This document shows positions 1 to 50,248 of a stretch of 50,248 nt of DNA, piece by piece; positions within the stretch are counted from its first letter, which is position 1; every line of letters begins with the position of its first letter. The position numbers and the translations under genes are program-made. Where the stretch lies: positions 1-50,248 of the IMG/VR virus record IMGVR_UViG_3300026320_000003, one strand, 5' to 3'. The notes under the pieces were generated by a model that was not told the origin of the DNA, did no database searches, and was given only the letters and a program-made list of their open reading frames with translations. This DNA comes from a virus (taxonomy: Duplodnaviria; Caudoviricetes).

Positions 1-127
1 CGGGAATCGCGCCCACCGGTCGCTCAGGGGGCTCAACAAGTGAAGGAGCGACTCCTTCGCCGAGTCTAGGACAGGTTGCTGATGACTGATTATGGAAGAA
101 TTGGCTTGGTTCAACCATTTGATCTCC
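1..127. repeat. 127-nt terminal direct repeat (copy 1), assembly overlap of a circular contig
   Basis: Identical to 50122..50248; 127 is a common assembler k-mer length. Confidence 0.95.
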
Positions 128-252
128 GGCAACCTGTCCGCCCGTGGTATAGATGGCTACTATGCCGATTCCACCAATGTGGAGGTAAAGTCGACCATGA
201 CGATGAATCAGTCTTCTGGCGATGCTCCACCTGTGGCAAGGTCATTCGTTGA
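82..252 (+). CDS. Small Cys/His-rich (zinc-ribbon-like) protein, 56 aa, not in the ORF track
   Basis: Hand translation MTDYGRIG...LCRFHQCGG...WRCSTCGKVIR*; its TGA overlaps the terminase ATG (TGATG). Confidence 0.6.
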   Translation: MTDYGRIGLVQPFDLRQPVRPWYRWLLCRFHQCGGKVDHDDESVFWRCSTCGKVIR

Positions 253-1757
253 TGGACCCTAAACTTATCTCCTGGCTTGCCTCAGTCAAAGACGATCCCC
301 TGGCGTTCGTCCTAGGCGCATTCCCTTGGTCCGAAGAGGGTGCCTTAGTCAAGTTCGATGGGCCGTTGGTTTGGCAAAGAGAGATTCTGGAGAAGATTCG
401 TCTTGGCCTCCTCTCTACATCCGAGGCCATCCAACTCGCCACTGCCTCCGGCCATGGTATCGGCAAATCCGCCCTAGTCGCCATGATCACCCTCTGGGCC
501 TTCATGACCTACCCCGATACCCTCGGTGTCGTCACTGCTAATACCGAAACCCAGCTAAAGACCAAAACCTGGGCCGCTATGGGCAAGTGGTTCAACCTCT
601 GCTGGTTTGCCAAGGACCACTTCACCCTAACCGCCACGGCCCTACTCTCTAGGGACCCTTCCCGCGAACGCACTTGGCGAATCGACATGATCCCTTGGTC
701 TGAGAAGAACCCAGAGGCTTTCGCTGGGATGCATAACAAAGGCAAGCGCCTATTGCTGATAATGGACGAAGCTTCCGCCATCCACGACTTAATCTGGGAA
801 ACAGCCGAAGGTGCCCTGACTGACGACGAGACCCAAATCCTCTGGCTCGCGTTCGGCAACCCTACTCGTAACTCTGGTCGATTCAAAGAATGCTTCGCAG
901 GTGGCAAACATGCAGAATTCTGGAACACCCGCCAAATTGACTCCCGCACAGTCCCCATTACAAACAAAGCTAGATTTGACAAGTGGATCAAAGTCTACGG
1001 AGCCGATTCTGACTTTGTCCGTGTACGCGTCCTCGGGCAATTCCCTCGTGTCGGTGAAATGGAATTCTTCTCCGCAGCCGATATTGATGCGGCTATGTCA
1101 GCAGACCGAGAGGTCTATGTGGACCTTCATACACCACTTGCTATCGGAGTCGATGTTGCCCGGTTCGGGCAGAACAACTCCGTCATCTTCCCCAGGAAAG
1201 GCCGAGACGCTCGAACCATCCCCAGACAATCCTACAATGGCATCTCCACTGTTGAACTCGCTAATAAAGTCCACGAAACCTTCTTTGCCCTCCACCCTGA
1301 TGGAATCTTCATCGACGGAGGTGGAGTAGGCGGTGGCGTTGTGGACAACTGCCGGTCCCAGCGACTATTCGTCTATGAAATCCAATTCGGTGGTAAAGAC
1401 GATATTACCGGTGTTGTCTTTGACAATCAAGGCGAACGCTACGCCAACAAACGAGCGGCTATGTATGGAGCAGTACGCGCCTGGCTGAAAGGTGGAATGC
1501 TCCCTGCTGATCCAGACCTCCGCACCGCCATGCTCGCCATTCGCTATACCTTCAATAACAAAGATGAAATTCTCCTCGTCTCCAAAGAAGACTTAATGGA
1601 TGACAATCCATCCCTCGTCCTCGATGACCTCGACGCTCTCGTCCTCACCTTTGGTGGACCCCTAGCCGCCAATTCTCGAGCCGGCGGCGAGCATCCACAG
1701 AGGCCCTTGATCGAGTCTGAATGGGACCCGTATGCCAAGGAAAGAATGATCGCATGA
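252..1757 (+). CDS. terL: Terminase large subunit
   Basis: Walker A ASGHGIGKS, Walker B LIMDEAS, GNPTR motif, RNase H-like nuclease IGVDVARFG and IFIDGGG; start moved to ATG 252. Confidence 0.95.
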   Translation: MDPKLISWLASVKDDPLAFVLGAFPWSEEGALVKFDGPLVWQREILEKIRLGLLSTSEAIQLATASGHGIGKSALVAMITLWAFMTYPDTLGVVTANTETQLKTKTWAAMGKWFNLCWFAKDHFTLTATALLSRDPSRERTWRIDMIPWSEKNPEAFAGMHNKGKRLLLIMDEASAIHDLIWETAEGALTDDETQILWLAFGNPTRNSGRFKECFAGGKHAEFWNTRQIDSRTVPITNKARFDKWIKVYGADSDFVRVRVLGQFPRVGEMEFFSAADIDAAMSADREVYVDLHTPLAIGVDVARFGQNNSVIFPRKGRDARTIPRQSYNGISTVELANKVHETFFALHPDGIFIDGGGVGGGVVDNCRSQRLFVYEIQFGGKDDITGVVFDNQGERYANKRAAMYGAVRAWLKGGMLPADPDLRTAMLAIRYTFNNKDEILLVSKEDLMDDNPSLVLDDLDALVLTFGGPLAANSRAGGEHPQRPLIESEWDPYAKERMIA

Positions 1758-1942
1758 GCTTCCTCAAGCCTGCCGCCCCAACCATCGCCCCTCCCATCGT
1801 CCCCGAGGCCATCCCGCCAGTTATGAACCCCCAGGGTACCAAGCCAGCACCTAAACGCCAACAGACCTCCTTTCTTGGTGCAGCCTCAGTGCCCCAGCAG
1901 CAATCCGGTGGGTCCACCGGTAAGACCCTTCTCGGCCAATGA
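1754..1942 (+). CDS. Small Pro-rich protein upstream of portal (possible virion assembly protein)
   Basis: ATGA overlap with terL; ends GKTLLGQ, like small pre-portal proteins of T7/BPP-1-type podophages. Confidence 0.65.
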   Translation: MSFLKPAAPTIAPPIVPEAIPPVMNPQGTKPAPKRQQTSFLGAASVPQQQSGGSTGKTLLGQ

Positions 1943-2217
1943 TAGTCCCCTTCAATCAAAAGCCAACTACTAAGTCAGGCCAGCCAATGCCTGACACGCC
2001 TCCAGCCGTCTTCCTCGCCATGGCTGCGGCCCAGATGCATGAGCAGGGGAGGCTGTTTGAGCCAGAGTCCAAGGCGCCTGATTTATATGAAACGCGTCCA
2101 CAAGCTTCGTTAGGCGGACGTTCTATTGTGGAAACTAATAACCCTGAACTTGGTCCTACCGATGTAGAGTTAAGGGATAGAATGAATAGATTCGAACAGC
2201 AGAATCGAAATCGCTGA
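1939..2217 (+). CDS. Hypothetical protein
   Basis: Start and stop overlap both neighbours. Confidence 0.65.
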   Translation: MIVPFNQKPTTKSGQPMPDTPPAVFLAMAAAQMHEQGRLFEPESKAPDLYETRPQASLGGRSIVETNNPELGPTDVELRDRMNRFEQQNRNR

Positions 2218-3944
2218 TGCGCCAAATAAGTGAAGCCGACTACTCCTTCCGCCGATACTCCGAAGGTCGCCTAATCGGCCTTCGCGTCAATCGCTATTCC
2301 TGGTGGACCCACTGGCGAGAACTTGCTGATTACTTCCTTCCGAGGAGATACAAATGGATCGTGACTCCAAACCAAATGGCTCGCGGATCGCCGATCAATC
2401 AACATATCTTAGATTCATCGGGATGTATCTTTGCAAGAAACTTGGCATCAGGTTTAGTGAGTGGGAAATCCTCTCCAACACGGCCTTGGTTCAAGTTGAA
2501 GATTGGCAGACTAGACTCGACCCAGACCTCCCCTATCTCTCTTTGGTTAGCAGAATGCGAGAGGCTTCTATATCTGATTTTCGCTGAGTCCAACTTCTAC
2601 AACGCCATCGCCGTCTTCTATTTCGACCTTGTCATCTTTGGCACAGCCGTCCTCTTGATCTACGAAGACTTCGAAAACGTAATCAATTGCTTCAACCCCT
2701 GCGCCGGTGAATATTACGTCGACATCGACGGTAAATACCGCCCTTGCATCTTCTACCGTGAATTCACCATGACGATCTCAGCCGTCGTCAACGAATTCGG
2801 CATCGACAACGTCTCAGAGAATATCGCCAGACTCTACAAACAAACCGACGGCGCCAACCTCACTCGCGAAGTCATTGTAGCCCACTCTATCGAACCCAAC
2901 GACGATGGCAAGGTTGCAGAGTTCGGCTTCTCCAACAAGTTCACCTATCGAGAAGCCTATTGGGAATGGGGCGGGTCTGCCTCTCCACAAGGCGGCGCCT
3001 CCTCCCCTCCTGGCTTCCTCCGCAAGCGAGGCTACTTTGAACAACCCAACATCTGTACTCGCTGGGACCTTGTCTCCAATGATCCCTATGGGCGATCCCC
3101 AGCCATGGACGGCCTACCAGATCAAAAGCAACTCCAACTCGAATCGCGCCGCAAGGCCCAAGCGATCGACAAGATGGTAAACCCGCCCCTTGTCGCTGAT
3201 ATCCAACTAAAGAACCAACCTGCCTCACTCCTCCCAGGAGGAATCACCTATGTCTCTGGCTACGCCGCTTCAGGCAAACCTGGCTTCTCCAGCGTCTACG
3301 ATACCAAGTTCCCAGTCGGCGAAATCACCGAGGACCTTAACGAAGTTCGAGAACGACTCAAGAAGACTTTCTTCAACGATGTCCTCAATACCGCATCTCA
3401 GTATGAAACCCGTTCTAATGTCACAGCAGTTGAGTGGGACATGCGGAAAAGTGAGTCTTTGGTCATGCTCGGTCCAGCCCTCGAGCGAATCGACAACGAA
3501 GGTCTCAAGCCAATCATCGAACGAGTCTTCGCCATAGCTGCCCGGGCTGGCATCTTCCCTCCAGCCCCAGATGAAATCGCTGGCAAGAACCTGGACATTG
3601 AATTCGTCTCGATGCTTCAACAAGCCCAACAAGCCACCGCAGCCGCAGGGATCGAACGCATGTTCGCCATTGCTGGAAACATCGCCGGAATCGATCCAGC
3701 CGGTGTTGACAATATCGACTTCGATTATGGACTTGACAAAATGTCTTTCCTCCTGAATAATGATCCTAAGCTTATCCGTTCACCCGAAGCTTTGGCCTCT
3801 ATCCGTCAACGTCGAGAACAACAACAAATGCAAGCCGAACGTGCAGCCCAGGCGGAGCAACTTGCCAAGGCCGCCAAAGTCGCTAGCGAAACCCAAGTCG
3901 GTGGCGGCCAATCCGCTTTGCAAAGCATGGGAATTGGACAATGA
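2217..3944 (+). CDS. Portal (head-to-tail connector) protein
   Basis: 575 aa; HWRELADYFLP, DLVIFGTA, YGRSPAM, VNPP and VTAVE motifs of the T7 gp8/BPP-1-type portal; Gln-rich C-terminus. Confidence 0.93.
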   Translation: MRQISEADYSFRRYSEGRLIGLRVNRYSWWTHWRELADYFLPRRYKWIVTPNQMARGSPINQHILDSSGCIFARNLASGLVSGKSSPTRPWFKLKIGRLDSTQTSPISLWLAECERLLYLIFAESNFYNAIAVFYFDLVIFGTAVLLIYEDFENVINCFNPCAGEYYVDIDGKYRPCIFYREFTMTISAVVNEFGIDNVSENIARLYKQTDGANLTREVIVAHSIEPNDDGKVAEFGFSNKFTYREAYWEWGGSASPQGGASSPPGFLRKRGYFEQPNICTRWDLVSNDPYGRSPAMDGLPDQKQLQLESRRKAQAIDKMVNPPLVADIQLKNQPASLLPGGITYVSGYAASGKPGFSSVYDTKFPVGEITEDLNEVRERLKKTFFNDVLNTASQYETRSNVTAVEWDMRKSESLVMLGPALERIDNEGLKPIIERVFAIAARAGIFPPAPDEIAGKNLDIEFVSMLQQAQQATAAAGIERMFAIAGNIAGIDPAGVDNIDFDYGLDKMSFLLNNDPKLIRSPEALASIRQRREQQQMQAERAAQAEQLAKAAKVASETQVGGGQSALQSMGIGQ

Positions 3945-4231
3945 GAGAAGAAGTTGAAAAGCTCTATCAACAAGGCGTTCCCTATAGGCAGATTGCCAAG
4001 CGCCTAGGAATCTCTGTAGGTAAGGTTGCAGGTATCATCCGTCGTCTAGGGATTGCCAAGAAAGAAGACACCTGTCGTTGCTTCAATGCCAGTAAGGACC
4101 GTGTGAAGATTATAGTATTCCAGCCAGAGCGTGACTTGAGTGAGCCAAAGACTATCGTCTCTCCTTACTCCTCACCTAAACAACGCGCTGCCTACGAAGA
4201 ACTCCGCAAGGCAGTAGAAAACACCCGATGA
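3941..4231 (+). CDS. HTH protein with GcrA-like N-terminus
   Basis: VEKLYQQGVPYRQIAKRLGISVGKVAGIIRRLG. Confidence 0.65.
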   Translation: MREEVEKLYQQGVPYRQIAKRLGISVGKVAGIIRRLGIAKKEDTCRCFNASKDRVKIIVFQPERDLSEPKTIVSPYSSPKQRAAYEELRKAVENTR

Positions 4232-4398
4232 CTTACTTCTGGATAGGGCTTGGTATTTATGCAATAGGATTTATACTTATGCTTATTCTTGAAGCAAATA
4301 TTGGTCCTGTGACGTTAAGTCTAGCTCTGCTCCGAGCTACTGTTTGGCCAATCTATATCGTCACCGGTTGGCCTCAAGGTGTAGCTGGAGGTTATTGA
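4228..4398 (+). CDS. Small membrane protein, 56 aa, not in the ORF track
   Basis: MTYFWIGLGIYAIGFILMLILE...; start and stop overlap both neighbours. Confidence 0.6.
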   Translation: MTYFWIGLGIYAIGFILMLILEANIGPVTLSLALLRATVWPIYIVTGWPQGVAGGY

Positions 4399-4595
4399 TG
4401 ACCTACGAAGCAAAGCCAAGATTCGGTTCATCGGTTGCAGATTGGCATAGCAAGTTTGCTTGGTTACCAATAAATACATACGACCGTGGCTGGAAATGGC
4501 TTTGCTTCGTTGAACGCCGTAGAATACAAAAGCATTATTATCTAGATGGCGGTGGAGCAGACTTCTGGTGGCAATATAGGGCGCGTCTTCGATGA
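4398..4595 (+). CDS. Hypothetical Trp-rich protein
   Basis: MTYEAKPRF...WHSKFAWLP; coupled start and stop. Confidence 0.6.
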   Translation: MTYEAKPRFGSSVADWHSKFAWLPINTYDRGWKWLCFVERRRIQKHYYLDGGGADFWWQYRARLR

Positions 4596-5005
4596 CCTAC
4601 GACGCTAGCGATCGTAAATCCATCCGGCGGGCCGAGAAGGCCTCTCGTCTAGCCGATCGTGCTCGTCAGGAAGTCATTACCAATCTCATGTCCACCACCT
4701 TCGGTCGAGCTTGGCTTTGGGATATCCTTACCTCCTGCCACGTCTTCGCCCAGACCTTCTCCCCCGATCCACTCATGACTGCATTCGGCGAGGGCCGTCG
4801 AGCCGTGGGCCTAGCCCTCCTTGCCGATGTAATGTCCGCCTGCCCCGATCAATACATAACCGCTGCGAGAGAAGCCAATGTCAGACACAACAGTGACGAC
4901 CGAAGCTCCGCTACCGAACAGTCCGGAAGCCCGGACCCCGACGGGGGAGTTGAAGGACGTGGCGCAGACGACGACTACGACCCCTATAGAGGAGAAGTCA
5001 CTTGA
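4592..5005 (+). CDS. Bbp19-like head-associated protein
   Basis: LMSTTFGRAWLWDIL...TAFGEGRRAVGL; lies between portal and scaffold. Confidence 0.75.
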   Translation: MTYDASDRKSIRRAEKASRLADRARQEVITNLMSTTFGRAWLWDILTSCHVFAQTFSPDPLMTAFGEGRRAVGLALLADVMSACPDQYITAAREANVRHNSDDRSSATEQSGSPDPDGGVEGRGADDDYDPYRGEVT

Positions 5006-5573
5006 ACCGAAGGCCGAGCCCGAAAAAGATGGTAACACTCTTCTTACAGAAAAGAAGGAATCGCCTACTGGTGCGCCAGAGAAGTACGAAGACTTCAAGC
5101 TCCCAGAAGGCGTCAAACTCGAAGGCGAAACCCTAAAGTCCGCCACTGAACTCTTCAAAGAACTCGGTCTCCCACAAGCCAACGCCCAGAAGCTAGTCGA
5201 CTTCCACCTTTCCCAAATCAAAGCCGCCACTGAGGCCTCCTCTAAGGCCTACGACGATATGCGAGCCGCTTGGCAGACCGCTGCCAAAGCCGACGCCGAA
5301 ATCGGCCCCCACATGGCGAAGATCAAAGAAAACGTCGGTCGCCTGTACGATGCAATCGGCGATGCCAAACTGGTTGCCGATTTCAAATCCATCATGGACC
5401 TTACCGGTGCAGGTGACAATCCCGCCTTCATCAAGGTCCTCAACAAAATCTCTTCCTTCGTGACCGAAGGTAAGCACGTATCTGGTGCTCAACCATCCAA
5501 ATTCGGTCAATCCGCACCCGGTACATCCGAGCGACCCTCAGCGGCTCACGCTCTGTACCCTAACAATCCGTAA
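4878..5573 (+). CDS. Capsid scaffolding protein
   Basis: Acidic low-complexity N-terminus, APEKYEDFKLPEG, GAGDNPAFI, C-terminal ALYP; directly upstream of the major capsid gene. Confidence 0.8.
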   Translation: MSDTTVTTEAPLPNSPEARTPTGELKDVAQTTTTTPIEEKSLEPKAEPEKDGNTLLTEKKESPTGAPEKYEDFKLPEGVKLEGETLKSATELFKELGLPQANAQKLVDFHLSQIKAATEASSKAYDDMRAAWQTAAKADAEIGPHMAKIKENVGRLYDAIGDAKLVADFKSIMDLTGAGDNPAFIKVLNKISSFVTEGKHVSGAQPSKFGQSAPGTSERPSAAHALYPNNP

Positions 5574-5659
5574 CCCAACCGCATGGCGGTCGAACAGCAA
5601 AGCTCAGATGGGATACTGATAACCACCAGTCCTTAACCCCTTAATGGAGAATACAACCC

Positions 5660-6703
5660 ATGGCTGCGATTGGCAATACTGCCTTAACGTATGCTGACTG
5701 GGCAAAACGTATGGATGACGGTTATCGTGTAGCGTCCATCATCGAATTGCTCTCTCAGACCAACGAAATCCTAGATGACATGCTCGTCGTCGAAGGTAAC
5801 CTCCCCACCGGACACAAAACCACCGTCCGAACCGGTCTCCCACAGGCCACTTGGCGGCTGCTCAACAACGGCGTCCCCAACGCGAAATCTACCACCGCGC
5901 AGATCACCGATACCTGTGGAAACCTCGAAACCTACGCGGTAATTGACAAGGACATCGCCGATCTCAACGGCAATACCGCTGAGTTTAGGCTGTCTGAAGT
6001 CAAGGCCTTCCTTGAAGGCATGTCCCAACAGGTTGCCTCCACCGTGATCTACGGCAATCAGCATATCAACCCGGAACGCTTCACCGGCCTCGCTCCTCGG
6101 TACTCCACTAAGAACACTGCCAACTCCCAAACTGCCAACAATGTCCTCGACGGTGGTGGAACCTCCAATACCAATACCAGCATGTGGATCGTCACTTGGG
6201 GTTCTGACACTTGGCATGCAACCTTCCCGAAAGGCAAGATCACCGGCCTTCAACACCGCGATATGGGTGAATGGCCAGTAACTGACGCCAATGGTAACAC
6301 CTACCAAGCCTACCGTGACCATTTCAAGTGGGAAATTGGCATGGTCGGCCGTGATTGGCGATACGCAGTTCGCATTGCCAATATCGACGTGACTCAACTC
6401 ACCGGTGTCTCCGCTGCGAACCTGATCAACCTGATCGTCAGGGGTTTGTATAGGATGCCTACCGCTCCATCCATGGCAACTGCGATCCAAACCTCGGATA
6501 CTCCCGAAGTCCGGGCCAATATGGGCCGGGTCGTCATCTACTGCAACCGCGTGATCCGCACCTACCTTGATCTCCAAGCGATGAACAAAACCAACGTTTT
6601 GCTTCGCCTCGAAGAGTTCAACGGCAAGGTCGTGACCACCTTCCGTGGCATCCCAGCTCGCACCTGTGATGCGATCCTCAACAACGAGGCCCAAGTGGTC
6701 TAA
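5660..6703 (+). CDS. Major capsid protein
   Basis: 347 aa; IIELLSQTNEILDD, TTVRTGLP, FTGLAPRY, RIANID, FRGIP (BPP-1-type MCP); GGAG RBS. Confidence 0.93.
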   Translation: MAAIGNTALTYADWAKRMDDGYRVASIIELLSQTNEILDDMLVVEGNLPTGHKTTVRTGLPQATWRLLNNGVPNAKSTTAQITDTCGNLETYAVIDKDIADLNGNTAEFRLSEVKAFLEGMSQQVASTVIYGNQHINPERFTGLAPRYSTKNTANSQTANNVLDGGGTSNTNTSMWIVTWGSDTWHATFPKGKITGLQHRDMGEWPVTDANGNTYQAYRDHFKWEIGMVGRDWRYAVRIANIDVTQLTGVSAANLINLIVRGLYRMPTAPSMATAIQTSDTPEVRANMGRVVIYCNRVIRTYLDLQAMNKTNVLLRLEEFNGKVVTTFRGIPARTCDAILNNEAQVV

Positions 6704-6717
6704 AAGGAGCTACCGCT

Positions 6718-7254
6718 ATGATCCTCGACGCCCTACTTCAATTCGACAACGCTGTGTCCCTTGCAATCGCAGTTGGTTCACAAGTATCCACCAATGTCAT
6801 CGACCTCGGAATCACCTCTGGTATTCCCACTTCCGCCTCAGGCGGTGGAGCCAGAGACATCGGCATCGGTGACGATCCGGCAATGAAGCTCTTGGTCCAG
6901 GTCTCTACGACCTTTACCTCTGGCGGTGCAGCTACTTTGGCTGTCGCCCTTCAAGGCGCAGTCGACAACGGCGCTGGTGCCCCTGCCGCCTTCTCTACCT
7001 GGTGGACCTCACCAGCCTACGCCCTTGCTACCCTTGTGGCGGGAGCCCGACTCTACGATATGGATATGCCTAGGCCACCCGATGGCATCGCCATTCCTCG
7101 GTTCCTTCGACTCAACTACACCATAGGTGGCGCTACAGTCACTGCTGGCAACGTCTCATCCTACATCGTCCTCGATCGAGACGACCAGCCCTACCAAGGC
7201 ACTGATAATTCCGTCATGGGTGGATACCCTGCCGGGATCAACGTCGCGAACTGA
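6718..7254 (+). CDS. Bbp16-like capsid cement/decoration protein
   Basis: MILDALLQF...STNVIDLG...RDIGIG...RFLRLNYT; follows the MCP. Confidence 0.8.
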   Translation: MILDALLQFDNAVSLAIAVGSQVSTNVIDLGITSGIPTSASGGGARDIGIGDDPAMKLLVQVSTTFTSGGAATLAVALQGAVDNGAGAPAAFSTWWTSPAYALATLVAGARLYDMDMPRPPDGIAIPRFLRLNYTIGGATVTAGNVSSYIVLDRDDQPYQGTDNSVMGGYPAGINVAN

Positions 7255-7263
7255 GGCCCAGTC

Positions 7264-7731
7264 ATGAAAAGACTTCTCAAATACATAGGGGTGGCAGCCT
7301 TCGCTGGGCTTGCCACCCTAGCAGTGGCCCAACCTGTTATCTCAACCCAGGTCAATTCCAACACAGTCGTCCGAGCCGCACAAGGTCCTGGTGGCTCGGA
7401 CAGTTGGCTTGGCGTCGATACTATTAGCAACCGCGCTCGATTTACCTCTACCACAGGGCAAACCGGAGCCGCTACTTCCACCGCCTCAGGCGGCACTCTC
7501 TATTGGATCGGCACGGCTCCAACAACTTGGGCCGTAACGCTTCCGCTTAACCCCACCGCCGGTGAATTGGTAACCCTTGTCACCGATACAACTCTCACTA
7601 CCATGGTAACTGTTACAGCCAACACTGGTGATACCCTTCACGCCACCTACACCTCACAGACCCTTACCGCCCTTACCCCTGTAACCTTTCAGTATCAACT
7701 CTCCTCACGTACATGGTTCAGGTTAATGTAA
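7264..7731 (+). CDS. Thr-rich beta protein with Sec-type signal peptide
   Basis: MKRLLKYIGVAAFAGLATLAVA-Q. Confidence 0.75.
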   Translation: MKRLLKYIGVAAFAGLATLAVAQPVISTQVNSNTVVRAAQGPGGSDSWLGVDTISNRARFTSTTGQTGAATSTASGGTLYWIGTAPTTWAVTLPLNPTAGELVTLVTDTTLTTMVTVTANTGDTLHATYTSQTLTALTPVTFQYQLSSRTWFRLM

Positions 7732-8576
7732 TGTCGCGTATCTCTCGTAGACACCTACTTCGTGGCGGTGGCGCTCTTGCTGCCACGAAGCTACTTACGC
7801 CTGCAAGTGCTGGTTTTATATTAGGCAAAGCTGGTGGTGGGGGAGGCTATCACGCTTTGGCGGTGCATTTTGACGGTAGCACATCACTATTATGTAACAG
7901 TCTAAGCTGCACCGACAGTCGGTATGTTCTCTATGTGGTGTGGACTAAGCTTCCGCTGCCTTTATCCAGCAATAGAGGTTCCACGTTACTGTGTTCAGAC
8001 CCCGATACCGAAGTGAACAATTTATTTAATATCTCAGTCAACAATAGCGGTAATTCCCTAATTGTGTTTGAGACTGGCGCGATTCCATTCAGCAGTGGAA
8101 ATACAAACTATGTAGCTGTCCAGAACCCATGGAATGAGGGGTGGTTAAATCTCATTTATGTCATTGATTCATTACACGCTGCTGGTGTGAAGCCAAAGGC
8201 AGTCTATATCAATGATGTTCTAGTCCCCGATACCAATACAGATACGAGTGGCCCCTACGTTGCCCAGTTCAACGGTCTCAAGACAACTATCGGGACGGAT
8301 AATTTCGACCTCGTACTCGGCGACATCGCCGATATGCAGCTTTACCTCTTGTCAAATGACCCGTTTGTCGCTGGGGCGCTTCCAGAGGCAACTCGTCGCC
8401 TGTTTATTGGCGCCAATGGCAAGCCGGTAAACCCGGCGACTGCGATGGCAACGCTTGGAACTCCGGTGTTGATATTCAGCGGTGATGCGATAACCTTCCC
8501 CACCAACCAAGGTACTGGTGGTGCATTCAGCCTTACCGGCACCCTGACCAACGCCACCACAAGCCCGAGTGATTAA
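7731..8576 (+). CDS. LamG/concanavalin-like protein with Tat-like signal
   Basis: MSRISRRHLLRGGGALAA...PASA; AVHFDGS, VYINDV and GDIAD LamG-like motifs. Confidence 0.7.
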   Translation: MSRISRRHLLRGGGALAATKLLTPASAGFILGKAGGGGGYHALAVHFDGSTSLLCNSLSCTDSRYVLYVVWTKLPLPLSSNRGSTLLCSDPDTEVNNLFNISVNNSGNSLIVFETGAIPFSSGNTNYVAVQNPWNEGWLNLIYVIDSLHAAGVKPKAVYINDVLVPDTNTDTSGPYVAQFNGLKTTIGTDNFDLVLGDIADMQLYLLSNDPFVAGALPEATRRLFIGANGKPVNPATAMATLGTPVLIFSGDAITFPTNQGTGGAFSLTGTLTNATTSPSD

Positions 8577-8603
8577 ACCGTGAAACCCAATGGAGATATC
8601 TAC

Positions 8604-9047
8604 ATGCGCAAATACATCATTCCTTCTTTGCTTATTCTAGCTCTGGGTCTCGGTCTTGCCGTTGCCCAGAACATCACCAAGGCCCTCCAACTATCTCAAG
8701 ACGCAACTGGCGCCTTTGGCGTTGATACCAGCAACGGTGTCTACTTCCCTGGCCACATCCTATCCACAGGCAAACCGGCTCCGGCACTAACTGCCTGTGT
8801 CACTGGAGGCACTCCCACCTTGGTCGGTACTGACTTCTCTGGCGTTATCACAGCAGGAACTACTGCCTCCACTTCTTGCGTTGTAACCTTCGGCACAGCC
8901 TATGTAACAGCGCCAAACTGCGTTGTCTCTTGGCAATCTGGGCCATTGGCTGCAATGTCTTGGGCTACCTCAACTACGGCCCTCACTATTACCCAAACCT
9001 CCAATGCGAGTTCTAAAATCGCATACATCTGTACGAGTGCATCATGA
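8604..9047 (+). CDS. Exported-type beta protein (fibre tip-like)
   Basis: MRKYIIPSLLILALGLGLAVA-Q; VTFGTAYVTAPNCVV; GGAG RBS. Confidence 0.7.
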   Translation: MRKYIIPSLLILALGLGLAVAQNITKALQLSQDATGAFGVDTSNGVYFPGHILSTGKPAPALTACVTGGTPTLVGTDFSGVITAGTTASTSCVVTFGTAYVTAPNCVVSWQSGPLAAMSWATSTTALTITQTSNASSKIAYICTSAS

Positions 9048-9850
9048 GAAAGCTTAGCGCTGGACTTCTACTCCTTCTTGGGCTAGCCAGTCCGGCGTTA
9101 GCCCAGACTAAGTTTACCCTACCTCCTCCATCTGGGGTCTTCCTTGGTGGGTATCAAGTTGTCACCACCTGCGGAGCAGCCTCAGGCCTAGCTGCAGGAA
9201 ACCTCGCCTTCGGTGCAATGGATACCACAGGGGCAATTTGTACCTCGGCCACAGGTGGTGGAGGAGGTGGTGCTGCCACCATCGCCAACGGAGCCGATGT
9301 AGCTGAAGGCTCTACTACCGATGCTGCCTCTACCGCTGGCGGCACTGGTACCCTCTCTGCCAAGCTTCGCTTGATGACAACTCAGCTTGGTACTATCAAT
9401 ACCACCCTCGGTTCTCCCTTCCAAGCTGGGGCCTCAATCGCCAATACCACCTTTGGTGCAACCCAAGCTACTGCGGCCAATCTTAATGCTACCGTAGTTG
9501 GCACCGGTACCTTCGCTGTTCAAGCAACTACTCAAGGCGCTGTCAATATCACCCTGACCGACTGCTCCGGAACCATCGCCGCTGGTGGCGCGGCCCAAAA
9601 CGCTTTCACTGCTGCCTCTACCCGTCACGGCTTCACCATCGCCAACATAGATACTACCGAAGTCCTTTGGATGTCCTTTACCACAACTGCCGCCGCCTCT
9701 GGCACAGGTTCCTATCCTTTGGCTTCAGCTACAGCTGTCACCTTTACTGGGCTCTCTTCTTTTACCAGCCCTCCAGGTATGGGGATCAACACTGCCCTTT
9801 CTGTAATCGCTGCCACCACTGCACATAAGTTCTCCTGTACGGTTTGGTAA
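9044..9850 (+). CDS. Ala/Thr/Gly-rich exported-type protein
   Basis: MRKLSAGLLLLLGLASPALA-Q; 4 Cys. Confidence 0.7.
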   Translation: MRKLSAGLLLLLGLASPALAQTKFTLPPPSGVFLGGYQVVTTCGAASGLAAGNLAFGAMDTTGAICTSATGGGGGGAATIANGADVAEGSTTDAASTAGGTGTLSAKLRLMTTQLGTINTTLGSPFQAGASIANTTFGATQATAANLNATVVGTGTFAVQATTQGAVNITLTDCSGTIAAGGAAQNAFTAASTRHGFTIANIDTTEVLWMSFTTTAAASGTGSYPLASATAVTFTGLSSFTSPPGMGINTALSVIAATTAHKFSCTVW

Positions 9851-9851
9851 C

Positions 9852-10646
9852 ATGAAGCGCTTAGCCTCCTTTGCAATAGTCTTCTTCTTCTTCCTCGTCG
9901 TGCCCACTGATGCTCAATTCCAGCGTGAATGCCGATATGGCTTTTGTAACTCATCTACGACACTCGTATTTGACCCATTTTGGACCAGCGTCAAATTATT
10001 GATGGGTTTCAACGGCTCTAACGGGTCCACTGGCGCCCCAGGTATGACTGACGAGAGTAGTGCCGCACATGGTACAGCTACCGTCGCCGGGGGACCGCAG
10101 ATAAGCACGGCGCAGTCAGTATTTGGAGGGTCGTCCATATTATTTAGTGCAAATGGAAATATTACCTTCCCCGATAGTGCTGACTTTGATTTATCAAACC
10201 AGTCCTTTACACTTGAAATGCGTTTTCGTCCGGCGTCGATAAGTGGAGGTATCTCCTTCTTAATTGATCAGTGGACTAGTCCTAATAATGGCTGGGCGCT
10301 TTATCAGAACAATGCCACCCTTAATTTTGATGGCAGTACGACCGGCTCAAATGATGTTGTCATAATAAGTGTCGCCAGCGCCTTAACCTTGAACACATGG
10401 ATCGCTCTTTGCGTTGATTTCGATGGCACTAAATATCGAATGTACAAAGATGGCGTAATGATTGGTTCTTCGACTTCAACGATGACCTTCTTCAACTCGG
10501 CCAGTGTATTGGATATTGGTAACAATCCAGGGGCTGCTTTTTTTCTCAACGGCAACATCGATGAATTACGATACACCAAAGGCGTCGCACGTTACGCCAG
10601 CGATGGCGGATATACCGTGGCGACAGCGCAATTTCCGCGACAATGA
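9852..10646 (+). CDS. LamG/concanavalin A-like domain protein with signal peptide
   Basis: SVKLLMGFNG, STAQSVFGGSS, FTLEMRF, LNGNIDELRYTKGVARY. Confidence 0.82.
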   Translation: MKRLASFAIVFFFFLVVPTDAQFQRECRYGFCNSSTTLVFDPFWTSVKLLMGFNGSNGSTGAPGMTDESSAAHGTATVAGGPQISTAQSVFGGSSILFSANGNITFPDSADFDLSNQSFTLEMRFRPASISGGISFLIDQWTSPNNGWALYQNNATLNFDGSTTGSNDVVIISVASALTLNTWIALCVDFDGTKYRMYKDGVMIGSSTSTMTFFNSASVLDIGNNPGAAFFLNGNIDELRYTKGVARYASDGGYTVATAQFPRQ

Positions 10647-10665
10647 TCAGGTAGAGGCTGTAACC

Positions 10666-11517
10666 GTGCATCGTGGATTAGTAACTAGACGAGGACTTCT
10701 TCGAGCTGCCGGCTTTGCTGCGCCAGCAATACTACTATCGCATAGCGCCCCGGCACAATTCACCGGTTGCCTGCCAGCATTTTGCTCACGTCCTTCTTTC
10801 ACCCCAGCGATCTCCGGCATAGTTGGCATGTGGGACGCAAGTAATTTCCCAAGCCTTACTCTTAGCGGAGCAGATATCCTCAGCGTCGCTGATGGAAGTG
10901 GTGGCGGTAATACTATGACTCCGGCCGGTAGTGGTCATAAACCACAATACAACGCAACTGGATTTAATTCACGTCCAGCTATGGTCTTTACTGCTACCGA
11001 TCTAGGCGCATTTGAAGCTGCATCGTTCCCTATTGGAACTGGCAATACGCTTACAGTATGGTATGTTGGAACCTTAGCCAATAATGCTTCCCAACCTTTC
11101 GGCCGTTTTATGTCGTATACTAAACCGGCTGCCGCCGCCGACTTCAACAACGTCGGTTCATTTGGGATGACGACAAACTCCGGTTCGCAGACACTAGTAC
11201 AAGTAGCTAATAACAGTGTTTTCGTCACTAATAGCGGCCTAGCCGCCCCTCCCGCAGGACACCGGATAATTGTTACAAAGGACTCCAGTGGAGTTATAAC
11301 AATTTATGTAGACGGTGTTGCGGGTACTCCCGCTACATCTGTCGGTAATTGGGTCAGCGCTGGTTTTGCAAACATTGGTATGCAACATGCTAGCATTGCA
11401 TCTGGAGTTGATTTTATATCAGCAGCAGTAGGCGAATGCGGTATAGCCACAAGCTTTAACAATTCAGCTGCTGTTGCAGCTATCGATGTAGGTCTGAAAA
11501 ACAAATGGGGACTATAA
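10666..11517 (+). CDS. LamG-like protein with Tat-like signal
   Basis: GTG start after GAGG; TRRGLLRAAGFAAPAILL...APA-Q; MWDAS, ADGSGGGN, IYVDG, C-terminal LKNKWGL. Confidence 0.72.
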   Translation: MHRGLVTRRGLLRAAGFAAPAILLSHSAPAQFTGCLPAFCSRPSFTPAISGIVGMWDASNFPSLTLSGADILSVADGSGGGNTMTPAGSGHKPQYNATGFNSRPAMVFTATDLGAFEAASFPIGTGNTLTVWYVGTLANNASQPFGRFMSYTKPAAAADFNNVGSFGMTTNSGSQTLVQVANNSVFVTNSGLAAPPAGHRIIVTKDSSGVITIYVDGVAGTPATSVGNWVSAGFANIGMQHASIASGVDFISAAVGECGIATSFNNSAAVAAIDVGLKNKWGL

Positions 11518-11539
11518 CTCTAACCAAAAGGAAAATCCT

Positions 11540-12055
11540 ATGGCACGATGGAGACTGATCACCGGACACTATCTCAATGTTCTTCTCGACGGCCAATCAG
11601 CCGAATGGGAATACAAAGAGATTGACCGCAACACCGGCAAGCAGGCGAGGAAAATCTTCCCTGTCCCAATGCTTATGGACCCGAACGATCCTGCTGATTG
11701 CAACTACCCAGGCGAAATCATCGTCTGTCATGAAGGCAAAGGCGAACGCCGGGATATCGTCTTCGTCGGCAATCCCACCCCAGATATGGAACCTTATGAC
11801 GAAGAAGCTGAGGCCATCTCTGCCTCCCTTCGCCAGAAGTGGGAGCACCCAATCGAATCTCTTCCAACAACCATGTCTGATGGCGAATCTGCCTTCATGG
11901 CGAAGCTGATGGAGGCAATGGGTCAGGCGAAGCCAGCCGCCAACGCTTCGGTCTCTATTGAACAATACAACGAACTTAAATCCCTCGTCGAAGACCTCAA
12001 GGCCCAACTTGCTACGTCCAAACCCTCTTCCCCTGTCACCGAACGTAGAGTATAA
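11540..12055 (+). CDS. Hypothetical protein ending TERRV
   Basis: AGGA RBS; long ORF within the operon. Confidence 0.75.
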   Translation: MARWRLITGHYLNVLLDGQSAEWEYKEIDRNTGKQARKIFPVPMLMDPNDPADCNYPGEIIVCHEGKGERRDIVFVGNPTPDMEPYDEEAEAISASLRQKWEHPIESLPTTMSDGESAFMAKLMEAMGQAKPAANASVSIEQYNELKSLVEDLKAQLATSKPSSPVTERRV

Positions 12056-12058
12056 CTC

Positions 12059-12448
12059 ATGACAGTCCTCGGAGGCGTAGGTGCATCTCTTGTCTTCTCC
12101 TCGGCCAGTGGAGGTAAAGTCTATGGGTACAACAACGTCTCCGAGTTTGCTACTATAGTCGTAGCCCAAGCCAACCCTTCTCGCCAGTCTATCACCTTCC
12201 ATAATCCTGGCGCGAAGGATATCTTCATTGGCCCAGTAAATATACAGAATGTTCTTGGTACAGCTCCTACTACACCATCGAATGTTCCCTTGGCTCTCAG
12301 CAATGTTGCACTTGGTGGCTGCTTCCGGGTCTACGGCAATGGTGGGGCTTTAGTAATCTCTGGTGAGTGCCAGGGCGCTTGGCAAGCATTTGCCACGAGT
12401 GCTGCGGGGGCTACCAATCCGTTAACGGTTATGGAGTCTAACGTCTGA
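12059..12448 (+). CDS. Putative virion structural/decoration protein
   Basis: ANPSRQSITFHNPG...IFIG beta-sandwich-like motif. Confidence 0.65.
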   Translation: MTVLGGVGASLVFSSASGGKVYGYNNVSEFATIVVAQANPSRQSITFHNPGAKDIFIGPVNIQNVLGTAPTTPSNVPLALSNVALGGCFRVYGNGGALVISGECQGAWQAFATSAAGATNPLTVMESNV

Positions 12449-14055
12449 TGAAACGTGTCCTCCTAGCCTTAGCCCTTCTCTCCACCCTCGCCCTTGGCTC
12501 ATCTGAGGCCCAGAATACTACCTGCTCAGACCGGCCTGCTGGCGATTCCTCTAATGCCTGTGCCAATACTCGGTTCGTTCTAAACAATGGAGGCGGTGGT
12601 GGGGGAACTCCAGGAGGCCTAAACCTCCAAGTCCAATACAACAACGCTGGCGCCTTTGGTGGCCTAACCGATGCGCAGCTAACTGGTAAGATCATAGCCT
12701 TCACCTCTTCCCTCTCTGGAGCAGCTCCAGCCTCAGGCGGTGGTATCTTCAACTTCCTCCGAGCCGATGGCACCTGGGCCTCGCCCGGTAGCGGCTCAAC
12801 TATCGTAGGCACCATAATCCCTTGGGCTGGTGCATCAGTCCCGCCGAAGTATCTCTTAGCCTATGGCCAAGCAGTCAGTCGAGCAACCTATCCTGACCTA
12901 TTAACAACTATAACATTCCAGCCAAGCATAACCTGCACTTCCGGCTCGCCTACCTTTACTGTAGCAACAGCCACCAGCGACCGCGTCCCAATCGGCGCAG
13001 CAGTAGAGGCCTCAGCCTGCTTCACTGCTGGAAAGACAGTGATATCAAAAGCCTCTGGCTCTCTAACCCTAAGTGGCAACGCGATCGCTAGCACCACTAC
13101 CTCTGCTCGCATCTTCCCTTGGGGCAATGGTGACGGATCGACCACCTTTAACCTTCCTGATTTACAAGGCAGAACCCCAGCAGGCCGGGATAATATGAGT
13201 TCTGCTGCTGCTGGGCGATTAACAACTACCTTCTTTGGAGCAAACCCAGACGCCATCGCTGCTGGTGGCGGTAATCAATCTACCACCTTAGCACAAGCCA
13301 ACCTACCCAATATAATCCTAGCCACTAACATCATCGACCCAGGCCACGCGCATAATATAACTGGTTCTACGTCCAATGCTGGTAATGCCGGTATATTAGG
13401 CTCCTTCATATCGCAGATAGGTTCAGGTGGCTCCGGAGTTCTACTTGGGTCCGACGTACCAAATACCACTGGTATCATTGCGAACACCCCACTCGGCGGT
13501 ACCAACACCCCAGCTTCCCGAGTTCAACCAGCTATAACCGTTGACTATATCATTAAAGTCCTTGCTGATGATATCTCCGTTGGTGGTGGTATCACAGTTG
13601 GTTCGACTGTTGTAAACAACGGCTCGACCACCAATGTCCTCTACAATAACGCTGGAGTCCTTGGTGAATATGCCCTCGCCACCCTACCCGACATGTATGC
13701 AGGCACCGCCAACAATAAGCTTGTCACCCCAAGCGTCATTTGGCCAACCGAGACCACTACCACGTTTGGCTCTACCACCACCTTCGACTTCTCCACCTTT
13801 CGAGACACCAAAGTCACTCTCACTGGCAACATCACCACAATGACGGTCTCTAACGTCGTAGTCGGCAAAGCTGGCTCAATTGCTTTCATCCAAGATGGTA
13901 CTGGTAGCCGAACCACCGTTTGGAGTTCAACCTTCAAGTTCGCAGGTGGAACTACCCCAACCCTTACCACTACCGCAGGTGCTGTAGACATCCTATCTTA
14001 TTCCTGCCGAACCTCTACCTTCTGTTACGCTGCAATGATGAATGATGTCAAATAA
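12448..14055 (+). CDS. Tail fibre-like protein with phage tail collar domain and signal peptide
   Basis: VGTIIPWAG..PPKYLLAYGQAVSRATYPDL...GDGSTTFNLPDLQGR collar motif; QVQYNNAGAFGG; C-terminal IQDGTGSRT/TTAGAVDIL. Confidence 0.8.
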   Translation: MKRVLLALALLSTLALGSSEAQNTTCSDRPAGDSSNACANTRFVLNNGGGGGGTPGGLNLQVQYNNAGAFGGLTDAQLTGKIIAFTSSLSGAAPASGGGIFNFLRADGTWASPGSGSTIVGTIIPWAGASVPPKYLLAYGQAVSRATYPDLLTTITFQPSITCTSGSPTFTVATATSDRVPIGAAVEASACFTAGKTVISKASGSLTLSGNAIASTTTSARIFPWGNGDGSTTFNLPDLQGRTPAGRDNMSSAAAGRLTTTFFGANPDAIAAGGGNQSTTLAQANLPNIILATNIIDPGHAHNITGSTSNAGNAGILGSFISQIGSGGSGVLLGSDVPNTTGIIANTPLGGTNTPASRVQPAITVDYIIKVLADDISVGGGITVGSTVVNNGSTTNVLYNNAGVLGEYALATLPDMYAGTANNKLVTPSVIWPTETTTTFGSTTTFDFSTFRDTKVTLTGNITTMTVSNVVVGKAGSIAFIQDGTGSRTTVWSSTFKFAGGTTPTLTTTAGAVDILSYSCRTSTFCYAAMMNDVK

Positions 14056-14066
14056 GGAGAATCCAA

Positions 14067-14222
14067 ATGCCAAGCAAATCCCCAAAGCAAGCTCGAACAA
14101 TGGCAGCCGCCGCCCATAACCCTGCATTCGCCAAGAAGGTTGGTATTCCAACCAAGGTCGCCAAAGAATTCAATCGAGCCGACACTGGCAAGGGCATAAT
14201 CAAGCCCAAGAAGGGCAAGTAA
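14067..14222 (+). CDS. Small basic protein, 51 aa, not in the ORF track
   Basis: AGGAG RBS; MPSKSPKQARTMAAAAHNPAFAKKVGIP... Confidence 0.7.
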   Translation: MPSKSPKQARTMAAAAHNPAFAKKVGIPTKVAKEFNRADTGKGIIKPKKGK

Positions 14223-14593
14223 TGGCCGAACGCTATCCACCTGAGGTATATCTAGAGCGTATATCGCAGGATATAAAGGTTATTCGTGAGTTAGTCTCTT
14301 CTGCTGTCTTCGCTCTTCGAGAAGCCGAAAGCGAAATCCCAGAGAAGATGCGTAGGTTCATTATGTACATGCACGATGTTCATGATATCGTCAATCTCTA
14401 CCACGAAGGAGGACAACAGGTACCTCGTCATGTAATGGCAGAAATGGAACGTTGTGACGATCGCTATCGGCAATTGCTTGAATTAATGCATAGCGATGGC
14501 GGCACCTTCGAAAAGGTCCGACGTGAGATGGCAGATGATCCACTGAACCGCTGGGATCATACTAGACTGCTAACAAAGGAGAAAGGTAAATGA
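14222..14593 (+). CDS. Hypothetical helical protein
   Basis: Coupled ORF. Confidence 0.7.
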   Translation: MAERYPPEVYLERISQDIKVIRELVSSAVFALREAESEIPEKMRRFIMYMHDVHDIVNLYHEGGQQVPRHVMAEMERCDDRYRQLLELMHSDGGTFEKVRREMADDPLNRWDHTRLLTKEKGK

Positions 14594-14793
14594 AACAAGG
14601 ATCAGGACACTCTACCGATTCAGGGCAAAAGCGAGAGCCCATTCCCCATGCCATCCACCCTGGTGGTGCTGCACAGCTTGGCGTGGCTGTGATTAAGAAT
14701 CCAACGCCGTTAGAGGCTGGTCGGGGCTTCTCTGCTCCAAAGCCAGTTGCAACAACCATCCACCATTGTGGATCACAAGGAGAACATAAATGA
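14590..14793 (+). CDS. Small protein ending HHCGSQGEHK
   Basis: RBS and ATGA overlap. Confidence 0.65.
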   Translation: MKQGSGHSTDSGQKREPIPHAIHPGGAAQLGVAVIKNPTPLEAGRGFSAPKPVATTIHHCGSQGEHK

Positions 14794-14957
14794 GTGAAGG
14801 ATTGGACTTCAGTCACATAGCGACCTTATTGATGGTTGCTGAGAAGACCTTAGGCTTCCCAAAGCTTAGGCCAATTCATGATGCGGCTGTGGCTGAGCTT
14901 GAAGCCATGATTGTTGGGGAGCCTGTCGAAGAAGCTGTTGAGGAGGAAGTTGAATGA
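14790..14957 (+). CDS. Small acidic protein, 55 aa, not in the ORF track
   Basis: MSEGLDFSHIATLL...EEEVE*; AGGAG RBS; overlaps both neighbours. Confidence 0.6.
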   Translation: MSEGLDFSHIATLLMVAEKTLGFPKLRPIHDAAVAELEAMIVGEPVEEAVEEEVE

Positions 14958-15151
14958 GTAAGGACACCCTAGACGAGTATGGCTCCGACTCCTACGTCGG
15001 TCAGGCTCCACGTGCTACCAACGGTGGCCACTGTGAGCCAAAGCCAATCCCGTACTCCCCACCTAAGGGCCCAACCAACATTGGCGATCCCAAATCGCCC
15101 GGCCTCCATGGAACCAACCACGGCTGCTGCGGAACCCAAGGGAGACATTAA
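14954..15151 (+). CDS. Small protein ending HGCCGTQGRH
   Basis: GGAGG RBS and ATGA overlap. Confidence 0.65.
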   Translation: MSKDTLDEYGSDSYVGQAPRATNGGHCEPKPIPYSPPKGPTNIGDPKSPGLHGTNHGCCGTQGRH

Positions 15152-15152
15152 G

Positions 15153-15446
15153 ATGCAAGGAATCGGTTGGGCTGTTAAACAGATGCAAGATGGGCATGCT
15201 GTTAGACGTAGTGGTTGGAACGGCAAAGGTATGTTTATATGCCTAATGCCCGAACTGCAATTGCCGCCATTCAATACACAGGATACAAATCGAAAGGTAA
15301 ATGATCGTACAGCTAAATGGATTGGTGAAGATCAATCCTTGAATTGTCGCCCGTACATTGCAATGTACAATGCACAAAAGGAATGGCAACCTGGATGGTT
15401 ATGCTCCCAAGCTGATCTTTTAGCTACTGATTGGGAACTTGTGTAA
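15153..15446 (+). CDS. DUF2829 / Tad2-like protein (putative anti-Thoeris sponge)
   Basis: AVKQMQDGHAVRRSGWNGKGMFI...PYIAM...GWLCSQADLLATDWELV. Confidence 0.8.
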   Translation: MQGIGWAVKQMQDGHAVRRSGWNGKGMFICLMPELQLPPFNTQDTNRKVNDRTAKWIGEDQSLNCRPYIAMYNAQKEWQPGWLCSQADLLATDWELV

Positions 15447-16534
15447 TGACCACCAAAACCGACATCGTTAACCTTGCCTTGCAAGCCTTTGGCTCACGCA
15501 CAACGGTGACCGATGCGGAACTTCTTGCCAACTCCACTAACGAAGCGATACAGGCTAACCTGACCTATAACAACACTCGGGATAGCCTGCTTCGCCTTGC
15601 ACCCTGGGATTGCGGCTTGGCCACTGCTAATCTTGCCTACATCACCTCCATCGCTGGTACTCCAGAGAATACCTCCCCAGCCACCAATCTCTGGCAACCT
15701 GGTCAGCCTCCCCCACCTTGGGCCTATGAATATCAATATCCCAACGACTGCCTCCGTGCCTGTTGGGTTATCCCAGCCCAGAACACTGGCTTTGCAGGCG
15801 GGGTCCCCATCACCACCGCTGTAACCGGTGGGGCGCCTTCGTCTATGCTTGGAGCCCCAGCTCGCTTCAAGGTCCAAGTCGACAAGTTCGTCCCAGTAAC
15901 TGCCGCTGCGGTAGTCTCTGGTGGAGTAGGTTATGCTATTGGTGATATTATTACACTTGCTTCAGGGCCGACAGATTCTCCTCCTTTGGGTGCTCCTGCT
16001 CAGCTTCTCGTTGGGAGTGTGGCTGCTGGTGTTATCACTTCTGTTTCGGTGGTTTCTCAAGTAATCGATGCGAACCCGCCACTTGGTGGCTCCTACTTCG
16101 TTCCGCAAACCAACCCCGTAGCTCAAGGCTCAACTACTGGCTCGGGCTCCGGCGCTACCTTCAATCTAACCTTCGGCCCTCAAGCCTCCCAACGTGTCAT
16201 CCTCTGCAATCAAGAATTCGCCACCCTCGCCTACGTTCGCCAAATAACCGACCCCAACATCTGGGACCCGATGTTTCAAGATGCCATGGCGAATAAGCTC
16301 GGCGCTGATATCGTCATGGGCCTTACTGGCGACAAGCCTCTCGCTAATATGCTTATCCAACTCGCCAATCTATCCATCACCGAAGCCCGTAAGGTTGATG
16401 GTAATGAAGGCCTTACCGTCAACGACGCCACGCCAGATTGGATTCGCGTTCGAGGCATCTGGTGGACGGATGGTTTCCAATCTGGACCCTATAACGCATT
16501 CGATTGGGGAGGCCTACTCCCGACTTTCTTTTAA
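15446..16534 (+). CDS. Tail tubular protein A (adaptor) with inserted beta domain
   Basis: DIVNLALQAFG, RDSLLRLAPW, WAYEYQYPNDCLR, WDPMFQDAM, PDWIRVRG. Confidence 0.8.
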   Translation: MTTKTDIVNLALQAFGSRTTVTDAELLANSTNEAIQANLTYNNTRDSLLRLAPWDCGLATANLAYITSIAGTPENTSPATNLWQPGQPPPPWAYEYQYPNDCLRACWVIPAQNTGFAGGVPITTAVTGGAPSSMLGAPARFKVQVDKFVPVTAAAVVSGGVGYAIGDIITLASGPTDSPPLGAPAQLLVGSVAAGVITSVSVVSQVIDANPPLGGSYFVPQTNPVAQGSTTGSGSGATFNLTFGPQASQRVILCNQEFATLAYVRQITDPNIWDPMFQDAMANKLGADIVMGLTGDKPLANMLIQLANLSITEARKVDGNEGLTVNDATPDWIRVRGIWWTDGFQSGPYNAFDWGGLLPTFF

Positions 16535-16543
16535 GGATCACCT

Positions 16544-19345
16544 GTGGCTCAGCCAGTAATGCAATTCTCCTTCAACTCTGGCGAATGGGCACCAGCTCTA
16601 AACGCTCGCGTCGACATCGCCAAGTACCATTCCGGTGCTGCCCTCCTTCGAAACTTCTTCGTCGACTATCGAGGCGGAGCCACTGCTCGCCCTGGAACAA
16701 AGTATATTCTCCGGACCAGATTTACCACCACTACTAGATTAATCCCCTTTCAGGCTTCATTGACTGTATCCTATGTACTTGAGTTCGGCGAAGGTTATAT
16801 TCGATTCTTCAACAATGGCTCGCCAGTTTTAGAAGCAGGCGTAGCTATAACTGGAATCACCAATACCGCTGGCGAGGCTACTCTATCCGTAATTAACACC
16901 TATTCGGTAGGCGATTGGATATTCATCAATGGTGTTGTCGGGGCTACACAATTAAACAATAATTACTATATCATTTCAGCCGTCAGTGGCACTCAAATTA
17001 GACTAACCGATCTATTTGGCAATGCAATCCTATTCGCCTCGCTCTCGCCATATATCTCTGGTGGTATCGTAGCCAGGATATACACCCTGGCTACTCAATA
17101 CACAGCCAACGAATTATCTCTACTTAAGTTTGCACAAAACGTCAATACGATGATTTTATGCCATCCTAACCATCCACCTGCTATTTTGACTCTGATATCA
17201 GCTAATAACTGGAGTATTGTCTTTATCGCCTTTGGGACAACTATAGGAACGCCATCAGGATTGGTGACTACTACGACCTTAGCTGCTGGTGCTGTATATT
17301 ATGCTTATATCGTCACCACCGTTGATGGTGATGGTCAAGAGAGTGCACAATCTGTATATGCAACTCTTGGTCCTATAACAGATATTCGATCTGTAGCAGG
17401 AACCAATACCATCTCTTGGACTCCAGTGGCTGGTGCAGTTAGCTATAACGTATACCGAGCCGAACCTAGCTATGCTGGACCTATTCCGGCAGGTGCTACA
17501 TTTGGCTTTATCGGTAATGTACTTGGAACTTCGATAATTGATTCAAATATCGGGCCTGACTTTTCCTCGGGCCCACCAATAATCCAGAATCCATTCTTTG
17601 CTGCTGATGGCGTTGCTACGGTTTATGTAACAGCAACAGGTGTCTACACAGCCGTTCCAACTGTAACGTTTTCAGCATCGCCAGGGGTCACAGCTACCGG
17701 CACCGCTGTGTTACAATGTAATGCAGCAGCTATAAGCGCCGCAGGGATTAACTACGTAGTCGGCGATACCTTAGTTCTACCATCTGGCGTTGTTTTACAG
17801 GTGACTGCCATTGGTGGTGGTGGAGCAATCACTGGAGCAACGATAATCAATCATGGCTCCGTATCCGTAGGGGCTGTGCCAGCGAATCCTGCCGCTCAAA
17901 CCTCGACCAGCGGAATAGGTACTGGTGCCACCTTCAACCTAACTTGGGGACTTAGCCGAGTAAACATAGTCACTCCTGGATCAGGTTATACAGTCCCTCC
18001 ATCCCTAGCATTCTCAGGCGGTGCGGGTGGCGCTGCCATATCGGCACTTGGTTCGGCATCAATAGGCAATCCCACAGTCCCAGGCTTCTTTCAACAGAGA
18101 TTGGTTCTAGCTGGACCTGTAAGCTCCCCACAACAGTTTAATATGTCACAACCAGGGGCTTATTTTAATTTCAATACGAGCAATCCAGTAGAGCCAGACA
18201 ATGCCATCTCTGGAGTTCTAACTTCTGGTCAATTAAATACAATTCAGTCCATGATTATTCAGCCGCAAGGGCTGATTGTTTTTTCAGACAAGCAAGCTTG
18301 GCTAATCAACGGAGGCTCGCCTGGGGCGCCAGTATCTGCAACGCAAATCGTCGCCAACTCTCAAGCCTACAATGGCGCCAGCTTCCCGCCGCCGATCGTC
18401 GCCAATGATAACGTTCTCTATGTTCAATCTAAAAGCTCCATCGTTCGAGACCTTGTATTCAACTTCTATACTCAAGTCTACACCGGAACTGATATTTCTG
18501 TTCTTTCCTCCCATCTATTCTACGGCTTCTCCATCCTTGAGTGGGCTTGGGCCGAGGAGCCGTATAAGCTCGTTTGGGCAGTACGTGATGATGGCACCAT
18601 GCTTACCTTGACCTTCTTGAAGGAGCAAGACTTAATCGCTTGGACACACAGTGATACCAATGGTGCATTCAAGTCCGTTGCTTCCGTTGTTGAAGCCGTC
18701 CCAGCTGGGCAGGTTGATGCAGTTTATACAGTCGTTCAACGAATAATCAACGGAGTTACTGTTCAATATATCGAACGATTCGCAGAACTTTTCTACCCTG
18801 GTGGCATCGCTGATGCTTGGTGTGTGGATGCTGGGCTTCGTTATAATGGGGCTCCGGTCACGACCTTTTCTGGAGCCCAGCATCTAGCTGGGGCAATAGT
18901 GACTGGTTTAGCCGACGGCCAAGTTATTACTCCATTTGTTATGCCAGTAAGCGGTACTTTCGTCCTAGCCACTCCAGCTTCTAAGGTTGTAATTGGCCTT
19001 GCCTATACTCCTCAACTCCAAACCCTCCAACTCGACACTGGCGAGCCGACTATTCAAGGCAAAGAAAAGAAAATCAGTGCGGTGACAGTCAGGGTGAATC
19101 AAACTCTTGGCCTCTCTATTGGGCATACTATCAATACCATGGTACCCATGAAGGACCTAGTCCGGGGCAACGTCGGCTCGGCCACCAACCAAGTCGCTAC
19201 CGATCTTGTCACCGGTGATGCTATGACCATCATCGACCCCCGTTGGACTATCCCAGGTCAATACTTTATTCAACAATCCAATCCATTCCCAGCGTCCATC
19301 CTTGGAGTTATCCCGCAACTAACTGTAGGAAACACCGCCAAATGA
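16544..19345 (+). CDS. Tail tubular protein B (nozzle) with inserted domains
   Basis: QFSFNSGEWAP, GGATARPGT, YVLEFG, FFQQRLVLAG, VWAVRDDG, AWTHSDTNG, VDAGL. Confidence 0.88.
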   Translation: MAQPVMQFSFNSGEWAPALNARVDIAKYHSGAALLRNFFVDYRGGATARPGTKYILRTRFTTTTRLIPFQASLTVSYVLEFGEGYIRFFNNGSPVLEAGVAITGITNTAGEATLSVINTYSVGDWIFINGVVGATQLNNNYYIISAVSGTQIRLTDLFGNAILFASLSPYISGGIVARIYTLATQYTANELSLLKFAQNVNTMILCHPNHPPAILTLISANNWSIVFIAFGTTIGTPSGLVTTTTLAAGAVYYAYIVTTVDGDGQESAQSVYATLGPITDIRSVAGTNTISWTPVAGAVSYNVYRAEPSYAGPIPAGATFGFIGNVLGTSIIDSNIGPDFSSGPPIIQNPFFAADGVATVYVTATGVYTAVPTVTFSASPGVTATGTAVLQCNAAAISAAGINYVVGDTLVLPSGVVLQVTAIGGGGAITGATIINHGSVSVGAVPANPAAQTSTSGIGTGATFNLTWGLSRVNIVTPGSGYTVPPSLAFSGGAGGAAISALGSASIGNPTVPGFFQQRLVLAGPVSSPQQFNMSQPGAYFNFNTSNPVEPDNAISGVLTSGQLNTIQSMIIQPQGLIVFSDKQAWLINGGSPGAPVSATQIVANSQAYNGASFPPPIVANDNVLYVQSKSSIVRDLVFNFYTQVYTGTDISVLSSHLFYGFSILEWAWAEEPYKLVWAVRDDGTMLTLTFLKEQDLIAWTHSDTNGAFKSVASVVEAVPAGQVDAVYTVVQRIINGVTVQYIERFAELFYPGGIADAWCVDAGLRYNGAPVTTFSGAQHLAGAIVTGLADGQVITPFVMPVSGTFVLATPASKVVIGLAYTPQLQTLQLDTGEPTIQGKEKKISAVTVRVNQTLGLSIGHTINTMVPMKDLVRGNVGSATNQVATDLVTGDAMTIIDPRWTIPGQYFIQQSNPFPASILGVIPQLTVGNTAK

Positions 19346-19782
19346 CAGCACTTATCGAACTCGCCGACAAGGCCAAGACAAGACAGTTGATTTTTGAAGC
19401 TAAGGAGGGAATACTAAGCCCAGAAGAGATGGAAATCTTGGATCAATACCTTACCTTCTCGGCGAAGCTCTATATCGGTTCTGTGGATGGAAAGATGTGC
19501 TGTGCCTGGGGAGTAGTCCCACCAAGCTTGATGTCGGATAGAGCCTACCTCTGGTTGTTCTCGACTGATGTTGTAGAGCAATACAAGTTCCTCTTCGTGA
19601 GGAATTCTCAAAGGGCTATTCAAGAGATACTCGAAGAATGGCCTATCCTCACTGGCTATTGCGAAATGCATTCAAACCGCAGCACCCGCTGGCTCAAGTG
19701 GCTTGGGGCCAAGTTTGGTGAACCGTGTAAAGGCCACTCGGCTTGGTATAGGCCTTTTGAGATAAGGAAAGCAGATGGCTGA
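19342..19782 (+). CDS. T7 gp13-like / GNAT-like virion assembly protein
   Basis: CAWGV..AYLWL...NRSTRWLKWLGAKF; follows the nozzle gene. Confidence 0.7.
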   Translation: MTALIELADKAKTRQLIFEAKEGILSPEEMEILDQYLTFSAKLYIGSVDGKMCCAWGVVPPSLMSDRAYLWLFSTDVVEQYKFLFVRNSQRAIQEILEEWPILTGYCEMHSNRSTRWLKWLGAKFGEPCKGHSAWYRPFEIRKADG

Positions 19783-20329
19783 TCCATTTACCTGGGCTGC
19801 AATTGGAGCTGGGAGTTCTATCCTAGGTGGTGGGGTACAAGCCTATGGGGCCTTGCAGAAGGGCTCCGCAGATCAGGCGATGTATAACTACCAAGCCGGT
19901 GTCGCCAAGCTTAATCAGAAGATTGCTCTACAGAATGCCTCCTATGCCCAAGAAGCCGGTGGCTCCGCAGCCTACCAATCTGGGCTTAAGACCGCAGCTA
20001 CTGTAGCACAACAGAAAGTAGATCAATCTGCGTCTGGATTTGATGTCGCTGGAGGATCAGCAGCTGGGGTCAGACAATCTACCACTGCACTCGGCGTCTA
20101 TGACCAGAACCTAATCCGTACCAACTTCGCCAAGAAGGCTTATGGGTTCGAAGTCGAAGCGGCTACTAAAGGCGCCGAAGCTGGGGCGGATGTGATCGCT
20201 GGGGCTCAGGCGAAGAAGGCGGGAGATATCTCTGCTGTGGCTTCCATCCTTGGCACGGCTGGGTCGGTATCTTCTAAGTGGCTTCAAGCTTCATCAAGCT
20301 TCGGCAAGAACGCTTTAGCGGAGACCTAG
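19775..20329 (+). CDS. Internal virion (ejection) protein, gp14-like
   Basis: Gly/Ala-rich with hydrophobic termini, SASGFDVAGGS; synteny. Confidence 0.72.
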   Translation: MADPFTWAAIGAGSSILGGGVQAYGALQKGSADQAMYNYQAGVAKLNQKIALQNASYAQEAGGSAAYQSGLKTAATVAQQKVDQSASGFDVAGGSAAGVRQSTTALGVYDQNLIRTNFAKKAYGFEVEAATKGAEAGADVIAGAQAKKAGDISAVASILGTAGSVSSKWLQASSSFGKNALAET

Positions 20330-22087
20330 TTGGCCCAAGTCCCCTATACTGGTGTTCCATCCCAAACTCTACAGGACATCCCCACTCCTGAGATGCAGCC
20401 GCGTGTTCCTTCGGCTGCCTTCGGCGGTGAGGTAGCACAAGCTATCTCTGGATTAGGTCATACAGTAGCTGGTGCTGGCGATGAAATCTTTGCTAGGGCT
20501 GTCGCCTTACAGAATCTCCAAAACGAAGCTGAGGCTACTGAGGCTGACGCTAAGTACATGCAGGCTGCTGGTGATCTTCATGCCGAATTCAATGCCAAGC
20601 AAGGGAAGGAACGGGTTGATGCGTATCCTAAGTACAAACAGGATTTAGATACAGCTAGGCAAAGTATTCGTGGTGGCCTATCTTCGCCTATGTCCCAGAA
20701 GATGTTCGATCGATCATCTCTATCCACTATGGGCCGATCGATCTTCAATGGTGCCGGTGTAGCTGCCGAAGGTCAACGACAGTATGTTATTCAATCGGCT
20801 GTATCTCAATCAAAGCTAGATGCCAACACCGTCTCTGAAAACCCAGATGATCCAAATACCTTCCAAGATAAGCTTCAACAAGCAAGAAAGAATGCCATCA
20901 CTATATCAGCAGCCAAGGGCAATCCAGAAGGCAGTCCGCAAGAACAATTGGAGATCAAGAATGCTGTAAGCAATCTCTATTATAGTAAAATCGATGGTAA
21001 GGCCAACAAGGATCCCTACACTGCTAGCAAATGGCTAACGAAGTATAGAACCGAACTAAACGATGAGGACTTGCCTAAGCTTGAGCTTAAGGTTAGAAAC
21101 CAAGCTCGGGCTATTGACGCCCAGAATATCGCCAATGAAATTTACAATGAAGGCAAGGCTGGGCCAGGCAAGCCTGGAAAGTCTGCTGTTGAGATGGAAG
21201 AAGCAGCAAACGCTAGGGCCAAAGAGCATGATCCTGATGATCCAGTCTTAGCTCAACATACTCGTGCTGCGGTGCAGAATTTAGTTAGCCGGAACAGGTA
21301 CAATGAAGCTCAGGAGGATCACGCCAATACTTCAATCATCAATCGAAAGATCGTTGGCGGGGTGGCGAGTGAGCAAGAACTCAGGGCCGATCCTGTAGCT
21401 GCTAAGGCTGCGGATGACTTGATCGCCAGTGGTAAGAAGCTCAATCTTGGTGCTGAGATTAACAACTATAACACCGCTCGTGATCGCAAAGACAATATGG
21501 AGCGTTTCAATACCATTATGGGTTCGGCTAATAATGATGTTGAAAGCTTCCTTAATTACAATCCTCGTGCCGACCAGAAGCTTAGTCAGAGCCAAATTAA
21601 CTCCGTGATCGCCAAGCAGGAGCAGTTCAAGAAACAAATCGCTCAAGACCCAAGGGTCGATCGCGCCATGAGCTGGCTTCGCACTGGCAAGTCAGCTGAA
21701 ATGGGGGAGAGTGGCCTTAATCTTATGCATCGAAAAGGCCACGAAGATGACTACGACCGTTTGACTGGAGCAGTTCAATCTTCTCTGGATATTTGGATAG
21801 AGAATCATAATAAACCGCCTAGCAATAAGGAGTTCCTCGAACAGATCGCTCCGCAGCTACTTCAAGAACATGCTGCGCCAGGAACCTTTGGTTATCTCTT
21901 TGGTGGCACTAAAGAACCATTCTTCAAACCGGATACTAGCACTAAGGATTATATAAACTTCGCCAAGAGTGAAAAGCAGAAGGCTTTGGATAGCAGCCGT
22001 GCAGAACCAACTGACGCACAACTTGACCGGGCCTATACTCGTGTTCAACTACTTAGACTCTATCCCGGAAAGGCTACTGGGAAATGA
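20330..22087 (+). CDS. Internal virion (ejection) protein, gp15-like
   Basis: 585 aa helical protein, TTG start after GGAG; synteny. Confidence 0.68.
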   Translation: MAQVPYTGVPSQTLQDIPTPEMQPRVPSAAFGGEVAQAISGLGHTVAGAGDEIFARAVALQNLQNEAEATEADAKYMQAAGDLHAEFNAKQGKERVDAYPKYKQDLDTARQSIRGGLSSPMSQKMFDRSSLSTMGRSIFNGAGVAAEGQRQYVIQSAVSQSKLDANTVSENPDDPNTFQDKLQQARKNAITISAAKGNPEGSPQEQLEIKNAVSNLYYSKIDGKANKDPYTASKWLTKYRTELNDEDLPKLELKVRNQARAIDAQNIANEIYNEGKAGPGKPGKSAVEMEEAANARAKEHDPDDPVLAQHTRAAVQNLVSRNRYNEAQEDHANTSIINRKIVGGVASEQELRADPVAAKAADDLIASGKKLNLGAEINNYNTARDRKDNMERFNTIMGSANNDVESFLNYNPRADQKLSQSQINSVIAKQEQFKKQIAQDPRVDRAMSWLRTGKSAEMGESGLNLMHRKGHEDDYDRLTGAVQSSLDIWIENHNKPPSNKEFLEQIAPQLLQEHAAPGTFGYLFGGTKEPFFKPDTSTKDYINFAKSEKQKALDSSRAEPTDAQLDRAYTRVQLLRLYPGKATGK

Positions 22088-25000
22088 GTAACACCGACTT
22101 CGACGAGGACTTTGATCCAACTAGCTATATAGCTCGACAGCAACAAGCTTCGAGAATGTATGCACTTGGATCGCTGGCTGACGATCCAGAAAAGGCTGCT
22201 AGGGCAGTAGAATTAGGTGATGCTACTGGCGATAAGCCTGCGTTGATTTATGGAAATTTAGAGAATTACGAAGAACAACACAAGGCTGCGTTGACTGCAT
22301 CTCTACTTAATTCAAACAAGTATCTCCGTGAGTACGTCGATGCTGATCCTATGCATGCCAAAATCTCTAACGATGACTACGGCAACCTCGATTCGCTTAG
22401 CGAATCTGTCCAAAAGCTATCTCTATCCCGTCCTGGCTATGCACCAGATGCTATAAGTGGAGCCCTTGCAGTTTTCAGTAGCTCTATTGCTGGAGGGGCC
22501 ATTACCGGCTTCAAGCGTGGATGGGCTAATGTCACCGACCCAAAGCATGTAACTGATGAAGACCTTAAGAACTATCCGCTCTTTACAGCCTTGATGCAAT
22601 CGGCTAGGTTCCCAGTCGATGTCGGTGGGGCATTACTTGAAGCAGGCATTGAAGCTATACATGCTGGAGCTAAGACTGGATACAAGCAGATCACTGGCGA
22701 TGAGATGGGGGCTGAAAGGTTCTCTCGTGATATCGCTGGTATGGCTGAGACAGTTCTTACCAATACCTCAGGCTATCATGGCATCCATGCACCTTCGCCT
22801 GCCCAGTTAGAAAAGGTCCATGGCATCCTCGACAAGGCCAAACCTTGGCTCGACGACTCCAAAGAACCCCCTCGTGGACTTGATCCTGAGATTGACAAAC
22901 TCAAGTTCGAACAAAACAAACTCGACCTGGACAATCTCGATGAAGCCCTTAAAGCTGCCCAAAGCTCTGCTACTCGTGAACGGTCGCCGGAGATTTTTGC
23001 TTCTTTCATTCGCCAGCATACTGATGCTAGTATTGGCATTTCTGGTGATGCTGTGGCTAAGCTTTATGGAGACAAGGTCCCCGAGGCCGGGGATAATATT
23101 CTTGGATGGTCCCCCAGGATTGCTGAGGAAATTCGAACCGCTGTAGCGACTGGTGGGGATGTACAAATTCCGTTGGCCGACTGGCTGGCGAAGGTTGATC
23201 CAGAGGTGGAGAAAGCGCTTCATGATGATATCCGGGTTAGGCCGGGAGGGATTACTAAGAATGAGCAAGAAATTGCAAAGGACTATATCGAAGGTGGGTA
23301 TAAGCCGGCCGAGATCATTCCTGAACCTGCCGACTTAGATGCACGTATAGACGCATTGTCAGAAGAACGCAATTCGCTTAATACTGAGGAATATCAAGGT
23401 GTTCCTAATACAAAGGTTGCTAAGGAGAATGTAGAATTAGCTAGGGCTTTAGAAACAGCACGTGCTGTTGGATTTAATCATGAACAAGCTATGGAATCTG
23501 CTAAATGGGCACTTGAAAATGGCCGTCCTGATATTGCACAAGTCCTAGTTGATCGTGCAGCCAAGCGAGCAGGAAAGCCTGCTAATGTTCCTGGCTTACC
23601 AGAAGGACATCCTAGATACGAGCAGGCTAAGGCACGCATTGCGGAATTAAAGGCAGAAGAACAAACTCAACTTAGTGAGATTAAGGCTGCTACTAAATTA
23701 GAATCTACTGAGGGTGCTATTCCTAAGCCCCCCGAAATCATCCCCGAACCTCTCCCCTCCGTTCGAGGCGCCAGTGGCCTTGAGCCGATGTTCTCCCAAG
23801 GCGATCGGAAGTTGACGCTGGAGAAACGGCCGCCAAGAGAGAAGGCACATGGCTTTTCCTTAGGCCCTGATGCATCGATTCCAGCCGATGAATTTAAGTT
23901 AATTGACGAAAACGGCAAGAACGCTGGCTGGCTAGAAGTAGTTCCATTCGATGGTGGTAAACGTCTATATGTAGACAACGTCGGTGGGTATGAGTCTAAG
24001 GGTTATGGCCCCAATGCCTTCGGTCCAGCCCTCACTCGGGATATCGCCCGCCAACTTAAGGAAGCCTATCCAGAAGCTACCCATATCGGCGGCTTCCGTA
24101 TCTCTGGAGCTAGAGAAAAGGCCGGGACGACTAGGGAGATTTGGATTAAGTTTGACGAGCTTGAAGGATCCAAGGGTGGGCTTTCACGAGGTTGGCTTCA
24201 TGAGATATTGAATCCTACTCAAACCTTTGATATAGGCAAAGCAGGCATCCTTCACTACAGTCCTGAGTTTGCACCGCATCAGGCCGAGGCTGATAAGATA
24301 ATCCGAGCTACCTTAGCCAGGATCGCTCCTGATGCACAGGTCTTTACCCCTAGTCATATTGAAGTCCCAGGTAAGCCCTTCGCTGTTCGTGGCGGCTTTA
24401 TGCTGCCAATGCTTAAGCAGAATCCTTGGATCGTTGTTGCACTAGATGCTGCTGATGCCCTCGGTGTAGCTCGTCATGAGGCAGTTCATTATCTTAAGCA
24501 GTTTGGGTTCTTCTCAGAGAAGGAATGGTTTAATCTAACTCGAGCAGCAAGGGATAATGACTGGATTAAGAAGTTTAGAATTGATGAGCGATACCCCGAC
24601 CTCGATATGCCAAGCAAGCTCGAAGAGGCGATCGCCGAGGGCTATCGAAATTGGGCTCGTGGTGAGGAAGTCCCATCACATCTCCACCCGATCTTCGAAC
24701 GATTGAAAGAACTCTTTGAATCCCTCAAATCTCAGCTTAAAGAACTCCTTGGCCGTGAGCCTACTTGGGAAGAACTCTTCCAGAAGATGGACACTGGCGA
24801 AGTTGGAGCGAGGAAGCCTAGGGGACATGAAGGTGGGGCGTTCCTTGAACCCAAGATGATGGAGGAACCAGAAAAGATAGTAGGTGCAACATTTACTATT
24901 GAAGGTCGTACTTTCACTGGAGCTAACCATGTCGAAGCAATGGAAAAGGCTAATAAAGAACTTGGAAGTGATGTGGTTGCCAACACATTCAGTAAATTGA

Positions 25001-28000
25001 TTTCTGCTGGTACACGGCGTGATGCAGATGGCTTTATGACTTCTACCGGCCGTGTAGTATCTCGCGATGAGGCAACAAAGATTAGTGAAGCGGCCGAGCA
25101 AGGAACTGCTGCACATCCGTCAGGGACATTAAAGGCCGAGGATATTGAGCCAAAGTTCTCCGTCGAAGACAAGCCCATGTTCGACAAGGCCGCTGCGGTT
25201 GGTATGACAGCGGATCAGTTCAAACGCTATATGAAGCTCATCGATCAACGCCACACCGAAGACCTAGCAGCAGCCCAGGCTCGAGCCGAAGCCGAACAGG
25301 GCAAGCGTCTCACCAAAGAATGGAAAGACAACGAGAAGCAAGTCCGTCAAGACGTTTCAGAGTCCATCCGCAATCGCCCAGACGTGGCTGCCGATCTCTT
25401 CTTTGGTGCTGGGGAACTCTATGGAAGTAAAATCGATGGTCGATTCAAGATTGGTGAGAAGTACCTGTCTCCAGAACAAAAGGCCAAGTTGCCTAGAAGC
25501 TACGTTTCTAAATCAGGCATTAACCCTGATGACTTTGCTGGTGAGTTCGGTTATAGTTCCGGCGACGCTATGATAGACCGGCTTGGCGAATATAATGAGG
25601 CCAAGCTCCAAGCTGGCATGTCTACCAAGGATTATGTCAAACGAGTCACCGATCTTGAAGTCGATCGCCAAATGCAAATCAAATACGGCTCGCTTGAGAA
25701 GTCCGTTCTCGAAGAAGCTCAGGACCAAGCAACCTCTGAAACCCAGGTCAATATCCTTCATGAGGAGACCTTAGCGCTAGCCTTGAGAAACAATGCCGAA
25801 GGTAGCATTTCCAAAGACGAGATCAGGTCTTGGGTCAAGCAAGAGTTCGCCAATAAGCCGATTGGCTCCATCTCCTTCGATTCCTACATGACCGCCATGG
25901 GCAAAGCTGGCCGGGCAGCCGAAGATGCTTTACTTAAAGGGGACTTCGCTGAGGCCTTCCGAGCGAAGCAACAGCAGTACGTCGGTATGCTCTATGCTCG
26001 CGAAGCCAAGCAGCTAGAGAAGGCCCGAACCCAATTCGACAAGTTCGCCAAACGCTACAACGTCCGTACGATAAAAGACCAGCCAGCCGAACGTCAAGCT
26101 TGGACTGATGCGATCCATGGTATCTTGCAACAGGTTGAGTTACCAACTGGTGGAAGGGATAGCGCCGAAGTTCTTGGGTCCCTATCAAAAGCTGGCTACA
26201 AGGACATAGCCAGCTTTATCCAAGCCAAGGAATTTCCCCAAGGCCTTGAAGGTCAGAGGCAGGCTATAATCCCCGTCGCCAATTTCCTCCTTGATGGCTC
26301 ATTCAAGAAGCCTTTGGATCAAGTCACCGCAGCTGAGTTTAAGGCTATTCACGATTCGGTTAAGACCTTAGATCACCAAGCCAAAGCAGAGTCCAAAGTA
26401 ATCAAGGGTGGCGAGAAGGCCGATCGTGAAGAGACGATGGATCAGTTGGTGAACCAAATCGAACAGCGGGCACCATCTAAAGAACTTCGAGTAGACCTGC
26501 TTCCGTCGAAGAATTACATGAAGCATTACCTTGCTTCTAGTATAAACCTAGAAACCATCTTCGATACCATTGACCGAAATAACCCAAGGGGATTGATGAA
26601 CCAAACCATCGTTCGCACCTTCACCGAACCGGCCAACGAAGAACGAGCCTTGTGGAATAAATTCGGTGATCGAATCAACGCTCTACCTAAAATCAAAAGC
26701 GCCAACAAACTCGTAGACAATCCCTTCTTCAAGGACCCCCGCACTGGCGAGTTAATGATATTCTCTCGACGGAATGTTCTCACCGTTCTACAGAATATGG
26801 GTAATCCAGGAAACTTCTACGGCCTGCTTCGTGGGTATGGCATCAAGGACGCAATGGCCCCGGCAGTGAAGGATTGGGTTTGGCGGAATGTAGACAAGGA
26901 AGATGTCCAACGTGCTAAGATGCTTGGTAGTATACTTGAGGATTCCAAACACGACCATGCCGACCCTATGTATCGCTATATGACTGGGATCGAACCGCCA
27001 GAGATAGACCTCTGGACGGTCGATGCGCCAGCAACTCATGGTGGCCCTATCGAAGGTTGGTACCATCCCATTATCTACGACCTAAACATGCCGCAAAAGA
27101 GTGCAAAGCTCGCTGGGCAGAATGTTATCGAGCAGCCTTATTACGTCAAGCGCACTCCAACCTCTGGATACACTCAGGTTCGTACTGGCTATACCGGCCC
27201 CTACTCCTTACAACTGGATGGAGTTCAGACTCGTCTTGGTCAAGTCATCCACGATGCCGTTTGGCGACCAGCGTTGGATCAACTGACCAAGATTTTCATG
27301 GACCAAAGATTTCAAACCGCTATGCAAAAGCATTGGGGGAAGGAATACGCAGATCAACTTGAACCATTTCTTCGATCCATCGCCGGGACCGGCGAGTTCA
27401 CTAGTGAATCCCAAGCTGTGGTTTTACATGCTATTCAATTCGTCAGGACTAATATGCTTAGCCACTTGGTTGGATTGAATCCTTCAACCTTCGCCAAGCA
27501 TACATTTACAGCTGCTGTTAATAGTATCACCCAAGTCGGCCTTAGAAACTATGCTGATGCTCAAGCAGCTATGTTCGCGCGTAATCCGGCGACCGGTGAG
27601 ACTAATTGGACATGGCACATTAACGATAGTGAAGAACTTCAAGGTAGACATCGGCACTTTATCGACACCGTTCGTGGAAGCTTCGAAGCCACCTATGGTC
27701 ATCTTGCGGCGGCTAATGATATGAAAAGCTTCTTAGATAACTTCGAAGGGCGGTCATTGAAGGAAGGTGTCCGGGCCGCTGCTTCTGATGTTAAAGCCAA
27801 GTATCTATCGATCCGTGAAGCTCTGATGTACATCGAATCTGCACCCTTAGCCTACGGTGATCTATTCACTGCTGTGCCTACTCGGTACGCAGCATACGAA
27901 AAGGCTATAGCCGAAGGAGCCGATCGAGGCCAAGCCAAGTTCGAAGCCGATCGTGCTGTGCGTATGGCGCATGGGTCTACGGCTTTAACAAACCGACCAC

Positions 28001-35837: not shown

Positions 35838-36682
35838 ATCCTCTGTAGTTTGAGTGATTTAGGCTTAACCGGCGTCGGCCGTAGCACTTCAAAGAACTGA
35901 GCCAAGCCGGTTTCGATTGAATAGCTCGGCTGCATCAGGAATGGTGCAGGGTTTGCTAGGTCCATCATTGGGGTAGAATTCGTCTGGATCGTTCGCTTTC
36001 CTCCTTTGCTGGTGAAGAGAACTACAGATGGGAAATACTGTGGGATTTTAGGAGACAGCTTCTGACCGACTCCCTGAGGGAAGCCTTTGGTAGTCCCATC
36101 GGGCTGTTCTTGATAGGTGACGTGGGCAATGACGATAACGTTAACCTTGTATGTGTCGGAGGTAAGCATTGCTATGAACTTCTCGACATCGTTTTGAGCA
36201 TTACCATACACCGCACGAGCGTCGTATAGTCCACCTTTGCCAAGGGGAATAATACTTTCATGGAAATCATAAGCTGCGTCACACAGTCGAGATAGAGAGT
36301 CAATAACAAGGATGCAATCGGGTCCCCAGTTGGCTGGTGGTCCAAAGTCGATTCCATTTTTTTGATCATCTTCGTATTTCCAGTTGTCCATCATCTTGAG
36401 GGAGTTGATCCAAGCAGTAGGTTTACCAGCTAGGACTGAACCGGTTGGTGAGGCCTTTCGCTTATCGCGGAGGGTACGGTATTCAACATTCTCTATCAGG
36501 TCCAGACAATCCCTCTTGATGTATTGCTTGAGGACATCGAGGAGGTTGTCTAAGTCCAAGATGCGGAGCTTGTATCCAGCCTTGACAAGGGAGACTAGGG
36601 CCCCAGTCTTGCCAGATTTGGAATCTCCTATAGCGAGGAGCTTAATAAAGTCATTGGATTGGTGATTCGCTAGGCTTGGCAT
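35834..36682 (-). CDS. AAA_24/Sak4-like ATPase
   Basis: GDSKSGKT, ILDLD, LVIDSLS, VIVIAH. Confidence 0.82.
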   Translation of the reverse strand: MPSLANHQSNDFIKLLAIGDSKSGKTGALVSLVKAGYKLRILDLDNLLDVLKQYIKRDCLDLIENVEYRTLRDKRKASPTGSVLAGKPTAWINSLKMMDNWKYEDDQKNGIDFGPPANWGPDCILVIDSLSRLCDAAYDFHESIIPLGKGGLYDARAVYGNAQNDVEKFIAMLTSDTYKVNVIVIAHVTYQEQPDGTTKGFPQGVGQKLSPKIPQYFPSVVLFTSKGGKRTIQTNSTPMMDLANPAPFLMQPSYSIETGLAQFFEVLRPTPVKPKSLKLQRI

Positions 36683-36875
36683 TGGCTAATAAAACCTCCG
36701 TATAAAGGGTTAACAGATCGCCGTCTCGTAGGTCGTAGTGCTTGGTATCGCAAGAGATTCGAATGTTGGTTGGAGAGCCATACTCGGAACCAAAGCCGAT
36801 AGTGAAGTGGCTATCGCTCCGATCGACTATTCTGGCTTTGAGGAGTGGGAGAATGGCTCGGAGTTGTTTGGTCAT
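36651..36875 (-). CDS. Hypothetical protein
   Basis: Coupled ORF. Confidence 0.5.
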   Translation of the reverse strand: MTKQLRAILPLLKARIVDRSDSHFTIGFGSEYGSPTNIRISCDTKHYDLRDGDLLTLYTEVLLANAKPSESPIQ

Positions 36876-37051
36876 GGTATAATCTTCTCTGCATACTCCC
36901 GTGCTAGGGCAAGAGTCATTTCTCCTTTCTTTGTCCTCTCCCATGCCTCCATCATCAGCATGTGGGGAATGCTGCCCCTATCAGCCTGTGGTTTTATAAG
37001 CCTAAGATAGAAGTCTTCTAGTGTCATCGGTGCGCGGAGTTGGTTAGTCAT
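36872..37051 (-). CDS. Hypothetical protein
   Basis: Coupled ORF. Confidence 0.5.
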   Translation of the reverse strand: MTNQLRAPMTLEDFYLRLIKPQADRGSIPHMLMMEAWERTKKGEMTLALAREYAEKIIP

Positions 37052-37192
37052 AGACAAACACCATTGGTCGAAACGCACCGTCAACTAATTCAAACAACTG
37101 TCTTTCAGTAGCTAGGATTAGTCTGCCTTTGTGTTCGATGATACTTACAATTCTGAATGGTGCTGTTATCTTACCATTCCTTATTGCTTCAT

Positions 37193-38197
37193 CTAACGTG
37201 GCGACAAGGGATTCCATCGGTCCTTCTCCTCTAGTTTAACAAAATCAGCCTTGAGAAATGTCTCCCTAACCCTTGGGGATTTGCTACATATCTCCCTGAA
37301 CTTACACCCGCCGAACTTGTCGCAGGCGGTATCGTTCTGCGGCCAATAGCCCATCTCTGCGTAATGCTCAGCAAGTTGGAGTGTATAATGTAGGTCCCCA
37401 ACCCATTCGTCGAGTTGGTCTTGGGTCCGGTAGGTGAATCCTCGAATGAAACGGTTAGGTTTATCGAGGAGGATTTGTGCCGCCTCGATAATGACGCCCT
37501 TGATAGGAGAATCGATAACGATCTGTCCAGCAAGGGTATAGAGAGTCATTTGGTTATTCGGCTCGAATTGGTTGAAGAAGTACGGGCCTGGAGTGCTGGT
37601 GGTGGTTTTATGGTCAAGGACGAAGAGGGAGTCGTTGAAAGAGACCACACGGTCGAGATGGCCGCAGAGGAGGTAGGGTTGACCATAAATCTTTCCGTGT
37701 TCCTCTAAGCTTTCGTGCAGATCATTTATAAATGAAGCCCTCGGCCCCCAGTCCATCTCAAACTTGAAACTCAACTCAACAGCAGGTCTGCCGTTTTCTA
37801 AGATGAAGGTCTCCGCTGGGTCGTCTTTGAAGTAATCGAAATAGTCAACACAGAGTTGGAGGAGGGTACTGCGATTCTTATAGTTTCCAGCTTTAGTGTT
37901 AACATCCACCTGCCAATCTGCTGTGCGGATAAGTAAGGCACGGATGGTAGATCGGATGGCGTCTTCGTGGTCGATTCCGTTTGCCCGCTCAATATCGTAC
38001 TCCTGTATCGCTTGGTGATATTCGCTCCCGAACCGCAGATGAACACTCTCGTCCTTTGGTGACCAGCCATCAATTATGGTGTATTGGTATAGCCTAGGGC
38101 ATTGCTTGATTAGCCCTAGGCAGGTGCTATCCCAAGCGAACTGCACATTTGTACCCTGTAAAAAAGGCGATTGGACATTGGCTTGAGCGTCCATCAA
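37193..38197 (-). CDS. PD-(D/E)XK (Cas4/RecB-like) exonuclease
   Basis: CPRLY, FGSEYH, GHLDRV..LDHKTT, QMTLY, C-terminal ACDKFGGCKFREIC. Confidence 0.88.
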   Translation of the reverse strand: MMDAQANVQSPFLQGTNVQFAWDSTCLGLIKQCPRLYQYTIIDGWSPKDESVHLRFGSEYHQAIQEYDIERANGIDHEDAIRSTIRALLIRTADWQVDVNTKAGNYKNRSTLLQLCVDYFDYFKDDPAETFILENGRPAVELSFKFEMDWGPRASFINDLHESLEEHGKIYGQPYLLCGHLDRVVSFNDSLFVLDHKTTTSTPGPYFFNQFEPNNQMTLYTLAGQIVIDSPIKGVIIEAAQILLDKPNRFIRGFTYRTQDQLDEWVGDLHYTLQLAEHYAEMGYWPQNDTACDKFGGCKFREICSKSPRVRETFLKADFVKLEEKDRWNPLSPR

Positions 38198-38415
38198 ATC
38201 CTCCTCTTAATCGTCGACCCTGCGACCTTCTTGGGGATCAAGCCAAGTGCAGCTAGGTCCAGCTTGGCCTTTGGCGTTCCGGTGTCTCCCTTCTTCACCT
38301 TGACTCCAGCTTCGCGGAGGGCCCGATTCTTTCGCTGATAGGCAATGATCTCGTCGATGTTTTGGGTGGAAAGTTCAAGTGGGTCTATGGACATTAGTTC
38401 GTCTAGGTCAGTCAT
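38194..38415 (-). CDS. Small protein ending IKRRI
   Basis: GGAG RBS; ATGA overlap. Confidence 0.65.
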   Translation of the reverse strand: MTDLDELMSIDPLELSTQNIDEIIAYQRKNRALREAGVKVKKGDTGTPKAKLDLAALGLIPKKVAGSTIKRRI

Positions 38416-38597
38416 TCCAAATCTCCCAATGTCTTTCTTAGCTTGTGGAAACTCGTAGCGGTTGTTATATGGTGGTGAACCACCTGCCTGACCTGCTCTG
38501 ACCATCCTCGGCCGTAGTAGGCCTCTAGGGCGGCCACATCGGCTTCGTAGAGGTTGAGGGTGACCTTTTGTAAGGGGTCGTCAGATTTAGCTGGCAT
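38412..38597 (-). CDS. Ribbon-helix-helix-like small protein
   Basis: QKVTLNLYEADVAALE...WSEQVRQVV. Confidence 0.5.
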   Translation of the reverse strand: MPAKSDDPLQKVTLNLYEADVAALEAYYGRGWSEQVRQVVHHHITTATSFHKLRKTLGDLE

Positions 38598-38700
38598 TAG
38601 CGTAACCTTACCCATAACCTGATCTTTAAGTGTGTATTTGCATTCCAAGGCTCATAAAGAAATAGATGCCATAATTGTCCAGTAACTAAACCGTTGAAAG

Positions 38701-38934
38701 TCATGTCTCCAACTCTACAGCCTTCCTTGCGATGTAGATCAAATCCTCAGCAGGTTGGAAAAGCATTAGCTCCTGCAAGGCCGGGTTGAGGGATTGCTTT
38801 CGAGCCTCGTAGAGAGCATTGACTAGAAGGATTCTAGTGGCCTTAGTGGTGAGGATATGTATCCCGATCTCTTCGTCAAGGGCGCGTAGCCAAAGGGGAA
38901 GGTAGGTAGACGCAGGGAGTTTTGATCCGGCCAT
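38701..38934 (-). CDS. Hypothetical protein
   Basis: Coupled ORF. Confidence 0.6.
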   Translation of the reverse strand: MAGSKLPASTYLPLWLRALDEEIGIHILTTKATRILLVNALYEARKQSLNPALQELMLFQPAEDLIYIARKAVELET

Positions 38935-39131
38935 TAGTTGTAACTCTCTGTTGCAAACCATGTATTGCTTGGATTACGGCTATCCCAGAGCTTGTGGGTT
39001 GTTGGGCTCATGCGCTCGCGCATTACAAAGTCAGAGCAGTTTAAGCATGAACCAAATCGAAGATTATCTTCACTACCACACACTTTGCATTTGCCGATTT
39101 GCGCGATAGAAACATAGTTATCTTTTATCAT
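38934..39131 (-). CDS. Zinc-ribbon protein
   Basis: CKVC...CLNC. Confidence 0.6.
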   Translation of the reverse strand: MIKDNYVSIAQIGKCKVCGSEDNLRFGSCLNCSDFVMRERMSPTTHKLWDSRNPSNTWFATESYN

Positions 39132-39458
39132 CTATCCCTCCAATCCGCTAAGAAGTTCCACCGTTCCTGGGTCTAGCTCGGTCTTCTCGGCGTAGACCCA
39201 GAACTTACCGTCCTCGTCTTCCCTGATCCGAAAGACGAGTTTATCGTACATCGAGGCGTCATAGAGCGGATCACCAGCTGAATATATCAACCGATTATCC
39301 TTTCGGTTAATCTGTCTTGCGGTGTGACAACGCATGCGGAAGAATGTCGCGTTGTCACGGATGCCAAAGATTATCCTCGCACCTTTATCATCCTCCATGG
39401 CCTTGTCCATGAATTCGATACAGTCCTGATAGGACAGTCGACTCGTACTGATGCTCAT
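39132..39458 (-). CDS. Hypothetical protein
   Basis: AGGA RBS; operon context. Confidence 0.65.
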   Translation of the reverse strand: MSISTSRLSYQDCIEFMDKAMEDDKGARIIFGIRDNATFFRMRCHTARQINRKDNRLIYSAGDPLYDASMYDKLVFRIREDEDGKFWVYAEKTELDPGTVELLSGLEG

Positions 39459-39603
39459 TTTGTTTTCCTGTATAGTACCTCTATCGTTTTCCATTTCCAA
39501 CGACAGGCTTTACATTTACGTGTTCGAATTATGGTGACATGGTTGTGATCGTTGAGGTAGCGTGTAAGTACAACGCCTGATTTTCCACTACAATACTTGC
39601 AGG

Positions 39604-41022
39604 TCACCATTGGATATCCGCCGAAGCTATCTCGGTTAACTTGTTCTTGGAGCGAGTAGAGATGACGTAGGATAGATTCTTATCCTGGTCTGAATGGCCA
39701 ATCAGCTGTGGATCAAGATGGATGACTTCATCAAACTCTAGGCCCTTGGCCTTGTGGCCGGTGAGAAGTCGAATTGATCCATCCTGCTTGAAGAGATGCT
39801 CAGCGTAAGCGATAGCGGTGCCTAGGCTTCCCTTACCTGCGGTAGCGAAGATGCGCATACACTCCGCCATGTCTTCGCAGTTCTTGGCTTCGCGGGAGAG
39901 TTTTTCCTCTAGCCAGTTGTTGATCACCGAGATAGTCTGGCCATAGCTTAACTCCTCCGGCCCAAGCTTCCTCATAACCCCTATAAGCTTAGGACCAAGA
40001 TCGCTCCCAATAACACTAACACTATGGCCAGCACCCAACAGGCGGAAGGCCAAAGCGAACAATGGGGCATTATTCCGACAGATAATAGTAACATTATCGC
40101 CAATACTGCTAGCAACCATTCGACTCGGTGCATGGACTTCGCCTCCGAGATTGAGGGCGCGGAAGTGTGGAACTCTCCAATGGACATGTTCGACTATCGC
40201 CGAAGGGCAGCGGAAGGAAATTGAAAGCGGAAGAGGTTGCATAGAGTAAGCGGCTGTTGCTGTACTCATTCCTCCTGCTTTGGCTCCTCTGAATCCATAG
40301 ATGTTCTGATATGGATCACCGACTCCGATAAGTCTATGCTTAACAAGTCGTTCGAGCATGGCATGATTAACTGGGGATAGGTCTTGATATTCGTCAACAA
40401 GGACCAGGGGAAATCTAGGGAATGTTCCGCCGAACAATGCGGGCATGTATATTTGATCATTATAGTCGATAAGTCCGTCATAAGCGAGCTTGATACTTCG
40501 GCTAAGAACTGCGTCAATGAGATCACTCGTGAGGTCATCGGGGCGCTCGTCGAGAAGAGAGTGGAAACGGGATTGGGTGAGGAGTCGTTTGGCGTTGGGG
40601 TATTTACCCTCAGGGACGTAGCCTAGGGCCTTCGCCAGGCCTACTCCGGCGACGACTTCGTGGTAGGAGTCCCAGAGTTCACCTTGGGATCGGGAAGGGG
40701 ATTCTTTGATAAGTTCACGAAGGATGTCACCGGTCTTTTTAGTATTAAGACGGAGATTTTTTGATTGGGATGCTGCCCATATGCGATGACCAAGTGAATT
40801 AAATGTACGTACGGTAGTGGTAGATAGCATACGGTCTGTGGCTTCATCAGCGTTCTTCTTGTTAAAGACGAGGTAAAGGATTGGCTGCTTGGGGCGGATT
40901 GCGCGTTCGATTAGTTCAAGAGTGGATGTCTTGCCGGTTCCTGCGAGGGCGTTCAGCATCAGGTTGTCTTTGGTCAACGTGGCTGCGGAGAGGATATCAA
41001 GTTGTTCGTCGGTGTGGGACAT
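39604..41022 (-). CDS. UvrD/Rep-like SF1 helicase
   Basis: ALAGTGKT, FNK, TFNSLG, LVDEYQD, VGDPYQNIYGFRGA, SFRC, HKAKGLE, YVISTR. Confidence 0.93.
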   Translation of the reverse strand: MSHTDEQLDILSAATLTKDNLMLNALAGTGKTSTLELIERAIRPKQPILYLVFNKKNADEATDRMLSTTTVRTFNSLGHRIWAASQSKNLRLNTKKTGDILRELIKESPSRSQGELWDSYHEVVAGVGLAKALGYVPEGKYPNAKRLLTQSRFHSLLDERPDDLTSDLIDAVLSRSIKLAYDGLIDYNDQIYMPALFGGTFPRFPLVLVDEYQDLSPVNHAMLERLVKHRLIGVGDPYQNIYGFRGAKAGGMSTATAAYSMQPLPLSISFRCPSAIVEHVHWRVPHFRALNLGGEVHAPSRMVASSIGDNVTIICRNNAPLFALAFRLLGAGHSVSVIGSDLGPKLIGVMRKLGPEELSYGQTISVINNWLEEKLSREAKNCEDMAECMRIFATAGKGSLGTAIAYAEHLFKQDGSIRLLTGHKAKGLEFDEVIHLDPQLIGHSDQDKNLSYVISTRSKNKLTEIASADIQW

Positions 41023-41228
41023 TAATTAACTCCGAATCTGCAACCGCAATTAGGGCAGTCAACGGTGTATTCAGGAGAACCCTCGTTGCCAACTTTGGCT
41101 GCATGATCGTCACAATAGCAGGCGGGTATTGGATGTCCAATATTTGCTCGACAGTGTCCACAAGCAATTGTGGTAGCTGGCTTGTTGCAGTTTTCGTACT
41201 GACAAGTCCCGGTAATCTCTACTATCAT
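41022..41228 (-). CDS. Cys-rich zinc-finger protein
   Basis: CQYENC, CGHC, YCDDH, CPNC. Confidence 0.6.
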   Translation of the reverse strand: MIVEITGTCQYENCNKPATTIACGHCRANIGHPIPACYCDDHAAKVGNEGSPEYTVDCPNCGCRFGVN

Positions 41229-41292
41229 CGCATCATTCCTTATATTCCTTATTATAACATAGTTGGCTGGCGAAATCAAGGAGTTTGTTAGG

Positions 41293-41493
41293 CTACGCTG
41301 TATCATACAAGAATCTTACAACGTCGTAGTAGATTTGGAAACCATAGTCCCATCCATAGTCCTTAACAAAGTGTAGTGCAAAGTTAGGATCATCAGCATG
41401 TTTCATGATGAAACGGACATGTTCCCTTGCTTCCTCTATTGAACAATTTAGGCGCGTACTGAATGCTGCTGCAAGATCGCTGTTAATAGTCAT
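41293..41493 (-). CDS. Hypothetical protein
   Basis: Coupled ORF. Confidence 0.55.
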   Translation of the reverse strand: MTINSDLAAAFSTRLNCSIEEAREHVRFIMKHADDPNFALHFVKDYGWDYGFQIYYDVVRFLYDTA

Positions 41494-41720
41494 GACAAAA
41501 GCTTCCCCATGGCAAGTTGAGTCACTTGATGTTGCATTCGCTTGAAAAGTTCACTCATGCCTAGCCAGCCGTGGGCCAAGGTTTCGTCGACTTTGGTATC
41601 TTCGGTGTTGTGGAGATGGGCCATGACTGCACAGAGTTCTTGGCATTCGATTAGATGATGGAGGAGCTTGGTGTAGGTCTCGGATCGGGTGGCCATGCCA
41701 CCTATGGTGGGGATGGTCAT
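41490..41720 (-). CDS. Hypothetical protein
   Basis: Coupled ORF. Confidence 0.6.
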   Translation of the reverse strand: MTIPTIGGMATRSETYTKLLHHLIECQELCAVMAHLHNTEDTKVDETLAHGWLGMSELFKRMQHQVTQLAMGKLLS

Positions 41721-42016
41721 CGATATGCCTTTTGCATCTCAGGGATTAGTGCGGTCTTGATCCGGTCCGACTCAAGTCGCATTCGTTCGTTGGTACCTCC
41801 AAGTAGTTCGTTAAAGTATGGGCGTTGTTCGGTCCAGGAAGTCTTTTGGGACATGTTGAAGATCAATTGATCCATCTCCCTGATCTGGCTCATAAGCCTA
41901 AGTTCTGATGCTTCGAGCTTGTTGATTTGATTTTGTTGATTTTTGGCGATGGCTGTGACAGTAAAGACCTGCTGGTATAGCTCAGCGATGCGTTTGCGCC
42001 CGAATAGGTCTATCAT
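41717..42016 (-). CDS. Coiled-coil hypothetical protein
   Basis: Coupled ORF; GAGG RBS. Confidence 0.6.
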   Translation of the reverse strand: MIDLFGRKRIAELYQQVFTVTAIAKNQQNQINKLEASELRLMSQIREMDQLIFNMSQKTSWTEQRPYFNELLGGTNERMRLESDRIKTALIPEMQKAYR

Positions 42017-42201
42017 TTCGATTTCTTCCTCATGTTGTAGGTCGGATCGTCTCGCCAAAAAGGCTCTCGGCTGGTCGCTAATCGCATCTTAGCAACCTCT
42101 TCCTGCAGGTAGTAATCTATGGCGCGGCCTGATTTACCATAGACCGGCAGGTTCGGGTCTCGCCAGTCTGGGCGGGTGTCAGGCTTGGGCTTACGCTTCA
42201 T
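42013..42201 (-). CDS. Basic hypothetical protein
   Basis: MKRKPKPDTRPDWRDPNLP; ATGA overlaps. Confidence 0.55.
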   Translation of the reverse strand: MKRKPKPDTRPDWRDPNLPVYGKSGRAIDYYLQEEVAKMRLATSREPFWRDDPTYNMRKKSK

Positions 42202-42485
42202 ATCCGTCTCTCTATAGGTTTCACCAACCCAAGGGCTACAAGTAGGCTTCGCCCGGCGATCTTGTTCTCTTCCGTCGGTCGTTCTAGCTCTCGCAGGTTC
42301 GCTTGGAGTTCGGTGGTGGACATTATCAAGGGTTCTATTTCGGCCATTGTGCCGATGAATACCAAAGGCATCCCTTCGGTGTTGGTCCAAGGGAGGAACA
42401 GAGCGTAGGCGCCGGAGGACAGGCGAATGATATTACACCCGTGGTATTTGTAGGAAAGGGCTTCGGCTTCGTCTGGATCAGGCAT
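42198..42485 (-). CDS. Hypothetical protein ending IERRI
   Basis: Coupled ORF. Confidence 0.65.
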   Translation of the reverse strand: MPDPDEAEALSYKYHGCNIIRLSSGAYALFLPWTNTEGMPLVFIGTMAEIEPLIMSTTELQANLRELERPTEENKIAGRSLLVALGLVKPIERRI

Positions 42486-42702
42486 TGAGGTTCGCCTTCC
42501 AGTTTCGATCGAAATTCACTTGGAAATCTGAGCAGTAGGCTTTAAGCATGGCTTCCGTGGAGGTTACATCGTCTTTGCAGCTTAGCCATAGCATAACATG
42601 GAGCATTAGGACGATTTGTGCCCCGTCTTCAGGACCTTCAGTTTCCTCTTTAAGGAAGGAATAGATGTATTTGGCGAGTGGAAGAAGTTCTTTAGCTGTC
42701 AT
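42478..42702 (-). CDS. Hypothetical protein
   Basis: Coupled ORF. Confidence 0.55.
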   Translation of the reverse strand: MTAKELLPLAKYIYSFLKEETEGPEDGAQIVLMLHVMLWLSCKDDVTSTEAMLKAYCSDFQVNFDRNWKANLNA

Positions 42703-42998
42703 TAGGTGATCCCCAATTTCTTCAGGACTTCCCTGGCCCGTTCTCTCTGCGCCTCACTGAAATCGCCCTTGGGCTTGTAGCCTTCGACAACCCCCGGGCG
42801 GGTGTAGACTTCACCAGAGTATTCTTTGGTTCTAGCGAAGAGGAGTTCGAGGATTTTGGCCAAACCAATGGCATCACGAGGATAGACAGTGATGTACGGG
42901 CCATATTGGCCAGAGAGTTCGGCGTAGATAGATCGATCATCGGCCCAGATGGAGATGGCGTTAGCCGGGCGACCGGTGGCGGCGACGGTGTCGGTCAT
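42702..42998 (-). CDS. Hypothetical protein
   Basis: GGAGG RBS. Confidence 0.6.
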   Translation of the reverse strand: MTDTVAATGRPANAISIWADDRSIYAELSGQYGPYITVYPRDAIGLAKILELLFARTKEYSGEVYTRPGVVEGYKPKGDFSEAQRERAREVLKKLGIT

Positions 42999-43177
42999 GA
43001 GGGCAGCCTCCGCATGATTGAGGAGAAGCCTAAATCGCCCTCGATCCAATATTTAATAGACAGGTTCATGCTGTCATTGAATAGTTGAATTCTAATTCTG
43101 TTATCACTCTCTTGAATTAGCCACCATTCACCTTCGGTTGCGCATAATGGTAAACATCTTACTGGTTTGTCGGTCAT
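42995..43177 (-). CDS. Hypothetical protein
   Basis: ATGA overlaps at both ends. Confidence 0.55.
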   Translation of the reverse strand: MTDKPVRCLPLCATEGEWWLIQESDNRIRIQLFNDSMNLSIKYWIEGDLGFSSIMRRLPS

Positions 43178-43617
43178 ATCCGCCTCCGGAGGGTAGGTTC
43201 GGGTGAGGTAGGAGCAGGCTTGGAAGTCTCTTCAATCATAGGAATATCATCTATTATTTCGTTGGGTGATAATATTGCTGTGATGGCAGGTTCACTCACC
43301 ACGCCAGCTTGGTAAAATGCTAGTTGTTCTTCATCATGATGGTGAGATTGTTCGTGATGTAGCTTGTATTCGATCTGTGCAGGTTCATTCGTCACCCACC
43401 CCTGTCGATCGTAGTCGTAGAAGTAGAAGGAGTTCACTGCGCCCTTGGCGATGAAGCGAGGAAGCATGTGGCGATGGCGGCAAGAGGGGCGATGGCCTGC
43501 GGGGCATTCGCATTCATCGACGGTACAGAGGTAGGAGGACTCAACATTCCCAAGGGAGTCGAACTTTGTTATTCGGTATTGATCGCCATCTGTATGACAA
43601 TTATACAACGTCGTCAT
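43174..43617 (-). CDS. SWIM zinc-finger protein ending LRRRI
   Basis: CECPAGHRPSCRH (CxC...CxH). Confidence 0.75.
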   Translation of the reverse strand: MTTLYNCHTDGDQYRITKFDSLGNVESSYLCTVDECECPAGHRPSCRHRHMLPRFIAKGAVNSFYFYDYDRQGWVTNEPAQIEYKLHHEQSHHHDEEQLAFYQAGVVSEPAITAILSPNEIIDDIPMIEETSKPAPTSPEPTLRRRI

Positions 43618-43822
43618 AAGCCCATCCTTCCCATTGTTCGGTTTCGATATCGAAATCATAGATATCGCTTAGCTTTATCTGCTCTAGCCAATATGGTGGA
43701 ATGCCTCTATCCGGATCACGTGTGGCGTGGTGGAGATAATAATCAATCACATGCAGGTTGCCGATGTCGATTTTCATCGGGACTGTCTCACAATAGTATT
43801 GAAAACCCTCTTCATTGGTCAT
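43601..43822 (-). CDS. Hypothetical protein, first gene after the promoter
   Basis: GGAG RBS. Confidence 0.55.
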   Translation of the reverse strand: MTNEEGFQYYCETVPMKIDIGNLHVIDYYLHHATRDPDRGIPPYWLEQIKLSDIYDFDIETEQWEGWAYDDVV

Positions 43823-43870
43823 GGACTATTCTCCAGTGGTAGAGTTGGCGGATCTCCTGATTATACTACC

Positions 43871-43899
43871 ATTATACCACATCCAGTCCGAAAAGTCAA
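43871..43899 (-). promoter_or_regulatory. Sigma70 promoter for the replication operon
   Basis: TTGACT-17 nt-TATAAT with extended -10 TG. Confidence 0.85.
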
Positions 43900-43920
43900 G
43901 TTCTTATTTGGCTTATAGGC

Positions 43921-43954
43921 AAATAAAAAGGGCCAGCGGATTAGGCTGGCCCTT
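43921..43954 (-). terminator. Rho-independent terminator
   Basis: AAGGGCCAGC-loop-GCTGGCCCTT followed by a T run. Confidence 0.85.
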
Positions 43955-43967
43955 GGGTAGGCTTGAC

Positions 43968-44045
43968 TTAACCTAGAAGCATCTGCATTACAGCAAAACC
44001 TATGATGCCGCCTATGAAAGCTAGTAAGATATCAGCTATTTCCAT
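43968..44045 (-). CDS. 25-aa hydrophobic peptide
   Basis: MEIADILLAFIGGIIGFAVMQMLLG*; GGAG upstream. Confidence 0.45.
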   Translation of the reverse strand: MEIADILLAFIGGIIGFAVMQMLLG

Positions 44046-44227
44046 GACTTCTTCTCCATCTTGGCTAATGCTACCTCAGCGTCGATATCCTGACCTCTTA
44101 GGCCTAGGATATGAAGGCTTGCCCGATAGGTGGCTTCGCCTAGGGAGCCTTCGATAAACCAAAAGCGGACTGAATGGGCCTTAGCATAGAGGATATCGCG
44201 ATCTTTGGGCTCAGAGATTGTGGGCAT
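44036..44227 (-). CDS. Hypothetical protein
   Basis: GGAG RBS before MPTISEP. Confidence 0.55.
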   Translation of the reverse strand: MPTISEPKDRDILYAKAHSVRFWFIEGSLGEATYRASLHILGLRGQDIDAEVALAKMEKKSWK

Positions 44228-44231
44228 TGGC

Positions 44232-44312
44232 TCACTCCAGAATGAGGAATAGGTAAACACCAGCGATTACTGCAACGTAGACAGCGCAGAGGATTGGCAA
44301 ATAGGCATACAT
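44232..44312 (-). CDS. 26-aa hydrophobic peptide
   Basis: AGGAG RBS; MYAYLPILCAVYVAVIAGVYLFLILE*. Confidence 0.5.
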   Translation of the reverse strand: MYAYLPILCAVYVAVIAGVYLFLILE

Positions 44313-44324
44313 TGGCTTGCTCCT

Positions 44325-44364
44325 ATAAAAATGCCCCAAGGGAGGCTTGAGTTCCCTTGGGGCA
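44325..44364 (-). terminator. Rho-independent terminator
   Basis: TGCCCCAAGGGA-loop-TCCCTTGGGGCA followed by TTTTT. Confidence 0.85.
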
Positions 44365-44372
44365 GAATGGGA

Positions 44373-45119
44373 TTAGAAACCAGAGGCTCGTTCATTCTTT
44401 CGATTATACCACTGGTACCATTCGTGAGACCAGCGGAGTTCAGGCTCGGGTTCGACATCGGCTTGGGTAGGCTCAGAGGGGGCAGATGGAGTATCCACGC
44501 TTTCGGCAGTAGAAGCAACGGGAGACGTAGAGGCCTCTGATGATATTGCAGGAGGAGGGCTTTCACTCTGACCCTGTGGTGCATCGGCAGGCTCGAAGTT
44601 ATCAGGATTATTGAAGTCCCCTGTGGCTGTATCCTGCTGATAGATTACAGGATTAACCTGCTCTGGCTCAGAGGGAATAGCCTGTGGTAGCTCAGGCACC
44701 GGCTCAATAGCCTTAGGATACCAAGCATCAGTAGCAAAGTCATAGTCAAGCCCTTCTCGATTAGGCTCCGGCGCCTTAACCGGTTCAGGCTTGGATGGAT
44801 TAAGCAAGGACATAGCAGCAGCAGCCGCTACCTCAGCCTGCTTAATGAAAGACAAAGCCGTGTGGGCCAAATCCTCACTCTCCAAAACACGAAAGCTTGC
44901 TTCATCACGCTCTACCTCCAGAGAGCGGACCGTGGCTTGAAGGTCGTCAATCTGTTTCTTGTAGGAGATAATATTGATCTCAAGATAGGCGTTATGATCT
45001 TGAGTTGCGCCGAGTTGGGTCTTAAGAGCCTCGATCTGATCTTGCAAGACCGGGTTCTCTTCCATGGCTTTCGCCATTGCCACGAGATCGTGGACAAAGT
45101 TCGCAACGTGGGGTGACAT
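44373..45119 (-). CDS. Coiled-coil protein with disordered acidic/Pro-rich C-terminus
   Basis: GGAG RBS; 248 aa. Confidence 0.75.
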   Translation of the reverse strand: MSPHVANFVHDLVAMAKAMEENPVLQDQIEALKTQLGATQDHNAYLEINIISYKKQIDDLQATVRSLEVERDEASFRVLESEDLAHTALSFIKQAEVAAAAAMSLLNPSKPEPVKAPEPNREGLDYDFATDAWYPKAIEPVPELPQAIPSEPEQVNPVIYQQDTATGDFNNPDNFEPADAPQGQSESPPPAISSEASTSPVASTAESVDTPSAPSEPTQADVEPEPELRWSHEWYQWYNRKNERASGF

Positions 45120-45182
45120 TGAACTACTCCGTTCTAGTGAAGGCTTATTCCTTCACTCTGTGAAAAGAGGCGAGGATATCGG

Positions 45183-45412
45183 GGACATTTGTTGCTGTTT
45201 ACAGCGATTGGCTATAAGCTGCTACAGGCTCATGCGTCCTGTTACGCACTTACGGCTATAGCCGTCCTTTGCTACCCTCGTTTGGGTCTACTGGACCCGG
45301 AGACTTGGACCTAGTGTATCCTGAGATTGTGTGGGGAAGATCGGGCTGCCGCCCATGTTATGGGCAACGCACTTACGGCCTTCTTCGTTCCCGTTCTCAT
45401 TGCTACACTAGG
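45183..45412 (-). ncRNA. Candidate two-domain structured RNA
   Basis: Nested stems, with motif GCCGTAAGTGCGT-hairpin-RGCAGC present twice. Confidence 0.5.
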
Positions 45413-45448
45413 GTAGAGGTATTGGTAGGGGCCAAGAGGCCCTCAACC

Positions 45449-46069
45449 TTAGTGAGCCGTGGCGGACACTCCCGCCTTTGGCTTCGCTCGCGGTGCGACC
45501 TTCCCCGCCTGAGTCTTAGACAGGGTGGACTTCTTCTTAGCATTGGCTTCGGCTGCTTTCGCAACCAGCTTCGGGCTTTCCTTAATCAAGGACTTGATAA
45601 GGTCAACCTTTACAGGCACCTTAGCACGTTCCTCAAGGTTAGCCTTGGCTTGTTCGACAATGCTTGGATCTTGCGCAAGCATTTCATTAGCCGCAGCGGT
45701 GATTTCCTTAGGCTCGACATGGGATATCTTCATCCCTGCCGCCTTGATCCCGTCTTTAACGAGGTTCTTGGCAAGCCGTCGGGCTTCGGTCATGACCGCA
45801 GCACTTTCGCCTGTCTTGGCCTTTTTGGCGAGGAAACGGATTTTCCCCGTCATAATTGCTTCGACATTCTTCTCAGCTTGAGCCATCGCTAGGGATGCAA
45901 GTTCTTCCGCATCCTTCGTGCTGGCTTTGGTAATCTTGCTCATACCACGATTAGCAAGTTCTTTAAGGCCGAGAAGCAAGGCCTCAGCGTAAACTTCCTC
46001 TGGAAGGTCATCGGTTTGAAACTTAACCGTGTCCTTACCTTTCGTGATAGGAACCGTGAGTTCAGCCAT
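45449..46069 (-). CDS. Lys/Ala-rich basic protein (possible nucleoid/DNA-binding)
   Basis: AGGTGA RBS; basic C-terminal tail. Confidence 0.75.
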   Translation of the reverse strand: MAELTVPITKGKDTVKFQTDDLPEEVYAEALLLGLKELANRGMSKITKASTKDAEELASLAMAQAEKNVEAIMTGKIRFLAKKAKTGESAAVMTEARRLAKNLVKDGIKAAGMKISHVEPKEITAAANEMLAQDPSIVEQAKANLEERAKVPVKVDLIKSLIKESPKLVAKAAEANAKKKSTLSKTQAGKVAPRAKPKAGVSATAH

Positions 46070-46250
46070 TAGTTTCACCTTTCGCTGTACTCTTATTAAC
46101 CGGATAGGCGCAAGGTGAGTTAGCGATAGTCATAGGGGAATGAGGGAGTCTTTATGTCCGCGTTGGGCTACCTAGAGGTAGCGCTTCGCTTACAATACTC
46201 GATCAGATAACTCCTCGTATCCTCGCCTTCTGGCTTTGGTCCGGGTGTGC

Positions 46251-46637
46251 AGGGATTGCACAGGTGAGAGGGCGGGTTGGAGTTAGTTTAGTTCCTTTGT
46301 CTTTTGTTGCTCTATCACTTCAGCAACATGCATCAAAATGCTGTATACATCCTCGTTAGATATTCCAGTATTTGATTTGAATTGATGAAACATCTCAACT
46401 AGCTGCTCAGCCATATCTTCTTTAACCTTGGCTATATAGCCACTGATCCAGGCTATGGCTTCGTTTTCTGATGTGGTGTGGTGAACAATTTCACCACTAA
46501 ACGAAACAGTCCATTTACTGTCTTGACCTTCAACGCGGTAACTCTGTTTAATCATTGGCTTGCCCTCCTTATTGCCGATAAGGTCTAAGTGTATTCGCAT
46601 AGCTTGGCTCCTATGCCCTCTCGCCGATGCAATCCCT
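46251..46637. repeat. Inverted arms A (46251-46273 / 46615-46637) enclosing one gene
   Basis: 23 bp, 3 mismatches. Confidence 0.8.
46283..46600 (-). CDS. Early hypothetical protein
   Basis: AGGAG RBS; a second in-frame RBS/ATG lies near 46555. Confidence 0.65.
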   Translation of the reverse strand: MRIHLDLIGNKEGKPMIKQSYRVEGQDSKWTVSFSGEIVHHTTSENEAIAWISGYIAKVKEDMAEQLVEMFHQFKSNTGISNEDVYSILMHVAEVIEQQKTKELN

Positions 46638-46694
46638 AATCATCTGCTCGTTAGGACATACCAAGGCTTGGTATGTCCCTTTGGTTACGGCCTG

Positions 46695-46871
46695 TTAAAA
46701 CTTCGCCGGGTATCCCTCAGCATATGGCACAATACTCATTACCACGCTTGTGCAATTAGGATACTGTTCAAGAATACGCGACATAGCTGCGTCAAGACTA
46801 GCTTCTTTGGGGAGATTGTAATCATACTCAGCTTGATCAGAGTTAACTGAGACCCAAATAGCATATTTCAT
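46695..46871 (-). CDS. Early hypothetical protein
   Basis: AGGAG RBS before MKYAIW. Confidence 0.55.
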   Translation of the reverse strand: MKYAIWVSVNSDQAEYDYNLPKEASLDAAMSRILEQYPNCTSVVMSIVPYAEGYPAKF

Positions 46872-46888
46872 TCCCTTCTCCTTTGAGT

Positions 46889-47104
46889 TTATACGCTGTG
46901 TATGTTCCATTCCCTTGCCACACTTGCAGCAGCGTCATAAGCATCTTTTAATGCCTTAGCTGCAAAGTTAAAGGCTTGATCTTCGCTTGGGAATGTCACG
47001 TTGGGCCAGTACTTACAATCAGCCCCACAACGTATAGCCGGATGATATGGACCTAAGCCATAACTTGAGGCAATGGTCCTAAACTCAATCCTGATTTCAT
47101 CCAT
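46889..47104 (-). CDS. Early hypothetical protein
   Basis: GAAGGA RBS before MDEIRIEF. Confidence 0.6.
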   Translation of the reverse strand: MDEIRIEFRTIASSYGLGPYHPAIRCGADCKYWPNVTFPSEDQAFNFAAKALKDAYDAAASVAREWNIHSV

Positions 47105-47147
47105 AGTCCTTCCCCTTAGGGCGATATGCCCTAATGAGCAGATGATC

Positions 47148-47287
47148 GGACTAGCTTTCACTGGGACATATCATTGCTGATATGTCCCTTTAGGCTTACG
47201 TCGGCCTAAGTGCTATAAAATCATACGGTGTAAGTCGTTTTCATGCTTTTCTCCATTAGGGCGATATGCCCCAGTGAAGGCTGGTCC
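47148..47287. repeat. Inverted arms C (47148-47172 / 47263-47287) enclosing a minigene
   Basis: 25 bp, 3 mismatches. Confidence 0.85.
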
Positions 47288-47421
47288 TAGACGCGGCTAA
47301 TCTGCCTTACGCCTTGTAGTATGTAGAGTGTTGATTACTAAGCATGACCCTGGCCATGCAACCGCCACTCATTGTCAAACAGCCCGGGTATGGTCCCGTC
47401 ACCTAGGGATGATATTGGTCC

Positions 47422-47583
47422 CTAACCATGTTTGGCAATACGCTTATCGTGCCATTCCTGTTCACTCACCTGCTTATGCTCGTCCTTATCTGACACTCTA
47501 GGCCAGTGAGGATTGCAAATCCCGATATGCTCGACAAGATGGCGCTTTAGACTAAACTTATGTCCACACTTACAGTAGAACAT
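47422..47583 (-). CDS. Small C2H2/C2HC-like zinc-finger protein
   Basis: MFYCKCGHKFSLKRHLVEHIGIC. Confidence 0.6.
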   Translation of the reverse strand: MFYCKCGHKFSLKRHLVEHIGICNPHWPRVSDKDEHKQVSEQEWHDKRIAKHG

Positions 47584-47631
47584 AGCCTTCGCCTTTCGTA
47601 AGGTTAGCTTGGCGTGTTGCAAGCCTAACCA

Positions 47632-47799
47632 TTAGTTATGAATAGCATATTCCCTAAGGCGATGGTGTAACGCCTCAAGCCTGCGATAGTAAGCTGTAGC
47701 CTCTGGGAAGCTATTCCCTTCCAGATCGACACAGAGTTCATTCTGTGCATCGATGATCGCTTGGGTTAGGTCTAATACCTCTTGGATAGTGAAGTCCAT
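47632..47799 (-). CDS. Early hypothetical protein, 55 aa, not in the ORF track
   Basis: GGAG RBS; MDFTIQEVLDLTQAII... Confidence 0.6.
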   Translation of the reverse strand: MDFTIQEVLDLTQAIIDAQNELCVDLEGNSFPEATAYYRRLEALHHRLREYAIHN

Positions 47800-47830
47800 A
47801 GCCTATCTCCAGCATTTCGCATCATGGCCA

Positions 47831-47839
47831 ATTATACCA
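47831..47839 (-). promoter_or_regulatory. Extended -10 promoter
   Basis: TGGTATAAT about 30 nt before ATG 47799; no clear -35. Confidence 0.6.
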
Positions 47840-47910
47840 CGAACAAATCGCGAACGCGATCACGATATTGTGAATTCCGTTCACGAATTCGTGATGCGCT
47901 GTGATAATCC

Positions 47911-48150
47911 CTACTGCCTAATCAGCTTATCTATCAAGCTAATCTTCGGCGTTGCCATCTCTTGCCATCTTGGCTCAATATCATCAAGCTTATGCTGACA
48001 ATCCTGACACATATACAACCTCGTCTCCCATTGCCTGTCGCTCCCACGCTTTGCCTCGAACTGGGGCTTACATAGCAATACCCAAACATTCCCTGACTGT
48101 ATCAATGCATGCCAGTGCAATTTGTTATTCTTACTCCGGCCTACTATCAT
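47911..48150 (-). CDS. Early Cys/His-containing protein
   Basis: GAGG/AGGA RBS; H...C...CQDC. Confidence 0.6.
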   Translation of the reverse strand: MIVGRSKNNKLHWHALIQSGNVWVLLCKPQFEAKRGSDRQWETRLYMCQDCQHKLDDIEPRWQEMATPKISLIDKLIRQ

Positions 48151-48177
48151 GGTCCTACCTCTCTCAATTCTATCCCT

Positions 48178-48206
48178 ATTATAGCACAATCCGCTGGTGA
48201 TATCAA
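48178..48206 (-). promoter_or_regulatory. Sigma70 early promoter
   Basis: TTGATA-17 nt-TATAAT with extended -10 TG. Confidence 0.8.
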
Positions 48207-48611
48207 CAACGTTTTCCAACTATCTTCGGTCTTCACCCCGTTCCCTTATCCTCCTCCTTATCCCTATCCCTATCCCCCCCTTATAGCCTTATTCCGGATC
48301 ATATGGCGTCTGTGTCCCTCCCTACCCCTTCCTGTCCTATTGGTGATATATATATAGATGGTATAGGAAGGGAAGGCAACAGGGTGGCAGGTACAGGAAG
48401 GGACTCGGAATGAGGTGGGCAGCCAGACACGGCTTATGTTTGAAGATAAGGCTATAAGAGGAATATAAGGATAGGGATAAGGTAGAGGATTAGAGAATTG
48501 TTGGCGACCGGACATTATCATCACGATTTTGTGATTTGCGTTGATGGTCGAGATGTGAGACCTTGGCGATGTGGCCAGCGCATTCCGCGCAAATGGCCCA
48601 AAGGAGCGAAG

Positions 48612-48866
48612 ATGAACGAAGTAATCTCCCTCAAGGACTTACAAGCCCAGATCGTCAAGCTGCAAGCCGACAACGCTGCCCTTCGCCAGGCCTCTGAGCG
48701 GAAGATCACCTGCAAGGTCACCGAGAAGGGCGGCGTCAGCGTCTACGGCCTCGGCCGCTTCCCTGTTACCCTCTACGGCAGCCAATGGGATAAACTCTCT
48801 GCCAACATGACCGCCATCATGGCCTTCGTCAACGCCAACCGCAGCCTACTCTCTACCAAGGACTAG
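48612..48866 (+). CDS. Conserved-looking phage hypothetical protein
   Basis: AAGGAG RBS; KVTEKGGVSVYGLGRFPVTLY. Confidence 0.75.
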   Translation: MNEVISLKDLQAQIVKLQADNAALRQASERKITCKVTEKGGVSVYGLGRFPVTLYGSQWDKLSANMTAIMAFVNANRSLLSTKD

Positions 48867-49011
48867 CCTTCCCTACCACACTGCCTTACCTACAACAGGC
48901 CCCGGGATCGACCCCCCGGGGCCAAAATTTTGTCTTCCCGCGGGGAGGCAGAGGACCTTGTTAAATTTTATCGTGTTTTTCAATAGCCCATACTTTGCGA
49001 AATCTTTCCGC

Positions 49012-49040
49012 TTGACAAATGGGAAATTGTTTAGTAGACT
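49012..49040 (+). promoter_or_regulatory. Sigma70 promoter for the rightward operon
   Basis: TTGACA-17 nt-TAGACT. Confidence 0.75.
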
Positions 49041-49051
49041 GGTGAGGAAAG

Positions 49052-49453
49052 GTGGGAAGTGATTTGATTGTGGAAGGATTCTTTGAGGTATCGTCGATCC
49101 TGCGGAGTGGGGTGTATGTCCTCGTTCATAAGGGAGTTGTCATCTATGTTGGGAAGAGCAAGGGAATGCTTTCACGAATCTATGCGCATAAATCCATGTG
49201 GGGTCAGAAGGCACGGGGCAAGGTTCCTGATTGGCTACCGATCAAAGGCATCCTCTTTGACGAGGTCTTTGTTAGGCCTTGTCCGGTCGATCTTCTCGAC
49301 GAACTCGAACTGGAAATGATCAATCTCTACAAGCCAAAGTTCAACACCAGACTTAAGTCCCCAGGGGCCACCGATCGGCCCTTTAGCGTTGTGGTAAACG
49401 GAGTAACCTTGGCCTTTAATGCTAAGCCAGCCCCAATCGAAAGGCGAATCTAA
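49052..49453 (+). CDS. GIY-YIG nuclease family protein ending IERRI
   Basis: SGVYVL..VIYVGKS...RIYAH...ELEMINLYKPKFN. Confidence 0.85.
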   Translation: MGSDLIVEGFFEVSSILRSGVYVLVHKGVVIYVGKSKGMLSRIYAHKSMWGQKARGKVPDWLPIKGILFDEVFVRPCPVDLLDELELEMINLYKPKFNTRLKSPGATDRPFSVVVNGVTLAFNAKPAPIERRI

Positions 49454-49455
49454 CC

Positions 49456-50190
49456 GTGCCCCTCCATCGAGGTAAAATCTCTACCAAGCCTGAGATTCTC
49501 AAAGTGAGACCGCTCACTAGGGAAGACTTGGCATTGGTCTTAGATAAGCGAGCCGATGGTGAGGGCCGACCAGTTGTAGGTGCTGTTCGTCGATTCCGTG
49601 ACCCTCACCATCGCGTCGCTCGCCTGTTCGCCTCTGGCTTGAGATTGTCTGAGGTTGTCGAACGCTGTGGTTATTCCTACCAGCGTGTCCACACCCTCTC
49701 AACCGACCCTACCTTTCAACAACTAGTTACCAAGTATCGCGAGAAGGTCGATGCGGCCTTCGTCGCCAATGCCGATGAATTCTACGACCTTGCCACTTCC
49801 AACATGCGCAAGGCTGAAACCATGATCGCCGAGCGGCTCGAAAAGGCTGAAGAGGAAGAGATCGACCTTCCACTCAAGACCCTAGTCGACATCTCTGGCG
49901 ATCGCATGGATCGATTCGGCTATGGCAAGCGCCAGACTAATCTCAACGTCAATGCCGACTTTGCCTCCCTACTCGAAAAGGCCATCGTCCGTTCCGGTAA
50001 AACCATTGAGGCGACGGCTATTCCTTCTCCTCGCCTCACTCCTCCGAGGGATCGCCTGCCGCTAGCCTCGGAGGAGTTCTCTATTGAGGCCGAACGCACC
50101 CCCGGTCCTCAATCCCCTGAGCGGGAATCGCGCCCACCGGTCGCTCAGGGGGCTCAACAAGTGAAGGAGCGACTCCTTCGCCGAGTCTAG
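49456..50190 (+). CDS. HTH protein, probable terminase small subunit
   Basis: HHRVARLFASGL...CGYSYQRV..DPTF; lies upstream of terL across the circular junction. Confidence 0.6.
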   Translation: MPLHRGKISTKPEILKVRPLTREDLALVLDKRADGEGRPVVGAVRRFRDPHHRVARLFASGLRLSEVVERCGYSYQRVHTLSTDPTFQQLVTKYREKVDAAFVANADEFYDLATSNMRKAETMIAERLEKAEEEEIDLPLKTLVDISGDRMDRFGYGKRQTNLNVNADFASLLEKAIVRSGKTIEATAIPSPRLTPPRDRLPLASEEFSIEAERTPGPQSPERESRPPVAQGAQQVKERLLRRV

Positions 50191-50248
50191 GACAGGTTGC
50201 TGATGACTGATTATGGAAGAATTGGCTTGGTTCAACCATTTGATCTCC
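50122..50248. repeat. 127-nt terminal direct repeat (copy 2)
   Basis: Identical to 1..127. Confidence 0.95.

What the first reader, a model, noticed from the sequence alone, without database searches (positions are those of the whole stretch)
7264..14055. Seven proteins in the virion operon, including the tail fibre, carry Sec/Tat export signals
Seen: between the capsid cement gene and the tail tubular genes, seven of the nine ORFs from 7264 to 14055 start with signal-peptide-like sequences. Five look Sec-type (7264 ...LAVA-Q, 8604 ...LAVA-Q, 9044 ...PALA-Q, 9852 ...PTDA-Q, 12448 ...SSEA-Q). Two look twin-arginine type (7731 SRRHLLR, 10666 TRRGLLR...SAPA-Q). Six of the seven have Gln right after the predicted cleavage site. 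The mature parts are LamG-like, fibre-like or collar-domain proteins, several with Cys pairs (4, 4 and 6 Cys in 8604, 9044 and 12448). Established: tailed-phage virions assemble in the cytoplasm and their structural proteins normally lack signal peptides. I also see no T7 gp17-type anchored fibre elsewhere. Inference: receptor-binding or decoration proteins may be exported, folded with disulfides in the periplasm and added to virions at or after lysis. Alternatively they form a surface or receptor-blocking complex on the infected cell.
Basis: partly seen in the sequence, partly recalled or inferred. Interest (0 to 1): 0.9.

Follow-up and report, generated by a model that had tools for sequence, protein, structure and literature searches.

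The report
Phage tail fibres carrying export signals
In this uncultured short-tailed phage and its many relatives, the tail fibre and a swappable set of neighbouring late proteins start with ordinary bacterial secretion signals and hold paired cysteines, which suggests they mature outside the cytoplasm where the rest of the virus is built.

Summary
The window is a complete 50,248-bp podovirus genome. Seven of the nine ORFs in 7264-14055 begin with export-signal-like N-termini: five textbook Sec type and two with twin-arginine motifs. By the same lenient rule, 6 of 61 other crude gene calls score positive.

The feature is conserved across a large uncultured clade (capsid protein 82-96% identical), although the block itself is hypervariable. 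SP-positive proteins have even cysteine counts in 103 of 117 Cys-containing clusters in the block. SP-less proteins have them in 53 of 111.

The fibre (12448) has a signal, then a conserved Cys-pair module, then a variable body. It always follows a small SP-less protein (12059). In sister phages that slot holds a T4 gp10-like attachment domain. This domain is either free before an SP fibre or fused to an SP-less, Cys-poor fibre. Two SP-less relatives of the window's fibre module lack both cysteines.

Best reading (about 0.5): the fibre and the cassette proteins are exported and disulfide-bonded. The fibre, at least, then docks on the cytoplasmically built particle when lysis merges the compartments. 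Export and virion membership are inferred, not shown. No trained predictor could be run.

This scan has flagged the same phenomenon on other phage DNA. My literature searches found nothing equivalent in print.

The parts
6718..7254 (+).
   Evidence: PHROG 2e-21. Found in 72 of 80 related loci. 0 Cys.
7264..7731 (+). g1, 155 aa. Sec-type signal (cleavage predicted after residue 22, AVA|Q). Mature part has no known family and 0 Cys.
   Evidence: Among relatives, 16 clusters carry a signal and 2 are not flagged.
7731..8576 (+). g2, 281 aa. RR-type N-terminus (SRRHLLR, ASA|G), 3 Cys. No relative found in the fetched loci.
   Evidence: Pfam TAT_signal 20.4 bits, below the 22.7 cut-off. tblastn found 0 of 80 loci.
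8604..9047 (+). g3, 147 aa. Sec-type signal (AVA|Q), 4 Cys.
   Evidence: All 7 relative clusters carry a signal. Atlas look-alikes are viral proteins without names; the structural rows include tailspike-type families, which is a lead only.
9044..9850 (+). g4, 268 aa. Sec-type signal (ALA|Q), 4 Cys. Start overlaps the g3 stop.
   Evidence: All 6 relative clusters carry a signal. phrog_22789 (unknown function) 2e-4.
9852..10646 (+). g5, 264 aa. Sec-type signal (TDA|Q), then QFQRECRYGFC, then a LamG-type lectin fold. 3 Cys.
   Evidence: PF13385 2e-18. PHROG hits to virion structural and baseplate proteins. Cys positions.
10666..11517 (+). g6, 283 aa from a GTG start. RR-type signal (TRRGLLR...APA|Q), then QFTGCLPAFC. 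Weak LamG match. 3 Cys.
   Evidence: The RR motif is kept in 2 relatives (L004, L002), while 2 others of the same QF..C...FC family carry Sec-type signals. Pfam TAT_signal gave no hit. PF13385 E 0.011.
11540..12055 (+). g7, 171 aa, no signal. Conserved gene that precedes the anchor and fibre pair. Role unknown.
   Evidence: Found in 51 of 80 loci. No Pfam or PHROG family and no usable Atlas hit.
12059..12448 (+). g8, 129 aa, no signal. Jelly-roll protein. Proposed virion-side anchor for the fibre.
   Evidence: Model pLDDT 85; best match is PM2 spike P1, Z 9.8. The family has 737 clusters at 90% identity, none with an informative name (the few names given say 'hypothetical protein'). A g8-like domain forms residues 16-107 of an 883-aa SP-less tailspike-like protein. 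In 14 of 14 contexts with a full-length next gene, an SP fibre follows.
12448..14055 (+). g9, 535 aa. Sec signal (SEA|Q), then the conserved module QNTTCSDRPAGDSSNACANTRFV, a Gly linker, fibre repeats, a collar domain and a variable tip. 6 Cys. Start overlaps the g8 stop.
   Evidence: PF07484 1e-14. 8 PHROG tail families plus 4 unnamed. Module conservation. 256 proteins share the N-region, with many different tail-type bodies.
15446..19345 (+). Tail tubular A (15446-16534) and nozzle B (16544-19345), no signal. Presumed site where g7 and g8 sit (inferred).
   Evidence: phrog_394 2e-37 and phrog_376 1e-152. Not flagged as SP.
28725..29949 (+). Lysis genes: a GH108 endolysin, a small membrane protein and a lipobox protein. 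In the model, these are the step that would let periplasmic fibres meet the particles (inferred).
   Evidence: PF05838 9e-20 plus PF09374. 29575 begins MKKLLILSILLALGAC.

Best explanation
The block is the phage's host-recognition and decoration module, and it is built in an unusual two-compartment way.

Shown from sequence: seven late proteins carry cleavable-looking Sec or twin-arginine signals. The fibre g9 is signal, then a short conserved Cys-pair module, then a Gly linker, then a modular fibre body. It is always paired with a small SP-less protein, g8.

Inferred mechanism:
1. Head, portal, tail tube/nozzle, g7 and g8 assemble in the cytoplasm.
2. g1-g6 and g9 are exported by Sec or Tat and cut by signal peptidase I at AxA|Q. 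The new N-terminal Gln may cyclise.
3. Their cysteine pairs are oxidised in the periplasm.
4. When holin, endolysin and spanin break the envelope, the periplasmic fibre docks through its N-module on g8 at the tail.

My odds:
- Genuine export signals and extracytoplasmic disulfide folding: about 0.85.
- g9 is the distal tail fibre that docks on g8: about 0.6.
- The whole chain, including joining after export: about 0.45-0.5.
- g1-g6 are also virion-attached: about 0.3.
For: 1. Enrichment and conservation.
- In the window, 7 of 9 block ORFs against 6 of 61 others are signal-positive.
- In the clade, 126 of 279 block clusters against 20 of 301 others are signal-positive.
- This holds although block proteins are hypervariable while the capsid protein stays 87-96% identical in the 80 viral loci.

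2. Cysteine parity.
- The mature parts of SP proteins in the block have Cys counts that are even in 103, odd in 14 and zero in 9 clusters.
- SP-less block proteins have even 53, odd 58, zero 42 (p 4e-11).

3. The fibre module.
- Of 45 module-bearing proteins, 40 have a signal and both Cys (39 by the script plus P0283, whose signal I read by eye).
- 3 have a signal and neither Cys.
- 2 have no signal and neither Cys.
- 0 have only one Cys.
- P0261 aligns to g9 residues 23-107 at 67% identity with both Cys replaced.

4. Signal types swap within one family (QF..C...FC LamG proteins): RR type in the window, L004 and L002; Sec type in L078 and L004-823.

5. Split versus fused fibres.
- After g7, sister phages carry a 136-143-aa SP-less protein followed by an SP fibre (6 of 6 contexts).
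- Alternatively, the same domain forms residues 1-135 of SP-less fibres (L051, L057, L072) that have 1-3 Cys, against 6-22 Cys in SP fibres.
- That domain folds like the T4 gp10-type domain at residues 79-176 of CBA120 TSP4 (Z 12.3) and like a KP1 baseplate chain (Foldseek E 2e-5).
- The bodies of fused and SP fibres share repeats.

6. For the window's own type.
- g8 is followed by an SP fibre with the module in 14 of 14 full contexts.
- A g8-like domain heads an 883-aa SP-less protein with PHROG tail-spike hits.

7. g9 is tail-like: PF07484 and 8 PHROG tail families.
- Its N-region is joined to pectate-lyase, beta-helix, S74 chaperone, YadA-type and collar bodies in 256 proteins.
- No other fibre-like gene turned up in the late ORFs I scanned.

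8. The block sits inside the late operon, with overlapping stops and starts. There is no excess of promoter-like or terminator-like sites.
Against: - No experiment exists, and the clade has no cultured member. All 103 matching phage records have capsid identity below 60%, and g8 has no match in 50,697 records.
- No trained signal predictor was available. My rule gives false positives elsewhere (for example 1939 and 14590).
- Three of the seven window proteins have an odd Cys count (g2, g5, g6: 3 each).
- The Tat calls miss Pfam's cut-off.
- The window's g8 is a different fold from the gp10-like anchor of sister phages, and profile comparison is inconclusive (24%). The fusion argument therefore transfers to the window by position, plus one fused protein at E 1e-6.
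- The SP-less module siblings number only two. Their gene starts could be mis-called, and I could not see their neighbours.
- Two loci have g8 without a following fibre (L059, L082).
- Disulfides could in principle form after release rather than in the periplasm.
- How trimeric fibres would find particles in the brief interval at lysis is unknown and has no precedent that I know of.
Confidence: 0.5

Rival explanations
1. The signals are real, but the exported proteins are not virion parts. They would act in the periplasm or envelope of the infected cell: masking or modifying receptors, excluding other phages, acting as adhesins, or protecting progeny from debris. The particle would recognise its host through other parts, such as the extra domains in tail tubular A and the nozzle.
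For: - g1-g4 have no virion-family hits.
- LamG and collar domains also occur in secreted bacterial proteins; two g9 relatives are named 'microcystin-dependent protein' by their source.
- Porphyromonas phage genes with Q-rule signals were read as envelope modifiers (PMC10367356, passages read).
- Bdellovibrio makes SP-bearing, fibre-like adhesins for its own surface (PMC10769870, passages read).
- Tubular A and the nozzle carry inserted domains (PHROG stretches).
Against: - The genes lie inside the late virion operon with overlapping starts.
- g9 shares fibre repeats and its N-module with SP-less fibres, and it sits at the locus where sister phages have ordinary anchored fibres.
- It is paired with an SP-less anchor-type protein.
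- No outer-membrane targeting feature (lipobox, autotransporter or T9SS domain) was found in the seven.
- I found no other fibre gene.
Confidence: 0.3
2. The N-termini look like signals but are not used for export of the virion pool. They would stay uncleaved as membrane tethers or assembly tags, or export would be shut off late in infection. The fibres would then join particles in the cytoplasm, and any disulfides would form after release.
For: - Tailed-phage assembly is cytoplasmic in every studied case (established knowledge).
- Cleavage is not shown here.
- Capsid 'signal peptides' in other phages have been read as protease-removed segments (PMC10367356).
Against: - The n-h-c layout with AxA|Q is canonical in many unrelated proteins.
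- Sec and RR types interchange within one family.
- Cys pairs track the signal, while other virion proteins that also end up outside the cell show no even-count bias.
- SP-less fibres at the same locus are Cys-poor.
Confidence: 0.13
3. Chance or a gene-calling artefact: hydrophobic N-termini produced by wrong start choices.
For: My rule picks the first SP-like start among nearby starts, which inflates hits. It flags some implausible ORFs.
Against: - In the window, the five Sec-type starts are the first ATG after the previous stop or overlap it. Several have GGAG-like sites upstream.
- Enrichment in the window has p 4e-5 and in the clade p 3e-28.
- The modules conserved right after the predicted cleavage site fix the reading frame and the start region.
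Confidence: 0.02

Closest known systems
Modular podovirus and myovirus receptor-binding proteins with an N-terminal anchor or T4 gp10-like attachment domain (CBA120 TSP4, T4 gp10/gp9, KP1 baseplate)
   Same: - Conserved proximal docking part plus swappable distal bodies.
- The sister phages' 136-143-aa protein matches TSP4 residues 79-176 at Z 12.3 and T4/KP1 baseplate chains.
- Collar, pectate-lyase and S74 bodies are joined to the same N-region.
   Different: - Here the distal part is a separate polypeptide that starts with a Sec signal and a disulfide module.
- The window's own anchor candidate, g8, is a jelly roll and not the gp10 fold.
- That gp10-like domains serve as docking platforms for other spikes is recalled knowledge, not from a call.
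Bdellovibrio MAT (mosaic adhesive trimer) fibres, PMC10769870 (passages read)
   Same: Phage-fibre-like trimers made with a signal peptide. A conserved N-terminal part follows the signal, and the C-terminal tips are variable and swappable.
   Different: - They are cellular proteins displayed on the predator's own surface.
- Their conserved N-domain is about 130 aa, whereas here the module is about 25 aa.
- Here the genes lie in a phage late operon next to an SP-less anchor.
- No sequence comparison with MATs was run.
Porphyromonas gingivalis phage genes with signal peptides that obey the Bacteroidetes Q-rule, PMC10367356 and PMC5837995 (passages read)
   Same: Phage-encoded proteins with SPI-type signals exposing N-terminal Gln. 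In the window this is 6 of 7, and in the clade 92 of 164 by one strict rule.
   Different: - Those are genes of unknown function read as envelope modifiers, and no tail parts are named.
- The host phylum here is unknown.
- SD-like sites precede 35 of 70 genes. From recalled knowledge, that is unusual for Bacteroidota.
Filamentous (Ff) phage coat proteins, and phage lysis proteins with signals (spanins, SAR endolysins, T4 RI)
   Same: Phage proteins that use the host Sec machinery. Some need periplasmic disulfide formation. The window has its own lipobox protein at 29575.
   Different: Ff virions assemble at the membrane and have no head or tail. Lysis proteins are not virion parts. This comparison is recalled; of PMC8385771 (T4 RI) I saw only the search listing.

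Membership tests
Sec / signal peptidase I signal peptide | Basic n-region, uncharged hydrophobic h-region of about 10-15 residues, small residues at -3 and -1, total length about 18-30 | tested here: met
   All five Sec-type N-termini fit and are 20-22 residues long. The test is rule-based only.
Sec / signal peptidase I signal peptide | Positive call by a trained predictor (SignalP) or experimental cleavage | not testable with these tools
Twin-arginine (Tat) signal peptide | S/T-R-R-x-F/L-L-K/R motif ahead of a mildly hydrophobic stretch | tested here: met
   7731 has SRRHLLR and 10666 has TRRGLLR. The RR motif is kept in the g6 relatives L004 and L002. The h-region of 7731 is only 8 residues before a Lys.
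Twin-arginine (Tat) signal peptide | Score over the curated cut-off of Pfam PF10518 (22.7 bits) | tested here: not met
   7731 scores 20.4 bits and 10666 gives no hit. NCBIfam gave no Tat hit. I therefore call them Tat-like, not Tat.
Phage tail collar fibre (PF07484) | Collar domain over the gathering score | tested here: met
   g9 scores 54.2 bits against a cut-off of 24.
Laminin_G_3 / ConA-like lectin (PF13385) | Domain over the gathering score | tested here: met
   g5 scores 67.3 bits against a cut-off of 27.6. g6 reaches only 16.3 bits, which does not meet the cut-off.
T4 gp10-like fibre attachment domain | Fold match to the gp10 / TSP4 XD-type domain | tested here: inconclusive
   Met for the sister phages' anchor (Z 12.3, Foldseek E 2e-5). 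The window's g8 gives other top hits (PM2 P1, Z 9.8). hhalign of the two families gives 24%.
Bacteroidetes Q-rule substrates | Gln at +1 of most SPI substrates | tested here: met
   6 of 7 in the window and 92 of 164 strict signals in the clade.
Bacteroidetes Q-rule substrates | Host is a Bacteroidota member with a glutaminyl cyclase | not testable with these tools
   - The host is unknown.
- A MAG titled Terriglobia shows 15 of 30 signals with Gln at +1, and Ralstonia shows 2 of 39.
- PF05096 was not found in either genome.
Virion structural protein (of this phage) | Detected in purified particles | not testable with these tools
   There is no cultured relative.

The most novel reading that the evidence does not exclude
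Tailed-phage virions can be built in two compartments. The receptor-binding fibres, and perhaps a set of lectin-like decorations, are exported by Sec or Tat. They are disulfide-bonded and N-terminally capped in the periplasm. They snap onto an SP-less anchor on cytoplasmically assembled particles only once the holin breaches the inner membrane. The same fibre modules can switch between this route and the classical cytoplasmic route by gaining or losing the signal together with a cysteine pair.
Probability: 0.4. Interest if true: 0.9.

Novelty: new variant of a known kind. Interest (0 to 1): 0.75.

Why it matters
Textbook assembly of tailed phages is wholly cytoplasmic. If the receptor-binding parts of an abundant soil phage lineage mature in the periplasm, several things follow:
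- Where and when infectivity is acquired would differ from the textbook picture.
- Phage fitness would depend on the host's Sec, Tat and Dsb systems.
- It would explain why these fibres can use disulfide-rich lectin folds.
- It would show a route by which phage fibres and secreted bacterial adhesins exchange modules.

It also gives annotators a rule: a signal peptide in a tail module is not by itself a reason to call a gene a 'moron'. The split and fused anchor forms, and the SP-less, Cys-less siblings, make the idea directly testable.

Tried and rejected
- **Complex prediction.** Complex prediction with g8 x3 and g9 mature residues 1-60 x3 gave no answer (score 0.21, mark 0.32). This is neither support nor evidence against.
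- **Sequence searches of solved structures.** g9 gave no match. The g8 and g8' profiles gave only chance-level rows.
- **Foldseek for g8.** Nothing at E <= 1e-3.
- **hhalign of g8 against g8'.** 24% probability, inconclusive.
- **Longer forms of g8 by word search.** None among 873 candidates. The exhaustive profile search then found one fused form and four multi-repeat giants.
- **Pfam on fused and SP fibres and on P0225.** No families.
- **NCBIfam on the nine block proteins plus 29575.** Nothing useful.
- **Atlas.** g7 gave no usable hit. g3 gave only unnamed viral clusters.
- **Promoter and terminator scan of 4500-17000.** Counts at shuffle level.
- **First Q-value attempt with the lenient rule.** Unusable, mostly false positives on high-GC bacterial DNA. 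I replaced it with one strict rule applied alike to all three sets.
- **Glutaminyl cyclase.** PF05096 was absent from both sampled genomes. Type II cyclases were not tested.
- **Neighbours of the SP-less siblings P0261 and P0281.** I could not obtain them.
  - The search for related loci with P0261 returned 79 loci that matched through body repeats. None of the 79 carried the module.
  - Two degenerate-pattern scans found only the same two clade contigs, and both of those carry a signal.
- **Literature.** Five searches were run.
  - The three aimed at tail parts found no paper describing signal peptides on the tail fibres of tailed phages.
  - The search (Acidobacteria, glutaminyl cyclase, signal peptide) returned no paper.
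- **Rejected idea: a Bacteroidota host inferred from the Q-rule alone.** SD-like sites precede half of the genes, and a Terriglobia-titled MAG shows the same Gln bias.

Full report
**What the window is**

The window is one complete virus record: 50,248 bp, rated 100% complete, with an exact 127-bp terminal repeat and no tRNA. The late genes on the + strand run in this order:
- terminase (222)
- portal-type protein (2217)
- scaffold/protease-like protein (4878)
- major capsid protein (5660)
- a phrog_427 protein (6718)
- the block in question (7264-14055)
- small genes
- tail tubular A (15446) and nozzle B (16544)
- internal virion proteins (19342, 19775)
- a 585-aa and a 2210-aa protein
- a GH108 endolysin (28725) with two small membrane or lipobox proteins

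Replication genes lie on the - strand. The nearest cultured phages have capsid proteins at most 55.5% identical (Enterobacter BUCT554, Salmonella 66FD, phiV10 and others). All 103 matching records are below 60%.

**The observation**

Five are textbook Sec/SPI signals of 20-22 residues: MKR/MRK, then a hydrophobic core, then AxA-type sites. Each is followed by Gln.

Two carry S/T-R-R-x-L-L-R motifs.
- For 10666 the start is a GTG, 20 nt after the previous stop.
- Pfam's TAT_signal model gives 20.4 bits (cut-off 22.7) for 7731 and nothing for 10666. I call these Tat-like only.

A rule-based scan of 70 crude gene calls marks 7 of 9 in the block and 6 of 61 elsewhere (p 4e-5). Of the six outside the block, only the lipobox protein at 29575 is convincing.

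Mature Cys counts are 0, 3, 4, 4, 3, 3 and 6.

Family hits:
- g5 is a LamG-type lectin fold (2e-18), and g6 matches it weakly.
- g9 has a tail collar domain (1e-14) and 8 PHROG tail families plus 4 unnamed ones.
- g1, g2 and g3 have no Pfam or PHROG hit; g4 hits only one unnamed PHROG (phrog_22789, E 1.9e-4).

**Is the feature conserved?**

The best 80 loci are 87-96% identical in that protein.

Against these 80 loci, tblastn found these window proteins:

| Protein | Loci with a match (of 80) |
|---|---|
| phrog_427 protein | 72 |
| g7 | 51 |
| g8 | 25 |
| g1 | 21 |
| g3 | 16 |
| g9 | 11 |
| g4 | 6 |
| g6 | 3 |
| g5 | 1 |
| g2 | 0 |

So the block is a hypervariable cassette set in a conserved frame.

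In the 27 loci with at least 7 kb downstream of the capsid gene, most ORFs between the phrog_427 gene and g7, and the large ORF after g8, are again signal-positive.

I clustered all + strand proteins of at least 100 aa from the window and 83 clade loci at 70% identity, giving 580 clusters.
- 126 of 279 block clusters are signal-positive, against 20 of 301 elsewhere (p 3e-28).
- The listing shows canonical n-h-c signals on dozens of unrelated mature sequences.

More distant relatives (capsid 40-71% identical) are prophages in Ralstonia, Pseudomonas, Acetobacteraceae and Gastranaerophilales genomes. They have a compact capsid, phrog_427, one to three small ORFs, tubular A, nozzle arrangement and lack the cassette.

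**Evidence that the signals mean export**

1. Cysteine parity.
- Mature parts of SP proteins in the block have even Cys counts in 103 clusters, odd in 14 and none in 9.
- SP-less block proteins have even 53, odd 58 and none 42 (p 4e-11).
- Over all clusters the counts are 114/18/14 against 143/165/126 (p 6e-16).
- Other virion proteins, which also end up outside the cell, show no such bias.

2. Signal types interchange within one family.
- The LamG proteins that begin QF..C...FC after the cleavage site carry RR-type signals in the window, L004 and L002.
- They carry Sec-type signals in L078 and in an 823-aa L004 protein.

3. The fibre module. I tabulated 45 proteins that carry the module [R/K/P]P.GD.SN.xA.T.FV.
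- 39 have an SP-like N-terminus and both Cys. One more, P0283, was misclassed by my regex but visibly has a signal.
- 3 have a signal and neither Cys.
- 2 have no signal and neither Cys.
- None has a single Cys (p 0.01 for the signal/Cys link).
- P0261 (765 aa) starts five residues before the module. It aligns to g9 residues 23-107 at 67% identity, with C26 and C38 both replaced.
- In two further clade contigs the signal is kept and the Cys pair is relocated just upstream of the module.

Cysteines that come and go in pairs, and that vanish when the signal is absent, are what a periplasmic disulfide predicts.

**Evidence that the fibre is a virion part with a separate anchor**

g9 relatives share the signal, then QN(T/V)xC..RP.GD.(S/T)NACA.T.FV, then a Gly linker, then diverse bodies.

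A search with g9 residues 1-110 found 256 proteins. Their bodies carry collar, pectate-lyase, beta-helix, peptidase S74, YadA-type, DUF5907 and other domains. This is the classic pattern of swappable receptor-binding modules on a constant docking end.

Reading the contexts after g7 gives three layouts.
- **(A) The window's type.** g8 (119-133 aa, no signal) is followed by an SP fibre with the module in 14 of 14 contexts that have a full-length next gene. Twelve were flagged by the rule. L016 and L028 have hydrophobic N-termini without a basic residue. In two loci (L059, L082) g8 is not followed by a fibre.
- **(B) Free anchor plus SP fibre.** A different 136-143-aa SP-less protein is followed by SP fibres that begin QCNGVFPNNTVCGN or QD..VP.GGGPGVVGW, in 6 of 6 contexts.
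- **(C) Fused anchor.** The same domain forms residues 1-135 of SP-less fibres of 424, 827 and 841 aa. It is 30-60% identical to the free form. A Gly linker follows, then a body that shares repeats with mature SP fibres. For example, g9 residues 64-140 match L057 residues 315-390 and 528-576.

The fused fibres have 1-3 Cys, while the SP fibres have 6-22.

A model of the type B/C domain (pLDDT 81) matches these solved structures:
- residues 79-176 of CBA120 tailspike 4 (Z 12.3, rmsd 2.6, 96 residues aligned)
- a KP1 baseplate chain (Z 11.4; Foldseek E 2e-5)
- T4 baseplate chain 5iv5_AC (E 9e-4)
- T4 gp9 (E 0.013)

These are gp10-type domains. From recalled knowledge, they serve as docking platforms in branched receptor-binding complexes.

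The window's g8 is different.
- Its model (pLDDT 85) is a jelly roll. The best match is PM2 spike P1 (Z 9.8, 88 residues aligned), with no Foldseek hit at E <= 1e-3. These are common-fold matches.
- An exhaustive profile search found 139 representatives, mostly free-standing and 100-150 aa.
- One of them, P0225 (883 aa), has the g8-like domain at residues 16-107 (E 1e-6). It has no signal, and its remainder hits PHROG tail-spike and tail-fibre families weakly (4e-5 to 1e-5).

So in both types the small SP-less protein is a domain that elsewhere heads a spike or fibre. I found no other fibre-like gene in the late ORFs I scanned.

**Mechanism I consider most likely**

Shown: the signals, the paired cysteines, the conserved post-signal modules, and the anchor-plus-fibre gene pairs with their fused and SP-less counterparts.

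Inferred:
- Export by Sec or Tat, cleavage at AxA|Q, and periplasmic oxidation.
- Docking of g9 on g8 at the tail once the endolysin, membrane protein and lipobox protein at 28725-29949 break the envelope.

The roles of g7 and of g1-g6 are open. g5 and g6 share their own post-signal disulfide loop, which could be a second docking peptide.

**The Gln at +1**

Using one strict rule throughout (p values):

| Set | Signals with Gln at +1 |
|---|---|
| Phage clade | 92 of 164 (56%) |
| 200 kb of genome G001 | 15 of 30 (50%) |
| 200 kb of Ralstonia condita (G002) | 2 of 39 (5%) |

G001 holds the related contig L083, whose record is titled a Terriglobia MAG.

The Q-rule papers compared only Bacteroidetes, Chlorobi, Spirochaetes, Chlamydiae and Cyanobacteria, and describe the rule as Bacteroidetes-specific (PMC5837995 and PMC10653852, passages read).

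SD-like sites precede 35 of 70 genes here. I therefore read the Gln bias as adaptation to a host lineage with this habit, possibly Acidobacteriota. Binning of phage contigs into MAGs is weak evidence for a host.

**Comparison with what is known**

The closest kinds are:
- modular fibres on gp10-like or N-terminal anchors
- Bdellovibrio MAT fibres, which have a signal, a conserved N-domain and variable tips, and sit on a cell surface (PMC10769870)
- Q-rule signal-bearing genes of Porphyromonas phages, read as envelope modifiers (PMC10367356)
- Sec-dependent filamentous-phage coats (recalled)

None of these is a tailed-phage fibre made with an export signal.

Five literature searches were run; those aimed at tail parts found no such description.

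This scan has flagged the same phenomenon on other phage genomes (e1-3279235, e1-3444272 and others). Later checks of those reports priced the bold reading at 6-30%. In those cases the nozzle also carried a signal. Here the tubular proteins do not.

What this window adds:
- the split versus fused anchor evidence
- the SP-less, Cys-less siblings
- the parity statistics

**Limits**

- There was no trained signal predictor, no experiment and no cultured relative.
- Three window proteins have odd Cys counts.
- The Tat calls are below the curated threshold.
- The fusion argument reaches the window's g8 mainly by position.
- Signal calls in relatives use my own crude gene calls.

Noticed in passing
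L113-L122 (genome G001, which holds L083) against L123-L132 (G002): By one strict signal rule, 15 of 30 predicted signals in 200 kb of a MAG titled Terriglobia expose Gln at +1, against 2 of 39 in Ralstonia condita. The passages I read describe the 'Q-rule' as Bacteroidetes-specific, so it may extend to Acidobacteriota. PF05096 glutaminyl cyclase was not found in the MAG.
   Followed up: partly
window 15446-16534 and 16544-19345: Tail tubular A is 362 aa, against about 197 aa in distant relatives, and the nozzle is 933 aa. Both carry extra inserted segments: PHROG stretches hit head-decoration and tail families at tubular A residues 141-254 and nozzle residues 95-155. These could be receptor-binding or docking surfaces.
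   Followed up: no
P0184, P0189, P0205, P0256: The g8-like jelly-roll domain occurs 7-16 times in tandem in four giant proteins of 1422-2355 aa. P0184 starts with a signal-like segment and ends with a hydrophobic tail.
   Followed up: no
L015 6919-7395 and L059 9058-9495: A small Cys/His-rich ORF that looks like an HNH-type homing endonuclease (by eye only) sits right after the anchor gene. In L015 it lies between the anchor gene and the SP fibre gene.
   Followed up: no
window 14979-15446: A 155-aa ORF just upstream of tubular A hits phrog_1048 and phrog_872 (unknown function, 7e-25). An earlier first-reader note calls it DUF2829/Tad2-like. I did not test that.
   Followed up: no
window 9912-10790, with L002, L004 and L078 relatives: The QF..C...FC loop directly after the signal is shared by at least six LamG-type proteins with otherwise different bodies and with either Sec or RR signals. 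It may be a second docking peptide.
   Followed up: partly
L082 (contig of a MAG titled Candidatus Egaibacter danicus): This clade member has g7 and g8 followed directly by tubular A. It has no fibre gene and no SP cassette in the stretch held.
   Followed up: no

Follow-up and report, generated by a model that had tools for sequence, protein, structure and literature searches.

The early polycistronic mRNA of phage T7 is said, after Dunn and Studier, to carry the RNase III processing signals R0.3, R0.5, R1.1, and R1.3, and the putL and putR RNAs of phage HK022 are cis-acting two-hairpin antiterminators that are part of early transcripts and have no promoter of their own. To our knowledge, the structured RNAs of virulent phages are mostly not understood, and those of soil or freshwater phages that lack cultured hosts hardly at all.

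The locus considered here lies in a stretch of 50,248 nt of viral DNA, referred to as the window, in which the gap between two early genes on the - strand holds a folded RNA of about 240 bases. The RNA is made up of two domains, each built around a unit with short helices and an internal loop, and a large group of uncultured phages has kept it between the same pair of early genes.

The T7 record carries no annotation of the RNase III sites, and the gaps that we take to contain them fold into hairpins with a common AAGGUC...GGCCUUUAUGAUU. As in T7, the hairpins of the window are intercistronic, belong to an early operon, and have an internal loop, and their stems vary between copies while the surroundings of the internal loop are kept. 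There is, however, no sequence or loop similarity to the T7 signals, and the smallest units, at about 12 bp plus the loop, are short for RNase III. T7 has sites at many gene boundaries, whereas the RNA described here is at one locus per genome; a signal for general processing should recur at several boundaries between genes, and is for that reason disfavoured. Like the put RNAs, this is a two-hairpin RNA inside an early phage transcript, but many relatives have just one unit. With its filters off, the unit model R2 gave a best score of 10.2 bits (E 0.19) across 14 kb of HK022 (20000-34000, from int to the O/P region), at an implausible position for put, the put positions being those that we presume in an unannotated record.

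The RNA in the window

The gap is 329 nt long, from the stop codon of the ORF for a 209-aa protein (TAA, 45451-45449, - strand) to the ATG of the ORF for a 248-aa protein (Table 1), which agrees with the approximate length given in an earlier note on this DNA. That note had proposed a structured RNA on the - strand with two related domains. Strand-specific homologues, covariation, and folding z-scores bear out both the RNA and its strand, and the two domains are indeed related, their common feature being a loop, AGYAA/NGAU. Homologues with strong covariation, on which the proposal had been made to depend, were found for the helices P1, P2, and P3. The comparisons show a conserved, strand-specific, multi-helix RNA in the gap, which would be part of the predicted early mRNA.

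All of the stems proposed for domain 1 are present in the sequence, and P1, P2, P3, and the base of P4 are backed by the comparative data. This domain scores 74.2 bits (E 1e-16) with the model R1 and 49.6 bits with R2. In domain 2 the proposed stems GGCUAUA/UAUAGCC, GC/GC, and ACAGG/CCUGU are likewise present, but they are part of a lineage-specific insert and are not conserved; the conserved outer helices, P1 and P2, had been overlooked, and the element extends to 45171, 12 nt past the end first assigned to it. Here ViennaRNA favours GUGCGU/ACGCAU over ACAGG/CCUGU, and the two pairings may be either alternatives or a pseudoknot.

The folding energy of the whole gap beats chance, with z = -4.9 for the - strand and -3.1 for the + strand, and the single domains give z = -4.75 (domain 1) and z = -3.9 (domain 2). 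The hairpin at 45429..45442 has no U-run after it and is not therefore a typical intrinsic terminator; at its position the relatives have other hairpins, or no hairpin. In the MFE fold of the 248-aa gene leader CUCU/UUC is paired with GAA/GGAG, so that sequestration of the Shine-Dalgarno sequence by the pyrimidine tract is predicted from this one fold. In the whole-gap fold another long-range partner replaces that pairing. The leader hairpin is kept in close relatives with compensating changes (GUGGGAG/CUCCCAC).

Table 1. Features of the gap and its surroundings, in window positions and in the order of the - strand
Feature	Position	Strand	Sequence, basis, or remark
Sigma-70-like promoter	48206-48178	-	
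Upstream gene, 209-aa protein	45449..46078	-	Conserved; mostly helical, Lys/Ala-rich, disordered basic tail
Hairpin	45429..45442	-	GGGCC-UCUU-GGCCC; 7 nt past the 209-aa stop codon; sequence and MFE fold
Domain 1, long-class unit	45310..45412	-	R1 and R2 matches, covariation
Domain 1 P1	45412-45405 with 45317-45310	-	CCUAGUGU/ACACUAGG plus an A-U pair
Domain 1 loop	45404-45400 opposite 45321-45318	-	AGCAA opposite GGAU
Domain 1 P2	45399-45395 with 45326-45322	-	UGAGA/UCUCA
Domain 1 P3	45392-45388 with 45338-45334	-	GGGAA/UUCCC
Domain 1 junction	45387-45381 opposite 45343-45338	-	CGAAGA-A opposite CGAUCU
Domain 1 P4 base	45380-45378 with 45346-45344	-	GGC/GCC
Domain 1 apical insert	45344..45380	-	Lineage-specific; GGC-CGUAAGUGCGUU-[GCCCAU AAC AUGGGC]-GGCA-GCC; 13-mer copy 1 (45379-45367)
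Domain 1 CACACAA	45333-45327	-	
Linker hairpin	45284..45298	-	GGGUC-CAGUA-GACCC; 3 nt upstream of domain 2; fold
Domain 2, short-class unit	45171..45280	-	R2 34.4 bits, E 2.6e-8
Domain 2 P1	45280-45274 with 45177-45171	-	CGAGGGU/AUCCUCG
Domain 2 loop	45273-45269 opposite 45181-45178	-	AGCAA opposite CGAU
Domain 2 P2	45267-45264 with 45186-45183	-	GGAC/GUCC
Domain 2 insert (insert helix 45263-45210)	45210..45263	-	Lineage-specific; GGCUAUA-GC-CGUAAGUGCGUA-[ACAGG...CCUGU]-AGCA-GC-U-UAUAGCC; 13-mer copy 2 (45256-45244)
Small hairpin inside domain 2	45205-45194	-	GCUGU-AAA-CAGC
ACAAAU inside domain 2		-	
248-aa gene 5' leader	45120..45170	-	AUG start 45119-45117 directly after
Leader pyrimidine tract	45170-45161	-	CCUCUUUUCA
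Leader hairpin	45156-45137	-	GUGAAGG-AAUAAG-CCUUCAC
Leader Shine-Dalgarno	45130-45127	-	GGAG
Downstream gene, 248-aa protein	44373..45119	-	Poorly conserved
Terminator-like site	43954-43928	-	

The conserved unit and its covariation

The core unit is P1, then an invariant asymmetric loop, 5'-AGYAA / 3'-NGAU, and then P2. Among 106 distinct model hits, the positions of the 5' strand of the loop are A in 106, G in 105, C in 101 or U in 5, A in 106, and A in 106, and those of the 3' strand are G in 97, C in 7, or A in 2, followed by G, A, and U, each in 106. This loop is common to both domains across more than 100 sequences. Long-class units have in addition P3, a junction of the conserved form ACG(C)AAGA...YGAUCU, and a P4 that varies and keeps its register in 31 of 34. 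The units range from 43 to 130 nt, the smallest being plain bulged hairpins of 43-47 nt (L075 and L074). The invariant unpaired nucleotides cluster at junctions (AGYAA/NGAU, ACG(C)AAGA/YGAUCU, and ACAA), and the helices vary freely.

The pairing of P2 and P3 was not used in choosing the 34 long-class units, in which 97.8% of the P2 cells and 100% of the P3 cells are paired, with double changes at all four P2 pairs and at three of the four P3 pairs. The covariation score for the long class is 0.705 against 0.167 in shuffles, none of 500 shuffles reaches 0.705, and when the partners are slid the score is at most 0.119. Covariation is similar in 37 short-class units and in the 106 distinct model hits, and G-U pairs are present in the helices of all three sets. 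Of 38 short-class units, 24 have on their upstream side, at a distance of 1-4 nt, a further hairpin of 4-5 bp with a CAG-type loop, typically one of 5 bp with the loop CAGYA; just 2 of 33 long-class units do. The sequence of its stems changes from unit to unit with the pairing retained.

The 13-mer module

A duplicated GCCGUAAGUGCGU...RGCAGC motif had been presented in the earlier note as the defining feature of the RNA. The 13-mer GCCGTAAGTGCGT is present exactly twice, both times on the - strand (Table 1), and no exact match arises in any of 100 dinucleotide shuffles; with up to two mismatches the test is a weak one, as 12 of the 100 shuffles then have two or more matches. The exact repeat would fit a reading in which this module is the functional core, a tandem binding site, and so would the 9-nt bulge CGUAAGUGC and single opposite A, which are kept in both copies while the inner hairpins differ. 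The nearest relative of the window (L086, flanking protein 97% identical) also retains the module in its domain 1 despite an altered inner hairpin (GCUCAU AGC AUGGGC).

Outside the two copies of the window, however, domain 1 of L086 is the only place in which the module occurs among all of the related loci examined, and domain 2 of L086 carries another insert. In 31 other long-class units the P4 position is taken by unrelated hairpins, the smallest of which is GC-UUCG-GC, with a UUCG tetraloop. The 22 exact matches to the module in viral contigs have no unit-like context on inspection and were taken as chance. L021 and L022 have an inner hairpin without the AGYAA/NGAU frame. As the core of the family the module is largely refuted, and we judge that reading highly improbable; from the sequences compared, it is a local decoration, one of many interchangeable apical inserts, which could still have a lineage-specific add-on role. 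A striking local repeat can flag a genuine element yet misplace its core.

Distribution of the RNA

Of 132 related loci, 95 have units, all of them on the gene strand and just downstream of the 209-aa gene. The same strand and place were seen for every match to R1 (51+73) and to R2 (41+72), and a search of both strands over about 368 kb gave no matches at any other place. In the window the two model hits are both in the gap between the 209-aa and 248-aa genes, and in five complete relatives hits are at the syntenic site only. Of 103 distinct gaps, a simple descriptor picked out 56, with 69 units in all; it gave none on the reverse complement, a shuffle mean of 0.48, and none in 102 upstream and 73 downstream control segments.

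The 209-aa gene is a genomic marker for the RNA. A pattern scan blind to the protein gave 120 matches, 30 with a P1 of 6-9 bp and the other 90 with one of 0-4 bp, and the real units with full flanks have the 209-aa gene immediately upstream in 17 of 22 cases. Five well-formed units (L178, L191, L200, L210, and L212) are preceded by unrelated genes and in L281 the unit is in front of the 209-aa gene, so that there is no strict one-to-one tie between RNA and protein. The upstream proteins of L178 and L212 have no remote kinship to the 209-aa family (hhalign probability about 0.1%), and Pfam identified only a methyltransferase and an AlpA-like regulator among the neighbours of the exceptional units.

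In 596 Gb of prokaryote genomes (185,579 species genomes) there were 32 pattern matches and no real units, against at least 30 real units in viral contigs. The supposition that the RNA is new is in line with a covariance-model search of Rfam 15, in which the whole window gave no family match at the gathering score and only noise at E<10; the best scores in the gap are 13-15 bits, against family thresholds of 60-80. Nor were there Rfam matches at E ≤ 0.1 for 20 diverse related loci. A nucleotide search with the gap found no match in cultured phages, a narrow domain 1 pattern found no contig beyond the one already known, and literature searches on the topic and on the core strings returned nothing relevant. 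The eight sequencing runs listed are soil DNA assemblies, with none of RNA among them, and two may be the source of the sequence. In the genomes and contigs searched, the RNA family is found only in phage DNA, and it has no Rfam entry. Fremin, Bhatt, Kyrpides 2023 (PMC10690425) compiled some 10,000 candidate structured RNAs out of IMG/VR, a catalogue that draws on the same data source and deals with the same type of object; the core strings are not found in its six searchable supplementary files, and its section titles indicate no discussion of this motif.

Flanking genes

The 209-aa protein has no PHROG or Pfam match. The PDB contains no sequence hit below E 0.36, and the structure model (pLDDT 81) has no Foldseek hit there at E ≤ 0.001; BFVD returned unnamed viral proteins only (best E 2.5e-3, TM 0.25-0.30) and the ESM Atlas unnamed viral clusters only. 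A recognisable RNA-binding fold was not found by any of these routes. No relatives of the protein were found in cultured phages (tblastn) or in genome contigs. The portal protein of the window is about 33-38% identical to those of Bordetella BPP-1, Vibrio, Cobetia, and other podophages. The 248-aa protein, which we read from its sequence as a probable coiled-coil, has 18-23% identity among five syntenic proteins, and a pattern search with it gave seven matches, none confirmed as relatives.

In many relatives the first unit begins just 9-10 nt past the stop codon, which leaves no space for a promoter belonging to the unit. Between the last unit and the next start codon there are 2 to 489 nt, depending on the locus, a spacing that is a poor fit to a simple translational operator.

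Resemblance to known RNA motifs

The invariant loop reads like a bulged-G (sarcin-ricin or loop E) motif, in what is a resemblance only. Bulged-G loops have the consensus AGUA/GAA and are typically sites of protein or tertiary contacts. The 5' A-G-U/C-A and the 3' G-A of the unit share letters, polarity, and flanking helices with this consensus, but C replaces U in 101 of 106 members, the unit has one more A and one more N, and its 3' strand ends in a U that is able to pair with the first A.

The E. coli 4.5S RNA has the sequence ACCA-GGU-CAGG...AGCA-GCC-A. Read from the other end, the Ffh-binding loops of its domain IV resemble the unit in having an AGCA strand, a short helix, and an A-rich short strand, and the order continues with an A/C-rich long strand, a short helix, and an AGG strand. 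The loops are, however, 4x4 in the SRP RNA and 5x4 in the unit, the helix length differs, and the topology is permuted. A mimic of the SRP was rejected on the loop sizes and because the first G of "AGG" is variable in the unit (G in 97, C in 7, and A in 2). The preceding A covaries as a base pair, and the Rfam search of the window and 20 relatives had no hit to SRP families. We rate the likeness a coincidence.

A kink-turn has a three-nucleotide bulge and then tandem sheared G-A/A-G pairs. By eye, the 5' strand of the P1/P2 loop has no GA in the required place; in the long-class junction each strand does contain GA (AAGA-M / Y-GAUCU), but neither the length of the bulge nor the pairs beside it match the covariation-supported P3. 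ToxI-type antitoxins and mimics of CRISPR repeats are near-identical short direct repeats, whereas the helices of the two domains differ, and the domains have in common only the core loop and, in the lineage of the window, the 13-mer module.

Possible functions

The explanation that we favour, as a tentative one, is that the RNA is a cis-acting platform for recognition by a protein, within the polycistronic transcript of the early genes. It is favoured because of the conserved structure, the invariant loop, the fixed strand and place, the operon setting, the single locus per genome, the linkage to the 209-aa gene, and the leader fold. The protein would make its contacts with the AGYAA/NGAU loop and the ACG(C)AAGA/YGAUCU junction, and binding or cleavage there would set the fate of both flanking cistrons, perhaps by shielding the 3' end of the 209-aa message, by controlling translation of the 248-aa gene, or by both; the predicted pairing partner of the ribosome-binding site of the latter is the pyrimidine tract directly after domain 2. 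The partner may be the 209-aa product, or it may be a host RNA-binding protein or nuclease.

Tandem units with one common invariant loop, the restriction of the family to phage DNA, the compact and stable architecture of both domains, and the tight linkage to a basic protein of unknown function would also suit a stable non-coding RNA that is cut from the early transcript and acts in trans, as a decoy or sponge for a host protein or as the RNA subunit of a particle with the 209-aa protein. Such an RNA seems rather unlikely, as its own promoter or terminator was looked for and none was seen, and many relatives have a single unit. The location in an early operon, upstream of a terminator-like site, and the layout of two hairpin domains could point instead to control of transcription, by put-like antitermination or by an attenuator under the control of a factor, with P1 of the last unit and the pyrimidine or U-rich tract after it serving as terminator. 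In many loci there is a U/C-rich tract right after P1' of the last unit (CACUCAGG-UUUCUUUC; ACCCUCG-CCUCUUUUCA), but these tracts have interruptions and frequently an offset of 2-4 nt, which would make them poor intrinsic terminators, and the loci with one unit only and the HK022 search also count against this reading, which we consider unlikely. The 50 nt past the last unit are mildly C-rich (C 0.30, G 0.21), and a Rho site was rejected on the mildness of this enrichment.

A ribozyme or a ligand sensor would fit the conserved nucleotides of the junctions and the ornate architecture equally well, with the junction as ligand pocket or active site and P4 as a peripheral element. The concentration of invariant unpaired nucleotides at junctions while helices vary, the differing lengths of the peripheral helices, and the tandem arrangement, which is seen in some riboswitches, are consistent with a new class of this kind. 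Riboswitches, however, are associated with the genes of one pathway and an expression platform, while the downstream genes here are non-metabolic and not conserved, their proteins being of unknown function and different between contexts. No expression platform is conserved across the family, given also the varying distance to the start codon; no Rfam ribozyme or riboswitch match was found, and the smallest units are mere bulged hairpins. A riboswitch or self-cleaving ribozyme is on these grounds very unlikely. We give almost no credence to an element acting as DNA, whether as single-stranded hairpins for replication or packaging or as a selfish repeat. The intergenic DNA here is rich in hairpins, and the long class has an invariant GATC that might, judging by its letters, be a methylation site, but the element is always on the same strand as the flanking genes, its G-U pairs would be C-A mismatches on the opposite strand, and it is absent from prokaryote genomes. 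REP, BIME, and MITE sequences are dispersed in many copies in either orientation, unlike this single syntenic locus per genome.

The comparative support for this RNA is unusually good, with more than 100 distinct sequences, three covarying helices, and two accessory hairpins, to which are added nine conserved loop nucleotides, strict strand and position specificity, and absence from the prokaryote species genomes. The small size of the unit permits direct biochemistry, the swappable apical inserts reveal its dispensable parts, and a concrete binding hypothesis comes from the linked protein, which is conserved and of unknown fold. There is some chance, although we think it doubtful, that the RNA is the dedicated partner of the 209-aa protein in an early phage-only RNP, for example as a decoy or scaffold usurping a host process, or that long-class units are small ribozymes or ligand sensors of a new type. 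If either were true, this would be a new class of functional RNA confined to virulent phages.

Genome context

The phage genome is complete (50,248 bp, with direct terminal repeats), and its portal protein shares only about 33–38% identity with its counterparts in Bordetella BPP-1, Vibrio, Cobetia, and further podophages. The 209-aa and 248-aa ORFs on either side of the 329 nt gap matched nothing when compared with PHROG and Pfam. Since a sigma-70-like promoter and a terminator-like site bracket this region, the simplest reading is that the gap lies inside an early operon. The terminator-like hairpin has 10 pairs followed by UUUAUUU, and directly after it comes a strong sigma-70-like promoter (TTGACT-17-TATAAT with TG); together these look like the point where the early unit gives way to the replication genes.

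Features of the phage genome and of the non-coding gap
Feature	Position	Strand	Basis
Terminase, portal, capsid, and tail genes		+	
2210-aa ORF, structural module	22084-28716	+	
Small early genes, then helicase, PD-(D/E)XK nuclease, Sak4-like protein, split family-A DNA polymerase, primase	~48.4 kb down to 30.9 kb	-	
Sigma-70-like promoter, 11/12 positions matching	48206-48178	-	consensus scan only
209-aa ORF, 5' of gap	45449-46078	-	
Long-class unit (domain 1)	45412-45310	-	
CAGUA hairpin	45298-45284	-	
Short-class unit (domain 2)	45280-45171	-	
248-aa ORF, 3' of gap	44373-45119	-	
Terminator-like site	43954-43928	-	consensus scan only
Terminator-like hairpin and adjacent promoter	43871-43954	-	
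Family-A DNA polymerase, split over two ORFs	32024-34665	-	
Upstream polymerase ORF	33547-34665	-	
Downstream polymerase ORF	32024-33550	-	

The upstream polymerase ORF is a uracil-DNA-glycosylase-superfamily domain fused to a 3'-5' exonuclease, and the downstream ORF carries the polymerase domain. The 2210-aa ORF, a candidate injected or internal virion protein, has a sole match, PHROG 9880 (unknown function), which covers its residues 1030-2002.

A conserved RNA unit 3' of the 209-aa gene

The 209-aa protein upstream of the gap was a good handle for relatives, of which there were four at first. A search with its alignment, A1, found 56 viral-contig and 116 metagenome-contig loci, the best 80 of the 116 being used; some contigs occur in both collections. 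Identities lie between 97% and about 30%. The protein was not found in 50,697 cultured-phage records or in 185,579 prokaryote species (one genome each). A non-coding gap follows the gene in every related locus, and the gaps of the closest relatives align patchwise to that of the window.

Reading these gaps side by side, a unit was recognised that consists, in order, of an outer helix P1 (7–10 bp, free sequence), AGYAA, a helix P2 (4–5 bp, UNNG/CNNA), a variable interior, P2', (G)GAU, and P1'. Short-class units have only this, with an interior ending in ACAA. In long-class units P2 and AAY are followed by a P3 helix, ACG(C)AAGA plus one nucleotide, a P4 hairpin, YGAUCU, the last U of which starts P3', and an A/C-rich strand (CACACAA) before P2'. 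In 31 of 34 long-class units P4 keeps a fixed register, starting exactly 1 nt past AAGA and reaching exactly to YGAUCU. A hairpin of 4–5 bp with a CAGUA/CAGCA-type loop lies 1–4 nt upstream of 24/38 short-class versus 2/33 long-class units; its stems vary yet pair (GGGUC/GACCC, GAUGC/GCAUC, GCCUC/GAGGC, GGCCC/GGGCC, AUCGC/GCGAU). The window carries the full set of long unit, hairpin, and short unit.

Covariance models R1 and R2 were built from the long-class (A3) and short-class (A4) alignments, with structure lines made in this analysis. Searched over both strands of the 50 kb, R1 matches only 45309-45413 (74.2 bits), and R2 matches 45311-45411 (49.6 bits) and 45171-45280 (34.4 bits). Among the related loci, R1 (E<=1) has 51 matches in 56 viral sources and 73 in 76 metagenome sources, and R2 (E<=0.1) gives 41 and 72, respectively. 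Every one of them lies directly 3' of the 209-aa gene and on its strand. At E<=0.01 at least one match is present in 42/56 viral and 53/76 metagenome loci, and several of the loci with no match stop tens of bases past the gene. In five complete relatives the R2 matches are confined to the syntenic site (one and two matches in two of the genomes); three complete relatives have no R2 match at E<=0.01, yet R1 detects their AGUAA-type units. The contig of L027/L063 has no model match; its gap (~3650-3860) instead has several AGCAAUGA / GAUCAAUGA strings within other hairpins, which may be a degenerate version of the element or an alternative one.

The internal loop between P1 and P2 is nearly invariant. 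Among 106 distinct R2 matches, a sample in which the AGUAA variant is under-represented, its 5' strand has A in 106, G in 105, C in 101 and U in 5, A in 106, and A in 106; the 3' strand has G in 97, C in 7, and A in 2, followed by G, A, and U in all 106. In letters and polarity AGYAA/NGAU resembles the bulged-G (sarcin-ricin type) motif.

Folding and covariation

An earlier note on this sequence proposed a structured RNA on the - strand, and each of the stems that it named is found. The gap folds with a z of -4.9 on that strand versus -3.1 on the + strand, and the domains folded separately give -4.75 (domain 1) and -3.9 (domain 2). Nor does the RNA match an Rfam family: the window has no match at gathering score, the gap shows nothing above 13–15-bit noise at E<10, and 20 diverse related loci have no match at E<=0.1.

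A deliberately plain pattern, A[AG][CT]AA ... GAT between runs of 6 or more consecutive pairs, picks up 69 units across 56 of 103 distinct gaps. The reverse complements of those gaps, 102 upstream coding segments, and 73 downstream segments contain none, and 50 shuffles give a mean of 0.48 and a maximum of 2.

In A3 (34 long-class units, aligned with MAFFT) 98.0% of 590 cells are paired, a count that overstates independent events because many of the sequences are closely related, and double changes occur in 16/18 pairs. The covariation score of 0.705 compares with 0.167 for shuffled alignments (0/500 reach it) and no more than 0.119 for slid partners. P1 pairing is partly by construction, because P1 belonged to the selection rule; P2 (97.8% paired, double changes in 4/4 pairs) and P3 (100% paired, 3/4) did not. 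P1 sequences are nonetheless highly varied across units despite the many close relatives. In A4 (37 short-class units) pairing is 97.9% and 13/15 pairs covary. The homologues and covariation that the note called for are thus present; in the model-fitted alignment of the 106 R2 matches pairing is 98.3% and the covariation score 0.808 versus 0.183.

Viral contigs were also scanned blind to the protein with AGCAATGAG-N10-40-CTCAGGAT, which has at least 120 matches. Flanking complementarity is bimodal, 0–4 bp in 90 and 6–9 bp in 30 of the 120 matches listed, and this bimodality of predicted pairing is an independent check on P1.

The 13-mer module and variable inserts

The 13-mer GCCGTAAGTGCGT that drew attention to the region is present in exactly two copies, at 45367-79 and 45244-56, and 100 shuffles gave no exact match. 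As the defining motif of the RNA it did not survive comparison. A search of all collected loci for its 11-nt core, allowing up to two substitutions, places it inside a unit beyond the window only in domain 1 of L086, a relative with a 97% identical 209-aa protein; there the inner hairpin is altered (GCUCAU AGC AUGGGC), and domain 2 has a different insert. The exact module occurs in 22 stretches of viral contigs, none in a related context. Elsewhere P4 is an unrelated hairpin: GC-UUCG-GC in L100, GCCUCGGC in L096, L097, and L104, a perfect 15 bp stem in L030, and in other relatives one of several longer cassettes recurring in varied combinations. The domain 2 interior is as changeable as P4. 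Since among units of the collected loci the module is confined to the window and L086, with unrelated hairpins in other relatives, it is a lineage-specific peripheral element, in two copies in this phage, and the RNA is defined by other features. The module may have a local meaning; both copies can be drawn alike, with a GC/GC helix that closes the module, CGUAAGUGC as a 9-nt bulge facing a single A, and a helix starting G-C, U-G.

Among the close relatives L092, L094, L088, L095, L091, and L112 the apical inserts (P4 and domain 2 interiors) likewise recur as cassettes, combined differently from one relative to another. An insert beginning GGCCUGUCUAAUCGUGACUGUAGGCC is common to domain 2 of L088, L091, and L112, and one beginning GCGGUGUAAAGGGUAAGCGAAAGC to domain 1 of L088 and L095. 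Such combinations suggest recombination between phages within the RNA.

Distribution and placement

Full flanks are available for 22 of the 30 well-formed units among the matches listed from the protein-blind scan, and in 17 of these 22 the unit directly follows a 209-aa homologue encoded on the same strand. The other five (L178, L191, L200, L210, and L212, of which L200 is the weakest) are behind unrelated proteins. The units of L178, L191, L210, and L212 (~1192-1266) have a P1 of 8–9 bp and are in contigs of 31–87 kb with other phage backgrounds and unrelated neighbour genes; in three of them some 20 nt separate the unit from the start codon that follows. In L281, a locus spanning 631 nt, a well-formed short unit (293-339, 39.6 bits) is directly upstream of the start of the 209-aa homologue, not downstream. 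A narrower pattern, AGCAATGAGC-N8-38-AGCTCAGGAT, which fits 11/30 well-formed viral units, matches 596 Gb of prokaryote genomes at 32 places, where flanking complementarity is 0–2 bp throughout, so that these are chance matches. Judged by these collections, the family belongs to phages that are not seen as prophages in the reference genomes.

The first unit is usually 9–100 nt from the stop codon, and the last detected unit 2 to 489 nt from the next start codon. In the close relatives L088 (917-1070) and L112 (358-510) a small additional ORF (about 45 codons) separates the 209-aa gene from the RNA, which follows the stop codon of that ORF. After domain 2, the window and its close relatives have the pyrimidine tract CCUCUUUUCA, then a hairpin, and then a ribosome-binding site, the hairpin stem covarying (GUGAAGG/CCUUCAC versus GUGGGAG/CUCCCAC). 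In the predicted fold of the leader alone the pyrimidine tract pairs with GGAG, and in that of the whole gap a different CUCC does so. Many members of the family have a U/C-rich tract, irregular in form, 3' of the last unit, and the 50 nt past the last unit are only mildly C-rich.

Possible function

The reading favoured here, tentatively, is that the RNA would act in cis on the early mRNA and be recognised by a protein, because invariant unpaired nucleotides sit within freely varying helices, because the element is strictly placed between two cistrons with no room for a promoter of its own, and because there is a single locus per genome, linked to one early gene. A decoy or RNP acting in trans is less probable, and an antiterminator or attenuator less so again. 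A new class of riboswitch or self-cleaving ribozyme is improbable, the flanking genes making a riboswitch unlikely. For the 209-aa protein a helical fold and a disordered, basic tail are predicted, and sequence and structure comparisons gave no informative relative.

The RNase III signals of T7 share their logic with this RNA but differ in sequence, copy number, and probably helix length. The strands of SRP RNA domain IV are superficially like those of the unit, but their order is permuted, and the key G is variable here. HK022 put RNA has no likeness to the covariance model, and the unit does not seem to follow kink-turn rules.

Among the papers listed for such RNAs and for the core strings none was relevant, and Rfam 15 has no match. 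The core strings do not occur in those supplements of the IMG/VR structured-RNA catalogue (PMC10690425) that were covered, and since these are only a part, the RNA may be listed there without a name. Conserved structured RNAs in phage intergenic regions are a known kind of object; within that kind this one is rated as a new family, with above-average support and a testable function.

Follow-up and report, generated by a model that had tools for sequence, protein, structure and literature searches.

Phage early regions are populated by fast-changing small genes, many of which are probably involved in host takeover or anti-defence, and the locus analyzed here raises the question of how such genes may be added without upsetting the operon that carries them. 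The locus lies near one end of a 50,248-nucleotide stretch of DNA from an uncultured soil virus of the Caudoviricetes (IMG/VR record IMGVR_UViG_3300026320_000003, positions 1 to 50,248), here termed the window. A sequence-only reading of this DNA had proposed that it harbors three back-to-back early-gene cassettes (A, B and C), each enclosed by its own pair of long inverted arms, and that these arms act either on the transcript, looping out each gene, or on the DNA, as exchange or inversion cassettes.

A repeat search of the window and our own scan both recover the three arm pairs where that reading had placed them (Table 1). The repeat search aligns arms of 23 nt for slot A (87% match) and of 25 nt for slot C (88%); for slot B it aligns 22 nt (46639-46660 with a partner starting at 47125; 91%), which direct reading of the sequence extends to 24 nt with 3 mismatches. 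The single nucleotides reported between successive pairs are likewise present, and all 13 slot junctions of the close clade show the same 1-nt spacing. A scan of the entire window yields 7 inverted-repeat pairs with a spacing of 20-1500 nt, among which A, B and C are the three top-scoring ones, each found once in the genome. First-order Markov shuffles of the window (n=60) contain a mean of 0.1 pairs per genome at a score of at least 14, versus 3 observed, and the three observed top pairs all abut, end to end, on the minus strand, which is the coding strand of this early operon. The A, B and C inverted repeats are not due to chance.

Table 1. Features of the three-slot locus and its flanks, in window coordinates
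Feature	Position	Strand	Evidence or comment
Best sigma-70-like promoter match of the leftward early operon (11/12, extended -10)	48178..48206	-	Consensus match only
Sigma-70-like promoter match, TTGCCA-18-TATCAT	47409..47438	-	Upstream of slots; consensus match only
Slot C 5' arm on transcript, 25 nt	47263..47287	-	Repeat search, genome scan; same arm type in L065, L067, L071, L075
hp1 of slot C, local hairpin GGGC-ATATC-GCCC	47259..47271	-	Competes for inner 5' arm; used by MFE
Slot C mini-ORF with SD, 7-11 codons, remnant cargo	47221..47256	-	ORF reading; relatives' C slot has 60-69-aa ORFs
hp2 of slot C, local hairpin GGGACATATC-loop-GATATGTCCC	47163..47188	-	Overlaps inner 3' arm; repeat search, folds
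Slot C 3' arm	47148..47172	-	Repeat search, genome scan
Single-base spacer, slots C/B	47147	-	Read from sequence
Slot B 5' arm, 22-24 nt	47123..47146	-	Same arm in L065, L067, L070, L071, L073/74, L075, L085
hp1 of slot B, TTAGGGC-ATATC-GCCCTAA	47116..47134	-	Folds; equals top of empty B hairpin in L075
Slot B cargo gene 1, 71 aa	46889..47104	-	No Pfam/PHROG family; relatives in L010, L051
Slot B cargo gene 2, 58 aa, SD AAGGAG	46695..46871	-	No family; same family in B slots of L067, L073
hp2 of slot B, 11-bp local hairpin	46654..46678	-	Overlaps inner 3' arm; folds
Slot B 3' arm	46639..46662	-	Repeat search, genome scan
Single-base spacer, slots B/A	46638	-	Read from sequence
Slot A 5' arm (AGGGATTGCA... 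type, conserved stem base)	46615..46637	-	Repeat search, relatives
Slot A cargo gene, 105 aa	46283..46600	-	No family
Slot A 3' arm (...GTGCAATCCCT)	46251..46273	-	Repeat search, A-stem alignment
Small alternative hairpin GTGCA-ATCCC-TGCAC	46247..46261	-	Conserved in both clades; built from outer 3' arm of A plus flank
Conserved Lys/Ala-rich gene, 205/209 aa	45449..46066	-	Directly downstream of slots; anchor for finding relatives

Folding, proposed together with inverted-repeat search as a check of the sequence-only reading, is in agreement with the repeat searches, in that MFE folds of either strand of 46200-47340 retain all three long-range helices. The stems of slots B and C, however, form only their outer 11-15 bp in these folds, alongside the local hairpins hp1 and hp2, and in slot C the MFE structure with hp1 reaches -54.2 kcal/mol versus -51.2 kcal/mol when the full arms are forced. 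These two hairpins are the only direct repeats that recur between slots (B and C, repeat search). As for the content of the slots, the description of each pair as bracketing a ribosome-binding site and one or more complete ORFs is accurate for slot A, with one Shine-Dalgarno sequence (SD) and one ORF, and for slot B, with two ORFs, but not for slot C, a cassette of 140 bp in which the 25-nt arms enclose an SD and the mini-ORF only, and no real gene. Wherever slot sequences were inspected, in the window as in relatives, no arm overlaps a cargo ORF, and the SD stands just inside the 5' arm. Most filled slots have their longest ORF on the operon strand; in three of them (slot B of L067, slot A of L076 and slot B of L085) an ORF on the opposite strand is equally long, yet it is the operon-strand ORF that has the relatives. 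No relative of the 105-aa cargo of slot A was found in viral contigs.

The comparison set consisted of 80 related loci, found via the 205/209-aa anchor gene, and it reveals what the sequence-only reading had suggested looking for in related phages, namely a conserved arm architecture with different cargo and covarying arms. Close relatives, in which the 209-aa protein is 74-94% identical, present the same three arm types around other loops. Their 28 slots harbor 13 small-gene cargo families, with loops that span overall from 8 nt (empty) to 533 nt: 24 to 359 nt in slot A, 8, 8, 203, 231, 329, 330, 464 and 533 nt in slot B, and 90/229/232/256/~250 nt in slot C, when this slot is not absent. A BLAST comparison of the window with 10 close relatives detects homology only in the linkers and in some cargo. 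One cargo family is found between different arms, in the B slot of L085, in A-type arms in L027 and L033 and within other outer arms in L038; a further link, between the slot A cargo of L067 and the slot C cargo of L071, failed at the nucleotide level and was not used. Among distant relatives, L007, L009, L033, L036, L038, L050 and L087 present abutting, gene-bracketing stems with other arm sequences, as illustrated by L007, in which 21-nt arms with 1 mismatch pair across 1013 nt. Arms that differ between cassettes and are complementary within each are thus a feature of the relatives as well as of the window, and arm length is 19-25 nt in 29 of 30 family stems (median 23). Inverted repeats are denser in the 1 kb that precedes the 209-aa gene (0.63/kb) than elsewhere (0.095/kb; 58 loci). 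The fact that the genes between paired arms are swapped, lost or absent while the arms persist points to selected long-range RNA stems that mark exchange sites.

In L065 and L075, slot B is empty and consists of a perfect 17-bp hairpin with an 8-nt loop, the apex of which is reverse-complemented between the two loci. The filled slot carries a duplication of CCTAA at both ends of the cargo, inside slot B only, and its arms show two compensatory changes among close relatives. A reading of this hairpin as attC-like, based on the resemblance of GTTAGG/CCTAAC to the integron core motifs, was discarded; the two motifs come in the opposite order, they are located in the inner part of the stem and they are present in slot B only. 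Soil-metagenome contigs from four DNA runs contain co-occurring presence/absence variants of slots and cargo, with breakpoints at most 1-2 nt from the arm edges. A contig of run X1 lacks exactly 47146/7-47287, that is, cassette C; in an X3 contig, a joint from 46662 to 47099 skips the cargo of slot B; and an X3 contig matches the window identically up to 46274 and diverges beyond. No strand-changing joint was found in the contigs of the four runs. Of the DNA-level alternatives originally put forward, exchange therefore stands in a different sense, as cargo gained, lost or replaced at the arms, and the deletion that had been suggested as a sign of it is seen for cassette C, whereas inversion finds neither strand-changing joints nor an invertase among the 65 window ORFs scanned; an invertible segment of the Hin/Gin type was rejected on these grounds and on the ORF orientations given above. 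An integron cassette array was also rejected, since no integrase was found among the 65 window ORFs and the arms bracket genes, instead of a hairpin following each gene. Whole-slot presence or absence, the flipped B apex and the CCTAA duplication are DNA-level events, and we have counted them against an RNA reading.

Comparison of the A stems indicates that the pairing of the arms is under selection. Among 17 short-loop A hairpins, 97.7% of cells are paired versus 80.0% in shuffles (0/500), 10 of the 18 pairs have changed on both sides and the covariation score is 0.506 versus 0.154 in shuffled sequences, with slid controls at 34-55%. Over 30 distinct A stems, 88.6% of cells pair, versus 31-46% in slid ones. 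The Watson-Crick share is 94.6% in the 13 stems with loops of at least 150 nt and 90.0% in the 17 with loops shorter than 100 nt, and arms 170-505 nt apart pair as well as close ones, with no decay with distance; such undiminished pairing over long spans would be natural for RNA and not for duplex DNA. The mismatches are also conserved. The middle of the A stem presents T.G in 23/30 stems, followed by a pyrimidine-pyrimidine position in 25/30, across deep divergence, and a G.T is fixed at B position 18 and at C position 19, which argues against the arms being simply homogenised by DNA copying. Three conserved mismatches can be read as G.U wobbles on the coding strand. The strand tests, nonetheless, are not significant and the coding strand is not singled out: G.U-type mismatches outnumber A.C-type ones by 29 to 16 in the 30 stems (p=0.07), an excess driven by one inherited position, and duplex energies favor the sense strand in 35 and the antisense strand in 26 of 64 arm pairs (p=0.31). 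At well-paired A positions there is a G.U excess of 18 versus 2, counted over related sequences. The earlier caveat that G-U bias leaves RNA and DNA function undecided hence holds after formal testing, while the core proposal of arms as selected pairing around looped-out cassettes is borne out by covariation and by the conservation of the architecture with different cargo.

With regard to context, the ORFs are all co-oriented on the minus strand with promoter-like matches upstream, and no promoter-like or terminator-like match was found on the coding strand within 46251-47287. The 8 sequencing runs listed for this stretch include no RNA run. A Pfam scan of the 65 window ORFs identified no RNase III, RNA ligase, integrase, transposase, invertase or RNA polymerase, and searches of Rfam at gathering thresholds and for tRNA/tmRNA returned 0 matches each. 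Nothing in cultured phages matched 45100-48500 at the nucleotide level or the 209-aa protein by tblastn; only the capsid has a match, at about 55%, in epsilon15/phiV10-like podophages. A scan of viral contigs for the 16-nt inner motif common to B and C returned 3 loci, and BLAST linked none of them to the window. The 16-nt conserved 3' A motif had at least 120 hits in genome contigs, approximately the chance expectation, and of 80 such hits examined none carried the 209-aa gene or a paired 5' arm, so that no host clue was obtained. The conserved 3' flank of distant A stems was considered as a boxA-like element and dropped, given its weak resemblance to the rrn consensus and the absence of the motif from the window's clade. 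A full-text literature search brought up no account of phage arrays in which stems bracket genes.

Taken together with the sequence of the locus, these observations lead us to favor, with about an even chance of its being right, a reading in which each cassette of the early transcript is looped out by an RNA helix of approximately two turns that host RNase III probably cuts, with the conserved linkers doubling as recombination joints. For this reading we infer transcription as one RNA, folding in vivo, cleavage by RNase III, refolding of the ends and a recombination route, which might operate as follows. Host RNA polymerase would transcribe the leftward early operon from the minus strand; no phage polymerase was found among the window ORFs. 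The position of the genes on that strand behind sigma-70-like promoter matches suggests that each cassette is looped out of one transcript. A helix of 19-25 bp, formed in the RNA by distant arms, would close every slot, its 5' arm standing just before the SD and its 3' arm just after the stop codon; adjacent helices would abut, 1 base apart, and each would loop out 0-5 small ORFs. The standard substrate of RNase III is a helix of about two turns, and cutting in the stems is therefore the most likely effect, by which the assumed host enzyme would split the polycistronic transcript into separate cassette messages, in the manner of 16S/23S rRNA excision. The inner half of every arm in slots B and C has an alternative, local pairing (hp1 on the 5' side, hp2 on the 3' side), and the ends left by cutting could refold as terminal hairpins that protect the message. 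The further suggestion of circularisable mRNAs is not sustained, no RNA ligase having been found among the window ORFs and no ribozyme in the Rfam search. Only the loop interior and the slot borders would be free to change without breaking the helix, and the linkers of about 50-80 nt (hp2, 3' arm, 1 nt, 5' arm, hp1 and SD) would provide short homologies through which cargo may be gained, lost or exchanged exactly at the arms, with an emptied slot collapsing to a plain hairpin. The 11-15 bp that the MFE folds assign to the stems of B and C are short for RNase III and count against this explanation.

That same shortness is compatible with RNA helices that are not processed at all and serve to insulate the cassettes, each of which would fold and be translated independently of those beside it, to clamp the 5' and 3' ends against exonucleases and RNase E, or to place the stop codon near the start codon so that ribosomes are re-used. 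The covariation and the architecture fit this version equally well, hp1 and hp2 beside a short outer stem are what the MFE leaves in B and C, and the mid-stem mismatches of A could act as anti-determinants. We nevertheless deem it unlikely, as helices of at least 20 bp are generally cut in bacteria and the tight range of arm lengths is suggestive of a measuring reader such as RNase III. A precedent for it, the 5'-3' UTR pairing reported to control translation of the Staphylococcus aureus icaR mRNA, is itself described as creating an RNase III substrate (PMC3868564). As in the slots, two ends of one mRNA pair in that case, but the icaR 3' UTR is reported to pair with the SD region and to block translation (PMC3868564), whereas the SD of a slot stays free inside the loop. 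The size class and inverted ends of cassette C, and a polymorphism that takes both of its arms, bring to mind non-autonomous mobile elements with terminal inverted repeats (MITE-like), lying side by side by chance and some of them with passenger genes. The Correia repeat-enclosed elements of Neisseria, which have inverted-repeat ends and are reported to be transcribed along with their neighbours and to be bound or cut by RNase III (PMC2649163), are of a comparable size; these are dispersed in many copies with the same ends, whereas each arm of the window occurs once, at a position conserved in relatives, and genes are enclosed by two of the three pairs. With no further copy of any arm pair in the genome, an inner motif matching 3 unrelated viral loci, ends that differ from pair to pair and that no single transposase could serve, no direct repeat of the target-site duplication kind in the flanks of C, B or A, and slot positions conserved across relatives, such an origin appears most improbable.

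The empty slots may alternatively be seen as the ancestral state. Structure-directed insertion of SD-ORF cargo at the apex of ancestral intergenic DNA hairpins, whether by a host enzyme, by palindrome-tip breakage and repair or by an unknown recombinase, would render the arms the halves of a split hairpin and their complementarity a by-product, possibly maintained by template switching. Such capture would account for the perfect empty B hairpins, for the likeness of filled B and C slots to a hairpin with its apex duplicated on either side of the cargo (hp1, hp2 and, in B, CCTAA) and for the flipped apex, but the empty form is equally explicable by deletion between direct repeats made by the alternative pairings, and no mechanism is known to insert genes into hairpin apices. 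The slot and cargo variants co-occurring in the same soil samples, with their breakpoints next to the arm edges, the very high turnover beside a well-conserved gene and the outcome of the strand tests are congruent with capture as well; against it, no integrase, transposase or invertase was detected among the 65 window ORFs, the arm pairs are unique and not dispersed copies, 13 filled stems with 11 different inner sequences pair as well as empty ones and the persistent fixed mismatches speak against simple homogenisation. Overall, we regard capture as unlikely. A combination of both processes, a 'gene dock' in which integron-like capture without an integrase, directed by structure and not by sequence, opens the hairpin apex and installs an SD-ORF module, with hp1 and hp2 as the duplicated apex and the split arms continuing to serve as an RNA processing stem, strikes us as quite improbable. 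If it were true, each captured gene would be expressed at once as its own end-protected message, and phage early operons would possess a dedicated mechanism coupling the acquisition of genes to their expression.

Returning to helices cut by RNase III, the elements of such a system have parallels elsewhere. In rrn operons, the flanks of 16S and 23S rRNA pair over hundreds of bases into RNase III stems of about 20 bp or more, and the early polycistronic RNA of T7 is cut by RNase III into single messages, at local intergenic hairpins. The phage slots resemble the former in the long-range pairing of the flanks of a functional unit, with arms of 22-25 nt in the window and compensatory changes that preserve the pairing, and would resemble the latter in the proposed cutting of an early RNA that carries several units; they differ from both in that small protein-coding cassettes would be looped out by helices that abut 1 base apart, each with an orthogonal sequence. 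Long-range stems of about 20 bp are established RNase III targets in rRNA and in cellular mRNAs, and the B. subtilis enzyme is reported to cut mRNA duplexes of 10-36 bp, on both strands, with strands up to 505 nt apart (PMC11780869). These sizes match the arms of 19-25 nt and loops of 8-1013 nt found here, but the sites reported there are scattered single cellular ones and not a tandem array around exchangeable phage genes. The rule that the slots suggest is one gene-bearing slot per orthogonal long-range helix, with empty helices staying as hairpins and exchange taking place at the arms. Should RNase III indeed cut the helices, such a rule would define an rRNA-operon-like route from one early transcript to insulated single-gene messages and a natural design for modular, context-independent expression.

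As for exchange, the nearest likeness is to the promoter-early stem-loops (PeSLs) of T4-type phages, described as joints of insertion, deletion and replacement among non-essential early ORFs (PMC2839356, PMC4122927), in which small conserved regulatory motifs of hyperplastic regions likewise act as exchange joints. PeSLs, as described in those studies, are direct repeats of a promoter and a terminator stem-loop common to many sites, in contrast to the slots, where the cargo stands between the halves of its own inverted repeat, no promoter match is present and only hp1 and hp2 are common to B and C. In the BLAST comparison of the window and in the contig variants, the breakpoints of indels and replacements coincide with the conserved motif, as they do at PeSLs.

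The three arm pairs lie where the sequence-only reading had placed them, as seen both in the sequence and by repeat search. A scan of the whole genome for inverted repeats 20-1500 nt apart returned seven pairs, of which A, B and C are the top three, and in 60 Markov shuffles pairs scoring as high averaged 0.1 per genome. Because of this rarity in shuffles, and because A, B and C abut with single-base spacers between them, a chance origin is untenable; the paired-arm slots are real and non-trivial. With the genes on the minus strand, the order along the transcript is C, B, A. Each pair had been described as bracketing a ribosome-binding site and complete ORF(s), which holds for A and B and fails for C, where the loop carries little more than an SD. 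The proteins of the three slots have no Pfam or PHROGs match.

Features of the window, with their coordinates and content
Feature	Position	Strand	Content
Slot A	46251-46273/46615-46637	minus	SD and 105-aa ORF
Slot B	46639-46662/47123-47146	minus	Two ORFs, 71 and 58 aa
Slot C	47148-47172/47263-47287	minus	Only SD and mini-ORF of 7-11 codons
Anchor gene	45449-46066	minus	Lys/Ala-rich protein; adjoins slots in 80 loci
ORF-poor stretch	45120-45448		330-nt stretch, downstream of anchor gene
ORF-poor stretch	46079-46250		170-nt leader, slot A to anchor start; ~67-78% conserved in close relatives
Split family-A DNA polymerase	32024-34665	minus	Two ORFs, 4-nt overlap: upstream, UDG-superfamily domain and 3'-5' exonuclease; downstream, polymerase domain
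155-aa ORF	14979-15446	plus	Within structural module; Pfam Tad2-like (Thoeris anti-defence 2-like) match, E 2.9e-22
2210-aa protein	22084-28716	plus	N-terminal LPD22 (large polyvalent protein-associated) domain; PHROG 9880 match
133-aa ORF	49052-49453	plus	GIY-YIG nuclease domain exactly at Pfam cut-off (22.6 bits); weak PHROG endonuclease match
Divergent intergenic region	48241-48497		Between leftward early operon and rightward genes; 74-nt imperfect inverted repeat (74% complementary, halves 109 nt apart) of short iteron-like repeats CCTTATCC, CCCTATCC

Relatives were sought through the conserved 205/209-aa gene located just downstream of slot A (the anchor gene), which yielded 56 loci in viral contigs and 24 in metagenome contigs; a close clade with anchor-protein identities of 74-94% is among the metagenome loci. 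The anchor protein belongs to no Pfam or PHROG family and was not found in cultured phages, and the ORF-poor stretches on both sides of its gene gave no Rfam match. In the close clade the window's three arm types recur as conserved slots with different loops. Those of C type measure 90 (window), 229, 232, 256 and ~250 nt, and C-type arms are absent from loci L070, L073/74, L085, L068, L076 and L077. B-type loops are 464 (window), 203, 231, 329, 330 and 533 nt long, falling to 8 nt in L065 (3317-3358) and L075 (830-871), where the empty slot is a perfect 17-bp hairpin with an 8-nt loop and no cargo; A-type loops span 24, 24, 29, 36, 37, 81, 93, 170, 211, 213, 246, 279, 280, 341 (window) and 359 nt. 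Near-empty A slots of close relatives differ by extra GGCAAA units (L071 2201-2236, 36 nt, versus L065 3383-3406, 24 nt). All 13 slot junctions in the clade are exactly 1 nt, and slot B alone presents five different contents besides the empty state. When the window region was compared by BLAST with ten close relatives, homology was confined to the leader of the 209-aa gene, to the linkers, meaning the arms together with the hairpins next to them, and to cargo in the occasional cases where it is shared. The slots delimited by the arms are conserved and their cargo changes fast; the anticipated conservation of arm architecture around different genes is borne out, since the same arm types enclose sense ORFs of 13 families.

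Distant relatives present two slot designs. In the A type the stem base is conserved in sequence (GGGATTGCA / TGCAATCCC), mid-stem positions are fixed as non-Watson-Crick and the inner half covaries freely; 32 such stems (30 distinct) were found among the 80 loci, which in many cases extend only a short way upstream. In the second design, that of B and C, also found in L009 and L038, the outer arms vary and an inner motif (YTAGGGC / GYCCTAR) is conserved. Tandem, near-abutting stems that bracket genes occur also in L007, L009, L033, L036, L038, L050 and L087, one L007 stem spanning 1013 nt and 4-5 ORFs. In the 58 non-redundant loci whose upstream sequence reaches 700 nt or more, strong inverted repeats have a density of 0.63/kb over the kilobase preceding the anchor gene versus 0.095/kb elsewhere; at the same threshold, 25 of these loci hold one or more, and in 17 such a repeat has a loop of 150 nt or more.

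The pairing of the arms is under selection. For 17 aligned short-loop A hairpins, 10 of the 18 pairs predicted by RNAalifold have changed on both sides, 97.7% of cells are paired versus 80.0% in shuffles (0 of 500 reach 97.7%), the covariation score is 0.506 versus 0.154 in shuffles, and slid controls pair at 34-55%. Among close relatives, the B arms differ by two compensatory double changes, the window being an A.C intermediate; the covarying arms looked for in relatives are found in both A hairpins and B arms. Moreover, 13 A stems with arms 170-505 nt apart and 11 different inner sequences are 94.6% Watson-Crick, against 90.0% for 17 A stems with loops below 100 nt; since long-loop stems pair as well as short-loop ones, the arms do not decay once a gene intervenes. 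Arms and cargo evolve independently: one cargo family, a 51-54-aa protein, occupies a B slot in L085, A-type slots in L027 and L033 and other outer arms in L038.

Several features bear on whether the arms act in RNA or in DNA, and the RNA reading is the better supported of the two. Complementarity kept across hundreds of bases favors it. So do the position of the arms, which (in the window and in relatives whose slot sequences were read) leave the cargo ORFs and a closely adjoining SD within the loop, and their uniform length: 29 of 30 stems have arms of 19-25 nt, with a median of 23. A further point for RNA is that fixed mismatches survive deep divergence and are G.U wobbles when read on the coding strand (T.G in 23 of 30 A stems; G.T at position 18 of B and position 19 of C); an asymmetry this persistent also speaks against the arms having simply been homogenised by DNA template switching. 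The excess of G.U is 18:2 at well-paired A positions and 10:2 in the 17-sequence alignment, counts that take in related sequences. Formal strand tests agree with the earlier caveat of no clear G-U bias toward either strand: G.U-type and A.C-type mismatches number 29 versus 16 (p=0.07, not significant, and mostly one inherited position), and duplex energies of 64 arm pairs favor sense in 35 and antisense in 26 (p=0.31, not significant).

On the RNA reading, RNase III-type processing is the most likely predicted function of the stems. Slots B and C offer alternative local partners: the bases right after the 5' arm for its inner part (hairpin hp1, just before the SD), and the bases right before the 3' arm for that arm's inner part (hp2). 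The minimum free energy fold consists of the outer 11-15 bp plus both hairpins. Forcing the full 25-nt arms in slot C costs only 3 kcal/mol (-51.2 versus -54.2), and if the full helix were cut, each of the two new ends could refold into a terminal hairpin, a structure which stabilises bacterial mRNAs. The A stem carries a conserved non-Watson-Crick pair at mid-helix, a place comparable to that of the internal loops in T7 RNase III sites. Circular mRNAs, which had been contemplated, find no support. In B. subtilis, RNase III is documented to cut mRNA duplexes of 10-36 bp with strands up to 505 nt apart (PMC11780869).

DNA-level events at the slots are also real. The stretch is wholly or partly present in eight soil-metagenome DNA runs, and no RNA run was listed; three of the eight have at least half of the sampled words. 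Contigs of four soil DNA runs were compared with window 44300-48600. A 2834-nt contig of run X1 is identical to the window over all three cassettes; a second contig matches up to 47145 and continues with 30 bases matching 47288-47317 at 27/30, and is a co-occurring diverged strain without cassette C, both arms included. Among relatives, slot C is missing from L070 too, and L068 and L076 have neither C nor B. In run X3, one contig shows full identity from 45958 to 46274, with divergence setting in at the inner edge of the A arm. In another, 46662 is followed directly by 47099, these positions being the inner edges of the B arms; this is a weak case, a single contig with depth 3.3 and a 39-nt side. 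A check of reads for deleted or inverted cassettes had been proposed: variants without a cassette are observed, and inversion cassettes find no support, as none of the joints listed for these contigs changes strand and no integrase, transposase or invertase turned up among the 65 window ORFs scanned against Pfam. The 8-nt loops of the empty B hairpins in L065 and L075 are exact reverse complements, a flip of the hairpin apex between close relatives. Filled B slots carry CCTAA at both cargo ends, and the top of the empty hairpin recurs in them as hp1. Two routes fit: a hairpin could have received an insert, its apex being duplicated in the process, or a segment could have been deleted between the direct repeats that alternative pairings necessarily create. 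The window's Sak4-like annealing protein and nuclease could assist exchange through short homologies.

Two known kinds of site come closest in function: the processing stems of rRNA operons and the RNase III sites that act over long range in cellular mRNAs. In size, cassette C by itself is like a Correia-type element, but it exists as a single copy at a conserved position. In evolutionary terms the closest parallel is the PeSL-mediated shuffling of T4-type phages (PMC2839356, PMC4122927), although PeSLs are directly repeated promoter-terminator units, whereas the slots are unique inverted pairs. Full-text literature searches found no description of gene-bracketing stem arrays in phages.

At 50,248 bp and with direct terminal repeats, the window is a complete virus record. 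Structural and lysis genes (terminase, portal, GP7-type capsid, tail, GH108 lysozyme) occupy the plus strand, and replication and early genes the minus strand from ~31 to 48.2 kb, with the split DNA polymerase, a UvrD-like helicase, the Sak4-like protein and a PD-(D/E)XK nuclease. Capsid identity to epsilon15/phiV10-like podophages is ~55%; the slots and their surroundings have no match in cultured phages. The LPD22 protein is probably an internal or ejection protein, and the GIY-YIG ORF beside the divergent region may be a free-standing homing-type endonuclease. The repeat-rich divergent region itself is possibly an origin or operator region, and equivalent inverted pairs occupy the same relative place in relatives (L003 944-1169, L009 3066-3281, L065 2246-2512 and others).
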